NCBI RefSeq assembly: GCF_030384885.1 | Contig: NZ_CP128615.1 | DNA from: Escherichia coli | Lineage (GTDB): Bacteria; Pseudomonadota; Gammaproteobacteria; Enterobacterales; Enterobacteriaceae | Direction: 5' to 3' (one strand) | Length of the DNA: 64,000 nt | Shown here: piece after piece, positions 1 through 64,000 of the stretch | How the letters are laid out: the number at the start of each line of letters is the position of its first letter | How positions within the stretch are numbered: position 1 is the first letter of the stretch | Made by a program: the position numbers and the translations under genes | The notes under the pieces: model-generated | What the model saw: only the letters and a program-made list of their open reading frames with translations | Databases searched by the model: none | Told to the model about the DNA's origin: nothing

Positions 1-1149
1 TTTCCCTATGAATACTATTCCGTGCGGTTCAGCACCTTCTCCGGGGGGCATTTTGCCGGCTTCAGACGCTATCTGCGCCATCTGCTGTTAGACAGTGCAC
101 GCATCGATAACGAGCACGCCGCACAGGAATATACGCGCACAGTTTACAGCGTCAATGTGCCGGTAGCCGATCGGTACCGGCTTGAAAACAGTTACCGGCA
201 ACAGAAAATGCACTTCTGCACCCGGCATCTGTCAGCCATAAACGACACGCTGGATACGTATCAGTTTGGCGTGCGTTCCGGTGCTAAATCAGGTCTTGAG
301 GCGAATCTGGACATTACCGAGGACGGTATTTCCATTCGTCACCGTGGAAAAGGAAGGCAGTGCTTCATCAAAACAGAGTTTGCACTGCAGCGGCATCAGC
401 AGCAGGGAGAGCTCCACGCACTGTTGCTTGAGGAGCCGGAGAATCATCTCAGCCATGTCAGTATGAAGAGGCTGGTTAATCAGCTTGCAACTGAACGGCA
501 GACGCAGGTGTTTATTGCCACACACAGCAGCCATATCTCATCCCGCCTCGATCTGCGTAAGGCAATCCTCCTCGGGTCTGCCCGACCGGTACTGATGAAT
601 GAACTTTCCGCTGAGACTGCCGCCTTCTTCATGAAAGCACCGGACAATAATGTGCTGGAATTTGCGCTGGCCAGACGTGTGCTGCTCGTGGAGGGGGATG
701 CTGAGTTTATTCTGATCGAGGCCTTTTATCGCCGCCTGTATGGCAGGTCGCCGGAGGATGACGGGGTTCACATCATCGCTATCGGCGGAACGAGTTTCCG
801 TCGTTATCTTGAACTGGCCCGTCTTCTGGAAAATCGCGTCGCGGCCCTTCGTGATAATGACGGCAACTATCAGCAAAACTGCGATGAACGCTATGCTGAC
901 GTGCTTTGTTCCCGCTCCCGGGTATTTGCTGATCGCGATAACACCCGATCCACATTTGAAATCTGCCTGTATCAGGATAACGCTGGTCTGTGTGATGCGC
1001 TTTTCCGCGGAACACGCCGGACACTCACGGTGCAGGAATACATGCTGGCCAATAAGGCAGAAGCAGCATTCCGGCTGTTACAGCTGCACGCCGAAGAGCT
1101 GACAGTACCTGATTATATTCAGGAGGCACTGGCATGGATAAGAGAGTGA
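1..1149 (+). CDS. OLD-family ATP-dependent nuclease (C-terminal part of ATPase + TOPRIM domain); 5' end outside window
   Basis: Frame is open from nt 1 (listed ORF 22..1149 is just the first in-frame start). Walker-B-like LLLEEPENHLSH, ATHS, TOPRIM-like LLVEGDAEFIL / IIAIGGTSF / LRDNDGN. 16-nt overlap with next gene. Confidence 0.8.
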   Translation, partial: FPYEYYSVRFSTFSGGHFAGFRRYLRHLLLDSARIDNEHAAQEYTRTVYSVNVPVADRYRLENSYRQQKMHFCTRHLSAINDTLDTYQFGVRSGAKSGLEANLDITEDGISIRHRGKGRQCFIKTEFALQRHQQQGELHALLLEEPENHLSHVSMKRLVNQLATERQTQVFIATHSSHISSRLDLRKAILLGSARPVLMNELSAETAAFFMKAPDNNVLEFALARRVLLVEGDAEFILIEAFYRRLYGRSPEDDGVHIIAIGGTSFRRYLELARLLENRVAALRDNDGNYQQNCDERYADVLCSRSRVFADRDNTRSTFEICLYQDNAGLCDALFRGTRRTLTVQEYMLANKAEAAFRLLQLHAEELTVPDYIQEALAWIRE

Positions 1150-2156
1150 TATTTGCGGTTGCCGGCTCGGGCAAGACCACGCTGCTGATACAGCGGTTGA
1201 GTGAGGACCGGCGGACGCTGATCCTGACCTTCACCGTGAATAATGAAGCGCATCTCCGGGCGCAGATTATCAGACGTTTTGGCTTTATCCCGGACGGGAT
1301 CAGGGTGATGACCTGGTTTGAGTTTCTGCACGGTTTTTGCTTCAGGCCTTTCCTGCAGGAGCAGCTGGCATCGCGTGGGCTGAGCTTCGACCAGCCCCCA
1401 CCCAGAATACCGCGCACGAATGCCCGGCATTATCAGGATCCCGCCGGACGGCTGTATCACCGGAGGCTCGCACACTTACTCACAGCCCGGGGGCTGCTGC
1501 CAGATATCCGTACCCGGCTTGCCCGTTACTACGATGAACTGCTTGTCGATGAAGTCCAGGACTTTGCCGGACATGACTTTAATTTTCTGCTGGAGCTCTG
1601 CCGCGCGGAAATCACTGTGCTCTGTTGCGGCGATTTTTATCAACATACCTTTGATACAAGCCATGACGGCAACGTTAATTCAACGCTGCACGATGACATT
1701 ACGCGATATGAGGCCCGCTTCGACGCAGCAGGTTTCACGGTTGACCGGGACACGCTCAACCGGACATGGCGTTGCTCAGCTTCAGTGTGCGAGTTTATCA
1801 CCGGACAACTGAACATCCGTATCGCTGCCCATGGGATACATGCCACCCTGATTGAAACGATCACAGATGCAGAGCGCACAGCCACCCTGCACGCCGATAA
1901 TACGGTGATTAAGCTCTTCTATCGTGAACATCACCGTTACGGCTGCTATTCCATGAACTGGGGCGTCAGTAAAGGGCTCGACCACTTTCAGGATGTCTGC
2001 ATTGTGATGGGATCTTCCCACTGGAAGCTTCTGACCCGTCAGGAACTGGCAGCCCTTCCACCGTCGTCCCGTAACAGGCTGTACGTGGCATGCTCACGGG
2101 CGCGCGGCAACATTTATTTTGTTCCCGAAATTCATCTGCGCCGATTCCGGAACTGA
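1134..2156 (+). CDS. short UvrD/PcrA/Rep-like SF1 helicase (GajB-like partner of the OLD nuclease)
   Basis: Walker A AVAGSGKTTLL, Walker B LLVDEVQDF, GDFYQ, VSKGLDHFQDV, YVACSRARGNIYF (motif VI-like). Overlaps the OLD gene stop. Confidence 0.75.
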   Translation: MDKRVIFAVAGSGKTTLLIQRLSEDRRTLILTFTVNNEAHLRAQIIRRFGFIPDGIRVMTWFEFLHGFCFRPFLQEQLASRGLSFDQPPPRIPRTNARHYQDPAGRLYHRRLAHLLTARGLLPDIRTRLARYYDELLVDEVQDFAGHDFNFLLELCRAEITVLCCGDFYQHTFDTSHDGNVNSTLHDDITRYEARFDAAGFTVDRDTLNRTWRCSASVCEFITGQLNIRIAAHGIHATLIETITDAERTATLHADNTVIKLFYREHHRYGCYSMNWGVSKGLDHFQDVCIVMGSSHWKLLTRQELAALPPSSRNRLYVACSRARGNIYFVPEIHLRRFRN

Positions 2157-2445
2157 GTCAGCTGCTTCTCAGTCGGGCACAATTCAGAAATAAAGCTGTA
2201 TGGCCAACGATGTCACTTCAGGCTGGAAAAGTGCGGATCCGGTTTTGCCTTTTTTCGGATCTGAGCGGGAAAAGTGAGAAACCAACATAGGTGTAACATA
2301 TCCATATGCCGGGCATCTGCATAGGCAAAGCATACGCATATACCTACCATCTGCATATGTAACACCTATACAAGCCGGGCTTGCAGGCATATACTTCACC
2401 TATGCGGGAATACTCCCTGGCACACTCAGCATATGAGGAAAAACC

Positions 2446-2676
2446 ATGCGCACAGTTTCGATATTTAAAAACGGCAATAACCGCGCCATCCGTCTGCCCC
2501 GGGACCTGGATTTTGATGGCGTCAGCGAGCTGGAGATCGTCCGGGAAGGGGACAGCATCATTCTGCGTCCCGTCCGGCCGACCTGGGGCTCGTTCGCGCA
2601 GCTGGACAGGGCCGATCCGGACTTTATGGCGGAGCGTGAGGATGTGGTCAGCGATGAAGGACGCTTTGAGCCATGA
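2446..2676 (+). CDS. vagC: VapB/VagC antitoxin (AbrB/SpoVT-type)
   Basis: 76 aa MRTVSIFKNGNNRAIRLPRDL...; ATGA overlap with downstream PIN gene. Confidence 0.9.
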   Translation: MRTVSIFKNGNNRAIRLPRDLDFDGVSELEIVREGDSIILRPVRPTWGSFAQLDRADPDFMAEREDVVSDEGRFEP

Positions 2677-3089
2677 AGAAAACCTGGATGCTCGACACCA
2701 ACATCTGCTCGTTCATCATGCGCGAGCAGCCGGCAGCGGTGCTGAAGCGCCTGGAGCAGGCGGTGCTGCGCGGTGATCGCATTGTGGTCTCGGCCGTGAC
2801 GTATGCCGAGATGCGCTTCGGCGCCACCGGCCCGAAGGCCTCGCCGCGCCATATTCAGCTGGTCGACGCGTTCTGCGCGCGCCTCGATGCCGTCCTGCCC
2901 TGGGACCGCGCCGCGGTGGACGCCACGACGGACATCCGGGTGGCGCTGCGCCTAGCCGGGACGCCGATCGGCCCGAATGACACGGCCATTGCCGGGCACG
3001 CCATCGCGGCGGGCGCCATCCTGGTGACGAACAATGTGAGAGAGTTTGCGCGGGTCCCGGGCCTGGTGCTGGAAGACTGGGTGAAATAA
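2673..3089 (+). CDS. vagD: VapC/VagD PIN-domain toxin
   Basis: 138 aa, MLDTNICSF... N-terminal PIN acidic motif, ...VTNNVREF; coupled to vagC. Confidence 0.9.
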   Translation: MKKTWMLDTNICSFIMREQPAAVLKRLEQAVLRGDRIVVSAVTYAEMRFGATGPKASPRHIQLVDAFCARLDAVLPWDRAAVDATTDIRVALRLAGTPIGPNDTAIAGHAIAAGAILVTNNVREFARVPGLVLEDWVK

Positions 3090-3130
3090 TCCCGTAATAA
3101 TTTCCGTGACGGAGACGACAGACATGAATG

Positions 3131-3192
3131 GGCTTTGTTGAATAAATCGAACTTTTGCTGAGTTGAAGGATCAGATCACGCATCCTCCCGAC
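3131..3192 (+). mobile_element. IS903-like left-end fragment (62 bp)
   Basis: GGCTTTGTTGAATAAATCGAACTTTTGCTGAGTTGAAGGATCAGATCACGCATCCTCCCGAC is identical to the start of the full copy at 23487; cut at 3192. Confidence 0.85.
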
Positions 3193-3233
3193 TGGATTTG
3201 CCCCTATATTTCCAGACACCTGTTATCACTTAA
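3193..3233. mobile_element. solo IS2-type terminal inverted repeat (41 bp)
   Basis: TGGATTTGCCCCTATATTTCCAGACACCTGTTATCACTTAA closely matches the IS2 right inverted repeat as I recall it; no IS2 body follows. Confidence 0.55.
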
Positions 3234-3292
3234 TGGAGTGACCCCGAGCCCGTAGACAAATCTGCCCTATAGTTTGAGCATAGGAGGAGTCT

Positions 3293-3577
3293 ATGGGCAC
3301 ATCACGTTTTACCCCTGAATTTAAGGAAGAGGCCGTCCGCCAGATCACCGAGCGGGGCTATTCTATTGCTGAAGTATCTGAACGGCTCGGCGTGTCGGCG
3401 CACAGCCTATATAAATGGCTCCGGGCTGTTAAGCCTGACAACAGTGGACAGCAGGCACAGGATTTACTGGATGCCAGAACAGAAATTCTCAGGCTGAAAG
3501 CACAGCTTAAACGCACTGAGGAAGAGCGGGATATTCTGAAAAAGGCAGCGCGGTACTTTGCAAGGGAGCCCGACTGA
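3293..3577 (+). CDS. IS3-family transposase OrfA (HTH)
   Basis: 94 aa MGTSRFTPEFKEEAVRQ...; leucine-zipper-like C-terminus; GAAAAAG run at 3538-3544 as candidate -1 frameshift site. Confidence 0.85.
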   Translation: MGTSRFTPEFKEEAVRQITERGYSIAEVSERLGVSAHSLYKWLRAVKPDNSGQQAQDLLDARTEILRLKAQLKRTEEERDILKKAARYFAREPD

Positions 3578-4149
3578 AGTATCGCTTTATCAACGATCAC
3601 CGTGAAATCTGGTCGATCGTTACAATGTGTCGGGTCCTTAAGGTTGCCCGTGCCGGATTTTATGTCTGGCTCCATAACCCTGTATCTGCCGGAGAAAAGG
3701 ATAACCAGCGACTGCTGGAACTCATCCGCGACTCCTATACGCTGAGTGGTGGAGTTTACGGTTATCGCAGGGTTCATGGCGATCTTCGCGAAATTGGCGA
3801 AGTGTGCAGCAGAAACCGGGTTGCCAAAATCATGAGGAAAAACAGGATTCAGGCTATACATGGTTATAAAGTGCCACGCGGGAGCCGGGGACGACCGTCA
3901 CTGATAGCGCCTAATCACGTGCGGCGTGAATTTACTGTAGTGAAGCCCAATCAGGTGTGGGTCACCGACATCACCTACATCCGCACCTGGCAGGGCTGGC
4001 TGTACCTGGCAGTGGTTATCGATCTTTTTGCCCGTAATGTGGTGGGCTGGTCGATGAAGCCGACACTGTCGCGCGAGCTGGCACTGGATGCGCTGCTGAT
4101 GGCGGTCTGGCGACGTAAACCTGAAGAAAACGTCATTGTGCACAGCGAT
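3540..4149 (+). pseudogene. IS3-family transposase OrfB, 5' part (interrupted after HSD of the DDE motif)
   Basis: RLKYRFINDHREIW...WVTDITYI...VIVHSD, then unrelated sequence from 4150. Confidence 0.8.
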
Positions 4150-4244
4150 AGTAATAATGCCGATGTCAGTCTTTACCACCACTTAGTTTGCCGTTTAACC
4201 AGATTGGTGTGATTACTGATGCAGTGAAGACCTTCCCGCATCCT

Positions 4245-4380
4245 GACTCACACAGCGATCGACCTTTTGTGTCCTGCCCTGGACCCGTCGGTTGCCGGAA
4301 GCGCCTTCATGCGAGGCATCTCCTCACCGATGCGCGTGACTCAAGAAGGGCCTGACGGCTTGTCTCGTTACTGTCCTGTC
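4245..4380 (+). ncRNA. candidate bridge RNA (target- and donor-binding loops) in the IS110 left end
   Basis: 4251-4260 equals the left flank. 4274-4282 is the reverse complement of the right flank. 4344-4351 equals the right end of the IS. 4368-4373 is the reverse complement of the circle junction. Boundaries approximate. Confidence 0.5.
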
Positions 4381-4430
4381 CGGGTTATCTGTCTGGAGAT
4401 TCAACTCTGTTTCCTCACAGGAGCTCTGTC

Positions 4431-5507
4431 ATGGTTGATAAAGTTACCGAAGCTGCCGTTGTGGGTGGCGTGGATACACATAAAGATTTGCACGTTGCCG
4501 CTGTCGTAGATCAGAACAATAAAGTCCTTGGGACTCAGTATTTCTCCACAACACGACAAGGTTACCGGCAGATGCTGGCATGGATGACCTCGTTTGGGAC
4601 ATTAAAGCGAATTGGTGTTGAGTGCACAGGTACCTATGGTTCCGGTTTGCTTCGTTATTTTCAGAACGCCGGGTTAGAAGTTCTTGAGGTGACTGCTCCA
4701 GACCGGATGGAGCGACGCAAACGGGGTAAAAGTGACACAATTGATGCTGAATGTGCCGCTCATGCAGCATTCTCAGGCATCAGGACAGTTACTCCCAAAA
4801 CGCGTGATGGCATGATTGAGTCCCTGCGGGTATTAAAAACTTGCCGAAAAACAGCAATATCAGCCCGCAGAGTCGCTCTCCAGATTATCCATTCAAATAT
4901 TATCTCTGCCCCGGATGAATTACGTGAACAGCTCAGAAATATGACGCGCATGCAGCTCATCAGGACCCTGGGTTCCTGGAGACCTGATGCCAGTGAATAC
5001 CGCAATGTAACCAACGTTTATCGCATTTCATTAAAGTCCCTTGCCCGACGCTATCTCGAGTTACATGACGAAATCGCTGATCTGGATGTCATGATTGCGG
5101 CAATTGTCGACGAGTTGGCACCTGAGCTGATTAAACGTAATGCTATCGGATACGAAAGCGCTTCACAGTTGCTGATCACTGCCGGAGACAATCCTCAACG
5201 GTTAAGATCAGAATCAGGATTTGCGGCACTGTGTGGTGTCAGCCCGGTCCCCGTTTCTTCTGGAAAAACGAACCGTTACCGACTTAATCGTGGTGGAGAT
5301 CGTGCTGCAAATAGTGCACTTCACATCATCGCCATCGGACGCTTACGAACTGACGCAAAAACAAAGGAATATGTCGCCAGGCGTGTAGCCGAAGGACATA
5401 CAAAAATGGAAGCGATACGCTGTCTAAAGCGATATATCTCCCGCGAAGTTTACACGTTACTGCGCAATCAAAACAGGCGGATCAACAGTATCCCGATAAC
5501 AGCTTGA
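4431..5507 (+). CDS. IS110-family DEDD transposase/recombinase
   Basis: 358 aa; N-terminal VVGGVDTHKDLHVAAVVD (RuvC-like DEDD start); C-terminal ...LCGVSPVPVSSGKTNRYRLNRGGDR... Confidence 0.9.
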   Translation: MVDKVTEAAVVGGVDTHKDLHVAAVVDQNNKVLGTQYFSTTRQGYRQMLAWMTSFGTLKRIGVECTGTYGSGLLRYFQNAGLEVLEVTAPDRMERRKRGKSDTIDAECAAHAAFSGIRTVTPKTRDGMIESLRVLKTCRKTAISARRVALQIIHSNIISAPDELREQLRNMTRMQLIRTLGSWRPDASEYRNVTNVYRISLKSLARRYLELHDEIADLDVMIAAIVDELAPELIKRNAIGYESASQLLITAGDNPQRLRSESGFAALCGVSPVPVSSGKTNRYRLNRGGDRAANSALHIIAIGRLRTDAKTKEYVARRVAEGHTKMEAIRCLKRYISREVYTLLRNQNRRINSIPITA

Positions 5508-5523
5508 CTCTTAGAAGGGCGTC

Positions 5524-5802
5524 CAGGGCAGTCAGTATGGCAGTGATGACTGGCAGCGGTTCTGCCGGGCCAATAATCTGGTACCGAGCATGAGCCGTCG
5601 CGGCAACTGCTGGGATAATGCAGTGGCAGAATCGTTCTTCAGTTCACTCAAAAAAGAGCGCATCAGGAAGCGGATATACAAAACCCGGGACATGGCCCGG
5701 GCGGATATTTTCGATTATATTGAAGTGTTCTACAACCGGGCCCGGCGCCACAGTCATCTCGGCGGCGTCAGCCCGGAGGCCTTCGAAAAGGCCTCGCAGT
5801 GA
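5524..5802 (+). pseudogene. IS3-family transposase OrfB, 3' part
   Basis: QGSQYGSDDWQRFCRANNLVPSMSRRGNCWDNAVAESFF...; same frame as 3540-4149 once the IS110 element is removed. Confidence 0.8.
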
Positions 5803-5909
5803 GGACAGAAACTGTCTACCGGAGCGTGGTCACTCCACATTTAAAGAAACGAGCTTTGGTAAACATACCTGTAATGACTCCATAAAATGGCGCGTCAAAC
5901 GACACCTAA

Positions 5910-7985
5910 TCAATTAACCCCAAGCGCCTTAAACACGGCATCGACGGGGTCTGCATAAAAGCTGATCTGGAATTTTGAGAACAACTCAGCAGGAACCGTT
6001 GGAATATCTGAGGCTGAGGCCATTGGGAGCAAAATACGCTTTGCGCCACTGTCCATAGCTAACTGAAGACTGCCTGCAAGATCTTGAACAGGATTGACGA
6101 CACCACCTAAAGTCATCTCACCCAAAACAACCATCTGCTCTTGAATCGGTCGGTTCATCAGAATTGAACAGAACGCAATTAATGCAGCGAGCGATGACTT
6201 TGTACTTGGCCCCGTATTGTGGAGCTCAACAACATGGAGGTGATACTCATGATCAGAAAACTTCGCCGACGCACTGATTCTATTCAGGTTACCTTTGAAA
6301 TAATCAAAGCCAACACGCACAGCTTCTTTCGCTGCGGTATTCGAACCAAGGCCAGACACTGAGTGTTTACCAGAACCAGCCATCATCTGGGTTTCATAGC
6401 GATATAACCCAAGCTGCCCAGTGCTTCCCTGAGTAACCAAGTGCACGACACCAGCGCGAGGTAAGCCCTCAGGAATTAGCTTGCTGCCACCTTGTTCCGG
6501 TACATTGATGAAGAATTCTTCTAATGAATCGTTATCGATGTAGCTAAAGTGCACATCAAAAAATTCCATTCCGCCAAGCTTTTTCAATTGCTCTTTGACT
6601 CTACGTCTAGTTTCCAGCGCATAGGTCAGGCAGGCTCTTACATCATCTTTTGTGTACTGTGCGTCGGGGTGTAGTAGCTTTAACAAGCCCGAAACAGTTC
6701 TGCGTACAGCAATTACATCACGCTGATTAAGGTTATTACCGAGTTTGAAGAACTTATCGATAGCATCCGCAAAACTTCTTTTGCGCATTTCACGCATGTA
6801 TTCAGCAAGATAGTCTGTGATTAATCCGTAACTATTGGTGAAAAACTCAGGACGCATCTTCGGTATTTCCCATCCAGGAATATAGGAATGGAAACGGTCA
6901 AAAAAAGCAGTGTCAATCATGGCTTCAGGAAAAGGTGCCAACAGATGACTGGTCTTCACCAGTGTCTCAACGCTTTGATTGATGTTACCGACGAATACCA
7001 TGGAAGCCTTCGCTTCGATTGAATCACGACCACGGGCAAAAGACCCTGACGCCATATAATCTTTCATTATTTGGACGCCGTCTTTGTCTTTAAAGTTAAT
7101 ACCCGCTACTTCATCAAAGGCGACAACATCCCACATTCCGACCAACCCAACTTGGCGCGAGCTCATGTTATAGAACAAGTTCGCCACAGTTGTTTGTCCG
7201 CCCGAGACAAGCAATGAGTTTGGTGAGCACTCCTTGTAGACATGGCTTTTACCTGTCCCTCTTGGTCCGAGCTCACAAACGTTGTAGTTGTTTTCAACGA
7301 ATGGGATCATACGAGTGATAAGATGCCATTTCACCCGATGCTCTAAGTTGGTTGGCTCCATACCCACGGAACGAAGCAACACATCCATCCACTGATCGGT
7401 ACTAAAATGTCTTCTGGTTGAAAACACCTCATCCATGTTCATGGACGGCATTTGTATCGGTTTTAAACTCATAATGGAGAAAGGTGATGTCTTCTGACCT
7501 TCCTCAAAGAAATACTGGACGGTAATAATGCACCAGATGCCGCCAGTTAATAATTTTTCGTTGTCTTGTACTATTTTGGTCGGTACAAGGGCATCCTTGA
7601 TACCCAGGTTCGACAACGCAGCTTCATAGACGTCTTTTTTCTGGTTGAGCTTAACGCTTACTTTGTCGATGATTTTAAACGTGCCGCGTTCACGGATCAG
7701 TGACTTCACTTTCTCCGCTTCATCTGGTCGGACATAGTTCTCAGCCAAGATTTTTTTTACATTATCAAGGCCTTGCATTACAACTTCGTCGTCATCGGAC
7801 GCACAATACATGCCTAGTAAATACTCAAGCACATAGACAGGGACGTTAGCGCCTTCTTTCAATTGCTTTGTCAGATCTTTTCGAACGACACGGCCTTTAA
7901 AATATTGGTTGAGCAATGCGTCTAAATCGGCGCTTTGCATCTGATTTTTTTCGTCTTTATGATCTTGTGAAAAATCAGTTGTCAT
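5910..7985 (-). CDS. brxL: BrxL (AAA+ / Lon-like protein of type I BREX)
   Basis: 691 aa; Walker A GPRGTGKSH; Lon-protease-like C-terminal domain; last gene of the BREX operon. Confidence 0.9.
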   Translation of the reverse strand: MTTDFSQDHKDEKNQMQSADLDALLNQYFKGRVVRKDLTKQLKEGANVPVYVLEYLLGMYCASDDDEVVMQGLDNVKKILAENYVRPDEAEKVKSLIRERGTFKIIDKVSVKLNQKKDVYEAALSNLGIKDALVPTKIVQDNEKLLTGGIWCIITVQYFFEEGQKTSPFSIMSLKPIQMPSMNMDEVFSTRRHFSTDQWMDVLLRSVGMEPTNLEHRVKWHLITRMIPFVENNYNVCELGPRGTGKSHVYKECSPNSLLVSGGQTTVANLFYNMSSRQVGLVGMWDVVAFDEVAGINFKDKDGVQIMKDYMASGSFARGRDSIEAKASMVFVGNINQSVETLVKTSHLLAPFPEAMIDTAFFDRFHSYIPGWEIPKMRPEFFTNSYGLITDYLAEYMREMRKRSFADAIDKFFKLGNNLNQRDVIAVRRTVSGLLKLLHPDAQYTKDDVRACLTYALETRRRVKEQLKKLGGMEFFDVHFSYIDNDSLEEFFINVPEQGGSKLIPEGLPRAGVVHLVTQGSTGQLGLYRYETQMMAGSGKHSVSGLGSNTAAKEAVRVGFDYFKGNLNRISASAKFSDHEYHLHVVELHNTGPSTKSSLAALIAFCSILMNRPIQEQMVVLGEMTLGGVVNPVQDLAGSLQLAMDSGAKRILLPMASASDIPTVPAELFSKFQISFYADPVDAVFKALGVN

Positions 7986-8001
7986 GTTTCACCTCAGCGC
8001 C

Positions 8002-10674
8002 TTAGAAAAAATCATCTTGGAATGCCAAATCAATGGTTACCGCGTATTGGCTATAACGGGTTCTCATTTCCGCATTCTCAAGAACTAATGTGTATTGAGC
8101 GTTTCTATCGAACTGGGAGCCAATAAGCTTTAACCTAGCTTCGCGAGTACGTTCATCCATCACTTTACTCACGCTATCAAAGTTAATCGTTTCACGACTG
8201 GAGACTTCATTACCTTGTGCATCGACGATATAGACATCCAACAACCGTGCGACGAAACGCTCGCCTACAGGGTCTGTCTGAATAAATCTGACCTTGTCGA
8301 TATTGTTTACTAATTTGATGGGCTGAGTGGCTGCTACAACACCTACCGGTTGTTTCTCATGTTTTGCTGCTTGTTCTTTTTGTAGCTCTCGCACATGTAG
8401 TACCGGTACGCAGACTTCCTGTAGCATCGCTCCGCCATGCACAAACTTAGCACCACCAACGAAGTGGAAGCGTTGAGCCGCTTTTGGAAGCAGGAACTCG
8501 GTATCACTTGAGCCATGAGCCGTATCGTTAATTGAGCCTTTCCAACAGGCTTCATCTGAAGGCAAGTTATTACCAACGATATAACGTTTCTTGGCTTCTA
8601 TCGCTCCAGCAGGTTTGGTTTTCAACGAGGTTTTGTCAGCCGCTACAAGTGCTTTTTGTTGGAAGAGGAAGCCATGGTCAGCAGTGATCACAACTCGGCT
8701 GCCGTTTAGACGGTTGATGACCCGCCCAACGAGGTCTTTTAGCTCTTCAATGGCACTACGACAGGCTTCAAACGTTTTCTCTTCAGTTGCTGCCTTATCA
8801 CCAATCGCATCAATGGTATCGTGATAGATATAAACGACTTCTACGTCTCGAACCTTGTCACGCCCCTCCTGGTTACTCCAGCTCATCAGTTCCTTAGAAC
8901 TCACTGCCATACCACCTACTTTTTGTAGGATGGCGTTGCGGTTGTCTAGACCCTGTGAAGAAATACCATCCACATAAACAGCCGTGCCTTGCTCTGGCTG
9001 GTAACTGAGCGCCTTATGAGGCAATAATGCCGCCATCCCAAGTTGGGTATAACTCGGCAAAACGCCCAACTGCGTAGACACCTCAGCCTTAAATCGCTTC
9101 TCGTTGTTAATGATAGCGCCAAGCTCATTCGCAATTTCAAAACGCAGGGCATCAGAGATGATCACAAACACTCGTTTTGTCTGTTTCAGACTCAGTCGTG
9201 TGCGAACTTCTTTTTCATAGAAGTCATACTGGTGCGGTACGCCAGAAATCTGCCACTTTTCAAGTAATTTTTCATTGGCCAAGTGACGATCCCATGCAAG
9301 GCCAAGCTCATACAAGTACCAGTTGGTATAAATGCTTTCGACTTCGTCGTCGAGCTGACGCAGTATGTCTGCACCTTTACTCAATACAGAGTGCACATGC
9401 TCATTGAACAAACGGTAAGCCTGGTCAAAACGATAAATGTCTGTGGTATAGGCGTCGTACATTGCTTTCGCGTTATCAAAGTGGAACCCATCCACATAGC
9501 GATTTCGCAAGTGCATTAACTCTTCAGCGTTGCGGATAGCTTCATAAATTGCGAAGTATTCTTTGCGTGACAATGTCCAGTGGCTAGAAAGACGTCTTGA
9601 TAAGACCGTATCAAACTGAACCCGGTCTAGCGCTTTACTGCTATCGAGCAAATCACGAACTAAACCACGGATTATGGCCTGTTCCACAGCTTCGAACGTT
9701 TCGCATTCGATAAGCTCAACCGGATGGTACTGCCCAGCACGAGTCGAAATTTCCAACTGTTGGCTAAGCACCTTAGAGATGCTTTCGTAGTAAGCGGCGA
9801 AAGAGCGGCTGTCGCGCCAGCTCACCATAAACGCCAAGGCTGTCGCCCGGCCTGATGCGCTTTTTAGAACATTGTTAAGCAACCAATCGCGTTCAACACC
9901 TTCAATTTGGCTCCAGAATTCAGTACAGAATAATTTCAACACGAAGTCTGAGAAGGTTGGCTCTTCAACTGTATAGCCAAAACCCTCACTCAGATATGCC
10001 CAGAGTGAGGTCTCAAGATCAAACTTTCCTAGCTGGCTCCATAAAGGTTGACCAAGGCTTTCATCTTCGATATAAGCCGCATATTCGCGTAGTAACCCAA
10101 GCAGAATGTCCGACAAAGACGCAGAATCAGCTTTTACAACCACTGCCATCATCTTTCTGTCTAACGACAGTTCGTCTTCGTTCTCAGTCACCCACTTTTT
10201 TAAACCGGCTATGCGCTGTTTATTGGCAAAAAAGCTCTGGCGCTTACGAATGTGCGTGCGAAGCGCCATTTTCGGAATACCCAGCTCATTAAGCAGCATT
10301 GAGCTGTGATCAGCAAAAAACTGCTCGCTATACAAACGCACGTCTAGCAACCAATCGCGGTCAGGCTCTGGCTCAGCGCTTGGAAAATAGATAAGGAATT
10401 TAGCTTCACGCTCATCTACTTCAATGCGTTTTTTCACTGCCAATACAGACTCATTGCCCATATTGAGGATGGTCAAATCATTTGGAAGCACCCGTGCAGT
10501 TTTATCCGCCGATTTATCGTCTGTTTCTTTTGCAAGCCCTTCTTTTGCAATAGAGAGGGCGTTAGCTAAATGCTCAAGCTCTTCAGTAAAGCTTTGCTCT
10601 GGGTCGTACCAAAACACAATGCGGCTTTGTTCAAATTTGGCAGCAACGCCTTGTGCCAGTTCACTAATCTGCAT
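8002..10674 (-). CDS. pglZ: PglZ (alkaline-phosphatase-superfamily BREX protein)
   Basis: 890 aa; VFVIISDALRFE and ITADHGF metal-site-like motifs; 1-nt overlap with pglX. Confidence 0.9.
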   Translation of the reverse strand: MQISELAQGVAAKFEQSRIVFWYDPEQSFTEELEHLANALSIAKEGLAKETDDKSADKTARVLPNDLTILNMGNESVLAVKKRIEVDEREAKFLIYFPSAEPEPDRDWLLDVRLYSEQFFADHSSMLLNELGIPKMALRTHIRKRQSFFANKQRIAGLKKWVTENEDELSLDRKMMAVVVKADSASLSDILLGLLREYAAYIEDESLGQPLWSQLGKFDLETSLWAYLSEGFGYTVEEPTFSDFVLKLFCTEFWSQIEGVERDWLLNNVLKSASGRATALAFMVSWRDSRSFAAYYESISKVLSQQLEISTRAGQYHPVELIECETFEAVEQAIIRGLVRDLLDSSKALDRVQFDTVLSRRLSSHWTLSRKEYFAIYEAIRNAEELMHLRNRYVDGFHFDNAKAMYDAYTTDIYRFDQAYRLFNEHVHSVLSKGADILRQLDDEVESIYTNWYLYELGLAWDRHLANEKLLEKWQISGVPHQYDFYEKEVRTRLSLKQTKRVFVIISDALRFEIANELGAIINNEKRFKAEVSTQLGVLPSYTQLGMAALLPHKALSYQPEQGTAVYVDGISSQGLDNRNAILQKVGGMAVSSKELMSWSNQEGRDKVRDVEVVYIYHDTIDAIGDKAATEEKTFEACRSAIEELKDLVGRVINRLNGSRVVITADHGFLFQQKALVAADKTSLKTKPAGAIEAKKRYIVGNNLPSDEACWKGSINDTAHGSSDTEFLLPKAAQRFHFVGGAKFVHGGAMLQEVCVPVLHVRELQKEQAAKHEKQPVGVVAATQPIKLVNNIDKVRFIQTDPVGERFVARLLDVYIVDAQGNEVSSRETINFDSVSKVMDERTREARLKLIGSQFDRNAQYTLVLENAEMRTRYSQYAVTIDLAFQDDFF

Positions 10675-13600
10675 TAGTTAACCTCCGGGGCCGAACCGGT
10701 AATGGCCTTAACATCAGCCAACAGATCACCAAACTTGCCGTAATTCACTTTCACGCCATCATCCAAATCCAGTGAAATACGCATATCAGCGTAGTGTTTT
10801 AGCTTGTCATCAAACTCGCGTAGTTCAACCTGTTTCTTGATTAAGGCATCCAACTCTTTCTTGAAGCGGTTCGCTTCACTGGTCGAGTCTGCCGTTTCAA
10901 TCTGCTTCTCAAGCTGCTCTGCATAAGCATCGTATTTGCCGAGTAACGGGGTGACATACTCGGTACGCATACGCGAAAGCGTGCCCTCGTTGTAACGGTG
11001 CAGGTAAACCAGGCACTCAAAAGCCTTCTGTTTGCCTGAGCTAAACAACCAATAAATAGGACGTTTTTTGTATGTCTTCAGGTGGTCTTTGTAGAATTGA
11101 GTCGATAAATAGCGGCGGATCGTCTCAAGAGCTGATTCTGATTTTTTGGGCTTTATGGCATTTAAGCACAGAGACTCTGCAACAAAATCGAGATTTTCTT
11201 GTAAGTGTTCTTCACCCCAAACAACTTGGACAAACTCGCGGAAACGATTGGTTGCGTCGTCCTTGAACCATTCTTGGTCGGTTAGGGGAATGATGCCATT
11301 TTCGTCGGCAGCAAAAGATTGATAAGCACCTTCGGCAACGAGTTTATCAAACCCATAATTACAAGCATGAGCGTAGACTAAGCCTTCACGATCAAGAGAG
11401 TAACGCCCCATCATGCAACCAATGGAGTAACTAATGAGTTCACAGGTTGTATCAGATTTTAACTTACTTAAATCAGTAGAATTTTCATATCGAAAAGCAG
11501 GGTTAGCAAATAATGATAGTGTTGAAATATCTATTGAAACCGGCACCGAAATTCCAAAATCATTGCATATTAAAGAATTAACTTCACTTTCCAAATTGGC
11601 TTGTTCATTAACTAGATTTAACTTCACTTCATTTAGAACCTGATAAGATTCAGCAATTTTGGCACGTTTTATTTTACACAGAGGCGAACATTCAAAGTTC
11701 CATGACGTTTCGTACATATCCCAATCAACCTTTGCGTTGGAAATTAAATCGCTCACCTTTTCAAACAATGCTTCTTTGTCAGCCTTATTGAAAATTGCCG
11801 GCAATGAGGCTATTTGACTCGTTTCATAGTTAAGCGTTGGCGAAATGATTTTTAACTGTTCCAGCACTACAGATGAGTTTAACTGAGCCAATAAGGCATA
11901 TTCTTCAATTCGAGAATTAAGAAATACTGATGCACCTGCAACGTCAAATATCGCTCCTTCAGGCTGCCATCTGAACGATGGAATTCCACTCGAAATTTTT
12001 GACCAAGTTACTGAGCTACGAAAATAAAATGCACCATTTTTCACAGTTCTAGTAGGAGACCCATACAAACTTTTAGCGTATGCAAATACCTCTTCACCTG
12101 CATTTTCCCAATTAATTACGTATTCCTGATTGCCATACCATTTTCTATATGAACCGCCTTTATTATATGGAAACCATTTGAATCCTGAGGATTCAGCTTC
12201 ATCTTTAGAACTAGAGTCATACATTGAGGTGTTTACTGGAACTTCATGCCATAGCCTTAAGAATCTATTATTATCACTTGTTTGACACCCAACTCTAGTT
12301 TTAGCAACTGACGATATTGGCGCGTCCATAAATGTATTTAATATTTCCTTGGCAACCCAATAAGCAATCGGACTCCCAGGAATCTTTTTGAAATCATCCT
12401 GAGCTGTCGCTGCAAATTCATTCTCTCTATTGAGCAATGCTTTTTGCTTTTCTTCTTCATTGCCATCTATCAGCCTATAAAAGGTAGGTTGATAATGATT
12501 GATGTGCTTATTTTGAATAATCCAGGCAGTAGTCTGTACAACCTCGCCACTAATCTGACTAAAAGCGCGTGCACCGAGGTGAGCCATAGTAATAAATGTA
12601 TGGTCTTCCAATAAATTGTTTCTTAGTTGCTCATAACTCGACAAGAACATCCACGATTGCATATTGATTTGAGCATTAAATCCATATTGAGAAAGCAATT
12701 TAAATGCTCGCTCCATAAAAATGGCAAACAAGTCTGATTTACTATTTGGGTATTGTTTCTTAGCAAACTCTTTCAAATCTGCATTCATTCCTTTTGCTCC
12801 CATATAGGGAGGATTAGCAATCACAGCATCGTAACGAATAGATAAAACCAAAGCCTGGTGAACAAACTCAATCAATTGCTTCGCTGCCAGCTTCTGCATT
12901 GAGTCGCCTGACTCTTGTAGCTCTACTAGCGTGCTCAGGAGCTCTTTTAGCTGTTCATGGTCATCGCTTGGTACATCAATCAATGAACCAAAGGTCTTGG
13001 CTTGAGTAAATCTTGCCAACGTTCGCTTCAGCAGTTGGTAGCGGTTGTCTGCATTGAACGAGCTTAAATCTTGCTCTTCGTCAGAGAACAGTCCTTGTGA
13101 TGTGCCGCTTTGCCAACTTCCCGATAGGTTGAGTGCTTTCCATAAGGTCGGCAGATCAATATGGTTACTTTCCTGCAATGACAGTACATTGAGTCGCACG
13201 TTACGGGTAAAAATACGCTTGTCGTCATCTCTCGCCATCATCATCAGGGCAAAGCCAGATAGCTGTGCTGCACGATCATCTATGTCCAAGCCGAAGAGGT
13301 TGTTCTCCAGGATCATCTTTGGAATGTCACGAGAGCGGAAACCACGTTCTTCGTAGATGGCTTTTAGTACGTTGTAAGCTTCAATCAGTATGTGGCCCGA
13401 GCCACAAGCGGGATCGAGTACTTTGATGGTTTCAGGTTCAATCGATTCTGGCGTAATAGCCTTTAGCTGTTGGTTAACTTCGTCAGATTGCTGCGCAGGC
13501 TCAATGTAGTATTCCATCTGGCTTTTAATGGCAGAGTCTGGGTAGGTTTGCAGCCATTGACGACCGACTGAGTTTTGTACCAGGTACTTTACAATCCAGT

Positions 13601-14342
13601 TAGGTGTAAATAGCTGAGTAGCGGCAGGAATGTCTTCACTTTTGACTACTTTTCCGATGACCTGATCTTTCTTTTCAGAAATGTAGAATTGGTAAAGCCA
13701 ACCAATCACTTCGACTTGTTGCCAGTCCTCTTCAGGGATGCCGTCTACCAATCCACGCAGAATGGAGTCGGTACGCATTAGGTTGTCTGGTAGCAGAAGC
13801 TCTGTTTCATCGTCCAATGCGTCAAATAAGAAAGGCATCGCTTCATGTAGCTTATGGCACTGGCCTAACAGCAGTTCACGATACAGCTCTTCGTCTTTGT
13901 TGCCCGCAAGCTTGAGTTCAACAATGCGAGCTCTATCTAATCCGAGTTCATCCGCAGCGTCTTGGGCATGGTCGATAATTTCAAAGCCTTTAGGGTTGTC
14001 TGGGTGCGACAAAACACGAAAACCGTGGCCTAGATAGTCATGGATTTCCATATAGCGAATAGCACACAGACGGTTGAACCAGGTATAAGCTACTTGTTCA
14101 ATAAGTTGTGCATACCCAAGTTTCTGGCTTCTGGCTACTATGCGTTTTCTGGGCTCGGCCAGTTTACCGTCAAAACTGTTACCAGCGATTTGAAGCACAG
14201 AACCTTGTAGATTCGCTTCTGCAATTTGTAGCTCGCCCTTTTTATTCGCGGTGATACCAAAGGTATTTAATCGTTTAGCTACCGCATCCATAAATTCGCG
14301 GCGCGCTTTTGGTGCGTATTTTTTAATGTTGTTCGTATTCAT
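10674..14342 (-). CDS. pglX: PglX, BREX N6-adenine DNA methyltransferase/specificity subunit
   Basis: 1222 aa; LDPACGSGHIL (SAM-binding) and VIANPPYMG (NPPY motif IV). Confidence 0.9.
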   Translation of the reverse strand: MNTNNIKKYAPKARREFMDAVAKRLNTFGITANKKGELQIAEANLQGSVLQIAGNSFDGKLAEPRKRIVARSQKLGYAQLIEQVAYTWFNRLCAIRYMEIHDYLGHGFRVLSHPDNPKGFEIIDHAQDAADELGLDRARIVELKLAGNKDEELYRELLLGQCHKLHEAMPFLFDALDDETELLLPDNLMRTDSILRGLVDGIPEEDWQQVEVIGWLYQFYISEKKDQVIGKVVKSEDIPAATQLFTPNWIVKYLVQNSVGRQWLQTYPDSAIKSQMEYYIEPAQQSDEVNQQLKAITPESIEPETIKVLDPACGSGHILIEAYNVLKAIYEERGFRSRDIPKMILENNLFGLDIDDRAAQLSGFALMMMARDDDKRIFTRNVRLNVLSLQESNHIDLPTLWKALNLSGSWQSGTSQGLFSDEEQDLSSFNADNRYQLLKRTLARFTQAKTFGSLIDVPSDDHEQLKELLSTLVELQESGDSMQKLAAKQLIEFVHQALVLSIRYDAVIANPPYMGAKGMNADLKEFAKKQYPNSKSDLFAIFMERAFKLLSQYGFNAQINMQSWMFLSSYEQLRNNLLEDHTFITMAHLGARAFSQISGEVVQTTAWIIQNKHINHYQPTFYRLIDGNEEEKQKALLNRENEFAATAQDDFKKIPGSPIAYWVAKEILNTFMDAPISSVAKTRVGCQTSDNNRFLRLWHEVPVNTSMYDSSSKDEAESSGFKWFPYNKGGSYRKWYGNQEYVINWENAGEEVFAYAKSLYGSPTRTVKNGAFYFRSSVTWSKISSGIPSFRWQPEGAIFDVAGASVFLNSRIEEYALLAQLNSSVVLEQLKIISPTLNYETSQIASLPAIFNKADKEALFEKVSDLISNAKVDWDMYETSWNFECSPLCKIKRAKIAESYQVLNEVKLNLVNEQANLESEVNSLICNDFGISVPVSIDISTLSLFANPAFRYENSTDLSKLKSDTTCELISYSIGCMMGRYSLDREGLVYAHACNYGFDKLVAEGAYQSFAADENGIIPLTDQEWFKDDATNRFREFVQVVWGEEHLQENLDFVAESLCLNAIKPKKSESALETIRRYLSTQFYKDHLKTYKKRPIYWLFSSGKQKAFECLVYLHRYNEGTLSRMRTEYVTPLLGKYDAYAEQLEKQIETADSTSEANRFKKELDALIKKQVELREFDDKLKHYADMRISLDLDDGVKVNYGKFGDLLADVKAITGSAPEVN

Positions 14343-14357
14343 ATGATCTTGCGCCTC

Positions 14358-16121
14358 TTATTCTGTCTCTACGCTGTTTGCGGGTTGTAATGCGGTTCTA
14401 ATGCGGGCAAGCAGTGTTTCCTGACGCTCGCGGTAAAAGTCCATAAACTGGTTTAGTTGTTCAGGTAATGATGTTATGGCTTGCGATTGCAGATGTGCTT
14501 GTCTTGCATTCACATCAGGCCACTGCTGCGCATACCATTCATGGGGCATTTTTTGCCGCTTCTGGTTGTTGATTGTCCCTTCCAACAGTTGAAGGTTTGG
14601 CAGCTTGTTAGATGCCTCGATGAGTTCATCTAGCTGTTCAGCTGGGACACCAACTTTTGCAAGCTTGTTACGCGTAAACAAACCTTTGGGGTAAATGTGG
14701 TCCACATGAAAGTGTCGTGAAAAATCGAATCCTGGGAACAACAAAGTCAACAAGGCAAAGGTACGCGGATTACCATAATCCAACTGCGCTAGTTCACTAA
14801 TTTCCTCTGGGTCAAAGCGCAACGATTTACCACGCTGTTGCATGGTCGCTTCAATTTTCGCTAGCGGGAAACCCGTATCACCCGATTGTTTAATGTCTGA
14901 GCGAAGCATAGTAAGCAGGGTATCCAAACCACTTCCCCAGATGCCTGACGCTTTCAACAACGACCTAATGAGCCAGTTTCTGATGCATTCTCTATCGACC
15001 GCATATTCAACCCTAGAAAGGTAGCTTGCCGTTAACTTTCGGTGGTGCAGGTAATAGGCTAACGGGAGGATGGCACTTGTTGCTCTGAGGTTTTGTGCAT
15101 TAAAACCAAAACTTGCCAGCAACTGCATTGAGAGCAATAACGCATCACGAATTGGCGTCCAGTTCTTTTCGAGAATCGCCATATTTTCCTTGTTAAAGTT
15201 CTCAACCTTAAAGCCCACGCTACCGATGTCAGAGAGCATTAAGCCTGCTTTTAAAACGAGATCTTTTGATACGTTGAATCCATCACCAACACGGTTCATC
15301 TCATCCACTAAGGCATGAATTTCTTCACGGGCATCTAACGAGCTCCACTGCGCTACGGCTATTGAAAGTAGTAAGTCTGAGTAGGACAAAGTAGTGCCGC
15401 CGCTATTCATGCGGATAAAGATATTCAGAACACGTTCAAGGCTCTGATCACTTTCTTCGTAAAACGAAATCTTATCTTTGTCATGGATAGTTCGATACAA
15501 GTGACGAAGAGTTGAGCGAGCCTCTTTGCGTTGCTCCGAGCTCAACCTAGCATCATCAGCAACTTCATCGATAAGTGCATCTTCTTCCTCTTCCATGATC
15601 CGGCCTACACGGAACCAGTATTGTTCAGATGCATCCAAAGAGGCTTTATCGTCGGTTAGGAACTCAAAGTCATACATCGACCCAGTTTCTAAGTCGGGCT
15701 GGCTTAACAGATTTAAGTGAAGCCTGCGCACTGGGAAGGCGTCATCATTGCTCCACCATTTACCTGTCAGCTTCCACGCAAATGAGCCGCGTAGGCCGAT
15801 GTTCAAAGCGGTAATCCGCTGCTGTCCATCTAGGACGGCAATGAACTCACGCTCTGGTAACTGAGTGACATTTTCACAATGGTAGTTATCTCGCTCATGG
15901 TAATGCTGCATGAACTGATAAAACTGATAGCTATGCCGGTTCTCTGGTTTTATCTTCCAGAATAGAAAGGTCCCAAACGGGTAACCTTGCAACAGGCTAT
16001 CAAATAGACGACAGATCTGTTCTGGTCGCCATACAAACTCTCGCTGGATGGCCGGTAACAGGTATTCCTGCTCAGCAACCTTGTCGAGTAATGATCTTAT
16101 TGTTCCACCCGCTTGATACAT
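14358..16121 (-). CDS. DUF262/DUF1524 GmrSD-like (BrxU-like) putative type IV restriction enzyme embedded in the BREX operon
   Basis: 587 aa; N-terminal IQREFVW...LDGQQR (DUF262/ParB-like NTPase); C-terminal HVDHIYPK...LQLLEGTINNQK (His-Me/HNH-like DUF1524). Confidence 0.8.
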   Translation of the reverse strand: MYQAGGTIRSLLDKVAEQEYLLPAIQREFVWRPEQICRLFDSLLQGYPFGTFLFWKIKPENRHSYQFYQFMQHYHERDNYHCENVTQLPEREFIAVLDGQQRITALNIGLRGSFAWKLTGKWWSNDDAFPVRRLHLNLLSQPDLETGSMYDFEFLTDDKASLDASEQYWFRVGRIMEEEEDALIDEVADDARLSSEQRKEARSTLRHLYRTIHDKDKISFYEESDQSLERVLNIFIRMNSGGTTLSYSDLLLSIAVAQWSSLDAREEIHALVDEMNRVGDGFNVSKDLVLKAGLMLSDIGSVGFKVENFNKENMAILEKNWTPIRDALLLSMQLLASFGFNAQNLRATSAILPLAYYLHHRKLTASYLSRVEYAVDRECIRNWLIRSLLKASGIWGSGLDTLLTMLRSDIKQSGDTGFPLAKIEATMQQRGKSLRFDPEEISELAQLDYGNPRTFALLTLLFPGFDFSRHFHVDHIYPKGLFTRNKLAKVGVPAEQLDELIEASNKLPNLQLLEGTINNQKRQKMPHEWYAQQWPDVNARQAHLQSQAITSLPEQLNQFMDFYRERQETLLARIRTALQPANSVETE

Positions 16122-16137
16122 AGTTATCCGTTGCCTC

Positions 16138-19100
16138 TTACTTAATTCTTACTCGGTCGCCAGCTTTGACCGCAGCAATCAGCTGCTCTCTTAAAGCGGC
16201 AAGATAGGCATCAACTTCGGCTTCACTTTCAATGAATCCGGTTGTTACTGACTTAGCCATGGCATCGGTTGAGTTAATCGTTACGGTACGTTTTGCAACC
16301 GGCTGTGGCTGCACTGGTTCAGAGGCTGGCTCAGGTGCTGGAGCTGCTTTACCGGCTTTCGCTGCTTCCTCTTCGCGTGTCTGCTGTTCGAGTTCACGAC
16401 GTCTTTGCTCAGCTTCAGCTTTTTTGCGTTGATCTTCGATAAAGCCATTCAGCAACTCATAGGCTTCGTCCTCGTAACCTTCCGCTTCAGTTTGCTCACT
16501 GATAATTTGTGGTATTGAAGAGGTCGCTTCAATACGCTGTCTGCACATTTGTAACGGGCGCAGTGCTTGGTTCTGTAATTCAGACGGTGCATGAGCTTCA
16601 GCTAGCGCTTCTTTTACACGTCCGATGCGCAGATCAACACGCTCTAAGGCATGAGTGCGTTTTTCTTCAACCAATGTTGAGTTAATTTTTGCCACCTGCT
16701 CGATAAGCGGATTAATGTGGCGCAGCTGCTCATACGGCGAGGGCATATTGTAAATGCGTTCTAATTCAGTGAGCGCTTTTAATGCTTCACTGTCTTTTTC
16801 TAACGCAGGTCTATTGGCCTTAAACTTCTCGTTCAATGCGCCAGCAAGGGCTTGCCAAGTTTGAAATTGGCTATTGTAGAAGTCATCAAGATCCTCAAAG
16901 TCCTCAGCAAACTCTTCAAGGGCATCAGCGTTTTCTAAGAATCGGGTGATAAGAGCGAAGCTTGAAGTTTGCTCAAGAATACCCGCGACCAATGCAAGAC
17001 CATCGTCAATTTGAGATTTACCTGGGAAATGGCCTGTCTGTGACTTGGTTCTGAATGATTTAAGCTCTTCATTCCAAGCCAGTAATTCATCGCGCACTAA
17101 TTCGTAGAGCTCCTTTTCACCAGAGCCGGTAAAGGTTTTTGAAAAGATCTCTTTAACAAGACCAGCAGCCTTTTTGATTTGGCGCTCGTCATGTTGCCTG
17201 ATTTTATGTACACGGATCTCACCGCGTTTACGCACGCTGGTAAACGGCTCGTAAGCTTTTTTCAACGCCAGATCTGTGCCCTGGGTACTAAAAGATAACT
17301 TTCCAGCCAAGCCCAGCCTTGCAGTGAGCAATAAGATTTCATTGTCTGGCCAGCCATACGGGCGCTTGCCGAAGTGGGCAACGATGTCACGTAAGTAAAC
17401 AGGCTCATTACGCTCGACTTTTAGCGTTACGTACTGCTCAACCTCACGCGTAGCTTCTGGGTTACATTCATCCGCTTGAAGATCCAGTCCAATCTGAGCA
17501 ATATCATCAGCAACAAGTACGGCCTGTAGCTCACGCAAAACTTCACCAGGCGTCGCCTTGAGCATGTTCAATTTAGCGAAGGTGTTTTCGATAACGTATT
17601 TGTATGCTTCTTCGACGATGGCACTTGGCGTTGCTGATTTCTTCGGTAGTTTTGTGCCGATAGCGTAAACGTCAGCCTCTGCAAACAAAGCTTCAAAATC
17701 CGTTCTTAAGCGTTTTTCACGCTCAATATTTTCCATCTGCTTTTCGCGGAGAAGGTGTTCTTGCTCTGGTCGCTGTCCTGAATTTTGTTTTAAGAATCGG
17801 TCAGTTTTTATAAAGGTTGTCAGGTCATCCCAAAGACGTTTATGTTCGCCCAGCTTGACGAGCACGCACCCATCAGCCTCAAGCGTATGATTGATGCAGG
17901 CTTGATCGTGGGAGTAATTTTCAAAGTGCGAATCCAAAGGTGAAATGACTTTAATGACTAGATCTTCCAGCGTGGTGCCATCTTTTGGATGACCATTGCA
18001 AAAACGGCTCACCGCAAAGTCTTGCTTATTAATCGGGTATCGATAGGCACGATTACCTTTCAAAATACCGTCAAATACGATTGCTGAAAGCTTGTTAGAG
18101 ACCTCTGACATTTCAACGTCAGTGTGGCGGATCTCGTTTTCAATCTCTTTTTCTTCGTTGGTCAGGAAGATAAATTCATCACCATTACGCGCAATCAGCA
18201 ATTGGCGTTCAAGACGATTCAAGCTCTCTTCAATTTGTTTACGCAGCGCAATTTTATCTGCATCGATTCGATCAATTGACAGCGTCACAAGGTTGTCTAG
18301 TGTGCTTTTGACAACGTCCACATAACGGATCAAGAAAAGAGTTTTTAGAATCTTGCCATCGAATTCTGTTAAGGAATCCAACTCACAGGCTTGGTCAATC
18401 GTTCGCTTAACCGCTGGCTCCAAAAAGCTTTCAATCGGTGCATAGAAACTGTAAAACGGGATTAACACATCAAGGCCAGAGTCCTTCATCTGTTTTGCAG
18501 CTGATTGGAAAGCATCAAGTAATGAACGCTCACCCATGGCTAAGTGCTTACCCGTCGCGCCTTTTGTTCGAATTGACTCAAACACTTTTTGAACCAGCGT
18601 GTAGTGGTAAGGCACAAACGGATAGTTGTCCACGAAAGACGGAGCGTCGGTGTAGCCCTTTAGAGACGCAGTTGTCGTTTTATCAAATGTCAGCTGGTTA
18701 CGAAGAATGTCGCCCTTTTCAGCAAACACATCGATGAGGTGTGTACGAGCTTCTTCCGTTTTGGACAACAAACGCTTTTGAATAACTTCCGAGGTATTCG
18801 AGCTCGACAGCTGCAAGCGGGTACTAAAACGCCCTTGAATTTTAGAGAAGTCCTCGCCATCGCGCTTATCCATACCACCAATGGCAGCATCAATGTCTGC
18901 CTGAGAGGTAACAACGACCCAAGCTCTGCCACCACAATATGTGCCAAGATCTTCAGTAATGGTCTGAAGCTTCAACATCATTTGTGTGTTCTTACCGATA
19001 AACTGACCGACTTCATCGACTAAGAAAAGAAGGTTACGATCTCCAGTTCGATCTAAGTATTCATTAACCCACTTACAGAAGTTTCGGATATCTAGCGGGA

Positions 19101-19815
19101 AATTGTTTTCAACCTGTTCAACCCACGCTTTGGCAGACTCTAATGATTGCTCACTGGCATGAGCGAGTGCTTCTGAAAGTTCGTCTCGATAGAAGTCATA
19201 GGCGTCACGCTCCTTTTCCCAAGTTGATTGAGTCAACTCAGCAAATTTGTCCTTGAAAGACATGTATTGATTACGCTTATCAAGCTCGCGTTCTAAATGC
19301 GCAATGTGAGGAAAATCAGCGCAGTATCCTACACGCTCATTAAAGACTTTGAGGAAGACCTTAAGAATGGCATTTTCTCGGTCATCCGTATTGGCTCGTG
19401 AATCGATGTTAAAAAGAATAACATCAGTGTCTTTGGTAACAGCGTTTTGGATATCGGCCAACAGCATGGCATCGTTGATTTTGTCTTTAAAAAACTCAAA
19501 TGCTTGACGGCCTTGGCCATCCTTTTCGACAGACTTATTTTCGAGGAGGTAAGACAAAATTTTCAGGAAGTGAGACTTACCCGAACCAAAGAAGCCAGAG
19601 ATCCACACACCAATTTTTCCTGACATTGATGCGCCACTTTGCGTCACAGATGGAACGTAAGCCTCAAAGAAAGCGCGAAAATGTCGATCTAGCTCTCGGG
19701 TTACAACATACTCATCAAGTTCGACATACACACTGTCATTGTCTTTCTGTTCCGCTTTAACAACGCCGTTAATATCACGCGTCAACTTCTTGGAAAAAAT
19801 CTGTTCAATTTTCAT
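16138..19815 (-). CDS. brxC: BrxC/PglY large P-loop ATPase
   Basis: 1225 aa; GFFGSGKSHFLK Walker A, LLFLVDEVGQF Walker B; position after brxB. Confidence 0.9.
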   Translation of the reverse strand: MKIEQIFSKKLTRDINGVVKAEQKDNDSVYVELDEYVVTRELDRHFRAFFEAYVPSVTQSGASMSGKIGVWISGFFGSGKSHFLKILSYLLENKSVEKDGQGRQAFEFFKDKINDAMLLADIQNAVTKDTDVILFNIDSRANTDDRENAILKVFLKVFNERVGYCADFPHIAHLERELDKRNQYMSFKDKFAELTQSTWEKERDAYDFYRDELSEALAHASEQSLESAKAWVEQVENNFPLDIRNFCKWVNEYLDRTGDRNLLFLVDEVGQFIGKNTQMMLKLQTITEDLGTYCGGRAWVVVTSQADIDAAIGGMDKRDGEDFSKIQGRFSTRLQLSSSNTSEVIQKRLLSKTEEARTHLIDVFAEKGDILRNQLTFDKTTTASLKGYTDAPSFVDNYPFVPYHYTLVQKVFESIRTKGATGKHLAMGERSLLDAFQSAAKQMKDSGLDVLIPFYSFYAPIESFLEPAVKRTIDQACELDSLTEFDGKILKTLFLIRYVDVVKSTLDNLVTLSIDRIDADKIALRKQIEESLNRLERQLLIARNGDEFIFLTNEEKEIENEIRHTDVEMSEVSNKLSAIVFDGILKGNRAYRYPINKQDFAVSRFCNGHPKDGTTLEDLVIKVISPLDSHFENYSHDQACINHTLEADGCVLVKLGEHKRLWDDLTTFIKTDRFLKQNSGQRPEQEHLLREKQMENIEREKRLRTDFEALFAEADVYAIGTKLPKKSATPSAIVEEAYKYVIENTFAKLNMLKATPGEVLRELQAVLVADDIAQIGLDLQADECNPEATREVEQYVTLKVERNEPVYLRDIVAHFGKRPYGWPDNEILLLTARLGLAGKLSFSTQGTDLALKKAYEPFTSVRKRGEIRVHKIRQHDERQIKKAAGLVKEIFSKTFTGSGEKELYELVRDELLAWNEELKSFRTKSQTGHFPGKSQIDDGLALVAGILEQTSSFALITRFLENADALEEFAEDFEDLDDFYNSQFQTWQALAGALNEKFKANRPALEKDSEALKALTELERIYNMPSPYEQLRHINPLIEQVAKINSTLVEEKRTHALERVDLRIGRVKEALAEAHAPSELQNQALRPLQMCRQRIEATSSIPQIISEQTEAEGYEDEAYELLNGFIEDQRKKAEAEQRRRELEQQTREEEAAKAGKAAPAPEPASEPVQPQPVAKRTVTINSTDAMAKSVTTGFIESEAEVDAYLAALREQLIAAVKAGDRVRIK

Positions 19816-19833
19816 TCGGGAGGCTCCCTGCTC

Positions 19834-20427
19834 TTAATTTTTTTTACCGTCTTCAGGCACAAGCTTGAAGGCGCGATAGTAGTTTTTAGATTCGATCATG
19901 CCGAAAGGATGCAAATCCCTTCCGCTATATTCACCCGGATAGAAAAGCACTAATGGCGTGCTACCCATAACGTCTTGCAGAGCACTAAGTAACTCATGTC
20001 CTCGGATAAGAGGCCACGCACTGCCTAAGCCTGACAGCAACACAAACTCAAGTTCTGATGGCTTATATTTGTCCGCGATATACCTTGCCACTTTCTCTTG
20101 GCTCAGAGGCCCGGCTAGTGTTTTTCGAAGGCCATCAACACCGACTTGCAATTCACGCTGGCAAGCTCGGTCGAAAAGGCCTCGCTCCTCAAGCATATCT
20201 ATCAAGACTTCAAAAATATTGAGATGGACAAAGCGGTAACCACGCTTGTTGAGTTTTTCGTCAACGTGCTTAATGTGCTCTCGTACAAGCAGTTCATACT
20301 TGGCTGGATAGTCAAATACCCAAAATCCAATTTCATTGCCCAAGCCATCGTTTTTCAAAAACTTAGGGCTTTCAATTCGTTCCAGTATCAGATCAAGCCT
20401 GGTCTGAAGAGCCTTCATATTGTGCAC
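19834..20427 (-). CDS. brxB: BrxB (DUF1788-type)
   Basis: 197 aa; canonical size and position; 13-nt overlap with brxA. Confidence 0.8.
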   Translation of the reverse strand: MHNMKALQTRLDLILERIESPKFLKNDGLGNEIGFWVFDYPAKYELLVREHIKHVDEKLNKRGYRFVHLNIFEVLIDMLEERGLFDRACQRELQVGVDGLRKTLAGPLSQEKVARYIADKYKPSELEFVLLSGLGSAWPLIRGHELLSALQDVMGSTPLVLFYPGEYSGRDLHPFGMIESKNYYRAFKLVPEDGKKN

Positions 20428-21014
20428 TCCATTACCTCAATCAAATCTTCCCGGCCCAGACGAACTAACCAGTCTTTAACTTCTGGCATTAGGTAAACAG
20501 GTTGTATTTTCTTTGTCCTGCTATCACTCAGGTAGCCACTATCAACCAGTGCCTTAATTGCGTTGTTACCCATTTTTTTGACAGTTGAGTCAGAAAAACC
20601 GCCAAGCTCAGCATATGCCCGCACTCTCGTGTCATAAAACTCAGACCATGCATCAGCGGTTAAAGAGGGTTTATAGGTGCGACGAGCTTCGGCTAAGGTA
20701 AGTCGCATAAAATAAGCGACAACCGGAGAATGAATGAGTAATGACATCATCAGCATTTGGACATAGGCACGTTCACTCGCGGCTAAAAGATCAGTCATAA
20801 ACTCATCACCCAGGCCTTCAATACGCCAACGGATTGTTCTGGCATAACGAATAGCCGTCTGACCGGATTTTTTCTGAAGAACATTTTGCTCAACGATCAG
20901 CGACTTCCACTCATCTTCTGGAAGTTTTTTCAATAGCGATTCTGCGATTATTCTAGATTCAGTTATCAATAAACTGCCTCCGATAAGATCGCCTAAATAT
21001 TCTTTTATATTCAT
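20415..21014 (-). CDS. brxA: BrxA (DUF1819-type)
   Basis: 199 aa; canonical size and position as first core BREX gene. Confidence 0.75.
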   Translation of the reverse strand: MNIKEYLGDLIGGSLLITESRIIAESLLKKLPEDEWKSLIVEQNVLQKKSGQTAIRYARTIRWRIEGLGDEFMTDLLAASERAYVQMLMMSLLIHSPVVAYFMRLTLAEARRTYKPSLTADAWSEFYDTRVRAYAELGGFSDSTVKKMGNNAIKALVDSGYLSDSRTKKIQPVYLMPEVKDWLVRLGREDLIEVMECTI

Positions 21015-21023
21015 AAATTCATC

Positions 21024-21950
21024 TCACGATTCGCTATATCCAGGAGCGAGTGCAGCATTGTCAACGCCGTATAGTGCTTCTGGATTTTTAAGTGCTAAAT
21101 GGAACTCTCGCCCATTGCTCTTACAATTCTTTGAACAATCGATATTCCATAAACGCAGTAAATATCCAGCGAACGCAGCTCTTATCTCTACACGCAACCT
21201 ATTGTTTTCCATTGCGTAGTCCATCGATACAGCTTCTGGATGTGCTAGTTTTGGATGAGGTATCAGCTCTAGCTCAACGATTCGGTTCCATTGCTTATCC
21301 CACTGAAGAGTCTCAACTTCGTCGTTAACCTCATCCTCTAACAACTCAACTTCACTTATTCTGGTTAAAACAAAATCCCTAAATTCTCTAAGCTTTCTAT
21401 CGAATGCTCGGACATGCCATCTCAAGCCATTGTCAATCAGGGTATGAGGAACTATTTGCCTGCTCCCATGACCACTCGACAATGAGGTGTACTCAATATT
21501 AATCACAGCGCGCTTATGTATGGCTTCACTAATAGCCGCTACAACTTCCAATTTCGGCTTATTGAGATGGAATGGTGCTTCACAAGCCATAGGTGGCCTG
21601 GCCTTGCCAAGAAAGCCATCACCGAACCCTTGGCTTATCGTCGCAAGAGTTCGAACAACGTCATAATCAAACAACGGCTGGAATGCGCTCGTCTTCAAGT
21701 GCACTCTGCGCTTTTCGTCATACATAACGTTGTTAGGAGCCAACTCTTTGTACCGCGCAAAATCTTGTGTTGCCACAGACGGCGCTACGCTAAATCGCTC
21801 GGTTAAATAACTACGCCCAGCTTCACCTTTAAATAACAAAGTGAAATCAATATGAGCGAGTCGTTCTCTCTGTGCTTGGCTAAGCTCTTCAAGTCCAGTG
21901 TTGTCTTGCACTGTCAGCCTCTCAATCCATCTGGGACAAGCCCTAATCAT
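21024..21950 (-). CDS. brxR: BrxR-like WYL-domain transcriptional regulator
   Basis: 308 aa; wHTH-like N-terminus; WYL-like GLRWHVRAFDRKLREFRDFVLTRI; 9 nt upstream of brxA. Confidence 0.75.
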   Translation of the reverse strand: MIRACPRWIERLTVQDNTGLEELSQAQRERLAHIDFTLLFKGEAGRSYLTERFSVAPSVATQDFARYKELAPNNVMYDEKRRVHLKTSAFQPLFDYDVVRTLATISQGFGDGFLGKARPPMACEAPFHLNKPKLEVVAAISEAIHKRAVINIEYTSLSSGHGSRQIVPHTLIDNGLRWHVRAFDRKLREFRDFVLTRISEVELLEDEVNDEVETLQWDKQWNRIVELELIPHPKLAHPEAVSMDYAMENNRLRVEIRAAFAGYLLRLWNIDCSKNCKSNGREFHLALKNPEALYGVDNAALAPGYSES

Positions 21951-22019
21951 TTAAAACTAGGAAGCCATCGATTGAATGCCATCAAGCAACCTACTTTTTT
22001 TCATTAGGTATCATAGTAT

Positions 22020-22037
22020 CAACAAGTCGTCTTGTTG
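22020..22037. promoter_or_regulatory. inverted repeat CAACAAG-N4-CTTGTTG upstream of brxR (candidate operator)
   Basis: Perfect 7-bp arms about 70 nt upstream of the brxR start, in an AT-rich stretch. Confidence 0.3.
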
Positions 22038-22166
22038 GCTATAAAAATTGGCTTGACGTTGTTCGAATGTTTCTTTTCTGGCCTTGATAGAAGCTCACGC
22101 TGGAATGCCAACTGACGCAATTCATTCTCTCGAACACGCCTAGCAACTTCTGCCTGGGCTGGTAGC

Positions 22167-22269
22167 TGATCTTGACCCTCCATCTCCGAACAGCTTTTGT
22201 ATCTTAAGTTAACGATGTCCGCTGCCGCCGGTATTCCCTCGGGGAGTGATATCCCAGCGCGCTGTGCGG
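22167..22269 (-). mobile_element. IS2-like right-end remnant (orfB 3' end + inverted-repeat-like terminus)
   Basis: Minus strand encodes ...[21 protein letters not shown] (IS2 OrfB-like C-terminus), followed by an IR-like ...GGGTCAAGATCA end at 22167. Cut by IS1 at 22270. Confidence 0.55.
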
Positions 22270-22545
22270 GTGGCTTCCATTTCCATCAGATGTCCTTCCT
22301 GCTCCGCTACTGAAGGCGTGGTGCGTAACGGCAAAAGCACTGCCGGACATCAGCGCTATCTCTGCTCTCACTGCCGTAAAACATGGCAACTACAGTTCAC
22401 TTACACCGCCTCTCAGCCCGGTACGCACCAGAAAATCATTGATATGGCCATGAATGGCGTTGGATGCCGGGCAACCGCCCGCATTATGGGCGTTGGCCTC
22501 AACACGATTTTACGTCACTTAAAAAACTCAGACCGCAGTCGGTAA
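22270..22545 (+). CDS. insA: IS1 InsA
   Basis: [43 protein letters not shown]... Confidence 0.85.
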
Positions 22546-22967
22546 CCTCACGCATACAACCGGGCAGTGACGTCATTGTTTGCGCGGAAATGGACGAACA
22601 GTGGGGTTATGTCGGCGCTAAATCACGCCAGCGCTGGTTGTTTTACGCGTATGACAGGATACGGAGGACGGTTGTGGCGCACGTATTCGGTGAACGCACG
22701 TTGTCCACGCTGGAGCGTCTTCTGGGCCTGCTGTCGGCCTTTGAGGTCGTGGTATGGATGACGGATGGCTGGCCGCTTTATGAATCACGCCTGAAGGGAG
22801 AACTGCACGTTATCAGCAAGCGATATAAGCAGCGCATTGAGCGGCATAACCTGAATCTGAGGCAGCATCTGTCAAGGCTGGGCAGGAAGTCACTGTCGTT
22901 CTCAAAATCGGTGGCGCTGCATGACAAAGTCATCGGGCATTATCTGAACATAAAACACTATCAGTAA
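22464..22967 (+). CDS. insB: IS1 InsB frame (expressed as InsAB' by frameshift)
   Basis: 167-aa ORF ...[26 protein letters not shown]... Confidence 0.85.
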
Positions 22968-23174
22968 GTTGGAGTCATTACCTTCTTTGCCGCCGGACAT
23001 TGTCCGGCGCAACACCAAACCGGTCTGGCGGGCTGAGCCAATCCCGCAGGCAAATTCAGCCCTTACCGGATGGCTCAGCCCCCTACTCATTGGAATTGGA
23101 TATTCAACTTTCAGGGGCTACTGCGCCAGACTTCAGTCTTTAAAGTGATTGACTTAGCGCCTGGCACACTCAAT

Positions 23175-23486
23175 TTATTTAGGTAGCGGGCCTAATTGCA
23201 CCCCATCAGGATAATACTTCCAGCCATCGCGAATTTTGACATTTTCATCCCACGGAAGTTTGTATTCGCCATTGGCAAGATCGCGCACCCAGGTCAGGTA
23301 ATTCTCGCGTTCGCCTCCCGGTTTGCCGACATAGCCCCGGCAGCCAAGGTTGAAAATATTGTTTTCCAACGCCCAGTTTTCACGCGCTTTATCCACCAGG
23401 CGCGGGAACAGCTCTGCGGTAACAATTTCCCATGGGTTGCGGTGCCCCTGCTGAATGACGTTACCGTCATAATTGCAGACCGTACC
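23175..23486 (-). pseudogene. 3' remnant of an unidentified gene truncated by IS903
   Basis: Frame stays open from 23396 up to the IS903 boundary (…[38 protein letters not shown]…LGPLPK*). Confidence 0.5.
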
Positions 23487-24543
23487 GGCTTTGTTGAATA
23501 AATCGAACTTTTGCTGAGTTGAAGGATCAGATCACGCATCCTCCCGACAACACAGACCATTCCGTGGCAAAGCAAAAGTTCAGAATCACCAACTGGTCCA
23601 CCTACAACAAAGCTCTCATCAACCGTGGCTCCCTCACTTTCTGGCTGGATGATGGGGCGATTCAGGCCTGGTATGAGTCGGCAACGCCTTCATCACGGGG
23701 AAGGCCCCAGCGCTATTCTGACCTTGCCATCACGACTGTGCTGGTCATTAAACGCGTATTCAGGCTGACCCTGCGCGCTGCGCAGGGCTTTATTGATTCC
23801 ATTTTTACACTGATGAATGTTCCGTTGCGCTGCCCGGATTACAGCTGTGTCAGCAGGCGGGCAAAGTCGGTTAACGTCAGTTTCAAAACGTTCACCCGGG
23901 GTGAAATCGCGCATCTGGTGATTGATTCCACCGGGCTGAAGGTCTTTGGTGAAGGCGAGTGGAAAGTCAAAAAGCATGGCCAGGAACGCCGTCGTATATG
24001 GCGAAAGTTGCATCTGGCAGTTGACAGCAACACACATGAAATCATCTGTGCAGACCTGTCGCTGAACAATGTGACGGACTCAGAAGCCTTCCCGGGTCTT
24101 ATCCGGCAGACTCACAGAAAAATCAGGGCAGCATCGGCAGACGGCGCTTACGACACCCGGCTCTGTCACGATGAACTGCGGCGTAAGAAAATCAGCGCGC
24201 TTATCCCTCCCCGAAAAGGTGCGGGTTACTGGCCCGGTGAATATGCAGACCGTAACCGTGCAGTGGCTAATCAGCGAATGACCGGGAGTAATGCGCGGTG
24301 GAAATGGACAACAGATTACAACCGTCGCTCGATAGCGGAAACGGCGATGTACCGGGTAAAACAGCTGTTCGGGGGTTCACTGACGCTGCGTGACTACGAT
24401 GGTCAGGTTGCGGAGGCTATGGCCCTGGTACGAGCGCTGAACAAAATGACGAAAGCAGGTATGCCTGAAAGCGTGCGTATTGCCTGAAAACACAACCCGC
24501 TACGGGGGAGACTTACCCGAAATCTGATTTATTCAACAAAGCC
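23487..24543 (+). mobile_element. IS903-like element, complete (1057 bp)
   Basis: GGCTTTGTTGAATAAATC inverted repeats at both ends; IS5-family transposase; no 9-bp target duplication. Confidence 0.9.
23519..24487 (+). CDS. IS903/IS5-family DDE transposase (start codon uncertain)
   Basis: ...[30 protein letters not shown]... Confidence 0.9.
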
Positions 24544-24625
24544 AGATGGAATAGCCCCGCTCGGTGATTTGGCGGACAGCTTCTTCCTTAAATTCAGGGG
24601 TAAAACGTGGTGTGCCCATAGACTA
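24544..24625 (-). mobile_element. 5' fragment of a second copy of the IS3-family orfA seen at 3293
   Basis: Minus strand: ATGGGCACACCACGTTTTACCCCTGAATTTAAGGAAGAA... = MGTPRFTPEFKEEAVRQITERGYSI; bounded by IS903 and by another IS. Confidence 0.65.
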
Positions 24626-24696
24626 TGACCTGCTCCCCGTTGATTAGTACACCCCGATGTTAGTAATGTCTTCATAAGCCACATGAGGACATCCCC

Positions 24697-24960
24697 ATGA
24701 AGAAGCGTTTTTCCGACGAACAGATCATCAGTATTCTCCGCGAAGCCGAAGCTGGGGTACCCGCCCGTGAACTCTGCCGCAAGCATGCCATTTCCGATGC
24801 CACGTTTTACACCTGGCGTAAGAAGTATGGCGGTATGGAGGTGCCTGAAGTTAAGCGCCTGAAGTCGCTTGAGGAAGAGAACGCCAGACTCAAGAAGCTG
24901 CTTGCCGAAGCCATGCTGGATAAAGAGGCGCTTCAGGTGGCTCTTGGGCGAAAGTACTGA
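24697..24960 (+). CDS. IS3-family OrfA
   Basis: MKKRFSDEQIISILREAEAGVPARELCRKHAISDATFYTWRKKYGG... Confidence 0.85.
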   Translation: MKKRFSDEQIISILREAEAGVPARELCRKHAISDATFYTWRKKYGGMEVPEVKRLKSLEEENARLKKLLAEAMLDKEALQVALGRKY

Positions 24961-24983
24961 CGACAGACCAGAAGCGGGAAGCC

Positions 24984-25207
24984 GTGATGCTGATGTGTGA
25001 TGCGACCGGTCTGTCGCAACGTCGTGCCTGCAGGCTTACAGGTTTGTCCCTGTCGACCTGCCGCTATGAGGCTCACCGTCCGGCTGCTGATGCGCATTTA
25101 TCAGGGCGCATCACTGAGCTGGCACTGGAGCGCAGGCGTTTTGGCTACCGTCGTATTTGGCAATTGCTGCGCCGTGAAGGGCTTCATGTTAATCATAAGC
25201 GCGTGTA
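24984..25207 (+). pseudogene. IS3-family OrfB, N-terminal fragment only
   Basis: ...ELALERRRFGYRRIWQLLRREGLHVNHKRV, then unrelated sequence. Confidence 0.75.
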
Positions 25208-25208
25208 G

Positions 25209-25320
25209 TGATGCGGACTACGACGTGCGTTTGGTCCAGGACTGCTGCTACGACCCGGATCGGGATGCCCACGAAGCTCTGTTGCGTTCCGGGTTCGGCG
25301 GACGTGTACAGGTCGTGTAA
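25209..25320 (+). pseudogene. C-terminal remnant of an isochorismatase/cysteine-hydrolase-like gene (Tn1721 tet-region remnant)
   Basis: ...DYDVRLVQDCCYDPDRDAHEALLRSGFGGRVQVV*; family assignment tentative. Confidence 0.4.
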
Positions 25321-25457
25321 TTTTCGGGCCTCGCATGATCGCGGCCATAGCCGCAGGTGGATTGGTGCGAGGCAGGGCCAGTCCAAGTCAGGGTGCGGTC
25401 ATCGCGGCGCCTGCAACTCTCAAAAACCCATCGCCGTAGCGGAGGTCTTGTAATCGC

Positions 25458-26342
25458 ATGTCATTACGCACGCCCGATTTATTGTTCACAGCGATAGCAC
25501 CTGCCATTTGGGGCAGCACCTACATTGTCACCACCCAATACCTGCCGAACTTCTCACCGATGACGGTCGCGATGCTGCGGGCGTTGCCGGCGGGTTTATT
25601 GCTCGTGATGATCGTCCGACAGATTCCAACGGGAATCTGGTGGATGCGCATCTTCATCCTCGGCGCACTTAATATTTCGCTATTCTGGAGCTTGTTGTTT
25701 ATTTCGGTCTACCGCCTGCCGGGCGGGGTCGCGGCGACGGTAGGCGCTGTGCAGCCGCTGATGGTCGTGTTCATCTCTGCCGCTCTGCTAGGTAGCCCGA
25801 TACGATTGATGGCGGTCCTGGGGGCTATTTGCGGAACTGCGGGCGTGGCGCTGTTGGTGTTGACACCAAACGCAGCGCTAGATCCTGTCGGCGTCGCAGC
25901 GGGCCTGGCGGGGGCGGTTTCCATGGCGTTCGGAACCGTGCTGACCCGCAAGTGGCAACCTCCCGTGCCTCTGCTCACCTTTACCGCCTGGCAACTGGCG
26001 GCCGGAGGACTTCTGCTCGTTCCAGTAGCTTTAGTGTTTGATCCGCCAATCCCGATGCCTACAGGAACCAATGTTCTCGGCCTGGCGTGGCTCGGCCTGA
26101 TCGGAGCGGGTTTAACCTACTTCCTTTGGTTCCGGGGGATCTCGCGACTCGAACCTACAGTTGTTTCCTTACTGGGCTTTCTCAGCCCGGGGACCGCCGT
26201 GTTGCTAGGATGGTTGTTCTTGGATCAGACGCTGAGTGCGCTTCAAATCATCGGCGTCCTGCTCGTGATCGGGAGTATCTGGCTGGGCCAACGTTCCAAC
26301 CGCACTCCTAGGGCGCGTATAGCTTGCCGGAAGTCGCCTTGA
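25458..26342 (+). CDS. pecM: EamA/DMT-family permease PecM-like (Tn1721 tet region)
   Basis: 294 aa, about 10 TM segments; adjacent to tet(A) as in Tn1721. Confidence 0.85.
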   Translation: MSLRTPDLLFTAIAPAIWGSTYIVTTQYLPNFSPMTVAMLRALPAGLLLVMIVRQIPTGIWWMRIFILGALNISLFWSLLFISVYRLPGGVAATVGAVQPLMVVFISAALLGSPIRLMAVLGAICGTAGVALLVLTPNAALDPVGVAAGLAGAVSMAFGTVLTRKWQPPVPLLTFTAWQLAAGGLLLVPVALVFDPPIPMPTGTNVLGLAWLGLIGAGLTYFLWFRGISRLEPTVVSLLGFLSPGTAVLLGWLFLDQTLSALQIIGVLLVIGSIWLGQRSNRTPRARIACRKSP

Positions 26343-26373
26343 CCCGCATGGCATAGGCCTATCGTTTCCACGA

Positions 26374-27573
26374 TCAGCGATCGGCTCGTTGCCCTGCGCC
26401 GCTCCAAAGCCCGCGACGCAGCGCCGGCAGGCAGAGCAAGTAGAGGGCAGCGCCTGCAATCCATGCCCACCCGTTCCACGTTGTTATAGAAGCCGCATAG
26501 ATCGCCGTGAAGAGGAGGGGTCCGACGATCGAGGTCAGGCTGGTGAGCGCCGCCAGTGAGCCTTGCAGCTGCCCCTGACGTTCCTCATCCACCTGCCTGG
26601 ACAACATTGCTTGCAGCGCCGGCATTCCGATGCCACCCGAAGCAAGCAGGACCATGATCGGGAACGCCATCCATCCCCGTGTCGCGAAGGCAAGCAGGAT
26701 GTAGCCTGTGCCGTCGGCAATCATTCCGAGCATGAGTGCCCGCCTTTCGCCGAGCCGGGCGGCTACAGGGCCGGTGATCATTGCCTGGGCGAGTGAATGC
26801 AGAATGCCAAATGCGGCAAGCGAAATGCCGATCGTGGTCGCGTCCCAGTGAAAGCGATCCTCGCCGAAAATGACCCAAAGCGCGGCCGGCACCTGTCCGA
26901 CAAGTTGCATGATGAAGAAGACCGCCATCAGGGCGGCGACGACGGTCATGCCCCGGGCCCACCGGAACGAAGCGAGCGGGTTGAGAGCCTCCCGGCGTAA
27001 CGGCCGGCGTTCGCCTTTGTGCGACTCCGGCAAAAGGAAACAGCCCGTCAGGAAATTGAGGCCGTTCAAGGCTGCCGCGGCGAAGAACGGAGCGTGGGGG
27101 GAGAAACCGCCCATCAGCCCACCGAGCACAGGTCCCGCGACCATCCCGAACCCGAAACAGGCGCTCATGAAGCCGAAGTGCCGCGCGCGCTCATCGCCAT
27201 CAGTGATATCGGCAATATAAGCGCCGGCTACCGCCCCAGTCGCCCCGGTGATGCCGGCCACGATCCGCCCGATATAGAGAACCCAAAGGAAAGGCGCCGT
27301 CGCCATGATGGCGTAGTCGACAGCAGCGCCGGCCAGCGAGACGAGCAAGACCGGCCGCCGCCCGAAACGATCCGACAGCGCGCCCAGCACAGGTGCGCAG
27401 GCAAATTGCATCAACGCATACAGCGCCAGCAGAATGCCATAGTGGGCGGTGACGTCGTTCGAGTGAACCAGATCGCGCAGGAGGCCCGGCAGCACCGGCA
27501 TAATCAGGCCGATGCCGACAGCGTCGAGCGCGACAGTGCTCAGAATTACGATCAGGGGTCTGTTGGGTTTCAC
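26374..27573 (-). CDS. tetA: tetracycline efflux MFS transporter Tet(A)
   Basis: GTG start giving VKPNRPLIVILSTVALDAVGIGLIMPVLPGLLRD..., 399 aa. The listed ORF start at 27648 is an upstream extension. Confidence 0.95.
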   Translation of the reverse strand: MKPNRPLIVILSTVALDAVGIGLIMPVLPGLLRDLVHSNDVTAHYGILLALYALMQFACAPVLGALSDRFGRRPVLLVSLAGAAVDYAIMATAPFLWVLYIGRIVAGITGATGAVAGAYIADITDGDERARHFGFMSACFGFGMVAGPVLGGLMGGFSPHAPFFAAAALNGLNFLTGCFLLPESHKGERRPLRREALNPLASFRWARGMTVVAALMAVFFIMQLVGQVPAALWVIFGEDRFHWDATTIGISLAAFGILHSLAQAMITGPVAARLGERRALMLGMIADGTGYILLAFATRGWMAFPIMVLLASGGIGMPALQAMLSRQVDEERQGQLQGSLAALTSLTSIVGPLLFTAIYAASITTWNGWAWIAGAALYLLCLPALRRGLWSGAGQRADR

Positions 27574-27619
27574 GTCTGGCCTCCGGACCAGCCTCCGCTG
27601 GTCCGATTGAACGCGCGGA

Positions 27620-27670
27620 TTCTTTATCACTGATAAGTTGGTGGACATATTATGTTTATCAGTGATAAAG
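27620..27670. promoter_or_regulatory. tet operators / divergent tetA-tetR promoters
   Basis: Two palindromes, TTTATCACTGATAA and TTTATCAGTGATAAA, between the divergent genes. Confidence 0.8.
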
Positions 27671-27678
27671 TGTCAAGC

Positions 27679-28329
27679 ATGACAAAGTTGCAGCCGAATA
27701 CAGTGATCCGTGCCGCCCTGGACCTGTTGAACGAGGTCGGCGTAGACGGTCTGACGACACGCAAACTGGCGGAACGGTTGGGGGTTCAGCAGCCGGCGCT
27801 TTACTGGCACTTCAGGAACAAGCGGGCGCTGCTCGACGCACTGGCCGAAGCCATGCTGGCGGAGAATCATACGCATTCGGTGCCGAGAGCCGACGACGAC
27901 TGGCGCTCATTTCTGATCGGGAATGCCCGCAGCTTCAGGCAGGCGCTGCTCGCCTACCGCGATGGCGCGCGCATCCATGCCGGCACGCGACCGGGCGCAC
28001 CGCAGATGGAAACGGCCGACGCGCAGCTTCGCTTCCTCTGCGAGGCGGGTTTTTCGGCCGGGGACGCCGTCAATGCGCTGATGACAATCAGCTACTTCAC
28101 TGTTGGGGCCGTGCTTGAGGAGCAGGCCGGCGACAGCGATGCCGGCGAGCGCGGCGGCACCGTTGAACAGGCTCCGCTCTCGCCGCTGTTGCGGGCCGCG
28201 ATAGACGCCTTCGACGAAGCCGGTCCGGACGCAGCGTTCGAGCAGGGACTCGCGGTGATTGTCGATGGATTGGCGAAAAGGAGGCTCGTTGTCAGGAACG
28301 TTGAAGGACCGAGAAAGGGTGACGATTGA
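27679..28329 (+). CDS. tetR: TetR(A) repressor
   Basis: MTKLQPNTVIRAALDLLNEVGVDGLTTRKLAERLGVQQPALYWHF..., 216 aa. Confidence 0.95.
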   Translation: MTKLQPNTVIRAALDLLNEVGVDGLTTRKLAERLGVQQPALYWHFRNKRALLDALAEAMLAENHTHSVPRADDDWRSFLIGNARSFRQALLAYRDGARIHAGTRPGAPQMETADAQLRFLCEAGFSAGDAVNALMTISYFTVGAVLEEQAGDSDAGERGGTVEQAPLSPLLRAAIDAFDEAGPDAAFEQGLAVIVDGLAKRRLVVRNVEGPRKGDD

Positions 28330-28660
28330 TCAGGACCGCTGCCGGAGCGCAACCCACTCACTACAGCAGAGCCATGTAGACAACATCCCCTCCCCCTTTC
28401 CACCGCGTCAGACGCCCGTAGCAGCCCGCTACGGGCTTTTTCATGCCCTGCCCTAGCGTCCAAGCCTCACGGCCGCGCTCGGCCTCTCTGGCGGCCTTCT
28501 GGCGCTCCTGCTGCGGCGTCCGCTCGTGGGCCGTGGCGCGGGTCCGCGCGCCGGCCTCGTGCGCCTGGCGCTCGCGGGCGAGGTCCAGGGCGGCCGTCTT
28601 CACGTTCTGCCTTGCGCAGATGAGATAGGGGAGCCCGCAGAATTCGGAAAAAATCGTACG

Positions 28661-31627
28661 CTAAGGTTTTCCGGGCATCCGTAAGGGCCGAAACTTCCCG
28701 TCTTCCAGTCTGCGGCTCTGCCGCCAGACGTAATCGCCGGTTAGGTTGATGTGCTCCCAGCCCAGCGGCGACAGGAATTGCAGCAGCTCGCCGTCCACCG
28801 GCTTGCCGGCCTCGACCAACCCCTGGGTGGCGCGTTCCAGGTACACCGTGTTCCACAGCACGATAGCCGCCGTCACCAGGTTGAGGCCGCTGGCCCGGTA
28901 GCGCTGCTGCTCGAAGCTCCGATCCCTGATTTCCCCAAGGCGGTTGAAGAACACCGCCCTGGCCAGCGAGTTGCGCGCCTCACCTTTGTTCAGGCCGGCA
29001 TGCACGCGGCGGCGCAGTTCAACACTTTGCAGCCAGTCCAGGATGAACAGCGTGCGCTCGATCCGGCCCAGCTCGCGCAGGGCCACGGCCAGTCCGTTCT
29101 GGCGCGGGTAGCTGCCGAGCTTGCGCAGCATCAGCGAGGCGGTGACGGTGCCCTGCTTGATCGAGCTGGCCAGGCGCAGGATGTCGTCCCAGTGGGCACG
29201 CACGTGCTTGATGTTCAGGGTGCCGCCGATCAGCGGGCGCAACGTCGGGTAGGCTTGCACGCCCTGCGGCACGTACAGCTTGGTTTCGCCGAGGTCGCGG
29301 ATGCGCGGCGCGAAGCGGAAGCCTAGCAGGTGCATCAGGGCAAAGACGTGATCGGTGAAGCCGGCCGTGTCGGTGTAGTGCTCCTCGATCCGCAGGTCGG
29401 ACTCGTGGTACAGCAGGCCGTCGAGCACATAGGTGGAATCGCGGACGCCGACATTCACCACGCGGGTGCTGAACGGCGCGTACTGGTCGGAGATATGGGT
29501 ATAGAACAGCCGTCCCGGCTCGCTACCGTACTTCGGGTTGACGTGCCCGGTGCTCTCGCCCCGGCCACCCGCGCGGAAGCGCTGGCCATCGGAGGATGAG
29601 GTCGTGCCGTCGCCCCAGTGGGCGGCAAAGGCGTGGCGATACTGGTGGTTGACCAGCTCGGCCAAGGCCGCCGAATAGGTTTCGTCGCGGATGTGCCAGG
29701 CTTGCAGCCAGGACAGCTTGGCGTAGGTCAGGCCGGGGCTCGACTCGGCCATCTTGGTCAGCCCGAGGTTGATCGCATCACCGAGGATTGCGGACAGCAG
29801 CAACGTCCTGTCTTTGGCCTCGGCCCCGTCCTTCAAGTGGGTGAAGTGGCGGCTGAAGCCCGTCCAGTCGTCCACGTCCATCAGCAGTTCGGTGATCTTG
29901 ATGCGCGGCAGTAACTGGCTGGTTTGGTCGATCAGCGCCTGCGCCCGATCCGGCACCGCCGCATCCAGCGGGGTGATTTTCAGCCCTGACTCGGTGAGGA
30001 TGGCATCGGGCAGCTCGTTGTCCTTGGCCAGGCGGGTGACGGTGGCCAACTGCTCGTCCAGCAGCTGCAAACGCTCTTCCAGGTACTGGTCGCTGTTCGG
30101 GTTGATCGCCAGGGGCAGGGCCTGCTCGCGCTTGAGTGCGGCGAACTTCTCGGCCGGCAGCAGGTAGTCGTCGAAGTCGCGGAACTGCCGCGAGCCCTTG
30201 ACCCAGATGTCGCCGGAGCGCAGGGCGTTCTTCAGCTCGGACAGGGCGCAGATTTCGTAGAATTTCCGGTCGAGGCCTTCCGGGGTGATCACCAGCGGCT
30301 TCCAGCGCGGCTTGATGAAGGCCGTGGGTGCATCGGCCGGCACCTTGCGCAGGTTGTCGGCGTTCATCTCACGCAGGGTCTGCACGGCTGCCAGCACGCC
30401 TTGCGCGGCCGGCGCGGCGCGCAGTTCCAGCACCTCCAGCAAGGCCGGCGTGTAACGGCGCAGGGTGGCGAAGTTCTCGCCGACCAGGTGCAGGTGGTCG
30501 AAGCCTTCCGGCCGGGCCAGCAGCTCGGCCTCGCTGACGCTCTCGGTGAACTCGTCCCAGGGAATCACCGCCTCGATGGCGGCATAGGGGTCGCTGCCGC
30601 TTTCCTTCGCTTCCAGCAGCGCCTGGCCGATCCTGGAGTACAGGCGCACCTTGTCGTTGATCGCCTTGCCCTGCTTCTGGAACTGCTGCTGATGCTTGTG
30701 CTTCGCGCCGCTGAACAGCTTGACCAGGATGCGGTCATGCAGATCGACCAGCTCATCGATCACGGTCGCGGTGCTCTCCAGCACCACGGCGGCCAGGGTC
30801 GCGTAGCGGCGCTGCGGCTCGAACTTACCGAGGTCTTTGGGCGTCATCTGCCCACCCTCGCGGGCCAGCTTGAGCAGGCGGTTCTGGTGGATGTGCCGGC
30901 CCAGGCCTTCGGGCAAGTCCACCAACTGAAATGTCTTCAGCCGCTCGATGTGTTCCAGCATGTGCCGAGAGTTGGGTTTCAGCGGTGCCTGGCGCAGCCA
31001 GGTCAACCAGGTGATGCTGCTGCCGGCCTTGAGCTTCAACAGCTCGTCCAGCTTGGCCCGATGCGAGTCCGTGAGTGGTTCGACCAGGGCGCGGTAGACC
31101 CGCCGATTGGCTCGCGCAATGGCTTCCGAGCAGGCCCGGTCAATCACGCTCAGCGCCGGCAGGATGCGTCGTTTCTGCCGTAGGCTCTCCAGGGCCTGAC
31201 CGGCCAGCAGCAAGCCTTTGTCGGTCTGCTGGGCCAGCTCGGTTAGCTCGCGCACCAGGGCGCGGAAGTCGGACAGGCCGAACGGGGCCAGTTGCAGGTA
31301 GGTGCGCAGTTCCTGGGCATGCTCGCGACGGGTCACGTCGCGCTCGCCGTACTTTGCCCAGCTCGCCGGCTCGGCCTGGACTTGCTTCGCCACCCACAGG
31401 ATGACCGGCTCGGGCAGCTCGCTGTCGGTTCCCAGCGCGTAACCGGGGTAGCGCAGCAGGCAGAGCTGCACGGCGAAGCCGAGGCGGTTGGCGTCGCCGC
31501 GTCGCTGGCGGATCAGCGACAGGTCGGAGTCGTTGAAGGTGTAGTAGCGGATCAGGTCATCCTGGCTTTCCGGCAGCGCAAGCAGGGTGTCCCGCTCCGT
31601 GGCCGAGAGGATCAAGCGACGCGGCAT
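28661..31627 (-). CDS. tnpA: Tn3-family (Tn21/Tn501 subgroup) transposase
   Basis: 988 aa; ...[16 protein letters not shown]... C-terminus. Confidence 0.9.
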
Positions 31628-31630
31628 GTG

Positions 31631-32191
31631 TCAGTCGTCCGTGCGGAGGTACTGGTAGAGGGTTTCCCGGCTGATGTTGAACTCGCGGGCAAGCTGCGCC
31701 TTGGGCTCGCCGGCCGTCGCTCGCTGCCGCAGGGTAGCAGCCTGCTCATCGGACAGGGCTTTCTTGCGGCCCCGGTACGCGCCACGCTGCTTGGCCAAGG
31801 CGATGCCCTCACGCTGCCGCTCGCGGATCAGGGCGCGCTCGAACTCAGCGAAGGCCCCCATCACCGACAGCATCAGGTTGGCCATCGGCGAGTCCTCGCC
31901 AGTGAACACCAGGCCCTCCTTCAGGAACTCGATGCGCACGCCGCGCTGAGTCAGCTTCTGTACCAAGCGACGCAGGTCATCGAGGTTGCGGGCCAGCCGA
32001 TCCATGCTGTGCACCACCACTGTATCGCCTTCGCGGACGAAGCTCAGCAGCGCTTCGAGCTGGGGGCGCTGGGTGTCCTTGCCCGATGCCTTGTCGGTGA
32101 ACACCTTGCTCACCTGGGTTTGTTCCAGCTGGCGTTCCGGGTTCTGGTCAAAGCTGCTGACCCGGACGTAGCCGATGCGGTGCCCCTGCAC
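31631..32191 (-). CDS. tnpR: serine resolvase
   Basis: 186 aa; IGYVRVSSFDQN catalytic Ser motif; C-terminal HTH. Confidence 0.9.
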   Translation of the reverse strand: MQGHRIGYVRVSSFDQNPERQLEQTQVSKVFTDKASGKDTQRPQLEALLSFVREGDTVVVHSMDRLARNLDDLRRLVQKLTQRGVRIEFLKEGLVFTGEDSPMANLMLSVMGAFAEFERALIRERQREGIALAKQRGAYRGRKKALSDEQAATLRQRATAGEPKAQLAREFNISRETLYQYLRTDD

Positions 32192-32330
32192 GATGTCTCC
32201 TTGGTTGAAGGCGGCTTAAGTGCACTTTCTGTTCCGTTGTGCCTCAAAGCCCATTTCTGTCAGGCTGAAATCTATAACCTTCGCGGGCATGTGTCAAAAA
32301 ATGGGAAAGCAGACTCTATTCTGACGAAGC
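32192..32330. promoter_or_regulatory. probable res site / tnpR promoter of Tn1721
   Basis: Position directly upstream of tnpR; subsites not resolved by eye. Confidence 0.4.
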
Positions 32331-32499
32331 GGCGCGCCCTGCCTGACATCAAGTTAGGGTATAGCCTAGATTGACATGCGCGATGCAACCCTTAACTTGC
32401 TTGCACCTATCGTTTCCATGCTAGCTTTATCGTAACGCTCAAGAAATTGGGCTTAATGCCGAAAACAATAAAATAAAACAGCCAACCCTTGAGGTTCTT

Positions 32500-34077
32500 A
32501 TGCGCCAGAATTTACCAGTGACGGGTCGAAACTTAGAACTCCCAAAAGATGCCAATATTCTTTCGACTACCTCCCCTCAAAGCCATATCACGTACGTTAA
32601 TCCTGACTTCATTAAAATCAGTGGTTTCACTGAGGAAGAACTATTAGGCCAGCCTCACAACATCGTAAGACACCCAGATATGCCGCCTGCTGCATTTGAG
32701 CATATGTGGAGTACATTAAAATCTGGCCGCTCATGGATGGGGCTAGTAAAAAATCGCTGTAAAAATGGCGACCACTATTGGGTAAGTGCTTATGTAACGC
32801 CAATAGCTAAGAATGGTTCGATTGTTGAATACCAGTCTGTAAGGACCAAGCCTGAACCTGAGCAGGTTTTGGCTGCGGAAAAATTATATGCTCAATTGAG
32901 AAGCGGGAAGGCCGCGAGGCCGAAATTGGCTGCTAGCTTTTCCGTGAAAATACTCTTGCTCATATGGGGTAGTATTATATCAAGCGCAATGGCTGCCGGC
33001 ATGCTTACTGATACATCAATAAGCAGCTTATTGTTAGCCACTTTAATGTCAGGAAGCTTAAGCTCTGTTAGTGTTTTGGCTATTCTCTCTCCTCTTGGAA
33101 GACTGGTTGAAAGAGCCAGGAATATTTCCAATAACCCATTAAGTCAATCCCTCTACACTGGGCGCACCGATGAGTTTGGCCAAATAGAGTTTGCTTTACG
33201 AATGATGCAAGCTGAAACAGGCGCCATAGTAGGTCGCATAGGTGATGCATCAAATCGGCTTAGCGAACACACCCGAGGCCTACTAAAGGATATTGAGTCA
33301 AGCAATGTACTTACAGTTGAGCAGCAGGCAGAGACAGATCAAATAGCAACGGCAGTAAACCAAATGGTGGCAAGCATTCAAGAGGTTGCGAGCAATGCAC
33401 AGCATGCTGCAGATGCGGCCGGAAGAGCAGACACTGAGACGGCATCTGGCCAGCGTCTGGTAGCCCACACAAGCCAGTCAATCACTGCCCTTGAAGGTGA
33501 AATTAGGCAAGCCACTCAGGTTATTCATGAGCTTGAAGGTCAAAGTAACGAGATATCAAAAGTTCTTGACGTTATACGAGGGATCGCCGAGCAAACGAAT
33601 TTGTTGGCACTCAACGCAGCAATTGAGGCCGCGCGTGCTGGTGAGCAGGGGCGTGGTTTTGCTGTTGTCGCCGATGAGGTTCGCAGTCTTGCTGCTCGCA
33701 CACAGCAATCGACAACGGATATTCAAAGCATGATCAGCGCTCTACAAGAGCGAGCGCAATCCGCTGTTACAGTCATGGAGCAAAGTAGTCGGCAAGCGCA
33801 CACGAGTGTAGCTCACGCAGAGGAAGCAGCTACAGCTCTTGATGGAATTGGCCAACGCGTTAACGAAATTACCGACATGAACGCGCAAATAGCGACTGCG
33901 GTCGAGCAGCAGGGAGCAGTAAGTGAAGACATAAACCGCAGTATTATCAATATACGCGATGCTGCTGATACCAATGTACAGACCGGGCAGAATAATTTGC
34001 AAAGTGCGAAATCTGTCGCTCAGTTAACTAGCGCTCTGAGCGAACTGGCAAAACAGTTTTGGGAAAAACGAGGATAA
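32500..34077 (+). CDS. PAS-domain methyl-accepting chemotaxis-like protein (Tn1721 orfI)
   Basis: 525 aa; N-terminal PAS ([14 protein letters not shown]...HYWV), TM region, conserved MCP signalling hairpin [32 protein letters not shown]. Confidence 0.85.
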
Positions 34078-34300
34078 CGCTTTTCAGTATCTCGACAGGG
34101 ATAACTTACTTTACCATCGGTTATCCCTTTTAGCCGCACAAATTTTAGCCATGGCTTTTCAGGAAGTCAGGGCTATCAGAATGGCCTTAGAAAGCCTAGT
34201 CAAAGAGCTGTCACGAGAACACCGTTAGCTTAGCGTACGATTTTTTCCGAATTCTGCGGTTCCCCCTTAATTTCAGTATCTGTTATTACAGTTGGGTATC

Positions 34301-34372
34301 GGTGATGCTGCCAACTTACTGATTTAGTGTATGATGGTGTTTTTGAGGTGCTCCAGTGGCTTCTGTTTCTAT
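34301..34372 (+). mobile_element. IS1 left-end fragment (72 bp)
   Basis: GGTGATGCTGCCAACTTACTGATTTAGTGTATGATGGTG...CTTCTGTTTCTAT, then a Tn3-type inverted repeat. Confidence 0.85.
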
Positions 34373-34745
34373 GGGGTCAGTTTGGATATCGAAAATTATT
34401 GTACGTTAAGGTCGTTTTTTGACCTTTCTACTTTAGCTGGCCTCAGCCGACGAAACTTACCGGAGGCCGGTATTCTGTTGTTTTTCCAGATGTAATCGCC
34501 TGTCAGATTGATATGCTCCCAGCCTAACGGCGACAAATGTGACAGCAGTTGCTCGTTGATCTTCACCCCTTTACGCTTCAGGGCATCGACCGCTCTTTCC
34601 ATATACACTGTATTCCACAGCGAGATAGTTGCTGTCAGCAGCGTCAGTCCACTGGCGCGGTAGCTCTGATTTTCCGGTTTACGATCCCTGATTTCACCCA
34701 GACGGTGCAGGAATACCGCGCGCGCTAGAGAGAGCTCCCATCGCT
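34373..34745 (-). mobile_element. Tn3-family transposon end: 38-bp inverted repeat plus the last ~115 codons of tnpA
   Basis: GGGGTCAGTTTGGATATCGAAAATTATTGTACGTTAAG. Minus-strand ORF ...[16 protein letters not shown]...[16 protein letters not shown]...; homology lost upstream of about 34745. Confidence 0.75.
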
Positions 34746-35250
34746 GCGCGACGGGCCCCAACCGGAGAACCAAGTTAGTTACAGCATTCAGATGAAAATT
34801 CATCATAAAACCGGCGCCGGTTTGCCAGCCAGGAGCCCCTCCCCACCACTGAAAAGCGCCGCCGCCCCCGGCCGAAGGCCGGGAGTAGTGTCGCTTTTAA
34901 TGATGGGTGTTGTAACTACTCTTCGTCATCTCTGTGAGTAGTGTCGCGGTAAGTTCTGGGATACACGCTCGTAAGCGGCCCTAACGGCCCGCTAACGCGG
35001 AGATACGCCCCGACTGCGGCTGTCGCCTTGCCGGGACCACTCCGACCGCGTACAGAGGCATCTGAGCCGTTTTTAGCGGGTATAGCTTTGCAGGGAAGGG
35101 GGTGGGTGAGGCAGAACCTGTCAAAACAGCAGCCGGCTGCGCCGGGCGACGGCGCCATTTACCCGCAGTACTCCATTCAACTTCAGCTGGCGCCTCCATG
35201 CCGCTGACGCGGCATTATCTATACTTTAAGTCTGGCCACTGGAGGTAACC

Positions 35251-35335
35251 ATGTGCGGACGTTTTTCTCAGTCTATGACGCGGGAAGAGTATCTTTCTCT
35301 CCTCGCCAATGAAGCCGATCGAAATATTGCCTACG
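35251..35335 (+). pseudogene. N-terminal 28 codons of an SRAP (YedK-like, MCGRF...) gene cut by IS903
   Basis: GGAGG RBS, then MCGRFSQSMTREEYLSLLANEADRNIAY, then the IS903 inverted repeat at 35336. Confidence 0.6.
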
Positions 35336-35496
35336 GGCTTTGTTGAATAAATCAGATTTCGGGTAAGTCTCCCCCGTAGCGGGTTGTGTTTTCAGGCAAT
35401 ACGCACGCTTTCAGGCATACCTGCTTTCGTCATTTTGTTCAGCGCTCGTACCAGGGCCATAGCGGGGTCGTTTGCGGGAGGGGGCGGAATCCTACG

Positions 35497-38382
35497 CTAA
35501 GGCTTTGGCCAGCGATATTCTCCGGTGAGATTGATGTGTTCCCATCCGAGCGGCGAAACATGGGCCAAGAGATCGGGCGATAGCAGCTTTCCATCGCGTT
35601 TCTGGTTTGCAACGACCTCGCCGAGCTTCATGGTGTTCCAGAAGATGATGATGGCGGCGAGCAGATTCATGCCGGCGATGCGGTAATGCTGGCCTTCGGC
35701 GGAACGGTCGCGGATTTCACCGCGGCGGTGGAAGCTGATTGCCCGCTTCAGCGCATGATGAGCTTCGCCTTTGTTGAGCCCGATCTGGGCACGCCGTTGG
35801 AGTTCGGCATCCAGAATCCAGTCGATCATGAACAGGGTGCGCTCGACGCGACCGACTTCCCGCAGGGCTGTCGCGAGCTCGTTCTGCCGCGGATAGGAGG
35901 CGAGTTTCCGCAGAATCTGGCTTGGCGCGACGGTCCCGGCAGCAATGGTGGCGGCGATGCGCAGGATGTCGGGCCAATTGCGCTCGATCATGGCTTGGTT
36001 GACCTTTCCGCCGATCAACGCTCGCAGGTGCGCCGGGGCGGCCGACGGATTGAACGCGTAGAGCCGTTTGGATGGCAGGTCGCGGATGCGCGGAGCGAAC
36101 CGGTAGCCGAGAATGGCACATGCGGCAAAGACGTGATCGGTGAAGCCGCCCGTGTCGGTGAACTGCTCGCGGATATGGCGTCCAGCATCGTTCATCAGCA
36201 GGCCATCGAGGATGTAAGGCGCTTCGCTTGCCGTTGCAGGAATCACCTGGGTTGCGAACGGCGCATATTGGTCGGAGACGTGGCTATAGGCTTTCAGGCC
36301 CGGGGTATTGCCATATTTCGCGTTGACCAGGTTCATGGCCTCACCTTGCTCTGTAGCGACGAAGAACTGTCCGTCGCTCGAAGCCGACGTGCCCATGCCC
36401 CAGAACCGGGCCATGGGTAACGCTGCCTGTGCCTCGACCACCATGGCCAGCGCCCGGTCATAGGCTTCGCCCTCGACATGCCACCGTCCAATGCGGATCA
36501 ATTCCCAGAAGGTGTGGGTGTTTGTCGCATCCGCCATTTTGCGCAAGCCGAGGTTGATCCCTTCCGCCAAGATAACGTTCATTAGCCCGATCCGGTCAGC
36601 GCAGGGTGCTCCTGTGCGCAGATGGGTGAACGCTTCGGTGAAGCCGGTCGCCGCATCCACCTCCAGCAGGAGATCGGTGATGCGCGTGGGCGGGATCTGC
36701 TTGTAGAGATCGAGCACCAGATCTTCGGCGCCTGTCGGCGCGGCGGCTTCGAGTTTCTCGATATGCAGAACGCCGTTTTCAATCGACCCGCCCGGGATCG
36801 TGCCTGCGCGAGCGGCACGGCCAAGCTCGCGCAACCGCATGTCGAGGCGAGCTTGCCGGTCTGCCAGCCATTCCTCCGGCCGCAATGGCACAGCGAGACG
36901 ACCGCCTTCCGCGATGGATTGTGCCGGAACGAGTGCGTGTTTCAGATCGCCATAGCGCCGGGACCTAGTAAGCCAGACATCTCCGGAGCGGAACGCATCG
37001 CGCAGATGGAACAGCACCGCGATCTCCCATAGGCGAGCGTCGCCAGCCCTCTGGGCCCGAAGGTGGCGATGCCATTTCGAGCTGGGCCGCAAGAAGCTGG
37101 TCATCGCGGCATCGTTCAAACCGGTACGAAGGGCCGTCACCGCTTCCAGAAGCGGCAGTGCAACGGGCGCAGCTCGCAGATCGAGCAGGCGCAACATGCG
37201 TGGAGCGTATCGGCGGAAGCGGTGATAACCGTCGAGCACATGATTGAGCGGATCGTCGGCCATGGTGGCGGTCAGCCTGGTTGCCATTGCAACAAGGGTT
37301 TTTAAGCCGTCCCACCCTGACCCACTCGCGATGACATCGCCCAGCGGCTGGCCATCATCCTGTGCATCGACCAGGGCGCCCCCGATCTCGGCGAAGGATT
37401 TCAGGGTGTCACGCACCACCCCCGCTTCGTCTGCGACCTTTGCATGGCAAATACGCTCCGAAGCACGGTAGAGACGGCCGACGATCCGGTCGTGGGTTTC
37501 GACCACTGCGTCGGCCAACATCGCCTGCCATTCCGAGACGCAAACAGCCAAGATCGCAAGCCGCCTGTCCTCCGGGAGATCGCGCATGCCGTCGGCATAA
37601 TACCGTTCACCCTGCCTGCGCAGACGAGTCACCCGATGGGCAGGAACGCCGGCAAGCAGATCCTCGGGGAGATCGATGCGTTGCAGATATTCGAGCCGGT
37701 CGAGCAGCCGGTTGGCCGACGAAGAGTTCGAGCCAGGCTCGAACTGGCGCAGCCACACAAAACGGGTCACCCGATCATCAGCCGTCTCCTCGAGCAATGC
37801 CAGCAACTGTTCTCGGATCGACATAGGCAGCCGACTGGCGATCCTCGTCTCGATGCGTCGCTCGGCATCGACGAGAGCCGCGGCACAAAGCCGCTCGATC
37901 GTGGATGTCGCGGGAAGGACAGTGCGGGTGCGTCGGCACTCGGCTACGAAGCGACGGGCGATATCCTCGTTCGACACCGCCATCTCGGCTTCTCGGAACA
38001 ACCATTCCTTCAGCTCGCTCGCACCACGTCCGGAGAAGGTGCGGAAGCCGTAGAGCCCCCGTAACTCGGCAAGATGCTCGTGCCGTGTTTCCTCGCGGGC
38101 AGCATAGTCTACGAGATCGTCGGCACCCAGGCCAAGCTGCGCTCCGATAAATTCGATGACCTCTGCAGGGATCAGTTCGCCTGGAGCCAGCACCCGGCCG
38201 GGATAGCGCAGGACACACAATTGCAGGGCGAAGCCGAACCTGTTGTGAGCGCGCCGACGCAGCCTGATATGCCCAAGGTCTTCATCACTCAGCGTATAGT
38301 GCTTGAGCAAATCCGTCTGTGAAGTCGGCAAGCGCAACAGCGCGTCTTTCTGCCGATCGGTTAGAGTGACGCGACGCGGCAT
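35497..38382 (-). CDS. tnpA: Tn5393 Tn3-family transposase
   Basis: 961 aa; C-terminal ...[19 protein letters not shown]. Confidence 0.9.
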   Translation of the reverse strand: MPRRVTLTDRQKDALLRLPTSQTDLLKHYTLSDEDLGHIRLRRRAHNRFGFALQLCVLRYPGRVLAPGELIPAEVIEFIGAQLGLGADDLVDYAAREETRHEHLAELRGLYGFRTFSGRGASELKEWLFREAEMAVSNEDIARRFVAECRRTRTVLPATSTIERLCAAALVDAERRIETRIASRLPMSIREQLLALLEETADDRVTRFVWLRQFEPGSNSSSANRLLDRLEYLQRIDLPEDLLAGVPAHRVTRLRRQGERYYADGMRDLPEDRRLAILAVCVSEWQAMLADAVVETHDRIVGRLYRASERICHAKVADEAGVVRDTLKSFAEIGGALVDAQDDGQPLGDVIASGSGWDGLKTLVAMATRLTATMADDPLNHVLDGYHRFRRYAPRMLRLLDLRAAPVALPLLEAVTALRTGLNDAAMTSFLRPSSKWHRHLRAQRAGDARLWEIAVLFHLRDAFRSGDVWLTRSRRYGDLKHALVPAQSIAEGGRLAVPLRPEEWLADRQARLDMRLRELGRAARAGTIPGGSIENGVLHIEKLEAAAPTGAEDLVLDLYKQIPPTRITDLLLEVDAATGFTEAFTHLRTGAPCADRIGLMNVILAEGINLGLRKMADATNTHTFWELIRIGRWHVEGEAYDRALAMVVEAQAALPMARFWGMGTSASSDGQFFVATEQGEAMNLVNAKYGNTPGLKAYSHVSDQYAPFATQVIPATASEAPYILDGLLMNDAGRHIREQFTDTGGFTDHVFAACAILGYRFAPRIRDLPSKRLYAFNPSAAPAHLRALIGGKVNQAMIERNWPDILRIAATIAAGTVAPSQILRKLASYPRQNELATALREVGRVERTLFMIDWILDAELQRRAQIGLNKGEAHHALKRAISFHRRGEIRDRSAEGQHYRIAGMNLLAAIIIFWNTMKLGEVVANQKRDGKLLSPDLLAHVSPLGWEHINLTGEYRWPKP

Positions 38383-38507
38383 ACATGTTCCTTTTTCAAA
38401 ATCTGATAGCGTTCAAGACGCTTTGTTTATGAAGCTGGTTGAGATACATTTCCAGAGGTCAATGCAATCGTGGCCGAAGCGCCGCCTCAAACCAACGTTT
38501 GTGATAC
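38383..38507. promoter_or_regulatory. probable res site between divergent tnpA and tnpR
   Basis: Position only. Confidence 0.45.
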
Positions 38508-39122
38508 ATGCTGATCGGATATGCCCGCGTCTCCAAAGCCGATGGCTCGCAGTCTCTCGACCTGCAGCACGACGCCTTGCGCGCCGCAGGTGTCGAACGG
38601 GACAATATCTATGATGATCTTGCTTCCGGCGGTCGTGATGATCGCCCTGGCTTGACTGCCTGCCTCAAGTCATTGCGTGACGGCGATGTGCTGGTGGTCT
38701 GGAAGCTCGATCGCCTCGGACGATCGCTTGCCCATCTGGTCAACACGGTGAAGGAGCTGTCAGACCGCAAGATCGGCCTGCGGGTTCTGACTGGAAAGGG
38801 CGCTCAGATCGACACCACGACTGCGTCCGGTCGCATGGTGTTCGGAATCTTCGCCACCTTGGCCGAGTTCGAGCGGGATCTGATCCGAGAGCGCACCATG
38901 GCGGGTCTCGCCTCCGCGAGAGCGCGCGGTCGCAAGGGCGGACGAAAATTCGCGCTCACCAAAGCTCAGGTGCGTCTCGCGCAAGCCGCCATGGCCCAGC
39001 GCGATACTTCAGTTTCCGATCTCTGCAAGGAACTCGGCATCGAGCGCGTCACTCTCTACCGATATGTCGGTCCCAAAGGCGAGCTCAGAGACCATGGAAA
39101 GCATGTTCTCGGACTTACGTAG
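38508..39122 (+). CDS. tnpR: Tn5393 resolvase
   Basis: MLIGYARVSKADGSQSLDLQ...; its TAG stop is also the 3-bp duplication flanking IS1133. Confidence 0.9.
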   Translation: MLIGYARVSKADGSQSLDLQHDALRAAGVERDNIYDDLASGGRDDRPGLTACLKSLRDGDVLVVWKLDRLGRSLAHLVNTVKELSDRKIGLRVLTGKGAQIDTTTASGRMVFGIFATLAEFERDLIRERTMAGLASARARGRKGGRKFALTKAQVRLAQAAMAQRDTSVSDLCKELGIERVTLYRYVGPKGELRDHGKHVLGLT

Positions 39123-39186
39123 TGGACTTGCCTCGGTTTCGTTCCGGTCTTTTTGAGAGCATTATTTGTTATCAAGGAGACCATAT

Positions 39187-39462
39187 ATGTCATTAAAGCA
39201 TAGTGATGAATTTAAGCGTGATGCAGTTCGCATAGCACTCACTAGTGGCTTAACACGCCGTCAAGTTGCGTCAGATTTAAGTATTGGGCTTTCCACGCTT
39301 GGGAAATGGATCGCATCAATTTCCGATGAAACTAAAATTCCTACCCAAGACACTGATCTTCTGCGTGAGAATGAACGTTTACGCAAAGAGAACCGTATCC
39401 TTCGGGAGGAGAGGGAGATATTAAAAAAGGCAGCAATATTTTTCGCAGTACAAAAGCTGTGA
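39187..39462 (+). CDS. IS1133 OrfA
   Basis: MSLKHSDEFKRDAVRIALTSGLTRRQVASDL... Confidence 0.85.
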   Translation: MSLKHSDEFKRDAVRIALTSGLTRRQVASDLSIGLSTLGKWIASISDETKIPTQDTDLLRENERLRKENRILREEREILKKAAIFFAVQKL

Positions 39463-40316
39463 GATTTCAGTTTATTACGGATTACCGTGGCTCTCTCTCA
39501 CGTTCACGCATATGTCGTTTGATGGGCGTAACAGATCGTGGTTTACGTGCATGGAAACGCCGTCCTCCATCACTGCGCCAGCGTCGTGATCTTATACTTC
39601 TAGCGCATATACGTGAGCAGCATCGGTTGTGTTTGGGGAGCTATGGTAGGCCGCGTATGACAGAAGAGTTGAAAGCGCTGGGCCTGCAGGTTGGGCAGCG
39701 TCGGGTTGGACGTTTGATGCGCCAGAATAACATTACAGTTGTTCGAACGCGTAAATTCAAACGGACAACGGATAGTCATCATACCTTCAACATTGCACCG
39801 AACCTATTAAAACAAGACTTTAGCGCAAGCGCACCCAACCAGAAATGGGCAGGCGATATCACTTATGTTTGGACCAGAGAAGGATGGGTCTATCTTGCTG
39901 TTATCCTTGACCTGTATTCCCGTCGCGTGATTGGCTGGGCAACAGGTGATCGATTAAAGCAGGATCTTGCATTAAGGGCACTGAATATGGCGTTGGCTTT
40001 ACGCAAACCACCACCGGGTTGTATTCAACACACAGACCGTGGGAGCCAATATTGCGCTCATGAATATCAAAAGCTACTGCTCAAACATCAATTGCTGCCG
40101 TCCATGAGCGGGAAAGGCAATTGTTTTGATAACTCCGCAGTAGAAAGCTTCTTTAAATCATTAAAGGCTGAGTTGATTTGGCGCAGACACTGGCAAACAA
40201 GGCGAGATATTGAGATTGCAATCTTCGAATATATAAATGGCTTTTATAATCCACGCCGAAGACATTCAACACTCGGCTGGAAATCGCCGGTGGCATTTGA
40301 GAAAAAAGCCGCTTAA
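39459..40316 (+). CDS. IS1133 OrfB (DDE integrase core)
   Basis: ...WAGDITYVWT...HTDRGSQYCAHEY...GNCFDNSAVESFF... Confidence 0.85.
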   Translation: MRFQFITDYRGSLSRSRICRLMGVTDRGLRAWKRRPPSLRQRRDLILLAHIREQHRLCLGSYGRPRMTEELKALGLQVGQRRVGRLMRQNNITVVRTRKFKRTTDSHHTFNIAPNLLKQDFSASAPNQKWAGDITYVWTREGWVYLAVILDLYSRRVIGWATGDRLKQDLALRALNMALALRKPPPGCIQHTDRGSQYCAHEYQKLLLKHQLLPSMSGKGNCFDNSAVESFFKSLKAELIWRRHWQTRRDIEIAIFEYINGFYNPRRRHSTLGWKSPVAFEKKAA

Positions 40317-40422
40317 AATGAGAGATAGACCGGAACACAACCGGTGCAAGTCCATAGCAACTCGTTTCTTTTCGCAGGTTGAGCCACCTCCGCGCTTCAT
40401 CAGAAAACTGAAGGAACCTCCA

Positions 40423-41226
40423 TTGAATCGAACTAATATTTTTTTTGGTGAATCGCATTCTGACTGGTTGCCTGTCAGAGGCGGAGAATCTGGTGATTTT
40501 GTTTTTCGACGTGGTGACGGGCATGCCTTCGCGAAAATCGCACCTGCTTCCCGCCGCGGTGAGCTCGCTGGAGAGCGTGACCGCCTCATTTGGCTCAAAG
40601 GTCGAGGTGTGGCTTGCCCCGAGGTGATCAACTGGCAGGAGGAACAGGAGGGTGCATGCTTGGTGATAACGGCAATTCCGGGAGTACCGGCGGCTGATCT
40701 GTCTGGAGCGGATTTGCTCAAAGCGTGGCCGTCAATGGGGCAGCAACTTGGCGCTGTTCACAGCCTATCGGTTGATCAATGTCCGTTTGAGCGCAGGCTG
40801 TCGCGAATGTTCGGACGCGCCGTTGATGTGGTGTCCCGCAATGCCGTCAATCCCGACTTCTTACCGGACGAGGACAAGAGTACGCCGCAGCTCGATCTTT
40901 TGGCTCGTGTCGAACGAGAGCTACCGGTGCGGCTCGACCAAGAGCGCACCGATATGGTTGTTTGCCATGGTGATCCCTGCATGCCGAACTTCATGGTGGA
41001 CCCTAAAACTCTTCAATGCACGGGTCTGATCGACCTTGGGCGGCTCGGAACAGCAGATCGCTATGCCGATTTGGCACTCATGATTGCTAACGCCGAAGAG
41101 AACTGGGCAGCGCCAGATGAAGCAGAGCGCGCCTTCGCTGTCCTATTCAATGTATTGGGGATCGAAGCCCCCGACCGCGAACGCCTTGCCTTCTATCTGC
41201 GATTGGACCCTCTGACTTGGGGTTGA
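40423..41226 (+). CDS. strA: aminoglycoside 3''-phosphotransferase APH(3'')-Ib
   Basis: TTG start giving (M)NRTNIFFGESHSDWLPVRGGESGDFVFRRGDGHAFAKIAP..., 267 aa. The listed ORF start at 40237 is an upstream extension. Confidence 0.95.
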   Translation: MNRTNIFFGESHSDWLPVRGGESGDFVFRRGDGHAFAKIAPASRRGELAGERDRLIWLKGRGVACPEVINWQEEQEGACLVITAIPGVPAADLSGADLLKAWPSMGQQLGAVHSLSVDQCPFERRLSRMFGRAVDVVSRNAVNPDFLPDEDKSTPQLDLLARVERELPVRLDQERTDMVVCHGDPCMPNFMVDPKTLQCTGLIDLGRLGTADRYADLALMIANAEENWAAPDEAERAFAVLFNVLGIEAPDRERLAFYLRLDPLTWG

Positions 41227-42062
41227 TGTTCATGCCGCCTGTTTTTCCTGCTCATTGGCACGTTTCGCAACCTGTTCTCATTGCGGACACCTTTTCCAGC
41301 CTCGTTTGGAAAGTTTCATTGCCAGACGGGACTCCTGCAATCGTCAAGGGATTGAAACCTATAGAAGACATTGCTGATGAACTGCGCGGGGCCGACTATC
41401 TGGTATGGCGCAATGGGAGGGGAGCAGTCCGGTTGCTCGGTCGTGAGAACAATCTGATGTTGCTCGAATATGCCGGGGAGCGAATGCTCTCTCACATCGT
41501 TGCCGAGCACGGCGACTACCAGGCGACCGAAATTGCAGCGGAACTAATGGCGAAGCTGTATGCCGCATCTGAGGAACCCCTGCCTTCTGCCCTTCTCCCG
41601 ATCCGGGATCGCTTTGCAGCTTTGTTTCAGCGGGCGCGCGATGATCAAAACGCAGGTTGTCAAACTGACTACGTCCACGCGGCGATTATAGCCGATCAAA
41701 TGATGAGCAATGCCTCGGAACTGCGTGGGCTACATGGCGATCTGCATCATGAAAACATCATGTTCTCCAGTCGCGGCTGGCTGGTGATAGATCCCGTCGG
41801 TCTGGTCGGTGAAGTGGGCTTTGGCGCCGCCAATATGTTCTACGATCCGGCTGACAGAGACGACCTTTGTCTCGATCCTAGACGCATTGCACAGATGGCG
41901 GACGCATTCTCTCGTGCGCTGGACGTCGATCCGCGTCGCCTGCTCGACCAGGCGTACGCTTATGGGTGCCTTTCCGCAGCTTGGAACGCGGATGGAGAAG
42001 AGGAGCAACGCGATCTAGCTATCGCGGCCGCGATCAAGCAGGTGCGACAGACGTCATACTAG
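41226..42062 (+). CDS. strB: aminoglycoside 6-phosphotransferase APH(6)-Id
   Basis: MFMPPVFPAHWHVSQPVLIADTFSSLVWKV..., 278 aa; overlaps the strA stop. Confidence 0.95.
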   Translation: MFMPPVFPAHWHVSQPVLIADTFSSLVWKVSLPDGTPAIVKGLKPIEDIADELRGADYLVWRNGRGAVRLLGRENNLMLLEYAGERMLSHIVAEHGDYQATEIAAELMAKLYAASEEPLPSALLPIRDRFAALFQRARDDQNAGCQTDYVHAAIIADQMMSNASELRGLHGDLHHENIMFSSRGWLVIDPVGLVGEVGFGAANMFYDPADRDDLCLDPRRIAQMADAFSRALDVDPRRLLDQAYAYGCLSAAWNADGEEEQRDLAIAAAIKQVRQTSY

Positions 42063-42168
42063 ATATCAAGCGACTTCTCCTATCCCCTGGGAACACATCA
42101 ATCTTACCGGAGAATATCGTTGGCCAAAGCCTTAGCGTAGGATTTCGCCCTCTCCCGCAAACGACCCC

Positions 42169-43070
42169 ATAGCCTCCGCAACCTGACCATCGTAGTCACG
42201 CAGCGTCAGTGAACCCCCGAACAGCTGTTTTACCCGGTACATCGCCGTTTCCGCTATCGAGCGACGGTTGTAATCTGTTGTCCATTTCCACCGCGCATTA
42301 CTCCCGGTCATTCGCTGATTAGCCACTGCACGGTTACGGTCTGCATATTCACCGGGCCAGTAACCCGCACCTTTTCGGGGAGGGATAAGCGCGCTGATTT
42401 TCTTACGCCGCAGTTCATCGTGACAGAGCCGGGTGTCGTAAGCGCCGTCTGCCGATGCTGCCCTGATTTTTCTGTGAGTCTGCCGGATAAGACCCGGGAA
42501 GGCTTCTGAGTCCGTCACATTGTTCAGCGACAGGTCTGCACAGATGATTTCATGTGTGTTGCTGTCAACTGCCAGATGCAACTTTCGCCATATACGACGG
42601 CGTTCCTGGCCATGCTTTTTGACTTTCCACTCGCCTTCACCAAAGACCTTCAGCCCGGTGGAATCAATCACCAGATGCGCGATTTCACCCCGGGTGAACG
42701 TTTTGAAACTGACGTTAACCGACTTTGCCCGCCTGCTGACACAGCTGTAATCCGGGCAGCGTAGCGGAACGTTCATCAGAGAAAAAATGGAATCAATAAA
42801 GCCCTGCGCAGCGCGCAGGGTCAGCCTGAATACGCGTTTAATGACCAGCACAGTCGTGATGGCAAGGTCAGAATAGCGCTGAGGTCTGCCTCGTGAAGAA
42901 GGTGTTGCTGACTCATACCAGGCCTGAATAGCTTCATCATCCAGCCAGAAAGTTATGGAGCCACGGTTGATGAGGGCTTTATTGTAGGTGGGCCAGTTGG
43001 TTATTTTGAACTTTTGCTTTGCCACGGAACGGTCTGCGTTGTCGGGAAGATGCGTGATCTGATCCTTCAA
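42169..43070 (-). pseudogene. IS903 transposase gene disrupted by Tn5393 (last ~22 codons displaced to 35392-35463)
   Basis: ORF identical in type to 44181..45149 until ...DGQVAEAM, then runs into the Tn5393 inverted repeat. Confidence 0.85.
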
Positions 43071-43406
43071 CTCAGCAAAAGTTCGATTTATTCAACAAAG
43101 CCCATTCAGTCCTCAATTTGTGCATTTTTTAAACGAAAAAAGGGTGTCTAATACGGTGAAATCATAGTATTACCAAAGTAATAAATAAAAAGTTATTTAA
43201 ATCAGTAATTTAGATTTGATTTGTAATACCTGGGTAATACCGCAGCATGGCTAAATTTTGTTTTTTTTCTTTTAAATCAGTGCGATAGCGTGATTTATCA
43301 CGCTGCGTTAGGTGTATAGCAGGTTAAGGGATAAAAAATCATCTTTTTTTGGTAGGGCGATCTCCGTAGGTTAAGGGGCATTTGGCTAAAAAGCGTCCTA
43401 TTCTTT

Positions 43407-43430
43407 GATGGTCATGCTTGCATGACCATC
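43407..43430. repeat. perfect 24-bp palindrome GATGGTCATGC-TT-GCATGACCATC
   Basis: 11-bp perfect arms immediately upstream of the 11-bp repeat clusters. Confidence 0.8.
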
Positions 43431-43440
43431 TGAGCAACCA

Positions 43441-43592
43441 AAAACTACAGATAAACTACAGATAAACTACAAAAAACGTTTTGCCTTAGTGTTGTAAGAC
43501 TACAAATAGACTACAATAAAACTACAAATAAACTACAAAAAACGTGACAGACTACAAATAGACTACAATAAAACTACAGATAAACTACAAAA
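43441..43592 (+). repeat. eleven 11-bp-phased direct repeats (A/G)ACTACA(A/G)AT(A), in clusters of 3+4+4; centromere/operator-like
   Basis: AAACTACAGAT AAACTACAGAT AAACTACAAAA ... AGACTACAAAT AGACTACAATA AAACTACAAAT AAACTACAAAA ... (repeated). Confidence 0.8.
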
Positions 43593-43597
43593 CTCGA

Positions 43598-43626
43598 TTG
43601 ACCCCTTCTTACGAGTGTTGTAGAGT
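43598..43626 (+). promoter_or_regulatory. sigma70-like promoter TTGACC-17-TAGAGT
   Basis: Directly follows the last repeat cluster, 25 nt before the GGAGGGGG RBS of the small ORF. Confidence 0.5.
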
Positions 43627-43650
43627 CATTTTCATACAACGGAGGGGGTT

Positions 43651-43830
43651 ATGAATAAACCAGCAGATCTGAAACCCCGCAACTTATCGGCTGCTGTCAG
43701 ATTGCGCCTAAATGAAATCGAGAACTGGCTGGACAGAGGGCTAACGCGGCATGAAATTGCTGAAATCCTCGACAGCGAATACAGCTTTTCGGTAACAGCC
43801 AAAGGGCTTGAGATGGATGGCACTGTATAG
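43651..43830 (+). CDS. small (59 aa) putative DNA-binding protein (StbA/ParR-like role suspected)
   Basis: Strong RBS; MNKPADLKPRNLSAAVRLRLNEIENWLDRGLTRHEIAEILD... (HTH-like). Not in the ORF track (<60 aa). Confidence 0.5.
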   Translation: MNKPADLKPRNLSAAVRLRLNEIENWLDRGLTRHEIAEILDSEYSFSVTAKGLEMDGTV

Positions 43831-44041
43831 AACGCGGCAAAACCGAAAAAATGTATTGCACAATACGCATGATAAGAGTAGCGCGAAGGGTGCAGCGGAA
43901 AGTGTATTGCACAATACACAACCGTCTGAGCCTGAAGTGCAGGAAAGTAAAAAAGCAGAGAGTCCCGGCATTATTGATAAAGAATTCTTCAAGAAAATCG
44001 GTGAGAATTTCGACCCTAAGAAGTTCAACAAAAAATTCTGA
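43817..44041 (+). CDS. small Lys-rich ORF overlapping the previous one (or its frameshifted C-terminal half)
   Basis: Ends 8 nt before the next ATG, whose GAGGTG RBS overlaps this ORF's stop. Contains two copies of GTATTG-CA-CAATAC. Confidence 0.35.
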   Translation: MALYRTRQNRKNVLHNTHDKSSAKGAAESVLHNTQPSEPEVQESKKAESPGIIDKEFFKKIGENFDPKKFNKKF

Positions 44042-44049
44042 GGTGATTT

Positions 44050-44124
44050 ATGAAAGTAGCGGTAATTAATTACAGTGGCAGTGTTCGTAAAACCTTAATT
44101 TCATCTTACCTGTTAGCCCCGCGC
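44050..44124 (+). pseudogene. first 25 codons of a ParA/StbB-like P-loop ATPase, cut by IS903
   Basis: MKVAVINYSGSVRKTLISSYLLAPR (deviant Walker-A-like position), then the IS903 inverted repeat. Confidence 0.45.
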
Positions 44125-45181
44125 GGCTTTGTTGAATAAATCAGATTTCGGGTAAGTCTCCCCCGTAGCGGGTTGTGTTTTCAGGCAATACGCACGCTTT
44201 CAGGCATACCTGCTTTCGTCATTTTGTTCAGCGCTCGTACCAGGGCCATAGCCTCTGCAACCTGACCATCGTAGTCACGCAGTGTCAGTGAACCTCCGAA
44301 CAGCTGTTTTACCCGGTACATCGCCGTTTCCGCTATCGAGCGACGGTTGTAATCTGTTGTCCATTTCCACCGCGCATTACTCCCGGTCAGCCGCTGATTC
44401 GCAACAGCACGGTTACGGTCTGCATATTCACCGGGCCAGTAACCCGCGCCTTTTCGGGGCGGGATAAGCGCGCTGATTTTCTTACGCCGCAGTTCATCGT
44501 GACAGAGTTGGGTGTCGTAAGCGCCGTCTGCCGATGCTGCCCTGATTTTTCTGTGAGTCTGCCGGATAAGACCCGGGAAGGCTTCTGAGTCCGTCACATT
44601 GTTCAGCGACAGGTTTGCACAGATGATTTCATGTGTGTTGCTGTCAACTGCCAGATGCAACTTTCGCCATATACGACGGCGTTCCTGGCCATGCTTTTTG
44701 ACTTTCCATTCGCCTTCACCAAAGACCTTCAGCCCGGTGGAATCAATCACCAGATGCGCGATTTCACCCCGGGTGAACGTTTTGAAACTGACATTAACCG
44801 ACTTTGCGCGCTTGCTGACACTGGTGTAATCCGGGCAGCGCAACGGAACATTCATCAGTGTAAAAATGGAATCAATAAAACCCTGTGCAGCCCGCAGGGT
44901 CAACCTGAACACGCGTTTAATGACCAGAACGGTGGTGATGGCGAGATCAGAATAGCGCTGAGGTCTTCCCCGTGATGAAGGCGTTGCCGACTCATACCAG
45001 GCCTGAATAGCTTCATCATCCAGCCAGAAAGTTATGGAGCCACGGTTGATGAGGGCTTTATTGTAGGTGGGCCAGTTGGTTATTTTGAACTTTTGCTTTG
45101 CCACGGAATGGTCTGCGTTGTCGGGAAGATGCGTGATCTGATCCTTCAACTCAGCAAAAGTTCGATTTATTCAACAAAGCC
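44125..45181 (-). mobile_element. IS903-like element, complete (1057 bp)
   Basis: Both inverted repeats present; same orientation as the split copy; no target duplication. Confidence 0.9.
44181..45149 (-). CDS. IS903/IS5-family transposase
   Basis: 322-aa ORF, near-identical to 23519..24487. Confidence 0.9.
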   Translation of the reverse strand: MKDQITHLPDNADHSVAKQKFKITNWPTYNKALINRGSITFWLDDEAIQAWYESATPSSRGRPQRYSDLAITTVLVIKRVFRLTLRAAQGFIDSIFTLMNVPLRCPDYTSVSKRAKSVNVSFKTFTRGEIAHLVIDSTGLKVFGEGEWKVKKHGQERRRIWRKLHLAVDSNTHEIICANLSLNNVTDSEAFPGLIRQTHRKIRAASADGAYDTQLCHDELRRKKISALIPPRKGAGYWPGEYADRNRAVANQRLTGSNARWKWTTDYNRRSIAETAMYRVKQLFGGSLTLRDYDGQVAEAMALVRALNKMTKAGMPESVRIA

Positions 45182-45672
45182 GTCTGTGTTGTAAAATGGC
45201 GCCGAAAGCCCGGCGTAGCCGGTTGCCGGGCTATAAATTCTGCCACCCTACCCCCTGCCCTGATTAGCCTTAACTCGCGAACAGCAATGAAGAAGTCAAA
45301 GTAATCCCTTTTAACCCCGGTGAGCGGGCTTTACGGCGTTTACGACGTAAAGGGCGTGATTTCCGGGGCCTAAGCGGCGGCAGCTTGCTGCTGACGCTTA
45401 GGGGGATGTTCATCAACTATTTCAGCGACACCAGGGAACTTAACACGGTAGCTGCAAAGCCCTAATCCCGCTCACCGCCACGCAGCTGCCGTACGTCCCC
45501 CACGGGGGTGCGCAGTGCTGCGCGCGGGAACGGCGGCCCGTCTGCGGGACGCGGCGCCGTACTGCGCGTTAGCGGCCGCACGCGGCCGGTTACGGGGGAC
45601 ACTCCGCCATACGACCAGCGACCCGCTGAGCTGCACAATCCACAGATAACACAAGCTACATACATGTCGATA

Positions 45673-46246
45673 TGGGAATCGGCCCACCTTGCCGGGCGCC
45701 GGTGCCGTGTGGAAATCCGCCCACCTTGCCGCGCGCCGGTGCCGTGTGGGAATCCGCCCACCTTGCCGCGCGCCGGTGCCGTGTGGGAATCCGCCCACCT
45801 TGCCGGGCGCCGGTGCTGTGTGGAAATCCGCCCACCTTACCGGGCGCCGGTGCTGTGTGGAAATCCGCCCATCTTGCCGGGCGCCGGTGCCGTGTGGGAA
45901 TCCGCCCACCTTACCGGGCGCCGGTGCCGTGTGGGAATCCGCCCACCTTACCGGGCGCCGGTGCCGTGTGGGAATCCGCCCACCTTACCGGGCGCCGGTG
46001 CTGTGTGGAAATCCGCCCACCTTGCCGCGCGCCGGTGCCGTGTGGGAATCCGCCCACCTTGCCGCGCGCCGGTGCCGTGTGGGAATCCGCCCACCTTGCC
46101 GGGCGCCGGTGCTGTGTGGAAATCCGCCCACCTTACCGGGCGCCGGTGCTGTGTGGAAATCCGCCCATCTTGCCGGGCGCCGGTGCCGTGTGGGAATCCG
46201 CCCACCTTACCGGGCGCCGGTGCTGTGTGGAAATCCGCCCATCTTC
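45673..46246 (+). repeat. 15 full + 1 partial tandem 37-bp iterons TGG(G/A)AATCCGCCCACCTT(G/A)CCG(C/G)GCGCCGGTGC(C/T)GTG
   Basis: Units start every 37 bp from 45673 to 46228. Units 2-6 are repeated as units 10-14 (296-bp higher-order duplication). Confidence 0.9.
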
Positions 46247-46292
46247 ATGACAAAAATTTGTCAAATGACAGGCTCATGTGTGCTGATTTATG

Positions 46293-46595
46293 TCAGACGG
46301 GATTTTGCTTATCAATTATTGAGAACAGAAATTTTCCTGAATCATCAATACTATACTTAGCAAGTAAAGGTGTTTTCTCATTTATCTGCTTGAGTGCAGG
46401 ATCAAGGAAAGATCGTTTCAACTCTGCCAAGTTCTTCTGCTGGGATTCCGGTAAGACGAAACGGTCATTTAACCAAGCATGAGTAGTAACCCATAAGCCT
46501 GAAGATTTGAATTGAGCAAGACTTTCATAAAGGCGGATCGTCCGGGGATTTCGAAGACTGCCACAATCGCGGAGCGAGTAGGTGGTGAACTGGTT
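46293..46595 (-). pseudogene. 3' third of a second Rep_3/RepE-like initiator gene, truncated by IS1
   Basis: Minus-strand NQFTTYSLRDCGSLRNPRTIRLYESLAQFKSSGLWVTTHAWLNDRFVLPESQQKNLAELKRSFLDPALKQINEKTPL... aligns with the C-terminus of the Rep at 54177-54899. Confidence 0.8.
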
Positions 46596-46610
46596 GGTAA
46601 TGACTCCAAC

Positions 46611-47114
46611 TTACTGATAGTGTTTTATGTTCAGATAATGCCCGATGACTTTGTCATGCAGCGCCACCGATTTTGAGAACGACAGTGACTTCCTGCCCAG
46701 CCTTGCCAGATGCTGCCTCAGATTCTGGTTATGCCGCTCAATTCGCTGCGTATATCGCTTGCTGATAACGTGCAGTTCTCCCTTCAGGCGGGATTCATAA
46801 AGCGGCCAGCCATCCGTCATCCATACCACGACCTCAAAGGCCGACAGCAGGCCCGGAAGACGCTCCAGCGTGGCCAGAGTACGCTCACCAAAGACGCGTG
46901 CCACCACCGTCCTGCACATCCTGCCATAGGCGTAAAATAACCAGCGCTGACGTGATTTAGCCCCGACGTAGCCCCACTGTTCGTCCATTTCCGCGCAGAC
47001 AATGACGTCACTGCCCGGTTGTATGCGTGAGGTTACCGACTGCGGTCTGAGTTTTTTAAGTGACGTAAAATCGTGTTGAGGCCAACGCCCATAATGCGGG
47101 CGGTTGCCCGGCAT
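46611..47114 (-). CDS. insB: IS1 InsB frame
   Basis: 167-aa ORF. Confidence 0.85.
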
Positions 47115-47308
47115 CCAACGCCATTCATGGCCATATCAATGATTTTCTGGTGCGTACCGGGCTGAGAGGCGGTGTAAGTGAACTGTAGCTGCCATGTTTT
47201 ACGGCAGTGAGAGCAGAGATAGCGCTGATGTCCGGCAGTACTTTTACCGTTACGCACCACGCCTTCAGTAGCTGAGCAGGAGGGACAACTGATGGAGATG
47301 GAAGCCAC
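47033..47308 (-). CDS. insA: IS1 InsA
   Basis: [37 protein letters not shown]... Confidence 0.85.
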
Positions 47309-47363
47309 TGGAGCACCTCAAAGACACCATCGTACACTAAATCAGTAAGTTGGCACCATTATC

Positions 47364-49311
47364 CGGCAGGCGATCTGGATTATCGTCACGCTGTTAAATA
47401 TGTCGCGGTAGGGATACCCGTTACCGGATACCCCCCGCACAGATCCCGGCGTGCGCGATTTACGCACCGGGCTCCTGCCTCGGGTGTCTGGCGGTGAACC
47501 GCTCCACAGGCCATGGATGAAGAACCCGAACCCTTGGTAGCCATGCGGCTGCCAGTTTGTTTGCTTTCGTCCAGGTCGTATCATCCTTCTGGCTCCTGCG
47601 CCTGAGCGCCCGGCGCCAGAGGTTTGTTACGTGTGTCCTGAACTTCTGCATGGTGGGGAAGTTGCCCGGTACCGAGTGATAGTTCAGGTATCCCTGAACC
47701 ACTCTCCTGAGCCATTTTCCCTGTTCGGGGATTGAGTAATGCCAGCGCCTTCGCAGACCGTCTTTGATGGCTTTCAGAGTTGCCGTCATCCGATCCCGGC
47801 GGGTCTTTCGTATCAGCATGAACCTGCCGTTGCGATCTTTCCCGCTGATGTGCGTGAACCCGAGGAAGTTGAACGTTTCTGGTTTGCCTTTTCCCCTGAT
47901 GGCACGGTTTTCGGCAGCGAAGCGGCCGAACTCCATCAGACGGGTTTTCTCCGGGTGAACCGTGAGTCCGAACTCCCTCAGTCTGCGCTGCATGGCTATA
48001 CGGAAGCGCCGGGCATCGTATCGTTTGTCGAACCCGATGACGATGTCATCGGCGTATCTGACCATTACCACATTGCCTGTGGCATAGCGACGTCGCCACT
48101 GATGCGCCCACAGATCGAAGACGTAGTGGAGGTATATGTTTGCCAGCAGCGGTGAGATGACCGCACCCTGTGGGGTGCCTTCCTCCGTTGCTCGCCATTG
48201 ACCCTCCTCCAACGTCCCGGCTGTGAGCCACTTACGTATGAGCCTGATTACGCTCCGGTCGCCGATCCGATGCTCTGTGAACCTGATCAGCCATTCGTGG
48301 CTCACCCTGTCGAAGAACTGACTGATGTCGGCATCCAGTACCCAGTTTACGTTAGTGCGTACCAGCCCTGTGGCCAGTGCGTCCAGTGCATCGTGCTGGC
48401 TTCGCCCGGGTCTGAACCCGTATGAGAACCCCATAAAGTCGTTTTCATAGACTGCGTTCAGGATTTTCACCAGCGCATACTGGACGATCTTGTCCTCCAG
48501 CGAGGCGATGCCGAGCGGGCGTTGTTTTCCATCCGCTTTTGGGATGTAGTGACGCCTGCCGGGCTGCGCCCTGTAGCTGCCCTAATGTAGCCTCCGGTGC
48601 AGATCTGTTATGTTGTTCTTCATGTTTCCGGCGTAGTCCATCCACCTGATGCCATCCACTCCGGCGGCCGCTTTCCTGCTCAGGGAGAGGAATGCGGCTT
48701 CCAGTGCTTCGACTGTCAGCAGGTGGAACAATGCTGTAAACCGTTCTTTCTTCCGCTGCTTCGCAGCTTCCCGCACGCGTGACAGCCTCTGTGACATGCT
48801 TTCCCGGCTCTGTGTCCGGCGCATGTGTGGCTGTTCCGCGTTCCCCTTGGCCCCGCTCCTTCGCTCCACTGACTCCGCTCCTTTCGGGTTGTTCGCCTGC
48901 TTCGCCGCTACTATGAGCGAGTCCGACTTCTCCTCTCCGTACATCACCGGCTATGACTCCTCGTCTTCCCGGTGCGGGCCGTCTCCGACACTGGCAGATG
49001 GTCAGAGGGGAGATCTCCCGGTTCCCGCGTAGAGATCGTATTGACATGCCAGGGTCTCAGACCCCGCCGGGTCCATGTGGCACTCGCAGTATCGCACCCT
49101 ATGATGTTGCCTTCCGTTAACAGTACAACGTCGGCACCCGGTAATTTAATATACATTTCGTGGCTCAATGGCTGGCCTGTCAACACCCCTGTCAACGCTT
49201 CGCCCCATACCTCGCGGTATGCAACGCATGACTCGGGGACCTTGTGGATTGCTGGTCCTTCAATGGTCGGGGACTTTCACCCCTTGATCTCTACCGGTCT
49301 CCCGGTGAACA
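47364..49311 (-). mobile_element. bacterial group II intron (ends not resolved; 3' side abuts IS1)
   Basis: RT/maturase ORF in domain IV. Domain V-like 34-nt hairpin with GUAA tetraloop and 2-nt bulge at 47405-47438. About 360 nt of structured 5' RNA (GGTGAAAGTCC etc.). Confidence 0.7.
47460..48947 (-). pseudogene. group II intron reverse transcriptase/maturase with one in-frame TAG (codon 122 of 496)
   Basis: ORFs 48582..48947 and 47460..48470 are in the same frame (1488 nt), joined as ...DLHRRLH*GSYRAQPGRRHYIPKADGKQRPLG...; YADD motif; no endonuclease domain. Confidence 0.8.
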
Positions 49312-49327
49312 CTGTATGTATAACCAG
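49312..49327. promoter_or_regulatory. LexA (SOS) box CTGTATGTATAACCAG
   Basis: CTG-N10-CAG 25 nt upstream of the umuD-like start; candidate -10 TAAAAT follows. Confidence 0.7.
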
Positions 49328-49352
49328 TAAAATTAGAGTGTCAGGAGGAAAG

Positions 49353-49784
49353 ATGAAACTACAACTTTTCAGCACCGGGAAAGAACTCCCGCCACAGGCC
49401 CATCCATTGTTTGCCGATCTGGCCAGCTGCGGTTTTCCCAGCCCTGCTGCTGACTATGTCGAGTCCGATCTGGATCTCCATGATTACTGCATACGGCATC
49501 CGAGCGCGACGTACTACCTGCGTGCCAGCGGAGACAGCATGGCCGACGGCAGTCTGTACAATGGCGATCTGCTGGTTGTGGACAGTGCTGAAAAGCCGCG
49601 GCACGGCGATATCGTTGTCGCCAGCATGCAGGGGGAGTTTACGGTGAAACGGCTTCTGCTGACGCCGCGACTGACGCTGCAGCCCATGAATGCCTCCTGG
49701 TCGCCGATTTATCCTGATCCCGACGAGCTGGATATCTTTGGCGTCGTCACGCATATCATCCACCGCCCGAGGGAGATGTACTGA
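49353..49784 (+). CDS. umuD: UmuD/MucA-like S24 peptidase (Pol V accessory subunit)
   Basis: AGGAGG RBS; 143 aa; cleavage site ...[12 protein letters not shown], Ser (ASGDSM) and Lys (VKRL). The listed 270-aa ORF is an upstream extension. Confidence 0.9.
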
Positions 49785-51055
49785 TGTTTGCCCTGGCCGA
49801 TGTGAACAGCTTCTATGCCAGCTGTGAACGTGTTTTCCGCCCGGATTTGAAAGGAAAGCCGATAGTCGTCCTGAGCAACAACGACGGGAATGTAATCGCT
49901 CGCAGTGCCGAGGCGAAGCCCTGGATCAAAATGGAAACTCCGTGGTTTCAGATAAAAAACGAAAGATACCCGGAAAAAATATATGCGTTTTCAAGTAACT
50001 ATGAACTTTATGCCTCGATGTTGGCGCGCGTGATGAACAGCCTGGAGGAACTGGCCCCCAGAGTGGAACAGTATTCAATTGATGAGATGTTCCTCGATTT
50101 GACCGGCGTGGAGCACTGTATGGAGCTTGAGGACTTCGGCCGGCAGCTGCGTCAGCACGTGTATGACTGTACCCACCTGACCATTGGCGTGGGCGCCGGA
50201 CCAACGAAGACCCTCGCAAAATCAGCCCAGTGGGCCTCAAAAGAGTGGAAACAGTTTCGTGGCGTACTTGCTCTGACCAGGGGAAATCCGCAGAGAACGC
50301 GGAAACTGCTTTCACTGCAGCCGGTTGAAGAAATCTGGGGGGTGGGTAACCGTATTGCACGCAAGCTGAATGTACTGGGCATTAAGACCGCGCTCGATCT
50401 CGCCCTGACGAACCCGGCCTTCATCCGCAAAAATTTTTCTGTGGTCCTTGAGCGAACGGTACGGGAACTGAACGGGGAAAGCTGCCTTTCGCTTGAGGAA
50501 GCCCCTCCGACGAAACAGCAAATTGTCTGCAGCCGCAGTTTTGGCGTGAAGATCACGGAGTACGAGTCACTCCGTCAGGCTATCTGTCAGCACGCAGAGC
50601 GGGCCTCTGAAAAACTGCGTAAAGAGCACCAGTATTGCCGGCATATTTCCGTTTTCATCAAAACGTCTCCGTTCGCCATTAAAGAGCCTTACTACGGCAA
50701 CGTGGCTACGGAAAAACTTCTTACACCCACTCAGGACACCAGGGACATCATTGCAGCCGCTACAACGGCTCTGGAGCGTATCTGGAGGGATGGGCACCGG
50801 TATGCCAAAGCCGGAGTTATGCTGAATGACTTCACCGGCTCCGGCGTTTCGCAGCTGCAGCTGTTCGACGAACGCCCGCCACGCCCTTACAGTGCTGAGC
50901 TGATGAAGGTTCTGGACGGGATCAACAACTCAGGGCTGGGTAAAGTATGGTTTGCGGGGCGGGGTATTGCCCCGGAATGGCAGATGAAACGGGAGATGCT
51001 TTCTCCTGCTTATACGACACGATGGTCAGATATTCCTTCAGCGAAACTGGCGTAA
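49784..51055 (+). CDS. umuC: UmuC/MucB-like Y-family DNA polymerase
   Basis: 423 aa [35 protein letters not shown]...; ATGA-type overlap with umuD. Confidence 0.9.
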
Positions 51056-51060
51056 AACTT

Positions 51061-51140
51061 TGGCGATTTCACCTTGAAATTCTCAGCCTAAACTGCCTAA
51101 TTACAATAAGTTAGATGTGAAATCGCCATGGCGAAATTAT
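51061..51140 (-). promoter_or_regulatory. P1-type parS centromere (box A ATTTCAC / box B TCGCCA flanking an IHF-like core)
   Basis: Reverse complement reads TCGCCATGGCGATTTCACATCTAACTTA...GAATTTCAAGGTGAAATCGCCA, very close to P1 parS as I recall it; directly downstream of parB. Confidence 0.8.
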
Positions 51141-52114
51141 TGACTCAAATTTCTGTCAAGGACCTCGTTGATAGCCTTGTCCAGTTCATCCTGAATCACT
51201 TTTGACATACGGCTAAACTCATAAGTCAGCGTACGCCCTTTCACACGCTTACGCGCGAACTTGTCCTTTTCTTCAAAAGACCAGAGTGGGGAAACCACTG
51301 ACTTTTCCTTGGGAGATGGATCTATCAATGCCTGAGATGCCTGAGAAATCAGCTTCAGTATACTGGCTTTCTGTTCGTCTTCTGGTCGCTCGCCTTCACT
51401 CAAAATTGCATCGAGCTGAGCTGATACAGACTGAATGAGTTCTTCAGGCGTTAATCCCTTTTCACTGAGTTTTTCATTAACTTCTAAAAGAAGTTTATAG
51501 TCACTAAACGATAGCTCCGACTGAACCGGGAACAGAGAAATCAAGTCTTGCGGTACGGCCGCCGCCTGCAGCGCCCTGGTAACTTTAGCTTGAGATAACC
51601 CCTCCAGTTCAGCAATTTCCTTTTGATTAAATCCGGACTCTTTAAGAGCGATCAATCTCAGGCCAATCTCCCGAAGATTATGTTCTTTAGCTGTCTGGAT
51701 ATCTTTAGCCAGTTGGCGAGCTTCATCAGCTGATAAATGCTCTTCGGTAACCATTACATCAAGGCCTGTACGGACAAAAATTGCTGAGGCTCGCCGTCTT
51801 GAACCATCCAGTATCTCAATCCTTTCACTTTGCTTAATACCAATACAGGGAAAGAACTGCTGAAACTTAATCGTCTGGATAATGGATTTCAGGGATTCCC
51901 TGGTCAGTGCAAGTTGATCTCTTCCGTTGTTTTCCTGGTTTACGAAGGTCTTACTTTCAACTTCAGATGCAGGCACCCGAACAAACCTGAACGTTACCTT
52001 CCTGCCGGTTTTTAAGGTAAATACCTGGCTTCTACCGGTGTCCGTCATTTCCGCAATTGACGCCTGGGTATTTAACTGTCTGCCGATGGTTTTTCTTTTC
52101 TCATTCGACATCAC
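51137..52114 (-). CDS. parB: ParB (type Ia, P1/F-like centromere-binding protein)
   Basis: 325 aa; ParB-box-like ILDGSRRR; HTH QKEIAELEGLSQAKVTRAL; overlaps the parA stop. Confidence 0.85.
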   Translation of the reverse strand: MMSNEKRKTIGRQLNTQASIAEMTDTGRSQVFTLKTGRKVTFRFVRVPASEVESKTFVNQENNGRDQLALTRESLKSIIQTIKFQQFFPCIGIKQSERIEILDGSRRRASAIFVRTGLDVMVTEEHLSADEARQLAKDIQTAKEHNLREIGLRLIALKESGFNQKEIAELEGLSQAKVTRALQAAAVPQDLISLFPVQSELSFSDYKLLLEVNEKLSEKGLTPEELIQSVSAQLDAILSEGERPEDEQKASILKLISQASQALIDPSPKEKSVVSPLWSFEEKDKFARKRVKGRTLTYEFSRMSKVIQDELDKAINEVLDRNLSQ

Positions 52115-53316
52115 ATACCTCCGTTAGTACGAATGAACTCGATGCGATCAAAGACTGCCTTCGCAAAGTCTTCCGCTGCTGATTTTGCGCTTTTTAGTGC
52201 CTCTGTACTTCCATCATAGGTTGCTGGATTTGCTGAAATAACTGTGTCAAAAGTCTCCCCACAACGTTCGAAACCATCCAGTCTTGGCAGAACCATGTCT
52301 AGCATATCGGCACCGAAAACCTCTTTGGCCTGACTATGGCAAATTTTGTGATCAGACTTGTTCAGGATCTTGGACATGAAGCCGACATTACCGATGAGAT
52401 TGCAGGTGTGCCCATCCATTTCGATGGAATCTATGAGGGCAGGGAGGCTGGCCACAAACTTCAGGGAAGAATGAAAATCAACCGTCGCCGGTGGAAGAGG
52501 GGTCAACATCAGGTCTGCCGCCCCAATGCAGTTTTTCAGGAACGCATCAAGGTGAGGACCACTATCAAGGAAAATAAAGTCGTAGTCATGCTGGAGCTTG
52601 TCGATAATGTTCTCTTTAAGCACCGCATGAATATTTTTCCCTGGCAGATGTTCTTCACACAATCCCTTCCAGCCTTCAGCAAGGAATGCATCGTCAATGG
52701 AAGCGGGGATTACATCAACACCAGGGATAATAGACGGTACTATAAAATCGGAAAGTAATTCTTCACGAGACACGTTCTGGAGCATGGCCTGAGCAGCCGT
52801 ATTTTCAACCAAGCCCACTGAATTCTCATGGCTCAGGAACATTGTCAGAGATGCCTGCGGATCGAAATCGATGGCCAGAATACGCAGGTCTTCGAACAGA
52901 AGCTGAGGATGAGCTCGAAAAGCATGTGATAATGAAGCGGTAGAAACTGTCTTGGAACCACCACCTTTAAGATTACATACAAAAATCGTAAAGGCTTTAT
53001 CGAAGCGATCCCTGTACTTCGGTACTTTACGATGGTTATACAGATCGATGACATTCTGAATCGTCATCGCGTATTTCATCGTATTACCAGAAGGTTTCTT
53101 TTTAAAAATGTAGCCACCGGCTTCCATTTCGGACACAGCATACTCAACACTGCCTTTACTGAGCTTAGGCAGCTTATACAGAGCGGCTTTGCTGTATTCC
53201 TGATAGAACTCGGTAAGCTTCAATTCCTCTTTTTGCTGTCGGATACTTTCGCTCAAAGATGTCAGAAGCTTACCTGCACGTGTAGCGACTTTCCGTAACT
53301 GCTCAATATTGTCCAT
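52111..53316 (-). CDS. parA: ParA (type Ia Walker ATPase with N-terminal HTH extension)
   Basis: 401 aa; deviant Walker A CNLKGGGSKTVST; size typical of P1 ParA / F SopA. Confidence 0.9.
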   Translation of the reverse strand: MDNIEQLRKVATRAGKLLTSLSESIRQQKEELKLTEFYQEYSKAALYKLPKLSKGSVEYAVSEMEAGGYIFKKKPSGNTMKYAMTIQNVIDLYNHRKVPKYRDRFDKAFTIFVCNLKGGGSKTVSTASLSHAFRAHPQLLFEDLRILAIDFDPQASLTMFLSHENSVGLVENTAAQAMLQNVSREELLSDFIVPSIIPGVDVIPASIDDAFLAEGWKGLCEEHLPGKNIHAVLKENIIDKLQHDYDFIFLDSGPHLDAFLKNCIGAADLMLTPLPPATVDFHSSLKFVASLPALIDSIEMDGHTCNLIGNVGFMSKILNKSDHKICHSQAKEVFGADMLDMVLPRLDGFERCGETFDTVISANPATYDGSTEALKSAKSAAEDFAKAVFDRIEFIRTNGGM

Positions 53317-53325
53317 TTATCACCT

Positions 53326-53363
53326 CATGACGTTTTTTGTCATTTTGAACAAAAAGTGTCATG
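53326..53363. promoter_or_regulatory. imperfect 38-bp palindrome upstream of parA (candidate par operator)
   Basis: CATGACGTTTTTTGTCATTTTGAACAAAAAGTGTCATG. Confidence 0.5.
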
Positions 53364-53593
53364 TTGCAAGAAAAAAATCATATTGTTTTGATTTCGCTCT
53401 CAACAGAAGGGGGATGAAGCTCGACGGGCGTGCTACTAAATCACACTGCAGCAACACGCAGACGCACTTTTGACCATCAACAGCAACTCATACAAAAGGG
53501 CTTTGAGAAAGGTATTCAACTTGCAAGACAGGAGAGTCATTCAGAAGGATTCTGATTTTAGTTACGACCAGTGCAATGCTGAGCCTTATGTAT

Positions 53594-53648
53594 CAGCGCT
53601 CGCCGCAGCCATGTAACCGAGCGTAGCGAGCGAACTGGCGAGGAAGCG
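53594..53648 (-). other. ColE1 n'-type primosome-assembly-site-like element (ssi/pas)
   Basis: Reverse complement CGCTTCCTCGCCAGTTCGCTCGCTACGCTCGGTTACATGGCTGCGGCGAGCGCTG resembles pBR322 CGCTTCCTCGCTCACTGACTCGCTGCGCTCGGTCGTTCGGCTGCGGCGAGCGG (from memory). Confidence 0.45.
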
Positions 53649-53710
53649 AAGAGGAACCGTTCCGGCAGATAGCTCTTACGCTCAGCACAAGAAGAGTTTT
53701 CCATCCTCTG

Positions 53711-54120
53711 TGGGAAACAGGTCAACTTTAATGGACGCTCCGGACTATGGGAAACAGGTCAACTTCGCGGACGGCCCGGACTATGGGAAACAGGTCAACT
53801 TCACGGGCGGCCGGGAGTGTGGGGAACAGGTCAACTTCGCGGACGGCCCGGATTATGGGAAACAGGTCAACTTCGCGGGCGGCCGGGACTGTGGGAAACA
53901 GGTCAACTTTGCAGACGGCCCGGACTGTGGGAAACAGGTCAACTTCGCGGGCGGCCGGGAGTGTGGGGAACAGGTCAACTTCGCGGACGGCCCGGACTAA
54001 GGGAAACAGGTCAGCTTCTCGGACGGCCCGGACTATGGGAAACAGGTCAACTTCTCGGACGGTCGGGAGTGTGGGAAACAGGTCAAGTTAGGCAAGCACT
54101 ATGGGAAACACAGCAAGTTC
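53711..54120 (+). repeat. 11 + 1 degenerate iterons TATGGGAAACAGGTCAACTT at 36-bp spacing (copy-control array downstream of rep)
   Basis: TGGG starts at 53711, 53748, 53784 and then every 36 bp to 54072, plus a degenerate unit at 54102. GC-rich spacers alternate between two versions (72-bp super-period). Confidence 0.9.
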
Positions 54121-54176
54121 AGTATCCCCCCATATGTCAGCAACAAACTAAGGGGGGAGGAAATAAAAATTACAGA

Positions 54177-54899
54177 CTATTGTTTTTTATCAAGAAAATT
54201 AAACAGCAAGCGACCATCTTCTTCAGTGGTATATGTTACCTTTAATGGCGTCTTCTCATTAATTTTCTTCAGAGCAGGTTCCAGGAAGGTACGCTTCATT
54301 TCAGCAATATTGTTTTTCTGCGAGGCAGGGAGCATAAACCTTTCACATAACCAGTCATGTGTGGTGATCCAGACACCAGTGCTCCGGAACTGACACAGGC
54401 TTTCATAAAGCCGGATGACACGAACACTATTAAGCTGGCCACAGTCATAGAGAGAATAGGTAGTGAACTGGGAGGTTAAGCCGACCAGGAATGGCATGAC
54501 CTTGTAGTTAAATTCAATCTGCCAGGAACCCCGGCCTCGCTTCATTCCTGCTTCAGCCAGCCACGGACGTTTAACTTCTTCAAACTCACCTTCTTTTGGA
54601 TAAAAGGTAACCGTTGATTCGCCCAGAGCATTTACCCCAGCCTTCACATCACGACTGGCGACAGACGTAGCGACATTGAAGTATTTGACGTAATCGGAAA
54701 CGCTGATTTTGAAGAGCGGCAATACGTCAGAGTCATCTTCCTGGCTGTCATTAAAATAGGCCTGCATGAGGCATAACCACAGCACACGTTTTGCCTGAAG
54801 AGGCAGGTAATATGCAGCTTCGGTCAATTCGTTAGATTGCTTTATACTGGCGCGTTTTTTAAACGTTTTAGTAGCTGGCAAGAGTGCTTGAGTATCCAT
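54177..54899 (-). CDS. Rep_3/RepE-like iteron-binding replication initiator
   Basis: MDTQALLPATKTFKKRASIKQSNELTEAAYYLPLQAKRVLWLCL...RLYESLCQFRSTG... aligns with F RepE. The upstream ATG at 55043 lies inside an ori iteron and past DnaA boxes, so 54899 is preferred. Confidence 0.85.
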   Translation of the reverse strand: MDTQALLPATKTFKKRASIKQSNELTEAAYYLPLQAKRVLWLCLMQAYFNDSQEDDSDVLPLFKISVSDYVKYFNVATSVASRDVKAGVNALGESTVTFYPKEGEFEEVKRPWLAEAGMKRGRGSWQIEFNYKVMPFLVGLTSQFTTYSLYDCGQLNSVRVIRLYESLCQFRSTGVWITTHDWLCERFMLPASQKNNIAEMKRTFLEPALKKINEKTPLKVTYTTEEDGRLLFNFLDKKQ

Positions 54900-54972
54900 T
54901 TCAATGCCTATGGGTAAATTTTTACCCACCCATAATGACAGTGAAAACAGAAATTGCAAGCTATCGCGATAC

Positions 54973-55250
54973 TTATCCACCGGAAAAATCTGCACTTTAT
55001 CCACAAGTGGATAATTGAGAACTGAACTTGACCTCTTTCCCATAGCTTGTTGATGCGTATCCCATAGCTTGTTGACACAAAACCCACTGATACGTGATTA
55101 ATTTCCCATATTATGTTTACCAGTTGCCCATACAGGCCCCCTCTCAGGCCGCACTGTACGCGGCTTTCAGGCTCCCTAAAAGATGTAAAATAAAGAAAAA
55201 GAATAAAAAAGTACTTTATAAAAATATGCCCGTGGATAAGTGGATAACCC
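54973..55250. promoter_or_regulatory. oriV region: DnaA boxes, iterons, AT-rich stretch
   Basis: TTATCCACC (54973), perfect TTATCCACA (54997-55005), inverted GTGGATAAT (55007), five iterons, AT-rich 55175-55225, and GTGGATAAGTGGATAA (two boxes, about 55231-55246). Confidence 0.75.
55023..55132 (-). repeat. five origin iterons at exact 22-bp spacing (inverted relative to the 36-bp array)
   Basis: CCCA(T/C)(A/T) cores at 55039, 55061, 55083, 55105 and 55127. The first unit, AACTTGACCTCTTTCCCATA, matches the reverse complement of the array iteron at 17 of 20 positions. Confidence 0.8.
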
Positions 55251-55313
55251 CGAGGGGAGGTGATTTTTCAGGCATTGAGCGTAAGCAGAATTTATAAGTT
55301 TTGTTCCCTGGTG

Positions 55314-55366
55314 CTTCCTCGCTCACTCGGGGCTTCGCCCTGTCGCTCGACTGCGGCGAGCACTGC
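55314..55366 (+). other. second ColE1 n'-pas-like element
   Basis: GCTTCCTCGCTCACTCGGGGCTTCGCCCTGTCGCTCGACTGCGGCGAGCACTG. Confidence 0.45.
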
Positions 55367-55590
55367 TGGCTCGATCATATCCGTGGCCGGAAGATACTAC
55401 TCCTCCCCCGAGTCGCTCTCCAGAGCCGGCTACAGCGAGACAACCCGCACGAAGATTTCTATCGTCCCTGCAGACATATTCGAATCGTTTTTATTAACCC
55501 TGGCTTCCGTCGTGACAGAACACTACGTCCTGTAAAAGGGGGACTAAGGCCCCTGAATCACACACCTGAATAATGCGGAGTTTTACGATA

Positions 55591-55677
55591 ATGTCATTGC
55601 TGGAAACTTTCCTGACCGCTTCTCAGGGGGCAACAATCCTGTTCCTTGCCATGCTGATCTACTGGCAAAAGCGATAA
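55591..55677 (+). CDS. 28-aa hydrophobic peptide ORF (speculative)
   Basis: GGAG 10 nt upstream; MSLLETFLTASQGATILFLAMLIYWQKR (one TM-like helix). Confidence 0.25.
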   Translation: MSLLETFLTASQGATILFLAMLIYWQKR

Positions 55678-55805
55678 ATCCAAGCGGGCTGGCCTTTGGC
55701 CAGCTTCGCTGTATAAGGGGAAAAATGCGGCATATCCAGACATTTCACTAGGCAATTTGAATTCAGATATCTATGCTTGGGATCCGGTCAACAGGAGGTA
55801 ACAAG

Positions 55806-56063
55806 ATGAAACTTGAAACTATACAGATAGATAATACCGTAAGGAGTGGTCTTAATTCTTTCACTGACGGGGTGATTATTCGTGATACAAAGGTATTGAT
55901 CACGCTCAATCTCCCGGATGGACAGAAAACCACTATTGAGGGGGAATGGCGGCATATGTCGGACGCCAACAGGTTGTCAGAACGTATTACGATGCTTCAG
56001 CATGCGATCTATGAGCAGTATGAGGAATACAGAGCAGATATTCCCGTCAGCTGGTCCAGATAA
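55806..56063 (+). CDS. hypothetical protein (85 aa)
   Basis: CAGGAGG RBS 6 nt upstream of the ATG; no recognisable motif. Confidence 0.5.
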   Translation: MKLETIQIDNTVRSGLNSFTDGVIIRDTKVLITLNLPDGQKTTIEGEWRHMSDANRLSERITMLQHAIYEQYEEYRADIPVSWSR

Positions 56064-56120
56064 CGTCTGACAGACCTCCCCGGCGAGCAGGACGTTCGCC
56101 AGCATCATTCTCCTAAGTAC

Positions 56121-56899
56121 TTAAATATTCCCTTTCAGCATGGCTACCGCATCCGCTTCGGGCATCTGAAACTGAACTCGATGCCGCGCAGCAACATCAA
56201 GTGCGAACACCTTCGTATAGACTTCCGTCGAGCTAATCGATTTGTGGCCCATCAGGCTCTGCAAAACCTTCAGTGGTATGCCGGCATACAGCACATATGC
56301 ATCGCGTAGGAGTGGCGGAACGTATGCGGGGTGACCGGCACCGAGAATGTCACCCCGTCGACGGCGGCCGCTTCAACCGCTTCGCCAATCCAGGTCCGTA
56401 CTGTCCGGTCGGTGATGTCCCAGATGCGGGCTTTCTCTGTTCTGCCGGTACGCTTGTTGCGTCTTTCCAGCGGAATTTTCAGGGTGGCCACCATCATCTG
56501 CAGCTGGCTGACGTAGTGGTGATCGGAAAGCGGAACCAGACGATGAGCCTGGCTACCGGCGGGAGCTCGGCCGGCTGTCCTGGCCGCTTTTTCGGTGCGC
56601 TGCTTAAGCGTGGCCAGCTGCACGAACGGATACGGTGGCACCAGCGAAAAATCCCCCCGGGTCAGCGCCAGCGCCTCGTTGATACGTGCGCCGGTGTTCC
56701 AGAGGGTTGCCAGCAGCATCTTGCGGTGCAAATCGGGCACATAATGGAGCAGGGCGCTGACTTCCGGTGCCAGCAGGTATTTCGGTAGTTCATCTTGAAC
56801 GAGCGCCATCTGGCGCAGGGCCAGCGCGGCGGGATAGTCAATGGCCACCGGCATTTGCGCCGGCTGCTGCGGGTGAGAATATGATAAGAGGCCGCTCAT
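56121..56899 (-). pseudogene. tyrosine site-specific recombinase (ResD/XerD-like) with a 2-nt frameshift before the catalytic Tyr region
   Basis: Frame 1: ...TGARINEAL...HTFRHSYAMHM, then a stop. The +2 frame continues LYAGIPLKVLQSLMGHKSISSTEVYTKVFALD...GNI*. Extra TG near 56291-56294 (CATATGTGCTGTATGCC). Confidence 0.75.
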
Positions 56900-57639
56900 T
56901 GGTTTGACATTCCATCAGGTATCACTAATTGATTCCACTCCCTGTTGCGGGTAGCTTCAGCAGCGCGCAGGGCTCTTTCGCGCCTCCAGACTTTACGAAA
57001 CACGGAAACTGCAGACCATTCATCATGACCTGTAAGACGTGTTTCGGGCATCCCGGTTGCCTTGCGCAGACGGACGGCAAGAATGACAGCGTTGATGCCC
57101 AAGCGCGTGAACTGATACTGCCGTTCCCTGAAATAGTCCTTATGCCAAGGAGGGTCGGAGTATTCGGCGGCATATGCAATTGCCCTGTGGGCCTCATCCT
57201 GGAGCACCGGCAGTTCACGGATGCGATACATAAGACGTGGCTCTAAAGTCCGCCAGTCACCGGAGACATCGATCAGATTCAGTTCAGGGTAATTCGTGAC
57301 AGCTTTTCTCTCAGGCTGGGGGGCATCATCATCCTGGCCGTCATCCGTCACAACCCGGAAACAACCCTCAGCATACCGTTCAAGCATGAATACCAACTCG
57401 GTGGCAATGTAATGCAGTTCCTTTTTCATTTTATCTTCTGACGCCTGTCTCTCACGCTTAAGCGTGAAATAATGTGTCAGCCAGATGCCAGTGAGTGTTA
57501 TACCCCCAGTAAGCAGGCCAGTGATAAGCCCGGTTGCCACGTTTCCCCAGATCCCCGCCCCTTGATTAATCAGCTGTACGGAAACCGGATGGGATGTCGC
57601 AGCAACTATACTCTCAGTTGCGGCCTGTATATCAGTCAT
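56896..57639 (-). CDS. hypothetical membrane-anchored protein (247 aa)
   Basis: N-terminal Gly-rich TM segment GIWGNVATGLITGLLTGGITLTGIWL; ATGA overlap with the recombinase start. Confidence 0.6.
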   Translation of the reverse strand: MTDIQAATESIVAATSHPVSVQLINQGAGIWGNVATGLITGLLTGGITLTGIWLTHYFTLKRERQASEDKMKKELHYIATELVFMLERYAEGCFRVVTDDGQDDDAPQPERKAVTNYPELNLIDVSGDWRTLEPRLMYRIRELPVLQDEAHRAIAYAAEYSDPPWHKDYFRERQYQFTRLGINAVILAVRLRKATGMPETRLTGHDEWSAVSVFRKVWRRERALRAAEATRNREWNQLVIPDGMSNQ

Positions 57640-57689
57640 TGATCATTTACCCCTTTATATTCCTGAGAAATCCCGCCCTCTGTCCGTAG

Positions 57690-58040
57690 TCAGCGGCCGG
57701 CAGCCAGCTCTTCAGCCAGTTTCACAAACCTTTTGTGCTCAGTCTGCAGGTAATGGCTGTAAATCCGGGCATCACGTTCTGTCAGTCCGGATGGATTGCC
57801 GGTGAAGTAACGTTGCAGCACCGCAATACAGTGATTGTAGGTATCGAGATCATATTCCCAGTTTCCCAGCTCACCGGCCGCATCCAGTTCCTGGCGAAAC
57901 TGCTCGTATTTACGGAGCAGAATGCCAAGACCTAATTCTGTTGCAGCATAAAGATTATTTTCTCCTGGCGCGGAAATCGCATTACGGATTTTTTCAAAAG
58001 CATAACTGAAATCATTTCTCTCATTGAATGCAGTAAACAT
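57690..58040 (-). CDS. hypothetical protein (116 aa)
   Basis: GAGGAAAGGAC RBS region; candidate extended -10 TGGTAAAAT and two GTGA-N3-TCAC palindromes upstream (58110-58150). Confidence 0.55.
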   Translation of the reverse strand: MFTAFNERNDFSYAFEKIRNAISAPGENNLYAATELGLGILLRKYEQFRQELDAAGELGNWEYDLDTYNHCIAVLQRYFTGNPSGLTERDARIYSHYLQTEHKRFVKLAEELAAGR

Positions 58041-58610
58041 GTCCTTTCCTCAGTTGAATAGTTAGCCGTGCAATTTTACCACACCTCAATCATCGTCAGA
58101 TGAGTGCCACTCTGTCGCGACAGTGACTTTCACGAGAGTGATTTTCACATACTAAAATAATAAGCAGCCATATAACAACGTAATTAAATTACCTGACGGC
58201 CGCTCTGGCCGGATCCGACTTTTATGTTATTCCACAGTTTCCGGAAGTGTACCACGCACACGGAATAACCACAGCGCCCTTTCAGGGTGGTGAGCGGCCG
58301 GTCACGGGGCAGGGGAGGGGCACAACATATATGGTCACTGACAGCTGGAAACACCGCTACATCTTGTGTTTCCGGGCCGCTGCGCGCCGGCGGGGCTGAA
58401 TCAGATCCGGAACTGGTGGTTTTCGGATCTGCGGTGGAGAAATGAGAAAACAGGATATGCGCAGCATATCCACATGCCACGCATCTGCATAGGGCAGACA
58501 TACGCATATGTCAGTCATCTGCATATGTTACACCTATACAGACCAGTCCGGCAGGCATATACTGCACATATGTACTCACACATCATGCATGATCAGCCGG
58601 AGGAACATCC

Positions 58611-58841
58611 ATGCGCACAGTTTCGATATTTAAAAACGGCAATAACCGCGCCATCCGTCTGCCCCGGGACCTGGATTTTGACGGCGTCAGCGAGCTGGAG
58701 ATCGTCCGGGAAGGGGACAGCATCATTCTGCGTCCCGTCCGGCCGACCTGGGGCTCGTTCGCGCAGCTGGACAGGGCCGATCCGGACTTTATGGCGGAGC
58801 GTGAGGATGTGGTCAGCGATGAAGGACGCTTTGAGCCATGA
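58611..58841 (+). CDS. vagC: second copy of the VagC antitoxin
   Basis: Protein identical to 2446..2676; at least one synonymous DNA difference (GAT to GAC). Confidence 0.9.
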   Translation: MRTVSIFKNGNNRAIRLPRDLDFDGVSELEIVREGDSIILRPVRPTWGSFAQLDRADPDFMAEREDVVSDEGRFEP

Positions 58842-58933
58842 AGAAAACCTGGATGCTCGACACTAACATCTGCTCGTTCATCATGCGCGAGCAGCCGGCA
58901 GCGGTGCTGAAGCGCCTGGAGCAGGCGGTGCTG
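58838..58933 (+). pseudogene. vagD: vagD truncated after 32 codons by the IS21-family remnant
   Basis: MKKTWMLDTNICSFIMREQPAAVLKRLEQAVL, then unrelated sequence. Confidence 0.85.
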
Positions 58934-58991
58934 TCAACGCCACGATGTTTGACCGTTATTTGCCATTTTCATGCCCGCTAAGATACTTTCG

Positions 58992-59775
<784 letters not shown>

Positions 59776-59779
<4 letters not shown>

Positions 59780-60417
59780 AACAGCTCCTCATAGGCACTC
59801 AGTGGTCGATGTTCCACCTGACTGACCTGCTGCCAGAGCGGGGCGTGATGCTCCGGCACTGTCTGCCAGCCAGACGATGCCGGACAGAGGCGATGTGAGG
59901 CCACCAGTTTCTCATTACTGTAGATCCGCAACTCGTCATCCAGCGATATTCGTATCGATACTGGCTGACCACACAGCGCTTCGGGAACGCTGTAACGATT
60001 ACCACCAACCTCGATATAGCTGTCCCAGGACACATGGCGGATGTCGAAGTAACTGGTATCGAAGTCCGTATCCGGTAACGGCTGCAGATGTTCCTGCTCC
60101 AGCGCGAAGCGCTGTTCCGGCGTTTCTTTGAACTGGCGAAGCTCCCGTTTGTCAGCCACATCGGCTATCCATTGCTCCAGTTGTTGATTAACATGAGTGA
60201 AGCTGTCGAACCTGCGGTACCGGACGAAGAAGTTCTCCTTGAGGTATTTCACCATCCGCTCAACCTTACCTTTTGTTCTGGCCCTGCGTGGACGGCATGC
60301 CCGTGGCAGGAAGTTATAGTGGTCGGCCAGCAACAGGAATCCGGAGTTGAACACGACTTTCCCGTTGTTATTCTTCAGCACCGCAGCCTTCTGGTTATCA
60401 ACCAGCACCGTTTTCAC
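59776..60417 (-). pseudogene. istA: IstA transposase, C-terminal ~215 codons only
   Basis: ...[23 protein letters not shown]...RPRRARTKGKVERMVKYLKENFF... Confidence 0.8.
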
Positions 60418-60604
60418 ACAACCACCGAATTTGATCCCTGAAAACTGTCAGCGCTGCGAGGACGAAGAAAGTATTACGGCTAAAGCCGTAATACCTCCCC
60501 ATCCAGCTTCAAGCTATGTAGAAACTTATGTGGGTAGAGCAGTCCCGACAGGGCAGTACCGCATTGACAGGCCGTCAGGGCCACTTACGAGCTTGTATGA
60601 CAAG

Positions 60605-60642
60605 GGGGGCCGTCTGGATATAGCGAATTATTGTACGGTAAG
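60605..60642 (+). mobile_element. solo 38-bp Tn3-family inverted repeat
   Basis: GGGGGCCGTCTGGATATAGCGAATTATTGTACGGTAAG matches the inverted repeat at 34373 at 31 of 38 positions, same orientation; no tnpA adjacent. Confidence 0.7.
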
Positions 60643-60978
60643 CCTTTTTTGAACAGCCTTACCTATTGCTATAGAGGGGAACTCCTACGTTATACGCCGC
60701 TTTCAGGGGATTCGACCTTAATGAGACAACTCAAATATGATCGACAACTTAAACGCGATAGTTGCTGATAAAATCAATCCATTACGCGTTTCAATTGATT
60801 AAATAATGCACTTAATGTACAAAAATTCCCGATCTCAAAACTGAACCCTAAAGATACCAGGCATCTCCCCCAGGAAGCGCCCTCATGCGTTTTCCTGTTC
60901 CGCCCCTGCCACCTACCTTCTGTTTCATACTTGTTGTATTATTGTTTTTGTTTTCAATCCCCAAGGAGACGTCGCTAT

Positions 60979-61146
60979 ATGACTGTGCGGGAGACAGAGG
61001 AAAACATTGAACAAATCTTCCCTGAGCTTTCGAACTTAATTGATATTATTAATAAATGGCTTTCCCATGGAAACATTGATCCTGAACTGGCACACTTCAT
61101 CATTTATCTTCTTGATTACCTAACCACCACACACAAAAGCATATAA
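60979..61146 (+). CDS. 55-aa ORF (doubtful)
   Basis: AAGGAG 10 nt upstream; MTVRETEENIEQIFPELSNLIDIINKWLSHGNIDPELAHF...; lies where a primer-RNA-like transcript would run antisense. Confidence 0.25.
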   Translation: MTVRETEENIEQIFPELSNLIDIINKWLSHGNIDPELAHFIIYLLDYLTTTHKSI

Positions 61147-61190
61147 AAATTTTCCTTGCACATCCATTTTTTTGCGAATATTATTATTCC

Positions 61191-61289
61191 TGCTGAATAT
61201 GATTCAATATCGCACGCTACTCATCCATCCCAGGATAATGAGTACATAGGTTGAAGTTTCAACACCCCCATTACGGGGGTGTTTTTTTT
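61191..61289 (+). ncRNA. candidate ~100-nt sRNA (RNA I-like antisense RNA?)
   Basis: Promoter TTGCAC (61156-61161) -17- TATTAT (61179-61184). Four stem-loops. Intrinsic terminator ACACCCCC-ATTAC-GGGGGTGT + T7 (61262-61289). Confidence 0.5.
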
Positions 61290-61405
61290 ACCAATAAACA
61301 CAAATCACACCATCGCCATACTCTGTTTGCCAGACATCGATTGGTAAATATGCGTAACTCGCTATAATACAAAAAGAAAAATCAGAACCAGAAACCAGTT
61401 TCCAG

Positions 61406-61501
61406 ATAAAAAACACCCTCCCGAAGGAGGGGACAGACACATTCATATTTCCCAAAACAGGAATTTTTATTTTTATGACGCATTAATGAAGTTACTTCAT
61501 C
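61406..61501 (-). ncRNA. candidate ~96-nt sRNA, convergent with the previous one
   Basis: Minus-strand promoter TTGATC (61531-61536) -17- TAATCT (61508-61513). Terminator CCCTCC-TTCG-GGAGGG + T6 (61406-61431). Confidence 0.4.
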
Positions 61502-61703
61502 TCCAGTAGATTAACTTCATTTAAAGTGGCGATCAATCATATTTATTACGACTCTAAACTATTACAACAACCACAATAAGATATCACCTCAAATATAAAA
61601 GATAACTCTTACAAAAACGTTCCGAAAACAAAAAATACAGATAAACACCAATAAAAAACAGAAAACTCTTACACATTTAAAGATGGTAAAATAATATAGA
61701 ACT

Positions 61704-61803
61704 GTTAGTCTAATGGAGAAGGCGCATCTGATTCAGAGCAATCTATTGCGAAGAATCAGAGTAACAGGGCCCCATGATATAATCATGGGGCCCTGTTGCT
61801 TTT
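61704..61803 (+). ncRNA. candidate ~100-nt sRNA or leaderless small transcript
   Basis: Promoter TTACAC (61669-61674) -17- TAATAT (61692-61697). 15-bp perfect hairpin AACAGGGCCCCATGA-TATAA-TCATGGGGCCCTGTT (61763-61797) followed by GCTTTT. Confidence 0.4.
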
Positions 61804-62021
61804 ACAGATGTAAAAACGACCAATCATTTAACATCTGTTATCGGCACCGCCCCGGACGGGTTCGGCGCAAATATGGTATGGTACCAGCCCGGCAATTCAC
61901 CTGCCGTGCAATCTGACGAAGCAGTACCGGCGTATGCAGATATATCGTCCAGACATATCTGCCGCATTCAGGCGGTGAGTAAAGCCTTCTCTCTCAAAAG
62001 AGGAGCAACAGTTATCCACAG

Positions 62022-62030
62022 ATTCTGGGG
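62022..62030 (+). promoter_or_regulatory. consensus DnaA box TTATCCACA
   Basis: Perfect 9-mer followed by GGGGATAAC, as in the pMB1 DnaA-box region. Confidence 0.5.
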
Positions 62031-62184
62031 ATAACTGCGAAAAGAATATGTGCCAGGAAAGTCGGCTCCCGGGAAAAAGACCGCTGGCGGCGCAGCTGCT
62101 GGATACGAAAGCTGAGCTGAAAGGATCCCGGGAGGACGTCCGTAAACTTCAGTCCCTGGCCCGTCATGACGGGAAGGTGAAAAA

Positions 62185-62826
62185 GTGAATGCGGATACCT
62201 GGACCCGCCTGCAGGCCTTCCGACATGCTCTGGAGCTGACTTCCTGTGAGGCTTCTCTCACCGCCGGGTATGATCACCTGAAGGATTTCCCGGCCGGTTG
62301 CAGCGAGCTGGCCAGCCAGACGCTGACTGATTATCTGACGGAAGACGGCAGCAACCTGTACTCCTGTATTGTCGGTATGCAGTGGGATAATGGTCCTGGC
62401 AGATACGGCCACGTCATTGCCGCCCCTGCCAGGGACTATATCGACCTGACCCTTGATCAGTTTCCAGGCTATCATAACCGGATTGTGGCAGAGCCCGTTG
62501 AGTCCGGCGGACAGCTCGCGGCAGACCTCAACAGGGAGCCTGCCATCAGTACAGCTGATGGAATAGTGGCCAGCGCATCAGATAAGGTTAATTACATTAC
62601 TGAACAGAAAAATCGCCAGCCAATGGTGATCATTACAGAATGTTACAAGCTGATCAGAATAACGGCAAGATTTATACCAATGTGCCAGTCATCTCAACTC
62701 TTCCAGCACCAGGTATTCCCTCGCTTATTTATCATTTCAGACGTTGGCTCCTGCAGTTTGTCCAGGAACACCTTAGATCGTTTAGCTACTGACTGGAAGG
62801 TGACACTGTCCATCCTGTCGCTATAG
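62185..62826 (+). CDS. hypothetical protein (213 aa) with possible Cys-His-Asp papain/transglutaminase-like triad
   Basis: GTG start with AAGGTG RBS; FPAGCSELAS ... YGHVIAAP ... DYIDLTLDQF. The C-terminal ~45 codons look non-protein-like and overlap a convergent ORF. Confidence 0.45.
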   Translation: MNADTWTRLQAFRHALELTSCEASLTAGYDHLKDFPAGCSELASQTLTDYLTEDGSNLYSCIVGMQWDNGPGRYGHVIAAPARDYIDLTLDQFPGYHNRIVAEPVESGGQLAADLNREPAISTADGIVASASDKVNYITEQKNRQPMVIITECYKLIRITARFIPMCQSSQLFQHQVFPRLFIISDVGSCSLSRNTLDRLATDWKVTLSILSL

Positions 62827-63014
62827 GGCTTGATATAAACCTGGCAGGCAAGGGATCTGGTTAACTCCTTTCCTTCCATAAAGTGTTTGAAGATCCAGAG
62901 ATACGTATCCACAAGCTCCAGCCCTGTACTCTGTGTCCCCGACTGGAAGACCTGCGGTTCAGCTGGTATTTCCGTTACATCCATGACCGGTGTCTGCGCA
63001 GCAGTGCCTGTCAT
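62694..63014 (-). CDS. hypothetical ORF (106 aa)
   Basis: Open frame only; weak RBS; overlaps the previous ORF by 133 nt. Confidence 0.3.
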   Translation of the reverse strand: MTGTAAQTPVMDVTEIPAEPQVFQSGTQSTGLELVDTYLWIFKHFMEGKELTRSLACQVYIKPYSDRMDSVTFQSVAKRSKVFLDKLQEPTSEMINKRGNTWCWKS

Positions 63015-63489
63015 CAGGATCCTGTCACTCTTTCGACCGACAGCTTATGGCATACAGTTGGGCTCGTAAGATCCAGAGTCAATAACTGACAGGGTTTATT
63101 CTGTCATCCTCCGGCAACAAAGGCATATACGATATTCACTTATTTTGTCGGCCCAACGGCTTTTTACAGTAGCTCGTTTTGCCCAACTGATGCTACAGCT
63201 CTTTGGTTTGCTTCATCACGGATATCAGCTCCGACACAGGCACAGCTGACTGGTTGCAACGTCTGCACTTCTCTGGACCTGAAACGTCAATTATCAGGAT
63301 TCTGACGATTAGTCTTAAGACTGTCGGTAAATTAAGTGATGCCAGTTGTCAGGATATTCATGGAGCCAGTCTGCATGCGCCTCTGGCGTTGAGACAAACA
63401 TATGAAGTGTATTTCGGATATGACTGTACGCTCAGGAAGTACGGCAGATTCCGTCAAAAATTACCTGTAAAGACAGACTTCAGAAAAAA

Positions 63490-63543
63490 CAGTGCTCGCC
63501 GCAGACCGGTGACCGGGCGAAGCCCGCGAACCGGCGAGGAAGC
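63490..63543 (-). other. third ColE1 n'-pas-like element
   Basis: Reverse complement GCTTCCTCGCCGGTTCGCGGGCTTCGCCCGGTCACCGGTCTGCGGCGAGCACTG is about 75% identical to 55314-55366. Confidence 0.45.
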
Positions 63544-64000
63544 GCAATATATCTGTAGTTACAGTGAGCAGGTACGCCCTGAAGCCTTCATAATCGGTAG
63601 TGTATGCTGTTTTTCCGGAATGATTTATCCACATATCCAGAGGCCCGATCCAGTAAATAGATCCATGAATGATCAATAAAGGATCCATTAAAGATCCCCA
63701 TATCGCTACAAACCTTGTTACTCATGGGCCGGGACCACGATCACATAAGCTGTGGCATGTTACTGATAAACTGTAATATGCTAATGATAAGCTGTATTCA
63801 GTAATGCATATACTGAAGTAAGCTAATGACATAAACTATGGTCAGTACGCCAGACTCTGTTGTTAAATACAGACTGCAGGTTTTTCTTCAGTCAGTTAGC
63901 GGGGCTCTGACACACGATTTGCTGTTTATTCTTTTACTGTCCACAGGCAGGAGGCTTTCTGGAAAACGAAAATTCAGACATCAAAAAACTGTTCGGCGAG

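What the first reader, a model, noticed from the sequence alone, without database searches (positions are those of the whole stretch)
4141..5531. IS110-family element whose left end carries bridge-RNA-like guides matching its own flanks and circle junction
Four short matches sit inside the 281-bp non-coding left end.
- 4251-4260 CACAGCGATC equals the left flank 4141-4149 plus the first base of the restored target.
- 4274-4282 CTGCCCTGG is the reverse complement of the right flank 5523-5531.
- 4344-4351 AGAAGGGC equals the right end of the IS at 5513-5520.
- 4368-4373 TTACTG is the reverse complement of the right-end/left-end junction C|AGTAA.

Each pair is separated by 13-16 nt and uses opposite strands, as described for IS110/IS621 bridge RNAs. 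Circularisation would also build a promoter, TTGACT (5504-5509) -17 nt- AATAAT (4153-4158).

The target lies exactly in the codons for the conserved HSD|QGSQY DDE motif of an IS3-family transposase. That makes this an IS that parasitises another IS.
Basis: partly seen in the sequence, partly recalled or inferred. Interest (0 to 1): 0.7.

Follow-up and report, generated by a model that had tools for sequence, protein, structure and literature searches.

The report
ISEc21-like bridge-RNA IS in ISEc15

Summary
All four short matches exist at the stated coordinates. In 200,000 shuffles of the left end, the target pair never recurred and the donor pair recurred at 4e-4. The element is window 4150-5523 (1,374 bp). 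It interrupts ISEc15 exactly between the Asp and Gln codons of HSD|QGSQY, with no target duplication. It is 92.6% identical in DNA and 97% in protein to the ISEc21 copy used by Siddiquee et al. 2024 (PMC11187229), with the same length, right end and guide segments. That paper showed for ISEc21 the IS3-family DDE target, the circle-junction promoter, the RNA requirement and reprogramming.

Eighty relatives share a two-loop fold (94.5% of cells paired, 15 compensatory pairs). All four matches lie in internal loops. The left target guide tracks the left flank. The left donor guide tracks the right end (four variants). The right donor guide tracks the left end (four variants).

Two departures from the IS621 model:
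- Target and donor share no core dinucleotide, only a pyrimidine at position 9.
- The handshake nucleotides read positions 7-8.

Many relatives, but not this copy, carry a spare left-target guide.

The parts
3234..4149 (+). Left part of the host element ISEc15 (IS3 family): inverted repeat from 3234, orfA 3293-3577, and the N-terminal part of orfB from 3625 up to the Asp codon
   Evidence: rve and HTH_21 domains. (uninterrupted copies are annotated ISEc15). (the inverted repeats at 3234 and 5837 match 20 of 24).
4141..4149 (+). Left target half (positions 1-9), CACAGCGAT, the His-Ser-Asp codons
4150..5523 (+). ISEc21-type IS110-family insertion sequence, 1,374 bp, AGTAAT...GGGCGTC, with no terminal inverted repeats and no target duplication
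   Evidence: empty site. (same ends in 13 copies). (92.6% identical to the reference ISEc21, same length). (the ends match 11 of 40 as inverted repeats).
4153..4158 (+). -10 hexamer AATAAT of the promoter that forms only at the circle junction
   Evidence: (the fixed geometry is conserved in relatives). Shown active for ISEc21 in PMC11187229.
4165..4220 (+). 5' stem-loop of the guide RNA; a plain hairpin in this copy
   Evidence: Most differences from ISEc21 in the left end fall here.
4221..4313 (+). Target-binding loop module: basal stem (consensus pairs 4233-4247 with 4287-4299), then an internal loop of 13 + 13 nt around an apical hairpin
   Evidence: Seven of the 11 basal-stem pairs show compensatory changes.
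4251..4259 (+). Left target guide CACAGCGAU, same sense as the left flank, so it pairs with the bottom strand
   Evidence: It tracks the left flank in relatives (permutation p = 0.002). Actinobacterial guides match 9 of 9 (L073 and L077; L079 and L089 read from the sequence printed).
4261..4273 (+). Apical hairpin of the target-binding loop (GACC...GUC)
   Evidence: helix 2, 99% of cells paired.
4274..4282 (+). Right target guide CUGCCCUGG, complementary to the top strand of Y-CAGGGCAG. G4282 faces position 9.
4283..4284 (+). Handshake nucleotides A and C of the target loop, complementary to the donor's T5522 and G5521. The reverse complement of 4274-4284 is GTCCAGGGCAG, identical to the right junction 5521-5531.
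   Evidence: Read from the sequence. Covariation: AC where the right end is GTC, AU where it is ATC (L023 and the actinobacterial group, with a reversal in L064).
4313..4325 (+). Short linker hairpin between the two loops
   Evidence: helix 3, 100% paired, one compensatory pair.
4327..4391 (+). Donor-binding loop module: basal stem 4327-4340 with 4378-4391, then an internal loop of 13 + 13 nt around an apical hairpin, the same geometry as the target loop
4344..4351 (+). Left donor guide AGAAGGGC, same sense as the right end of the IS
   Evidence: It tracks the right end in four variants across relatives: AGAAGGGC, AGGAGAGC, ATAGGAGC and ATAAGAGC.
4354..4364 (+). Apical hairpin of the donor-binding loop (GAC GGCUU GUC)
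   Evidence: helix 6, two compensatory pairs, e.g. GAU/AUC in L023.
4365..4373 (+). Right donor guide. 4368-4373 UUACUG is complementary to the junction C|AGTAA, and G4373 faces position 9 (C5523).
   Evidence: It tracks the left end in four variants: AGTAA, AGTCA, AGTGA and AGAGA.
4374..4375 (+). Handshake nucleotides U and C of the donor loop, complementary to the target's A4148 and G4147
   Evidence: Read from the sequence. UC where the target ends GAY, UU where it ends AAC (L073, L075). L038 has UU with a G at target position 7, a U-G wobble.
4431..5507 (+). Recombinase gene, 358 aa, with an N-terminal DEDD RuvC-like domain and a C-terminal Transposase_20 domain
   Evidence: (D15, E64, D102, D105 and S276-S277-G278 are invariant in 17 homologues). 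(the predicted fold matches IS621 and ISCro4).
5504..5509 (+). -35 hexamer TTGACT, overlapping the stop codon, 14 nt from the right end
   Evidence: (TTGACN lies at the same distance in nearly all parsed relatives).
5513..5523 (+). Left donor half AGAAGGGC plus GTC (donor positions 7-9); the crossover lies after C5523
5524..5531 (+). Right target half CAGGGCAG, the Gln-Gly-Ser codons
5524..5837 (+). Right part of ISEc15 (rest of orfB, inverted repeat ending at 5837)

Best explanation
Window 4150-5523 is an intact ISEc21-type member of the IS110 family. It has inserted site-specifically into the transposase gene of ISEc15, at the codons of the second Asp of the DDE motif.

How it most likely works:
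1. When the element leaves its site, its ends abut (...TTGACTCTTAGAAGGGCGTC|AGTAATAATGCC...). This builds a sigma-70-type promoter: -35 TTGACT, 17 nt, -10 AATAAT.
2. Transcription from about 4165 gives an RNA with a 5' hairpin and two internal loops of identical geometry, followed by the recombinase message.
3. [quoted passage not shown]
4. [quoted passage not shown]
5. The DEDD/Ser recombinase cuts the top strands 3' of position 9 in both partners (GAT| and GTC|) and exchanges them.
6. The two nucleotides after each 3' guide then pair with the partner DNA: A,C in the target loop and U,C in the donor loop (handshake).
7. The product is exactly what the window shows.

Basis of each part. Shown here: the anatomy, the site specificity, the conserved fold and the guide-DNA covariation. 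Shown by others for ISEc21: the circle, the junction promoter, the RNA requirement, RNA binding to the transposase, and reprogramming. Inferred: use of the donor loop, the cleavage positions, and top-strand-first chemistry.
For: Matches and chance levels.

Exact insertion without duplication.

Independent insertions at the same codon boundary in different IS3-family elements: (ISEc15, IS911, two further types).

Relatives from many genera sit in IS3-type transposase genes with flanks reading ...HSD|QGSQ, HSD|RG and NTD|QGSQ.

Identity with the studied ISEc21. Identity is 92.6% in DNA and 97.2% in protein. There are 14 differences in the left end, none in a guide. The right end is identical.

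Published experiments on ISEc21: (PMC11187229).

Conserved fold. The loops map to 13 + 13 nt internal loops.

Guide-DNA covariation.

Junction promoter geometry conserved.

Protein: family by Pfam, catalytic residues invariant, predicted fold matching IS621 entries 8WT6 and 8WT9 and ISCro4 entry 9T56 at E about 1e-10.

PGAP already labels this protein 'IS110 family RNA-guided transposase'.
Against: - There are no expression or biochemical data for this copy.
- Single-sequence folding of the whole left end is no more stable than shuffles (z = -0.55).
- RNAalifold also proposes an invariant pairing, AGGGC with GUCCU, inside the donor loop, which would partly occlude the donor guides in free RNA.
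- In PMC11187229 a 58-nt RNA covering only the target loop moved a mini-IS that had only 29 bp of left end. The donor loop is therefore not strictly required in that assay.
- The IS621 rule of an identical core dinucleotide in target and donor is not met. Position 8 is A in the target and T in the donor. Position 9 is T or C in the target and C in the donor.
- Rfam 15 gave no bridge-RNA hit at E up to 10, so there is no independent model-based confirmation.
Confidence: 0.9

Rival explanations
1. Only the target-binding loop (the 'seekRNA') acts as a guide. The second loop's matches to the IS ends are conserved for another reason, for example as part of the recombinase leader, and donor ends are recognised through the flanking target halves or by the protein.
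For: In PMC11187229, a 58-nt RNA sufficed to move a mini-IS carrying only 29 bp of left end and 16 bp of right end. The donor also had to be flanked by the target halves. The short RNA was the abundant species bound to the transposase. The CazIS110-1 preprint reports a direct-transfer route using RNA with only the target-binding loop.
Against:: the 8-nt left donor guide changes together with the right end in four variants. The right donor guide changes together with the left end in four variants. The nucleotide two positions after the right target guide changes with donor position 7 (C with G, U with A) in at least two to three separate lineages. The second loop has the same 13 + 13 nt geometry as the first. 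The CazIS110-1 preprint also finds that circle formation and complete transposition need the full two-loop RNA.
Confidence: 0.08
2. The matches are chance, or relics of an earlier target duplication carried inside the left end, and the recombinase protein alone recognises the site.
For: The matches are short (6-10 nt). The site is a highly conserved protein-coding motif that could in principle be read by a protein.
Against: The target pair occurred in 0 of 200,000 shuffles. The matches sit in a fold with 15 compensatory pairs. Guides and flanks change together across relatives, including completely different 9-mers that match their flanks 9 of 9 (L073 and L077; L079 and L089 read from the sequence printed). 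ISEc21 was reprogrammed experimentally.
Confidence: 0.01
3. The element follows the IS621 scheme exactly, with a shared core dinucleotide and exchange of both strands. The apparent lack of a core would then reflect later mutation or repair of a mismatched heteroduplex.
For: The fold and loop order match IS621. For targets ending in GAC, one C is shared on both sides.
Against: Position 8 is A in every target and T in every donor, across Proteobacteria and Actinobacteria. Independent insertions give the same junctions. None of about 400 plasmid records with the ISEc15 left flank, and none of about 200 with the right flank, shows the alternative junction expected from the other strand of a heteroduplex. 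Those records may, however, all descend from one event. PMC11187229 reports no duplication for ISEc21.
Confidence: 0.15

Closest known systems
ISEc21 (IS110 family), as characterised by Siddiquee et al. 2024, Nat Commun (PMC11187229)
   Same: Same length of 1,374 bp. The right end, all four guide segments and both handshake dinucleotides are identical. The transposase is also 358 aa (97.2% identical). The target is the same, the codons around the second Asp of the DDE motif in IS3-family transposases, and there is no target duplication. Plasmid papers already call this very element ISEc21 when it lies next to a truncated ISEc15 and aacC2-tmrB (PMC7096625).
   Different: There are 101 nucleotide differences (92.6% identity). 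This is below the usual 95% isoform limit of ISfinder, a limit I cite from my own knowledge. Fourteen differences lie in the left end, mostly in the 5' hairpin, with two in apical loops and one beside the closing stem. This variant is the one spread on Klebsiella and other enterobacterial plasmids: 1,014 plasmid records at 99% identity or more. ISEc21 proper is mostly chromosomal in E. coli.
IS621 and its bridge RNA (Durrant et al. 2024, PMC11208160; Hiraizumi et al. 2024, PMC11208158)
   Same: - The RNA is encoded in the left end, downstream of a junction promoter.
- It has a 5' stem-loop, then a target-binding loop, then a donor-binding loop.
[quoted passage not shown]
- Handshake nucleotides are complementary to the partner DNA.
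- The top-strand crossover lies 3' of position 9.
- The recombinase has the same fold.
   Different: - The proteins are only 16-19% identical, and neither sequence nor profile searches of the PDB find IS621.
- The recombinase is 358 aa, against 326 aa for IS621.
- There is no shared CT-type core dinucleotide. Only a pyrimidine at position 9 is common, read by a G in both loops.
- The handshake nucleotides read positions 7-8 instead of 6-7.
- The left donor guide covers donor positions -1 to 6, two bases out of register with the left target guide.
- The target is an IS3-family gene rather than REP-type sequence. The REP target is from my own knowledge; IS3 is not mentioned in PMC11208160.
CazIS110-1 (bioRxiv 10.1101/2025.10.25.684509)
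   Same: The preprint reports copy-out and integration mainly through the top strand, plus a route that uses RNA with only the target-binding loop. The junctions here are exactly the top-strand exchange product. This would explain why target and donor need not share positions 8-9.
   Different: It is a different, thermophilic element. No strand-specific data exist for ISEc21-type elements.

Membership tests
IS110 family (IS110 group) insertion sequences | Transposase with an N-terminal DEDD RuvC-like domain and a C-terminal Transposase_20 domain carrying a conserved Ser | tested here: met
   PF01548 at 3.4e-20 and PF02371 at 1.9e-12. D15, E64, D102, D105 and S276-S277-G278 are invariant in 17 homologues.
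IS110 family (IS110 group) insertion sequences | Long non-coding region upstream of the transposase gene | tested here: met
   281 nt (4150-4430) upstream, against 16 nt downstream. PMC11187229 states that this arrangement is the IS110-type one.
IS110 family (IS110 group) insertion sequences | No terminal inverted repeats and no, or minimal, target duplication | tested here: met
   The ends match 11 of 40 as inverted repeats. Comparison with the empty site shows no duplicated base.
IS110 family (IS110 group) insertion sequences | A promoter assembled at the junction of the circular form | tested here: met
   By sequence only: -35 TTGACT, 17 nt, -10 AATAAT. The -35 lies at the same distance from the right end in nearly all parsed relatives. 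Activity was not testable here; it is reported for ISEc21.
Bridge RNA (IS621 type) | Two internal loops in a conserved fold, with the target loop 5' of the donor loop | tested here: met
Bridge RNA (IS621 type) | Target-loop guides match the left flank (same sense) and the right flank (complement), and vary with the target | tested here: met
   Covariation of the right target guide is weak within Proteobacteria (p = 0.41 over 5 nt, 0.04 over 8 nt), because all the targets share CAGGG or CGNGG.
Bridge RNA (IS621 type) | Donor-loop guides match the right end and the left end of the element, and vary with them | tested here: met
   (four variants of each).
Bridge RNA (IS621 type) | An identical core dinucleotide in target and donor, present on both sides of the inserted element | tested here: not met
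   The target has A-T or A-C and the donor has T-C at positions 8-9. No base is duplicated in the window. The same is reported for ISEc21.
Bridge RNA (IS621 type) | Handshake guides complementary to the partner DNA rather than to the loop's own DNA | tested here: met
   with the difference that they read positions 7-8.
Bridge RNA (IS621 type) | The RNA is expressed, binds the recombinase and is required for recombination | not testable with these tools
   Shown for ISEc21 in PMC11187229. Not shown for this copy.
Bridge RNA (IS621 type) | A match to a curated covariance model | tested here: inconclusive
   Rfam 15 gave only three chance-level snoRNA hits over 3900-5800. The published bridge-RNA models were not available.
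Bridge RNA (IS621 type) | Recombinase fold as in the solved IS621-bridge RNA complexes | tested here: met
   AlphaFold model with pLDDT 82. The top PDB hits are 8WT9, 8WT6 and 9T56 at E 5e-11 to 3e-9.
ISEc21 (the ISfinder entry) | Isoform level of identity to the reference (about 95% in DNA or 98% in protein, by ISfinder convention, from my own knowledge) | tested here: not met
   92.6% in DNA and 97.2% in protein against LT903847.1:1802057-1803430. It is a close variant rather than an isoform.
ISEc21 (the ISfinder entry) | Same length, ends, guides and target | tested here: met

The most novel reading that the evidence does not exclude
The ISEc21 clade may use a variant of the bridge mechanism. 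Target and donor overlap by one pyrimidine (position 9) instead of a shared core dinucleotide. The handshake nucleotides read positions 7-8. The observed junctions are the pure top-strand product, which fits integration by top-strand transfer. In many relatives, though not in this copy, the 5' stem-loop carries a spare left-target guide. This would let one element use two codon variants of the IS3 DDE motif: Ser AGC against Ser TCN, or His-Ser-Asp against Asn-Thr-Asp.
Probability: 0.4. Interest if true: 0.45.

Novelty: already known. Interest (0 to 1): 0.2.

Why it matters
For annotation, the ISEc15 gene here is split by an RNA-guided IS. The 281-nt 'non-coding' left end is a functional guide-RNA gene.

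For biology, this is a well-populated natural example of an IS lineage that lives inside another IS family. It targets codons the host element cannot change without losing its catalytic Asp. The trait holds from Enterobacteria to Alphaproteobacteria. Some actinobacterial relatives instead carry unrelated 9-nt guides that match their own flanks, whose identity I did not determine.

The variant in the window is very common on resistance plasmids of Klebsiella and its relatives. Rearranged copies next to aacC2-tmrB or ISEcp1-blaCTX-M-15 suggest half-site recombination. This may contribute to plasmid remodelling.

None of this changes the published picture. The departures from IS621 (no core dinucleotide, shifted handshake, spare guide in relatives) are the only parts that might interest a specialist.

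Tried and rejected
- **Rfam scan** at E up to 10 gave only chance snoRNA hits.
- **Sequence and profile searches of the PDB** found nothing. The link to IS621 needed a fold search.
- **Folding the whole left end** as one sequence was uninformative (z = -0.55). Structure came only from the alignment of relatives.
- **IS621-style shared cores.** I tried to fit AT, TC or GT to the junctions. Each predicts a base that is absent on one side or extra on the other, so I dropped them.
- **Heteroduplex idea.** It predicts alternative junctions CACAGCG-TC-AGTAAT and GGGCG-AT-CAGGGC. None was found among plasmid records.
- **Hits H133 and H134**, whose match starts at IS position 141, looked like natural retargeting. 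They are copies truncated by an IS21-family element.
- **The second CACAGCGAT at 25487** is not a target, because no CAGGG follows it.
- **The ISfinder name of this variant** could not be determined. Sources give only 'IS110 family (RNA-guided) transposase'.
- **The preprint on half-match recombination** (10.64898/2026.08.31.748434) is not held in the library.
Full report
**Observation**

- 4251-4260 CACAGCGATC repeats the left flank 4141-4149 plus one base.
- 4274-4282 CTGCCCTGG is the reverse complement of 5523-5531.
- 4344-4351 AGAAGGGC repeats 5513-5520.
- 4368-4373 TTACTG is the reverse complement of CAGTAA, which spans 5523|4150-4154.

In 200,000 shuffles of the 281-nt left end the target pair never recurred, and the donor pair recurred at 4e-4.

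An uninterrupted ISEc15 in the same vapBC-ISEc15-brxL context reads CACAGCGAT|CAGGGCAG. The insert is therefore 4150-5523, 1,374 bp, with no duplicated base. ISEc15 itself runs 3234-4149 and 5524-5837.

**What it is**

The ORF 4431-5507 (358 aa) carries the two Pfam domains of IS110-family transposases. The DEDD residues and the Ser-Ser-Gly motif are invariant among homologues. Its predicted structure (pLDDT 82) best matches the IS621 and ISCro4 recombinases solved with their bridge RNAs, at 16-19% identity. Sequence searches of the PDB see nothing.

The element is widespread. It occurs in 1,792 plasmid records, 1,014 of them at 99% identity or more, mostly Klebsiella. It or its relatives occur in 1,195 of 5,426 complete E. 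coli genomes.

The nearest named element is ISEc21. Against the copy used experimentally (LT903847.1), it has the same length and 92.6% DNA identity. Protein identity is 97.2%. The right end and every guide segment are identical.

**Already published**

Siddiquee et al. 2024 (PMC11187229) showed the following for ISEc21:
- The target is the codons around the second Asp of the DDE motif of certain IS3-family transposases.
- A circle forms with abutted ends and a junction promoter.
- The upstream non-coding region is needed, in cis or in trans.
- A 74-nt RNA matching both target strands co-purifies with the transposase, and 58 nt suffice.
- Insertion makes no duplication.
- The RNA can be reprogrammed.

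Durrant et al. and Hiraizumi et al. 2024 established the two-loop bridge RNA for IS621. A plasmid paper already labels this very arrangement 'ISEc21, truncated ISEc15, aacC2-tmrB' (PMC7096625). Newer PGAP annotation calls the protein an 'IS110 family RNA-guided transposase'.

**Site specificity**

Thirteen E. coli copies have identical ends. Eleven lie at HSD|QG in at least five different IS3-family sequences, for example:
- gtgCACAGCGAT|CAGGGCAGTCAG
- ttcCACAGCGAT|CAGGGCAGTCAT (IS911)
- ttcCATAGCGAC|CAGGGAAG
- CACAGCGAT|CAGGGTAG

These must be independent events. Up to two mismatches on the left and one on the right are tolerated. Position 9 is T or C.

Relatives found through the protein (80 loci at 47-98% identity) sit in the same motif in IS3-type genes of Pseudomonas, Halomonas, Nitrosomonas, Rhodobacteraceae and others.

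A second, intact IS3-family transposase gene in the window (39459-40316) has an unoccupied site, CACACAGAC|CGTGGGAG. It differs from the guides at three left and three or more right positions.

**Structure**

An alignment of 26 distinct left ends gives a consensus with the following parts:
- a basal stem, an internal loop and an apical hairpin, 4233-4299 here;
- a short linker hairpin, 4313-4325;
- a second stem, loop and hairpin, 4327-4391.

For this structure 94.5% of cells are standard pairs, against 30-45% when partners are slid. Fifteen pairs show changes on both sides. No shuffle out of 500 reaches the observed values.

Both internal loops have 13 nt on each side: three bases, a 9-nt guide and one base on the 5' side, then a 9-nt guide and four bases on the 3' side.

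**Guide-DNA covariation**

Parsing 57 loci gives four results.
- The left target guide follows the left flank. The permutation test within Proteobacteria gives p = 0.002. Actinobacterial elements with unrelated 9-mers match their flanks 9 of 9 (L073 and L077; L079 and L089 read from the sequence printed).
- The left donor guide equals the right end in four variants: AGAAGGGC, AGGAGAGC, ATAGGAGC and ATAAGAGC.
- The right donor guide follows the left end in four variants: AGTAA, AGTCA, AGTGA and AGAGA.
- The right target guide shows little extra signal, because nearly all the targets share CAGGG or CGNGG.

The donor loop was not discussed in PMC11187229. These data support it as a real donor-binding loop.

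The -35 TTGACN overlaps the stop codon. It lies 14 nt from the right end in nearly all parsed relatives.

**Departures from IS621**

In IS621 a CT core at positions 8-9 is shared by target and donor and flanks the element. The top strands are cut after position 9.

Here the crossover is also after position 9 (GAT| and GTC|). However, position 8 is A in every target and T in every donor. Position 9 is T or C against C. A G faces position 9 in both loops.

The next two nucleotides are complementary to the partner DNA:
- A,C after the right target guide matches the donor's T,G. The reverse complement of 4274-4284 is identical to 5521-5531, 11 of 11.
- U,C after the right donor guide matches the target's A,G.

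These positions covary across loops. The target loop has A,U where the right end is ATC (L023 and the actinobacterial group; back to A,C with GTC in L064). The donor loop has U,U where the target ends AAC (L073, L075).

This is the handshake logic of Hiraizumi et al., shifted by one base, with a one-base overlap.

The junctions in the window are the pure top-strand product. I found no copy with the junction expected from the other strand of a heteroduplex, though those records may share one ancestor. A preprint on CazIS110-1 reports integration mainly by top-strand transfer, which would make a shared core unnecessary. This part is inference.

**Non-canonical copies**

- In L001 the left flank is ...TAAGAAGGGCTCAC|AGTAAT. 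It carries nine bases identical to the left donor guide region (AAGAAGGGC). That junction therefore looks like a donor site.
- In L002 and L004 the right flank is AGTTGCTG..., upstream of aac(3)-IIe.
- Only 206 of 1,283 plasmid records keep the ISEc15 right flank, and 398 of 949 keep the left flank.

These observations fit the half-site recombination described for IS110 elements. I did not reconstruct the events.

**Verdict**

The element and its mechanism are already known, as a close variant of ISEc21.

Noticed in passing
Relatives L021-L065 and L086, about 59 nt upstream of the target loop; absent from the window (4165-4220 is a plain hairpin): Many relatives carry a second half-loop, UGAC-NNN-[9 nt]-NGAC, in the 5' stem-loop. 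It is framed like the left-target-guide side of the target loop but holds a different 9-mer. Examples: main CACTCCGAT with spare CACAGCGAT, or main CACTCCGAT with spare AACACCGAT. Of 23 loci with a known left flank, the flank is closer to the spare guide in 12 and to the main guide in 11. In one metagenome-assembled genome, copies with identical guide segments sit in both kinds of site (L050 against L051, L053 and L057). This may be a spare guide for a second codon variant of the IS3 motif.
   Followed up: partly
L001:2460-2520 (E. coli plasmid pCO_Eco4457-1; same in H39, H40, H112): A copy whose left flank is not an IS3 site. The flank is ...TAAGAAGGGCTCAC, sharing nine bases with the left donor guide region. 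Its right flank is still the ISEc15 right half, followed by ISEcp1-blaCTX-M-15. It looks like recombination at a half-site matching a donor guide.
   Followed up: partly
L002:3900-4060 and L004 (plasmids with aac(3)-IIe): The right end GGGCGTC is followed by AGTTGCTGCC... instead of the ISEc15 right half, and the aacC2-tmrB region lies downstream. This rearranged form seems to be the majority on Klebsiella plasmids: only 206 of 1,283 records keep the ISEc15 right flank.
   Followed up: partly
L032, right junction (Rhodobacteraceae contig): The right end AGAAGGGCGTC is followed directly by AGTCAGATC, the left end of a related element. This is a head-to-tail junction like the one in the circle.
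   Followed up: no
L035, left junction: The left flank reads CATTCGGTC|AGTCAT. Positions 8-9 are the donor's TC rather than the target's AT or AC, so the Asp codon reads as Val. It is the only case seen that resembles the other-strand product of a mismatched overlap.
   Followed up: no
window 39459-40316, site at 40029-40045: A second, intact IS3-family transposase gene (rve domains) has an unoccupied equivalent site, CACACAGAC|CGTGGGAG (His-Thr-Asp|Arg-Gly). It differs from the guides at three left and three or more right positions. An APH-family phosphotransferase gene follows at 40237-41226.
   Followed up: partly
window 5910-19815, minus strand: A BREX-type defence locus lies directly next to ISEc15: brxL (5910-7985), a PglZ protein (8002-10674), a methyltransferase of PglX type (10674-14342), a GmrSD_N/DUF262-type protein (14358-16121) and BrxC (16138-19815). 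The vapBC toxin-antitoxin pair lies on the other side, at 2446-3089.
   Followed up: no
window 28661-31627 and 35497-38382, minus strand: Two Tn3-family transposase genes, with a PAS/HAMP chemoreceptor-like gene between them (32500-34077). The window is a mosaic plasmid region.
   Followed up: no
window 5502-5509 and relatives: The transposase stop codon TGA lies inside the -35 hexamer TTGACT of the junction promoter. The same arrangement is seen in nearly all parsed relatives.
   Followed up: yes

Follow-up and report, generated by a model that had tools for sequence, protein, structure and literature searches.

The experimentally characterized member of this island type is the phage-defence island of plasmid pEFER from Escherichia fergusonii ATCC 35469 (NC_011743; Picton et al. 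2021, 2022), in which the genes are ordered brxR-brxA-brxB-brxC-brxU-pglX-pglZ-brxL. The pEFER BREX system methylates GCTAAT and confers PglX-dependent defence, and pEFER BrxU was shown by functional tests to cleave modified DNA and to provide BrxU-dependent defence (PMC8565348). In a later paper of the same laboratory, the R-BOX operators and repression by BrxR were defined experimentally, the upstream accessory genes brxS and brxT were called necessary for BREX methylation, and promoter activity was strong upstream of brxR and absent upstream of brxS (PMC9122601).

In the mechanism proposed for such islands, the type I BREX unit would consist of BrxA, BrxB and BrxC with PglX, PglZ and BrxL. 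PglX would read a non-palindromic 6-bp motif and, on host DNA, N6-methylate the adenine at its fifth position, an activity demonstrated for the pEFER homologue only (PMC8565348); as part of a BrxBCXZ complex, PglX would sense unmethylated motifs on incoming phage DNA, the replication of which would be blocked. BrxU, an NTP-dependent enzyme of the GmrSD type, would cleave DNA carrying 5mC, 5hmC or glucosyl-5hmC and thus cover T-even-like phages, whose modified DNA would evade BREX. BrxR, as a dimeric WYL/wHTH repressor, would bind R-BOX1 just downstream of PbrxR and also R-BOX2 upstream of PbrxA, so that the operon is held repressed.

The 64,000-nucleotide stretch of Escherichia coli DNA analysed here (the window) carries such a block on its minus strand at 5910-21950. 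With high confidence, the block can be read as an intact phage-defence island of the pEFER/R391 type, carried by an IncR-like resistance plasmid and made up of BrxR, a BREX system of type I, and BrxU, which would presumably be active in its host. The island as such is already known, its type having been characterized on pEFER and the identical sequence having been annotated in RefSeq. It thus carries little weight as a discovery, since its type has been worked out by genetic, biochemical and structural means.

Gene content and family assignment

Eight intact open reading frames (ORFs), none with an internal stop and with gaps of −13 to +18 bp between adjacent genes, were found exactly where the initial annotation had placed eight co-directional, tightly packed genes brxR-brxA-brxB-brxC-X-pglX-pglZ-brxL:

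21024-21950, minus strand: brxR, WYL-domain wHTH transcriptional repressor (longest ORF 308 aa)
20415-21014, minus strand: brxA (DUF1819), 199 aa (PADLOC BrxA 5e-108; Pfam BrxA 7e-39)
19834-20427, minus strand: brxB (DUF1788) (PADLOC BrxB 6e-71; Pfam 1e-35)
16138-19815, minus strand: brxC, P-loop ATPase, 1225 aa (PADLOC 1536 bits)
14358-16121, minus strand: brxU (the X above), GmrSD-family type IV modification-dependent restriction enzyme, 587 aa
10674-14342, minus strand: pglX, BREX-1 N6-adenine methyltransferase and specificity factor, 1222 aa
8002-10674, minus strand: pglZ, type A PglZ of the alkaline-phosphatase superfamily, 890 aa
5910-7985, minus strand: brxL, Lon-like ATPase, 691 aa (Pfam BrxL_N, BrxL_ATPase and Lon_C)

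The start of brxB in RefSeq is at 20418, giving 194 aa, and the end of pglX and the beginning of pglZ have 1 bp in common. In PADLOC, Pfam and NCBIfam profile searches, all BREX-1 family models scored far over their cut-offs, and BrxA, BrxB, BrxC, PglX, PglZ, BrxL and WYL were all assigned. For example, BrxC scored 1221 bits against NCBIfam BREX_BrxC (NF033441; cut-off 400), PglX 1528 bits against BREX_1_MTaseX (NF033452; cut-off 500) and 1589 bits against the PADLOC PglX model, PglZ 945 bits against TIGR02687 (cut-off 270; Pfam PglZ 3e-72) and BrxL 1347 bits against TIGR02653 (cut-off 628), while the WYL assignment of the brxR product was at 7e-18 (Pfam WYL 2e-12). Among solved structures, BrxA matches PDB 7ZGE (8e-125), and PglX aligns over its full length to 8C45, 8ZEK and 9EWZ. 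Of the core motifs described as readable, the following were read directly: Walker A sequences GFFGSGKS at residue 74 of BrxC and GPRGTGKS at residue 240 of BrxL, and NPPY of gamma-class N6-adenine methyltransferases at residue 510 of PglX. Type A PglZ, P-loop BrxC and Lon-like BrxL are all present, as in BREX-1, and the only interruption of the type I gene set is brxU between brxC and pglX. Profile models, solved-structure matches and synteny with pEFER thus agree that this resistance plasmid bears type I BREX in complete form together with a WYL regulator, as had been claimed.

The proposal of a single eight-gene BREX system held for the completeness of BREX and failed for the block as a whole, which comprises two defence systems plus a regulator. 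BrxU aligns over its full length (1-587; 1330 bits) to PDB 7P9K/7P9M, and is recognized by Pfam GmrSD_N (5e-34) and PADLOC HEC-05 (776 bits). DGQQR lies at residue 98 in its N-terminal DUF262 NTPase domain, and its C-terminal DUF1524 HNH nuclease domain falls within the full-length 7P9K alignment, a separate Pfam match being absent. Both its GmrSD-type domain architecture and its placement between brxC and pglX are those of BrxU.

Rfam and tandem-repeat searches returned nothing within the block, and no long homopolymer or simple-sequence tract of the kind linked to phase variation was found there apart from two T8 runs. A weak terminator-like hairpin follows brxL (5906-5889).

Plasmid setting, boundaries and control region

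The carrier is an IncR-like resistance plasmid. It encodes a Rep3 replication initiator, a ParA homologue, umuC and, adjoining the ParA homologue, parB (51137-52114; assigned by homology to pEFER ParB only), and it carries tet(A)/tetR as well as aph(3'')-Ib and aph(6)-Id. The OLD/UvrD pair and vagCD that it placed beside the block correspond to a GajA-like OLD ATPase/TOPRIM gene, truncated because the window begins within it, with a short GajB-like UvrD gene (1-2156), and to vapBC (= vagCD; 2446-3089). A candidate PDC-S67 gene is also on the plasmid. The plasmid displays layered anti-phage defence (BREX plus BrxU, the Gabija-like pair, VapBC and the candidate PDC-S67 gene), which bears on phage therapy against strains with such plasmids. 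No record in the E. coli complete-genome set covers the whole window, the best covering 68% and 76% of the flanks, and the plasmid combines known parts in a new mosaic.

The block is bounded on both sides by insertion sequence (IS) ends:

3234-5837, plus strand: left boundary, IS3-family element with inverted repeats at 3234-3258 and 5813-5837
22167-22273, plus strand: right boundary, terminal ~107 bp of an IS3-family element, beginning TGATCTTGACCC

The mapped inverted repeat places the brxL stop (5910) 72 bp past the IS3-family end at 5837, in agreement with the initial annotation. The left element is split by an IS110-family insertion (transposase 4431-5507) and is flanked by TAA and CAT, thus lacking a target-site duplication; in chromosomal copies of the island, homology is lost at 5836. 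Of the two IS ends originally reported, both are real, while the right one, called ‘IS2-like', is a 107-bp IS3-family remnant that derives from a multicopy element other than the left one. This stump is cut by an IS1-family element (~22270-22986), the left end of which is missing; searches for its left inverted repeat, and for an inverted repeat that would pair with 22167, were both negative. Homology to pEFER-type islands stops at 22166/22167, so that brxS and most of brxT are gone and are replaced by IS3/IS1 remnants. The 216 bp retained upstream of brxR hold a predicted −10 element and the first of two BrxR operators:

21986-22012, minus strand: R-BOX1, BrxR operator, located by alignment with pEFER 12820-12846
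21194-21220, minus strand: R-BOX2, second BrxR operator, all 27 positions as in pEFER

R-BOX1, which reads GATACCTAATGAAAAAAAGTAGGTTGC, consists of 11-bp inverted repeats with a 5-bp spacer, shares 24 of its 27 positions with pEFER (three substitutions) and has the predicted PbrxR −10 (TACTAT, 22013-22018) just upstream of it. R-BOX2 is situated within the 3′ part of brxR, upstream of PbrxA. As in pEFER-type islands, brxR stands immediately upstream of the other genes and both operators are present. A simple sigma-70 and terminator pattern scan of the block did not flag PbrxR and yielded fewer promoter-like sites than shuffled sequence, and so carries no information.

BrxR shows the wHTH plus WYL architecture of BrxR/CapW regulators and matches PDB 7QFZ (1e-193, residues 14-308) as well as 7TB5, 9C5G and 7T8K. 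As the crystallized pEFER protein comprises residues 14-308, the true start of brxR, judged by this alignment, is probably Met14 at 21911. Since R-BOX1 has three substitutions and BrxR ten relative to pEFER, regulation may differ from that of pEFER. Similar R-BOX1 variants, along with similar though not identical BrxR substitutions, occur in a chromosomal island (Ec1120).

The specificity module of PglX

What is unusual about this otherwise ordinary island is a rarer DNA-recognition module in PglX, one without a reported target sequence:

11343-12422, minus strand: variable specificity module of pglX (residues 641-1000), comprising target recognition domain and spacer helices

The G+C content of the module is ~39%, against ~46% for the rest of the island. 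Overall, PglX is 75% identical to pEFER PglX, with the divergence found only within residues ~520-1020: identity is 37% over residues 501-640 and 40% over residues 641-1000, yet 96-99% outside the specificity module. Correspondingly, DNA homology is absent at 11443-12792 relative to pEFER and at 11446-12348 relative to pECO-6dfa. Five sister islands carry five different modules, 35-49% identical to one another, whereas the flanking parts of their PglX proteins are 96-99% identical. The exact PglX protein is present, under the PglX name, on 145 public contigs.

The module is thus not the GCTAAT module of pEFER, and the base-6 loop of the methyltransferase domain also differs in length, being three residues shorter in pEFER PglX and full length in the window. 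Because the specificity module differs from that of pEFER, the island would very probably mark and police a motif other than GCTAAT. The determinants comprise residues V684/Q687, V801, A802/N838 and K768 together with the full-length 589-603 loop. Under the design rules of Went et al. (supplement of PMC11341690), these residues point to T2, A3 and A4, and the base-6 loop points to G at position 6 based on the BrxX-DNA structure (PMC11842806). The prediction drew on the design-rule table of the Went et al. supplement, not from the alignment in its Supplementary Fig. 15; the position-3 rule pairs V801 with F782 where the window has K782, and no listed position-1 rule fits T766/K768. Taken together, these residues suggest the motif NTAAAG, most likely GTAAAG. 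The prediction is weak, since most PglX mutants engineered from the same covariation rules were inactive and the sole working one merely relaxed specificity (PMC11341690).

The module also occurs in a protein of Providencia rettgeri, which probably belongs to ICE R391, and in Morganella, whereas its identity to the modules of four sister islands, themselves 96-99% identical elsewhere, is 35-49%. It is proposed, at about even confidence, that this module may direct BREX to an unreported 6-bp motif, predicted as NTAAAG, and that the pEFER-type island may be a constant chassis that takes exchangeable recognition cassettes on IncR/IncY plasmids, integrative and conjugative elements (ICEs) and chromosomal islands. 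If so, cassette exchange would be comparable to the shuffling of hsdS in type I restriction-modification. The natural series of PglX modules on an otherwise constant chassis could serve as a ready-made data set for learning how BREX methyltransferases recognize DNA.

Alternative explanations and relatives of the island

The initial annotation had called the island mobilizable, and a composite transposon, in which the two flanking IS ends move the block as a unit, would explain why IS3-family termini abut both block ends (5837 and 22167) and why the same island is found on IncR and IncY plasmids and on the chromosomes of several genera. This explanation is nonetheless unlikely, and mobilizability was not borne out: the two ends differ in their terminal sequences and come from different elements, no more than a 107-bp stump devoid of transposase is left of the right one, the left one has no target-site duplication, and the breakpoint at 22167 is limited to the window's sub-lineage, as pEFER-type plasmids run on into brxT. 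Furthermore, a chromosomal copy is situated between hpt and gcd in an integrase-bearing island with a tyrosine integrase adjacent, and the same PglX allele occurs in the P. rettgeri protein attributed to ICE R391. These observations point instead to integrase- or ICE-borne spread combined with IS-mediated recombination. Somewhat less probable still is that the block is a silent or crippled remnant, in which brxS/brxT and any upstream control were lost to an IS3/IS1 insertion 216 bp upstream of brxR, and BREX, also through the mutated R-BOX1, became unexpressed or non-methylating. The loss of brxS and most of brxT beyond 22166, the reported need for these genes in methylation and the three changed positions of R-BOX1 are in its favour; however, the promoter activity of pEFER was found upstream of brxR and not of brxS, the alignment puts the brxR-proximal promoter stretch inside the retained 216 bp, all eight ORFs are intact, and similar R-BOX1 variants exist in the Ec1120 island. 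Moreover, four independent E. coli plasmids, of chicken, human and other origin, share the block at 100% identity, and this conservation, together with the exact PglX on 145 contigs, argues for selection over decay.

A further possibility, that PglX is a stand-alone type IIG/IIL restriction-modification enzyme and not a BREX specificity subunit, could be raised because the top PADLOC model was REase_MTase_IIG (1781 bits versus 1589 for PglX) and because its methyltransferase and recognition domains are homologous to those of MmeI. It is hardly credible and was rejected: the NCBIfam BREX-1 PglX model is covered entirely, the full-length structural relatives are BREX PglX/BrxX proteins, the gene occupies its place in the canonical BREX-1 order, and outside the module the protein is nearly identical to pEFER PglX, of which the methylation and defence activities are BREX phenotypes. 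The preferred reading thus remains an intact pEFER/R391-type island carrying a different recognition module.

The comparison with pEFER that the initial annotation had called for revealed the same gene order and, for seven of the eight proteins, 96.8-99.7% identity (BrxR 96.8%, BrxA 97.0%, BrxB 98.5%, BrxC 98.7%, PglZ 98.9%, BrxL 99.7%, and BrxU 99.5% to the crystallized protein); PglZ of the window has a 5-aa insertion at residues 43-47. Both plasmids share the IS3-family end downstream of brxL and an IncR-type backbone (rep, parAB, umuDC, vapBC and strAB). Identity is complete in four E. coli plasmids, CP024857 (AR_0011, IncR), CP080127 (PK8568), JBTHWC010000002 (YZB902) and CP123330 (AREA_497), and spans the 16.4 kb of 5800-22200 in all four, both IS junctions included. 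Islands with a backbone at least 95% identical number 55 among PLSDB plasmids and 44 among E. coli genomes. Their PGAP annotation reads BREX-1 plus DUF262 plus WYL protein, while the surrounding mosaic differs, with E. coli records covering at most 68-76% of the flanking 22-25 kb.

Outside plasmids, related systems occupy hotspot 5 of SXT/R391 ICEs, as in ICE R391 of P. rettgeri and ICEPmiIre01 of Proteus mirabilis (PMC7251087). These also have an additional ORF between brxC and pglX; the carrier is an ICE and not a plasmid, and the likeness to the window is known from the PglX protein and the gene layout. Over 1052 residues, AAM07997.1 of P. rettgeri shares 99% identity with the window's PglX, without any difference between residue 651 and the C-terminal residue 1222, a stretch which we count as covering the whole module; the P. 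rettgeri protein probably derives from ICE R391, as its accession adjoins those cited for the R391 BREX ORFs. A Morganella morganii PglX is likewise 99% identical. More distant are the BREX systems of E. coli HS (BrxX, GGTAAG) and Salmonella D23580 (PglX, GATCAG), which have the same six core genes. The base-6 loop of their PglX/BrxX proteins is as in the window, and N838 of the window corresponds to E. coli N823, which contacts A4, but the recognition-domain residues for bases 1-3 differ. As published, E. coli HS has the six canonical genes only, without brxR or brxU, and in Salmonella D23580 PARIS (ariAB) is embedded in place of brxU.

Gene content and neighbourhood of the island

Eight co-directional minus-strand genes, brxR-brxA-brxB-brxC-X-pglX-pglZ-brxL, had been described in the initial annotation, and open reading frames (ORFs) were found at exactly the coordinates that it implied:

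21024-21950, minus: brxR (WYL), 308-aa ORF
20415-21014, minus: brxA, 199 aa (PADLOC BrxA 5e-108; Pfam BrxA)
19834-20427, minus: brxB, 197 aa (PADLOC BrxB 6e-71; Pfam BrxB)
16138-19815, minus: brxC, 1225 aa (PADLOC BrxC 1536 bits; three Pfam BrxC domains)
14358-16121, minus: X = brxU, 587 aa (GmrSD_N/DUF262)
10674-14342, minus: pglX, 1222 aa (PADLOC PglX 1589 bits; Pfam Eco57I/N6_Mtase/MmeI_Mtase)
8002-10674, minus: pglZ, 890 aa (PADLOC PglZ 1145 bits; Pfam PglZ)
5910-7985, minus: brxL, 691 aa (PADLOC BrxL 1162 bits; Pfam BrxL_N/BrxL_ATPase/Lon_C)

No internal stop was found in any of the eight ORFs in the given sequence, and the gaps between genes range from -13 to +18 bp. Profile-HMM searches with the PADLOC, Pfam and NCBIfam libraries, all three concordant, assigned BrxA, BrxB, BrxC, PglX, PglZ, BrxL and WYL, with BREX_BrxC, BREX-1 PglX, PglZ type A and BrxL each several-fold over the curated NCBIfam cut-off. 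The signature motifs read earlier are likewise present: Walker A in BrxC (GFFGSGKS, residue 74) and BrxL (GPRGTGKS, residue 240), and NPPY in PglX (residue 510). These gene and motif assignments are far beyond chance, and both the original observation and its interpretation hold. The product of gene X carries a GmrSD_N/DUF262 domain (Pfam, 5e-34) plus a DGQQR motif, aligns over its full length with PDB 7P9K/7P9M (1330 bits), and differs at 3 of 587 residues from BrxU of the E. fergusonii plasmid pEFER (NC_011743), whose BREX/BrxU island has been characterised experimentally.

The OLD/UvrD pair and vagCD that had been placed beside the island were found as GajA-like and GajB-like genes and vapBC:

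1-1149: GajA-like OLD-family ATPase/TOPRIM, C-terminal two thirds (PADLOC GajA 6e-73, profile positions 155-531)
1134-2156: GajB-like UvrD, short (340 aa; 2e-47)
2446-2676: vapB
2673-3089: vapC

The GajA-like reading frame continues beyond the window start, and this Gabija-like pair (1-2156) is absent from pEFER. With tet(A)/tetR, aph(3'')-Ib and aph(6)-Id in the window, the label 'multiresistance plasmid' is reasonable. The window also holds Tn3-family transposons, umuC, a ParA homologue and a Rep3 initiator gene, next to which a tandem array (53711-54086; 10.4 copies of a 36-bp unit) probably represents iterons, given that position. A second array (45673-46245) consists of 15.5 copies of a 37-bp unit; both arrays also occur in pEFER. 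A group II intron (47460-49277, minus; Rfam D1-D4 match at 49052-49277, 187 bits; reverse-transcriptase ORFs at 47460-49047) sits a short way upstream of umuDC (umuC start, 49784). Rfam matches over the gathering score were obtained for the UptR sRNA (61192-61283, plus; 123 bits) and the IS1222 frameshift element (24927-25044, plus; 152 bits). A 247-aa protein (56896-57639, minus) matched the PADLOC candidate defence family PDC-S67 (4e-45), and its gene adjoins an integrase-like gene (56270-56899); by size and position alone it resembles pEFER WP_000129823.1, which is of equal size and likewise beside a site-specific integrase.

The PglX specificity module and its predicted target

Sliding identity between the PglX proteins of the window and pEFER is 95-100% up to residue ~480 and from ~1025, but 23-70% between; in the comparison with pECO-6dfa, the commoner allele, divergence starts at residue ~640. 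DNA homology is absent at 11443-12792 (versus pEFER) and 11446-12348 (versus pECO-6dfa).

11343-12422: variable specificity module of pglX, residues 641-1000

The module has a G+C content of 39%, versus ~46% elsewhere in the island, and its region corresponds to the target recognition domain and spacer helices known from the structures of Salmonella PglX and E. coli BrxX. Among five islands compared (the window, pEFER, pECO-6dfa and the chromosomal copies in NMBU_W05E18 and Ec1120), five different modules were found, pairwise 35-49% identical over residues 641-1000, while identity is 96-99% in the first 500 and the last 220 residues. Plasmids rarely carry the window allele (2 of 72,556 PLSDB records). 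The exact protein occurs in 145 public contigs, where it is named BREX-1 PglX. A Morganella morganii PglX is 99% identical to it, and P. rettgeri AAM07997.1 is identical from residue 651 to the C-terminus. As the latter accession adjoins those given in PMC7251087 for the hotspot 5 BREX ORFs of ICE R391, the module is most likely that of R391, an attribution drawn from accession adjacency.

The residues that read the target in the E. coli BrxX-DNA structure are R751 (G1), K681/D684 (G2), Q784 (base pair 3), N823 (A4) and the loop 587-601 (G6) (PMC11842806). These positions were transferred to the window PglX by HMMER and MAFFT alignments; the mapping recovers the published Salmonella residues, which validates the alignment register. 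The window loop (LGARAFSQISGEVVQ) is full-length, as are the loops of the two G6 enzymes, whereas that of pEFER is shorter; the remaining determinants are V684 with Q687, V801 with K782, A802 with N838, and T766 with K768. Went et al. drew up a design table from covariation among PglX homologues whose motifs had been assigned; for T at position 2 it lists A684V/S687Q, for A at position 3 D801V (with K782F), and for A at position 4 T802A/S838N. Together with the loop, these rules suggest, with low confidence, the target N-T-A-A-A-G. The K782 of the window departs from the position 3 rule, and most mutants engineered from the rules were inactive, the working one merely relaxing specificity. Position 1 is covered by no rule assignment; G is plausible there, because Lys replaces the Arg of G1-reading enzymes. 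That the target is not GCTAAT, the sequence methylated in a PglX-dependent manner by the pEFER island (PMC8565348), seems safe.

Boundaries, mobility and regulation

Both IS ends that had been proposed to box in the island are real (5837 and 22167), and the brxL stop does lie 72 bp beyond the former. The left IS is itself interrupted:

3234-3258 and 5813-5837: inverted repeats (IRs) of the left IS3-family element (TGGAGTGACC...GGTCACTCCA)
4431-5507: IS110-family transposase gene splitting this element

Directly abutting its left IR is a stretch (3195-3233; TGGATTTGCCCCTATATTTCCAGACAC...) that we take to be IS2 terminal sequence, so that the left flank consists of nested IS fragments. Chromosomal copies of the island lose homology at 5836, and pEFER-type plasmids share the left IS end. 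At the right end, homology to all pEFER-type and chromosomal islands stops at 22161-22166; from 22167 (TGATCTTGACCC...) follow the first ~107 bp of a multicopy IS3-family element, found in up to 15 places within one E. coli genome. This piece is cut at ~22270 by an IS1-family element whose right IR ends at 22986 and whose left end is missing. A composite transposon looks unlikely, as the ends come from different elements, one of which survives only as a stump, and no target duplication borders the left IS (TAA on one flank, CAT on the other). On the Ec1120 chromosome (locus L006, 25156-27111), the island lies between hpt and gcd and adjoins a tyrosine integrase located upstream of brxR. This copy and the probable R391 link suggest that the island began as an integrative element and was later captured onto plasmids through IS-mediated events.

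The insertion at 22167 removed brxS and most of brxT, the pEFER genes upstream of brxR, and kept 216 bp upstream of brxR. Ec1120 has a full-length 191-aa ORF upstream of brxR, of which pEFER brxT resembles a truncated form. In pEFER, promoter activity was detected only upstream of brxR and brxA, with none upstream of brxS. The pEFER BrxR, a dimeric repressor, has its binding sites at R-BOX1, located downstream of PbrxR, and at R-BOX2, located upstream of PbrxA (PMC9122601).

22013-22018: predicted -10 of PbrxR (TACTAT), within the retained 216 bp
21986-22012: R-BOX1, reading GATACCTAATGAAAAAAAGTAGGTTGC, also within the retained 216 bp; three changes versus pEFER
21194-21220: R-BOX2, no change versus pEFER

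BrxR carries ten substitutions relative to its pEFER counterpart. Since the Ec1120 island shares seven of the ten and has an R-BOX1 variant of a similar kind, these differences are natural variation, not decay.

Comparison with database copies and pEFER

Four E. coli plasmids (CP024857, CP080127, JBTHWC010000002 and CP123330), annotated by PGAP as BREX-1 plus DUF262 and WYL protein, match window positions 5800-22200 (16,401 bases) at 100% identity. At least 80% of the block is present at ~97% identity in 55 plasmids of PLSDB and in 44 of the 5426 complete genomes of E. coli. Among the carriers are plasmids of the IncR and IncY types, plasmids from Salmonella and Klebsiella, and E. coli chromosomes. 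The block is a defence island of a well-understood kind that public records already annotate.

The synteny comparison with pEFER returned an identical gene order (WYL gene, DUF1819, DUF1788, brxC, DUF262, pglX, pglZ, brxL). Protein identities are 96.8% for BrxR, 97.0% for BrxA, 98.5% for BrxB, 98.7% for BrxC, 99.5% for BrxU, 98.9% for PglZ and 99.7% for BrxL, but just 75.4% for PglX. Near the N-terminus of PglZ, at residues 43-58, five residues (AKEGL) are inserted and five substitutions cluster, the remainder being ~99% identical. The pEFER structures 7ZGE and 7P9K match the window BrxA and BrxU, and 7QFZ matches residues 14-308 of the BrxR ORF, so the true BrxR start is probably Met14. An IncR-type backbone (rep, parAB, umuDC, vapBC and strAB) is also common to both. 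In the pEFER island, BREX guards against one set of coliphages and BrxU, which cleaves 5mC, 5hmC and glucosyl-5hmC DNA with NTP, against another (PMC8565348).

Follow-up and report, generated by a model that had tools for sequence, protein, structure and literature searches.

BrxU, the closest described relative of the protein analyzed here, is encoded by the Escherichia fergusonii plasmid pEFER and degrades DNA carrying 5mC, 5hmC or glucosyl-5hmC, while sparing unmodified DNA and N6mA (PMC8565348). Its substrates rank in the order glc-5hmC > 5mC > 5hmC, and the arabinosylated cytosines of Mosigvirus phages (arabinosyl-5hmC) are also cut. Activity requires a hydrolysable NTP or dNTP together with Mg2+ or Mn2+, several other metals being less effective (PMC8565348). 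In the crystal, BrxU forms an intertwined dimer, with the nucleotide site taken up by the partner's linker, and ATP converts the dimer into monomers; the C-terminal DUF1524 HNH nuclease is built around D474 and H475 of a DHIYP motif. Defense is lost in the S42A/D, Q101A, R102A, D474A and H475A mutants (Picton 2021, PMC8565348). Mutants of the nuclease domain still hydrolyze ATP, which indicates that the NTP is hydrolyzed before the DNA is cut and that the two steps can be separated. The T4 protein IPI* inhibits BrxU both in vivo and in vitro. The pairing of a methylating BREX system with a modification-dependent nuclease has been published for pEFER as a "belt and braces" model (PMC8565348).

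The founding type IV enzymes for glucosyl-hmC DNA, Eco94GmrSD and EcoCT GmrS-GmrD, have in common with BrxU a DUF262 NTPase and a DUF1524 His-Me nuclease, the use of NTP and Mg2+/Mn2+, hydroxymethyl- and glucosyl-cytosine targets, and inhibition by T4 IPI*. Despite these similarities, an identity of about 13% has been reported between BrxU and Eco94GmrSD (PMC8565348); BrxU is less selective than the founding GmrSD enzymes for nucleotides, metals and modifications (5mC is among those it accepts), and it has an RLFDS motif, which EcoCTGmrSD lacks. In PADLOC, BrxU-like proteins carry the name HEC-05 (Payne et al., preprint 10.1101/2024.01.29.577857; PDLC04150-04153). The tested HEC-05 protein, which is 99.2% identical to BrxU, is embedded in another defense system and was confirmed to be anti-phage; HEC-05 was defined from genes in Hma loci, whereas the host system in the present DNA is a type I BREX. 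According to a published survey, BrxU homologues make up 15.98% of the recognizable defense systems nested in BREX loci and are among the commonest of them, and in another survey BrxU-like genes were found nested in Hma and type I R-M loci as well. PARIS (ariAB), present in the BREX loci of Salmonella LT2 and D23580, is likewise a second defense system nested in type I BREX as a back-up layer, but it consists of unrelated ABC ATPase and TOPRIM proteins that sense the anti-restriction protein Ocr, not DNA modification. We take it that in the Salmonella StySA locus PARIS occupies the slot between brxC and pglX.

The DNA analyzed here, hereafter the window, is a 64,000-nucleotide stretch from Escherichia coli. 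It contains a complete BREX operon, all on the same strand, in the order brxR-brxA-brxB-brxC-brxU-pglX-pglZ-brxL, which is identical to the gene order in pEFER. Each of the type I BREX genes has its own family-specific Pfam match above the cut-off, and the genes are located as follows.

21024..21950, minus strand: brxR, WYL-domain transcriptional repressor (Pfam WYL; function according to PMC9122601)
20415..21014, minus strand: brxA, DUF1819 (Pfam BrxA, 6.9e-39)
19834..20427, minus strand: brxB, DUF1788 (Pfam BrxB, 9.6e-36); the RefSeq start lies 9 nt further in, at 20418
16138..19815, minus strand: brxC, P-loop ATPase of 1225 aa (Pfam BREX_BrxC_4th, BREX_BrxC_helical and BREX_BrxC_wHTH; RefSeq annotation of an identical plasmid)
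14358..16121, minus strand: brxU ORF, 587 aa (584/587 against PDB 7P9K and pEFER WP_000283751; GmrSD_N, HEC-05 and motifs)
10674..14342, minus strand: pglX, N6-adenine methyltransferase and specificity factor of 1222 aa (Pfam Eco57I, N6_Mtase and MmeI_Mtase)
8002..10674, minus strand: pglZ, 890 aa (Pfam PglZ, 2.8e-72; 875/890 identical to pEFER PglZ)
5910..7985, minus strand: brxL, Lon-like protease/ATPase of 691 aa (Pfam BrxL_ATPase, BrxL_N and Lon_C)

The ORF between brxC and pglX comprises 587 codons. A plus-strand reading of the same positions was rejected: its translation is riddled with stops, which places the gene on the minus strand. When the protein was aligned to pEFER BrxU (NC_011743, 18711-20474), as the initial annotation had proposed, 584 of the 587 residues were identical without a single gap, and a search against sequences of solved structures returned 7P9K and 7P9M, both of which are BrxU of pEFER, with an alignment spanning residues 1-587 (E=0) in which just three positions mismatch. 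The two proteins thus share their length, their slot between brxC and pglX, the flanking genes (brxR, brxA, brxB and brxC on one side; pglX, pglZ and brxL on the other) and the residues that have been tested experimentally. pEFER is typed as IncR, and so is NZ_CP024857.1, a plasmid with an island 100% identical to that of the window. The gene at 14358-16121 is therefore almost certainly an allele of brxU, that is, a GmrSD-family type IV enzyme embedded in the type I BREX of IncR-type multidrug-resistance (MDR) plasmids. The identity and specificity of the protein had initially been regarded as unknown; it is BrxU itself, for which substrates, cofactors, structure and an inhibitor have all been published.

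The motifs that first drew attention to this ORF are all in place. IQREFVW occupies residues 25-31, DGQQR residues 98-102 and HVDH residues 472-475; HVDH runs on into DHIYP, and N485 and N519 follow. The nucleotide-binding motif RLFDS is found at 38-42. The window protein retains Q35, R38, S42, D98, Q101, R102, H472, D474, H475, N485, N519 and E528, and every residue proven by mutagenesis (S42, Q101, R102, D474 and H475) stands at the same position as in pEFER BrxU. Identity, gene order and motif integrity, as well as the distribution described below, are thus direct observations on the window brxU.

Profile searches gave matches to GmrSD_N, HEC-05 and 7P9K that are far above chance. The Pfam GmrSD_N model (DUF262, PF03235) covers residues 9-253 with E=4.6e-34 and 118.7 bits against a cut-off of 33.2 bits, and the top PADLOC match, the HEC-05 model PDLC04151, covers residues 2-580 with E=6e-234. 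Of the two domains that the initial annotation expected to be recovered by profile models, DUF262 was thus found, whereas DUF1524 fell short of its threshold: the Pfam GmrSD_C model (PF07510) reached 17.0 bits with the whole protein and 20.1 bits with the C-terminal domain alone, both below the gathering cut-off of 23, and it stayed below the cut-off even with permissive E-values and the isolated domain. Because this model is sub-threshold, the DUF1524 assignment rests on the HVDH/DHIYP...N motif and on the crystal structure of a 99.5%-identical protein, and given that motif and that structure, the low score does not weaken it. NCBIfam yielded no informative model for the window BrxU, only sub-threshold DGQHR noise.

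The gene is already known, in that structure, biochemistry and genomic setting have been published for a near-identical protein. Little is new here, since the gene, its structure, substrates, inhibitor and regulator, and its complementarity with BREX were described for a protein from which this one departs at 3 of 587 positions; the checks suggested in the initial annotation, namely alignment to BrxU and GmrSD enzymes, assays with T4-type phages and tolerance of PglX methylation, have likewise been published for pEFER BrxU. The practical gain is one of annotation: what RefSeq calls a "DUF262 domain-containing protein" is in fact BrxU. In every record inspected, this was the RefSeq/PGAP label (e.g. 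WP_061350061.1), and no paper was found under the protein accessions WP_061350061, WP_061350060 or WP_000283751.

In the window allele, three residues are changed relative to pEFER BrxU, the crystallized protein. Two of the changes (written pEFER to window) fall in the DUF262 domain, D63H and K141Q, and one, S582N, falls in the C-terminal tail. The BrxU allele of pECO-6dfa has N582, as in the window, but D63 and K141; neither of these proteins has H63 or Q141. It is conceivable, although quite unlikely, that H63 and Q141 are adaptive, altering susceptibility to injected IPI*-type inhibitors or shifting the range of modifications that are cut; if this were true, near-identical plasmid BrxU alleles would differ in the T-even phages that they stop. 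A broader form of the argument is that any of D63H, K141Q or S582N alters substrate range, dimer-monomer cycling or IPI*-type sensitivity to the point that the pEFER data are not transferable. The presence of substitutions relative to the crystallized protein, two of them in neither of the compared alleles, could be taken in its favor, as could the report that IPI* acts differently on different GmrSD homologues. We nevertheless consider such divergence very unlikely, as the two proteins are 99.5% identical, positions 63, 141 and 582 lie outside the named motifs and the residues found to matter, and the 99.2%-identical homologue HEC-05, which was tested independently, also defends. On the reading that the window gene is an ordinary brxU allele, we infer its activity, specificity and regulation from the literature on the pEFER protein. 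The initial proposal that a DUF262-DUF1524 type IV enzyme would cover modified phages that escape BREX has been demonstrated experimentally for pEFER BrxU and, at 99.5% identity, probably applies here.

The position of brxU between two core genes of the operon, and the tightness of that arrangement, might suggest that BrxU is an integral subunit on which BREX relies for its methylation or exclusion activity, perhaps as the nuclease that has been missing from BREX. In line with this idea, no PLSDB plasmid of this BREX lineage turned out to lack the gene between brxC and pglX: an artificial junction of the brxC 3' end and the pglX 5' start was searched against PLSDB plasmids, an empty slot being defined as one place that covers at least 80% of this fusion query, and 0 records were returned. 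From this result, brxU looks fixed in this BREX lineage. In pEFER, however, the integral role has been refuted, because deletion of brxU leaves both the PglX-dependent GCTAAT N6mA methylation and BREX defense intact, while the double deletion of brxU and pglX abolishes all defense; furthermore, BrxU expressed alone from pBAD confers the full BrxU phenotype. Canonical type I BREX also lacks brxU (PMC8565348), and Hma and type I R-M loci, too, contain embedded BrxU-like genes. An integral role is hence exceedingly improbable. The notion that the protein belongs to another DUF262 defense family and responds to another trigger (for instance, as one of the SspE-like nicking enzymes, which sense phosphorothioates, or as a DndB/ParB-like protein) has practically no chance of being correct, for the weak PADLOC matches to SspE, NsnA, PD-T4-2_A and HEC-06 (E 1e-8 to 5e-3) extend over the first ~100 residues and reflect the shared DUF262 core only (the SspE models align only to residues ~15-107, with E=3e-5 to 5e-3, and not over the full length), the HEC-05/BrxU models span nearly the entire protein, no ssp or dnd genes are adjacent, and full-length identity with BrxU excludes it.

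The brxU allele is separated from its neighbors by two short junctions, both of which were read from the sequence.

16122..16137, minus strand: brxC-brxU junction, 16 nt, GAGGCAACGGATAACT
14343..14357, minus strand: brxU-pglX junction, 15 nt, GAGGCGCAAGATCAT

The first lies between the brxC stop (16140-16138) and the brxU ATG (16121-16119), and the second between the brxU stop (14360-14358) and the pglX ATG (14342), so that the placement of the gene between brxC and pglX with gaps of 16 and 15 nt holds as initially described. In both junctions, a GAGG Shine-Dalgarno-like element stands directly behind the TAA. A scan for consensus sites placed neither a promoter-like nor a terminator-like site in either junction on the minus strand; relative to the shuffle expectation, 13 promoter-like sites were counted against 23.7 expected and 20 terminator-like sites against 18.4. 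A separate promoter or terminator for brxU was accordingly rejected, since the consensus sites are not above chance and none falls in the minus-strand junctions. In pEFER, reporter fusions have shown that only PbrxR and PbrxA are active and that both are repressed by BrxR, and no promoter was detected before pglZ (PMC9122601). The junction spacing, the ribosome-binding sites and the lack of promoter or terminator signals, together with these reporter data, fit a single transcript from brxR/brxA to brxL that includes brxU, and the co-transcription with BREX that had been suggested from the gaps alone is thereby supported, though by inference.

The same 8-nt string, TAAGAGGC, which consists of the stop codon and GAGGC with the ribosome-binding site, opens both junctions (16134-16140 and 14354-14360, minus strand). 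This shared string would fit a cassette insertion of brxU that duplicated or re-used the translational coupling signal between brxC and pglX.

Further differences from pEFER lie at the upstream end of the island. BrxR of the window is identical to that of pEFER at 298 of 308 positions (10 substitutions), and its operator has a counterpart in the window.

21986..22012, minus strand: counterpart of R-BOX1, the BrxR operator downstream of PbrxR (by alignment to pEFER 12820-12846; operator coordinates from PMC9122601)

This operator reads GATACCTAATGAAAAAAAGTAGGTTGC in the window and GAAACCTACTGAAAAACAGTAGGTTGC in pEFER. The two versions differ by 3 substitutions in 27 bp, with almost identical flanks, and the substitutions make the inverted repeat less perfect, chiefly in its IR1 arm. 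Similarity to pEFER stops ~215 nt upstream of brxR (window ~22165-22967), after which an IS1-family transposase gene follows, and the accessory genes brxS and brxT of pEFER are missing upstream of the window brxR. A later paper from the group that studied pEFER describes brxS and brxT as needed for BREX methylation. Because these two genes are missing and R-BOX1 carries three substitutions, the island as a whole, with brxU among its genes, may be regulated and expressed differently than in pEFER.

Taken over from pEFER, the following mechanism would account for the role of brxU in the window. At rest, BrxU would be a homodimer of intertwined protomers, the nucleotide site of one being obstructed by the linker of its partner, and binding of an NTP or dNTP at the RLFDS/DGQQR site of the DUF262 domain would drive the protein to monomers. 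Hydrolysis and re-association on DNA would in turn unlock the C-terminal DUF1524 nuclease with its His-Me (DHIYP) motif, which, in the presence of Mg2+ or Mn2+, would degrade DNA containing 5mC, 5hmC, glucosyl-5hmC or arabinosyl-5hmC to a smear. Neither unmodified DNA nor the N6mA that PglX produces would be cut. The enzyme is presumed to be independent of the BREX proteins and sufficient alone, although transcribed with BREX from the BrxR-repressed promoters PbrxR and PbrxA. BREX would stop phages with unmodified DNA, and BrxU would stop the T-even-like phages that cytosine hypermodification hides from BREX; T4 IPI* may in part counteract BrxU.

The initial annotation mentioned a comparable arrangement for one plasmid; the arrangement turned out to be more widespread. 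With tblastn, BrxU was found at an identity of at least 99% on 60 PLSDB plasmids, and among the matches listed, the next ones had ~50% and 35% identity. On the E. coli plasmids NZ_CP024857.1, NZ_CP080127.1 and two others, the 16.1-kb island (window 5900-22000) recurs with 100% identity. PLSDB contains 93 plasmids that match it, and their genera include Escherichia, Salmonella, Klebsiella, Enterobacter, Providencia and Moellerella, among others. Among complete E. coli genomes, 59 of 5426 carry the island, at 45 plasmid and 19 chromosomal places. The BREX-BrxU island thus moves essentially unchanged on MDR plasmids across the six named genera, from Escherichia to Moellerella, and this spread matters for predicting the failure of therapeutic phages, including T-even-like phages with modified cytosines.

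In contrast to the conserved remainder of the island, PglX of the window is a mosaic relative to that of pEFER: residues 1-515 and ~1000-1222 are near-identical, whereas ~516-1000 are heavily diverged, resulting in 74% identity overall. The diverged codons correspond to about 11340-12795 on the minus strand. Compared with PglX of pECO-6dfa, the divergent block covers ~661-1000. In Salmonella PglX, the target-recognition domain has been mapped to 662-849 and the spacer helices to 850-960, and the divergent block of the window protein coincides with these two elements. On this basis, at least three specificity alleles exist in one otherwise conserved island. The motif of pEFER PglX is GCTAAT; judging from the swapped block, the BREX motif of the window is probably a different one. 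PglZ, which is otherwise 98% identical to its pEFER counterpart, shows a 5-residue insertion and several substitutions at residues 46-60, within a short acidic and lysine-rich N-terminal stretch.

The rest of the window is a mosaic MDR plasmid with vapBC, IS110, IS1, IS903, Tn3-family elements with tet(A) and strAB, and a group II intron, on a backbone with IncR-type rep, parAB and umuDC. An Rfam scan of the whole window gave no match within the BREX island; outside it, an IS1222-type ribosomal frameshift element (IS3-family) was detected at 24927-25044 (plus strand), and the small RNA UptR has a copy at 61192-61283 (plus strand). The group II intron was matched at 49052-49277 on the minus strand (Rfam group-II-D1D4-6, 186.6 bits), where it adjoins the umuDC-like backbone genes. 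The ORFs beside it (47460-49047, minus strand) likely encode the reverse transcriptase/maturase, and the maturase appears to be split into parts of 336 aa and 200 aa.

Follow-up and report, generated by a model that had tools for sequence, protein, structure and literature searches.

An IncN oriT-stbA fragment with a frameshifted stbA gene lies between two IS903 copies in an IncR-type plasmid

The stretch of DNA analysed here (64 kb, hereafter the window) contains at positions 43103-44124 what is very probably a captured fragment of an IncN plasmid of the R46/pKM101 family, which begins at the start codon of traK, ends at codon 25 of stbB and is trapped by IS903 in an IncR-type plasmid. In this copy, stbA is frameshifted and the partner genes are absent. 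The original prediction was that of an orphan centromere/stability module of 1023 bp (43102-44124). Nearly all the features listed at that time are present with minor corrections, and the module is indeed orphaned between IS903 copies, stbB being cut to 25 codons and neither stbC nor relaxosome genes being found in the window by tblastn. The length has to be corrected to 1022 bp (43103-44124), base 43102 being where the inverted repeat of the left IS903 ends. The segment is neither a new partition system nor an uncharacterised module but an ordinary, well-known IncN leftover: it corresponds to the long-known traK-stbA intergenic region plus stbA, already annotated in hundreds of plasmids. The PLSDB database contained 1875 plasmids matching the segment, with stbA annotated beneath the match.

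The left IS903 junction falls exactly at the ATG of traK, a relaxosome accessory gene. The CAT at 43103-43105 (minus strand) was recognised as the start codon and sole remnant of this gene by comparing it with the beginning of traK in R46, pLAO27 and pA1718-KPC. Due to the position of this junction, the whole traK-stbA intergenic region (43103-43650, plus strand), comprising oriT and the stb control region, has been retained; it was aligned to positions 19994-20505 of R46 and compared region by region with L009, L005 and R46. Intact homologous operons were found, for example in R46 and pLAO27, with the gene order traK / oriT / stbA-stbB-stbC, and a scan of genome contigs yielded only seven loci, every one of an already seen class. 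The layout of R46/pKM101 is that of the window: the traK start, GTAATAC motifs, the TraI hairpin, nic and the palindrome are followed by the 11-bp repeat array, the promoter, stbA and stbB. In DNA sequence, the identity to R46 exceeds 90% over the part coding for the C-terminal half of StbA and over the beginning of stbB, whereas it falls to about 40% across the repeats and to roughly 30% of the amino acids in the N-terminal domain, the window carrying ACTACA repeats with a class A domain and R46 TACATCA repeats with a class B domain. The intact version of the window's allele occurs in the IncN plasmid pLAO27. Compared with R46/pKM101, the window has lost traK, stbC and the greater part of stbB, and its stbA carries a frameshift. 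No traI, traJ, traK, stbC or ardK was detected in the 64-kb window by tblastn with R46 TraI, TraJ and TraK among the queries, so that the cognate relaxase, accessory protein and coupling protein are all missing from it. The segment is located in the resistance region of an IncR-type plasmid, which possesses its own ParA, ParB and Rep3 (51137-55043).

The first 300 bp or so of the segment are the IncN oriT, which had been overlooked in the original prediction. Positions 43281-43337 are identical in 55 of 57 bases to the pKM101 oriT57 TraI substrate; this substrate is composed of a pre-nic 35-mer and a post-nic 22-mer, by which nic is defined (PMC9868005 Table S1). By this match, nic (GGTGT/ATAGC) is placed on the plus strand between 43315 and 43316; the transferred strand is the plus strand, and the DNA from 43316 onward would be the first to enter a recipient. 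The TraI recognition hairpin, AGCGTGAT-TT-ATCACGCT (43287-43304, plus strand), corresponds to the hairpin in the pKM101 F-oriT35 oligonucleotide; one of the two mismatches to oriT57 renders it fully paired, and its folding energy as single-stranded DNA is -7.5 kcal/mol. The relaxase hairpin and the nic sequence of pKM101/pCU1 TraI expected of a MOBF IncN-type oriT are thus both present. On the 5' side of nic, the motifs GTATTACCAAAGTAATA and TAATACCTGGGTAATAC (43167-43240) form an inverted repeat which is kept in all the IncN-type oriTs examined, and GTAATAC motifs are likewise found in the R46, IncN2 and IncN3 loci. They are candidate sites for the relaxosome accessory protein TraK.

An inverted repeat with two arms of 11 nt, GATGGTCATGC-TT-GCATGACCATC, is found at 43407-43430 and its core starts 97 nt 3' of nic. 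It had been described as a perfect 24-bp palindrome; the arms (43407-43417 and 43420-43430) are perfectly complementary, but the central TT is not palindromic. In the comparison of 12 loci, the core CATGCTTGCATG never varies, changes in the outer arms are matched so that these stay complementary, and the distance from nic is fixed at 96-97 nt. The single-stranded hairpin has a folding energy of -9.6 kcal/mol (z = -4.1). This conserved hairpin-like element 97 nt past nic is a comparative by-product that concerns IncN biology in general.

Further downstream, the eleven 11-bp-phased repeats of the type ACTACA(A/G)A announced in clusters of 3+4+4 were confirmed at 43444-43594 (plus strand), with starts at 43444/55/66, 43499/510/521/532 and 43551/562/573/584. 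Repeats follow one another at 11 bp inside a cluster, and the step is 33 bp from cluster 1 to cluster 2 and 19 bp from cluster 2 to cluster 3. Two of the copies read ACTACAATA. The string ACTACARAW occurs 11 times in the window for 1.2 expected, and 9 of these 11 occurrences are inside the array. The good promoter that had been proposed is TTGACC-17-TAGAGT (43598-43626, plus strand), which is conserved in class A relatives and is the only sigma-70-like match in the segment, with a score of 9/12. The last direct repeat stops 5 nt short of the -35 box, and a partial repeat in inverted orientation, TGTTGTAG (43616-43623), overlaps with the -10 box. The clustered direct repeats of about 9 bp on an 11-bp period that are expected around the promoter of an IncN/IncW stbA are thus present.

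The assignment of these repeats to an StbA-type system was borne out by comparison of related loci, in which the repeat motif co-varies with the class of the StbA N-terminal HTH domain, independently of the backbone (four classes, across IncN1, IncN2, IncN3 and a small plasmid). The repeats are ACTACA in class A, TACATCA in class B (R46, IncN2) and AGACA in class C (an IncN3 Proteus plasmid and a small mobilisable plasmid), whereas the R388 motif is TTGCATCAT. Thirteen class B copies were counted in R46, and Coupland et al. reportedly described in 1987 an R46 oriT with 13 direct 11-bp repeats. This covariation and the analogy with R388 support the binding of class A StbA to the ACTACA repeats, and the array is the probable equivalent of the R388 stbDR (stbS) region. 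That the repeat array and the StbA N-terminal domain swap between backbones as a unit is a further comparative by-product.

The two small overlapping ORFs downstream of the promoter, 43651-43830 (59 aa) and 43808-44041, both exist and, as had been supposed, represent a single frameshifted gene of about 130 aa. Alignment with CP024857 shows that the region 43651-44041 (plus strand) is a 128-codon stbA gene with a 4-bp insertion. Compared with the intact 387-nt stbA, the lesion is a tandem duplication GATG-GATG (GATGGATG, 43812-43819), after which the product consists of residues 1-55 followed by four out-of-frame residues, with a stop codon at 43828-43830. No intact translatable stbA is thus found in the window, translation stopping after 59 codons. 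The duplication was found in no PLSDB plasmid and in no complete E. coli genome. It could be an assembly error, in which case stbA would be intact as in all the other copies.

The repaired StbA scored 204 bits against the NCBIfam model NF041290 StbA_2 (cut-off 100), and the 59-aa product scored 64.8 bits, under the cut-off. The AF2 model predicts a helical HTH-type domain with pLDDT above 90 over residues 11-60. The best structural relatives of the modelled StbA include R388 StbA (7pc1) and not ribbon-helix-helix proteins. In a profile comparison, hhalign matched the protein to R388 (IncW) StbA with E = 1e-4 across residues 8-62, and the N-terminal HTH is homologous to R388 StbA(1-75). The precomputed family PF28167 is attached to all StbA homologues; the local Pfam-A scan of StbA gave only sub-threshold noise (Clr5), and a single-sequence phmmer search of the PDB gave only a low-complexity match to the bS20 ribosomal protein and did not recover 7pc1. 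The duplication is situated inside the predicted third HTH helix (residues 50-74) and the frameshift removes the invariant residues L57, Y58, R59, R61 and R64. Since stbA is broken within its predicted recognition helix, the module is not a working self-contained stability system here.

The segment ends with the first 25 codons of stbB (44050-44124, plus strand), cut by IS903. They correspond to residues 1-25 of NCBIfam NF041292 StbB, confirming the ParA/StbB-like, Walker-type ATPase that had been proposed, and are identical to R46 StbB in 24 of 25 residues (96%, tblastn); the single difference is G13R, in the Walker A motif. Nothing more of stbB follows and stbC is absent.

The stb functions have been demonstrated for R388 only. 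In this plasmid, stbDR (stbS) is made up of 9-bp motifs which recur every 11 bp, are clustered around the stbA promoter and adjoin oriT on its leading side (PMC3098194). The motifs form two sets of five instead of the 3+4+4 of the window, and an inverted repeat about 93 nt past nic is placed like that of the window. Binding of R388 StbA to its repeats represses its own promoter, positions the plasmid and restrains conjugation, StbB counteracting this restraint (PMC3098194 and a bioRxiv structure paper). In a native IncN plasmid, TraK and the MOBF relaxase TraI would assemble at the hairpin and nick the plus strand at nic; transfer would proceed 5' to 3', so that the palindrome, the repeats and stbA would enter the recipient first. 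By analogy with R388, the N-terminal HTH of native StbA would bind the 11-bp-phased repeats, thereby repressing its own promoter, positioning the plasmid for inheritance and restraining conjugation, and StbB would relieve this restraint. In the window, with stbA inactivated, stbB reduced to 25 codons and no relaxosome gene, only cis-acting DNA is left, namely an apparently complete oriT and a putative StbA-binding array. We infer that a co-resident IncN plasmid could mobilise the window's plasmid in trans and that StbA from this helper could be bound, or titrated, by the array.

The IS903-family copy on the left (42167-43102, minus strand) is truncated to element positions 122-1057; the first 121 bp and the outer inverted repeat are missing and only the inverted repeat which abuts the segment is kept. 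The copy on the right (44125-45181, minus strand) is complete, with a length of 1057 bp and an 18-bp inverted repeat at either end; plasmids that match have it annotated as IS903B / IS5 family. Both transposase ORFs are on the minus strand, that of the left copy at 42132-43070. The composite-transposon-like layout claimed for the locus holds for the two same-orientation copies, but the likeness is superficial, the left copy being without its outer end and no 9-bp target duplication flanking either copy (the flanks of the right copy, GCCCCGCGC and GTCTGTGTT, are unlike). An active composite transposon moving an oriT-stbA cargo would agree with the orientation of the copies and with the presence of the same arrangement in several replicon types (IncR, IncFII and others, e.g. 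L001, L011 and pC275-2). It is nevertheless highly improbable, given these missing features and the identity of only 95.7% (over 936 bp) between the two copies, and recombination of the surrounding resistance region explains the spread equally well. At least 597 plasmids in PLSDB, for the most part IncR plasmids of Klebsiella, have both IS903 junctions, with 99.6-99.7% identity over 1.8 kb. The ΔIS903B-stbA-IS903B arrangement has been described in IncR plasmids (PMC11792461), and so has an R46-family oriT in IncR plasmids (PMC12310702). In this relic of IncR/IncF resistance plasmids (pC275-2, CP024857), both junctions are the same as in the window; elsewhere the relic has the intact 387-nt stbA, whereas the 4-bp duplication is private to the window.

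Direct repeats spaced by one helical turn and followed by genes for a small DNA-binding protein and for a Walker-type ATPase also recall type Ib/II par loci. A ParR/parC- or ParG-type centromere with a ribbon-helix-helix adaptor is however scarcely credible: the comparison with ParR and ParG failed, the model being a helical HTH without ribbon-helix-helix fold, the NCBIfam assignments are StbA_2 and StbB, and the locus is at oriT like the stb operons of R388 and R46. The cassette might instead be a working stabiliser relying on StbA alone, of the "type without NTPase" known from R388, the frameshift being then a sequencing error or very recent. In R388, StbA and its repeats suffice for stability and StbB is dispensable (PMC3098194), hundreds of plasmids retain the IS903-bounded cassette with an stbA that is intact and 100% identical, and the duplication is found in the window alone. 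Against these points, translation ends within the predicted third HTH helix, the plasmid already has ParAB, hitch-hiking in a successful resistance region also explains the wide retention, and many decayed stbA alleles exist in the databases (frameshifted products P0099, P0111 and P0116); we judge this explanation improbable. It is possible, if on balance unlikely, that the segment is entirely inert and that oriT and repeats would stay idle even in presence of an IncN plasmid. All trans-acting partners are absent, stbA is a pseudogene, stbB is truncated with a change in Walker A, and IS-bounded relics are common in resistance regions. On the other hand, nothing is missing from oriT between the traK ATG and stbA, the TraI substrate differs in just two bases from one nicked in vitro, only oriT is required in cis for mobilisation as a general principle (PMC4853378), and MOB-suite, via PLSDB, types most sampled relic-bearing IncR plasmids as "mobilizable". 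We found no report of mobilisation of an IncR plasmid by an IncN helper via the relic oriT in the literature searched. For the window itself, the captured IncN fragment means little, being one more decayed copy of a widespread sequence; its apparently complete oriT implies that a "non-conjugative" IncR resistance plasmid could be mobilised by an IncN plasmid sharing its cell, and its repeat array could also interfere with the helper's StbA.

The two GTATTG-CA-CAATAC dyads noticed in the overlapping ORF are located at 43852-43867 (TGTATTGCACAATACG) and 43903-43918 (TGTATTGCACAATACA) and encode, in the intact frame, N-V-L-H-N-T and S-V-L-H-N-T, respectively. The 16-mer is invariant, every synonymous position included, where other conserved stbA codons differ at 48-64% of sites, which indicates that the dyads are constrained at the DNA level. 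A role as hairpins was rejected as the main reading, the single-stranded folding energies being merely -1.5 and -4.4 kcal/mol, and StbA was rejected as the dyad-binding protein, the class A and class B domains sharing the same dyad. The dyad search of R388 gave nothing above chance, and StbA homologues from plasmids without the regulon (R388 and the small mobilisable plasmid) have no VLHNT repeats. A literature full-text search for the 14-mer found no paper.

Tentatively, and with slightly less than even confidence, the dyads may be operators of a plasmid regulator, most likely ArdK, embedded in the coding sequence of the StbA disordered linker, rather than the by-product of a peptide repeat. 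One arm of the dyad, TGTATTGCA, is similar to the (G/C)TATTGACA arm of R388 ArdK sites and to the GTATTGAC found at the -35 of R46 CUP-type promoters. Known operators of ArdK (KorA/ArdK family), from IncW and IncN leading-region promoters, are direct repeats at the -35 box, whereas the stbA dyads are inverted repeats, two or three of them lie within a coding sequence, and the window has no ardK. The 16-mer of dyad 2 is also present upstream of an SprT-like gene in R46 and recurs there in IncN backbones. In IncN3 backbones, the dyad has changed symmetrically from TGTATTG..CAATACA to TGGATTG..CAATCCA, the site reading TGGATTGCACAATCCA; within that backbone, the T-to-G switch has also affected the promoter region of the leading-region gene for the SprT-like protein and the -35 arms of CUP-like promoters, i.e. 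all three classes of sites. If the operator reading is true, StbA would owe its VLHNT (or GLHNP) repeats to the need for an operator site in the DNA, and the two dyads of the window would be unoccupied relics. Such operator-like dyads within stbA are another comparative by-product for IncN biology.

The segment was found to lie, as the original prediction had described, between two IS903 copies of the same orientation, both with the transposase on the minus strand: a complete IS903-family element at 44125-45181 and an incomplete copy at 42167-43102, which is without the first 121 bp and shows 95.7% identity to the complete one. The DNA held between them extends over 1022 bp from 43103 to 44124, and not over 1023 bp from 43102. 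A third complete IS903-family copy, inverted and 95.9% identical, is present at 23486-24543, and two IS903 end fragments are located at 35336-35463 and 3131-3192; one of them, of 128 bp, shows 100% identity to the beginning of the right copy, the part absent from the left copy. The shortened left IS903 is adjoined by strA/strB-type aminoglycoside phosphotransferase genes (40237-42062; annotated aph(3'')-Ib and aph(6)-Id in matching plasmids). About 490 bp past the end of the complete IS903, a tandem array (45673-46245) of 15.5 copies of a G+C-rich 37-bp unit with 93% matches gives long spurious ORFs in several frames.

The segment is matched by 1875 PLSDB plasmids, in which the annotated feature is 'stbA: plasmid stabilization protein StbA'. 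The same name is also given to the unrelated ParM-type protein of R1/NR1, which belongs to a different family. When the segment with 400 bp of each IS903 was used as query, at least 80% of it was covered, at 99.7% identity, in at least 597 PLSDB records, whose hosts are mostly Klebsiella; most of the records opened were typed IncR. In R46 and in the IncN plasmid pLAO27, traI-traJ-traK on one strand are separated by about 510-570 bp of intergenic DNA from stbA-stbB-stbC on the other. The left IS903 meets the segment precisely at the start codon of traK (CAT, 43103-43105), and therefore the entire intergenic region has been kept. This arrangement is named ΔIS903B-stbA-IS903B in the literature (PMC11792461), and the R46-family oriT is carried by some IncR plasmids according to a review (PMC12310702). 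The segment is a fragment of IncN origin that is already known and occurs widely, in which only the frameshift that kills stbA is private to this copy. The observation of an orphan centromere/stability module was confirmed with small corrections, and its interpretation was right in part only; neither the IncN origin nor the oriT had been recognised.

The oriT was revealed by the match of 43281-43337 to the 57-mer substrate of pKM101 TraI, in which a pre-nic 35-mer is joined to a post-nic 22-mer, at 55/57 positions (PMC9868005). This match places nic on the + strand between 43315 and 43316 (GGTGT before, ATAGC after) and the TraI recognition hairpin at 43287-43304. The DNA 3' of nic leaves first; the leading end is therefore made up of the palindrome, the repeats and stbA, a position that Guynet et al. 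describe for stb operons (PMC3098194). The palindrome at 43407-43430, predicted as perfect over 24 bp, does have two perfect 11-nt arms, separated by a TT centre. Its core CATGCTTGCATG is invariant in 12 loci of four backbone types, with a start 96-97 nt after nic, whereas the outer arms vary yet stay complementary (GATGGT/ACCATC, GGTATT/AATACC, ACTTT/AAAGT, CCTTT/AAAGG). The same element occurs in R46 (L003) and in the comparison loci L005-L009, L015, L016 and L019-L021, and an analogous inverted repeat is found in the IncW plasmid R388 about 93 nt after its own nic. The palindrome is a conserved part of the oriT-stb architecture. On the transferred strand its predicted fold has an energy of -9.6 kcal/mol (z = -4.1), and it may form a hairpin on the single strand that enters the recipient.

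The eleven ACTACA repeats could be located in the predicted clusters of 3+4+4, with starts at 43444/55/66, 43499/510/521/532 and 43551/562/573/584. Over the whole window, 11 occurrences of the motif ACTACARAW were counted versus 1.2 expected, far over chance, and 9/11 of these are within the array. The predicted promoter was also recovered, as the sole sigma-70-like promoter of the segment (TTGACC-17-TAGAGT, 43598-43626). Its -35 box follows the end of the last repeat by 5 nt and an inverted partial repeat copy overlaps its -10 box, positions that fit autorepression by StbA, as demonstrated in R388 (PMC3098194). Comparison of StbA N-terminal domains revealed, always with an 11-bp period, ACTAC(A/T) repeats with class A (window, pLAO27, pA1718-KPC and two IncN3-like plasmids), TACA(T/A)CA with class B (R46, with 13 copies, and IncN2-type plasmids), (A/G)GACA with class C (IncN3 Proteus plasmid and an unrelated 8-kb mobilisable plasmid) and TTGCATCAT with R388. 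The repeat motif changes with the domain class, irrespective of backbone, a clear comparative pattern suggesting that the ACTACA repeats belong to StbA. Compared with R46, the DNA of the window is 76-79% identical on the nic side, >90% identical over the 3' half of stbA, but only about 40% identical over the repeats and promoter, and the alignment is likewise poor over the 5' half of stbA, which argues that array and domain were exchanged as one cassette. An exchangeable specificity cassette of this kind was seen when L003, L009, L021/L022, L024 and L025 were compared with window 43444-43815; the class present is A or B in IncN1 backbones and A' or C in IncN3 backbones, and in the recombinant proteins P0107 and P0112 a class B domain is joined to a class A-type tail.

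The 59-codon ORF (43651-43830) and the overlapping second ORF (ending at 44041) had been suspected to be one frameshifted gene of about 130 codons. Indeed, the window differs from CP024857, a relic plasmid with intact stbA, by a single change in 541 bp, a GATG tandem duplication at 43812-43819, without which both ORFs become a single 128-codon stbA; with the frame restored, its product reaches 204 bits with the NCBIfam StbA_2 model, whose cut-off is 100. The duplication was absent from all PLSDB plasmids and complete E. coli genomes searched; either it is confined to this plasmid or the assembly is wrong at this point. An AlphaFold model based on 15 homologues shows confident StbA helices at 12-28, 33-43 and 50-74 and a disordered stretch at 75-103. 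The frameshift falls after residue 55, within the third helix, with loss of the invariant L57, Y58, R59, R61 and R64. Since R388 StbA has its recognition helix at this third position (bioRxiv StbA structure paper), the frameshifted gene is expected to give no DNA-binding product.

After stbA, the proposed 25-codon start of a ParA/StbB-like ATPase was verified by its match to positions 1-25 of the NCBIfam StbB model. Codon 13 (44086-44088) carries G13R, changing Walker A from GSVGKT to GSVRKT. This change is common to other relic copies, including L010 with a longer stbB fragment, so that it is older than the IS903 cut; intact operons are without it. No traI, traJ, traK, stbC or ardK was found in the 64-kb window, and the host plasmid has its own type Ia ParA/ParB, the ParA with an N-terminal HTH, and Rep3 initiator (51137-55043). 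These absences and the damaged stbA and stbB indicate that the segment is a relic. The ParB, ParA and Rep3-family initiator genes are 7-10 kb to its right, and a BREX-type defence cluster (5910-19815, minus strand) encodes a BrxL Lon-like protease, PglZ, an Eco57I/MmeI-type methyltransferase, a GmrSD-like protein and BrxC. Any activity of the relic could be that of cis DNA, namely an apparently complete oriT and a predicted array for class A IncN StbA. Sister plasmids that retain an intact stbA could in principle be stabilised by the cassette through StbA alone, since StbA and its repeats are required for R388 stability and StbB is not (PMC3098194), or the cassette could be hitch-hiking in them.

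Two 16-bp dyads inside stbA (43852-43867 and 43903-43918) each encode V-L-H-N-T. The DNA sequence GTATTGCACAATAC is shared by all 17 complete VLHNT copies, which come from six plasmids and include copies in StbA proteins just 35% identical to that of the window; the preceding codon has T as third base in all but one copy. Between R46 and an IncN2 allele, synonymous differences affect 33/69 conserved codons outside the dyads versus 0/10 inside. In IncN3-type backbones the dyad is TGGATTGCACAATCCA (G-L-H-N-P), a symmetric double change (TGTATTG to TGGATTG). The 16-bp dyad, in the form that matches the backbone, is located at 20733, 20784, 22547 and 30004 in R46, at 1172-1283, 34364 and 34392 in the Proteus plasmid (L022) and at 7594, 8990, 9038 and 9071 in pKSB1_9J.3 (L024). 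A backbone-matched copy stands directly upstream of a SprT-like leading-region gene in all three (30004; 34364 and 34392; 7594), and another lies past the ORF downstream of stbC. The half-site resembles the R388 ArdK arm GTATTGACA (PMC9723621) and GTATTGAC at the -35 of R46 CUP-type promoters, of which the IncN3 counterparts have GGATTGA. From this likeness we suspect that the dyads are ArdK-type operators embedded in coding sequence in IncN plasmids generally; those of this window are leftovers. VLHNT-type repeats were found neither in R388 StbA nor in that of the small mobilisable plasmid; in the loci compared for the specificity cassette, the VLHNT/dyad copy number varies from 1 to 4.
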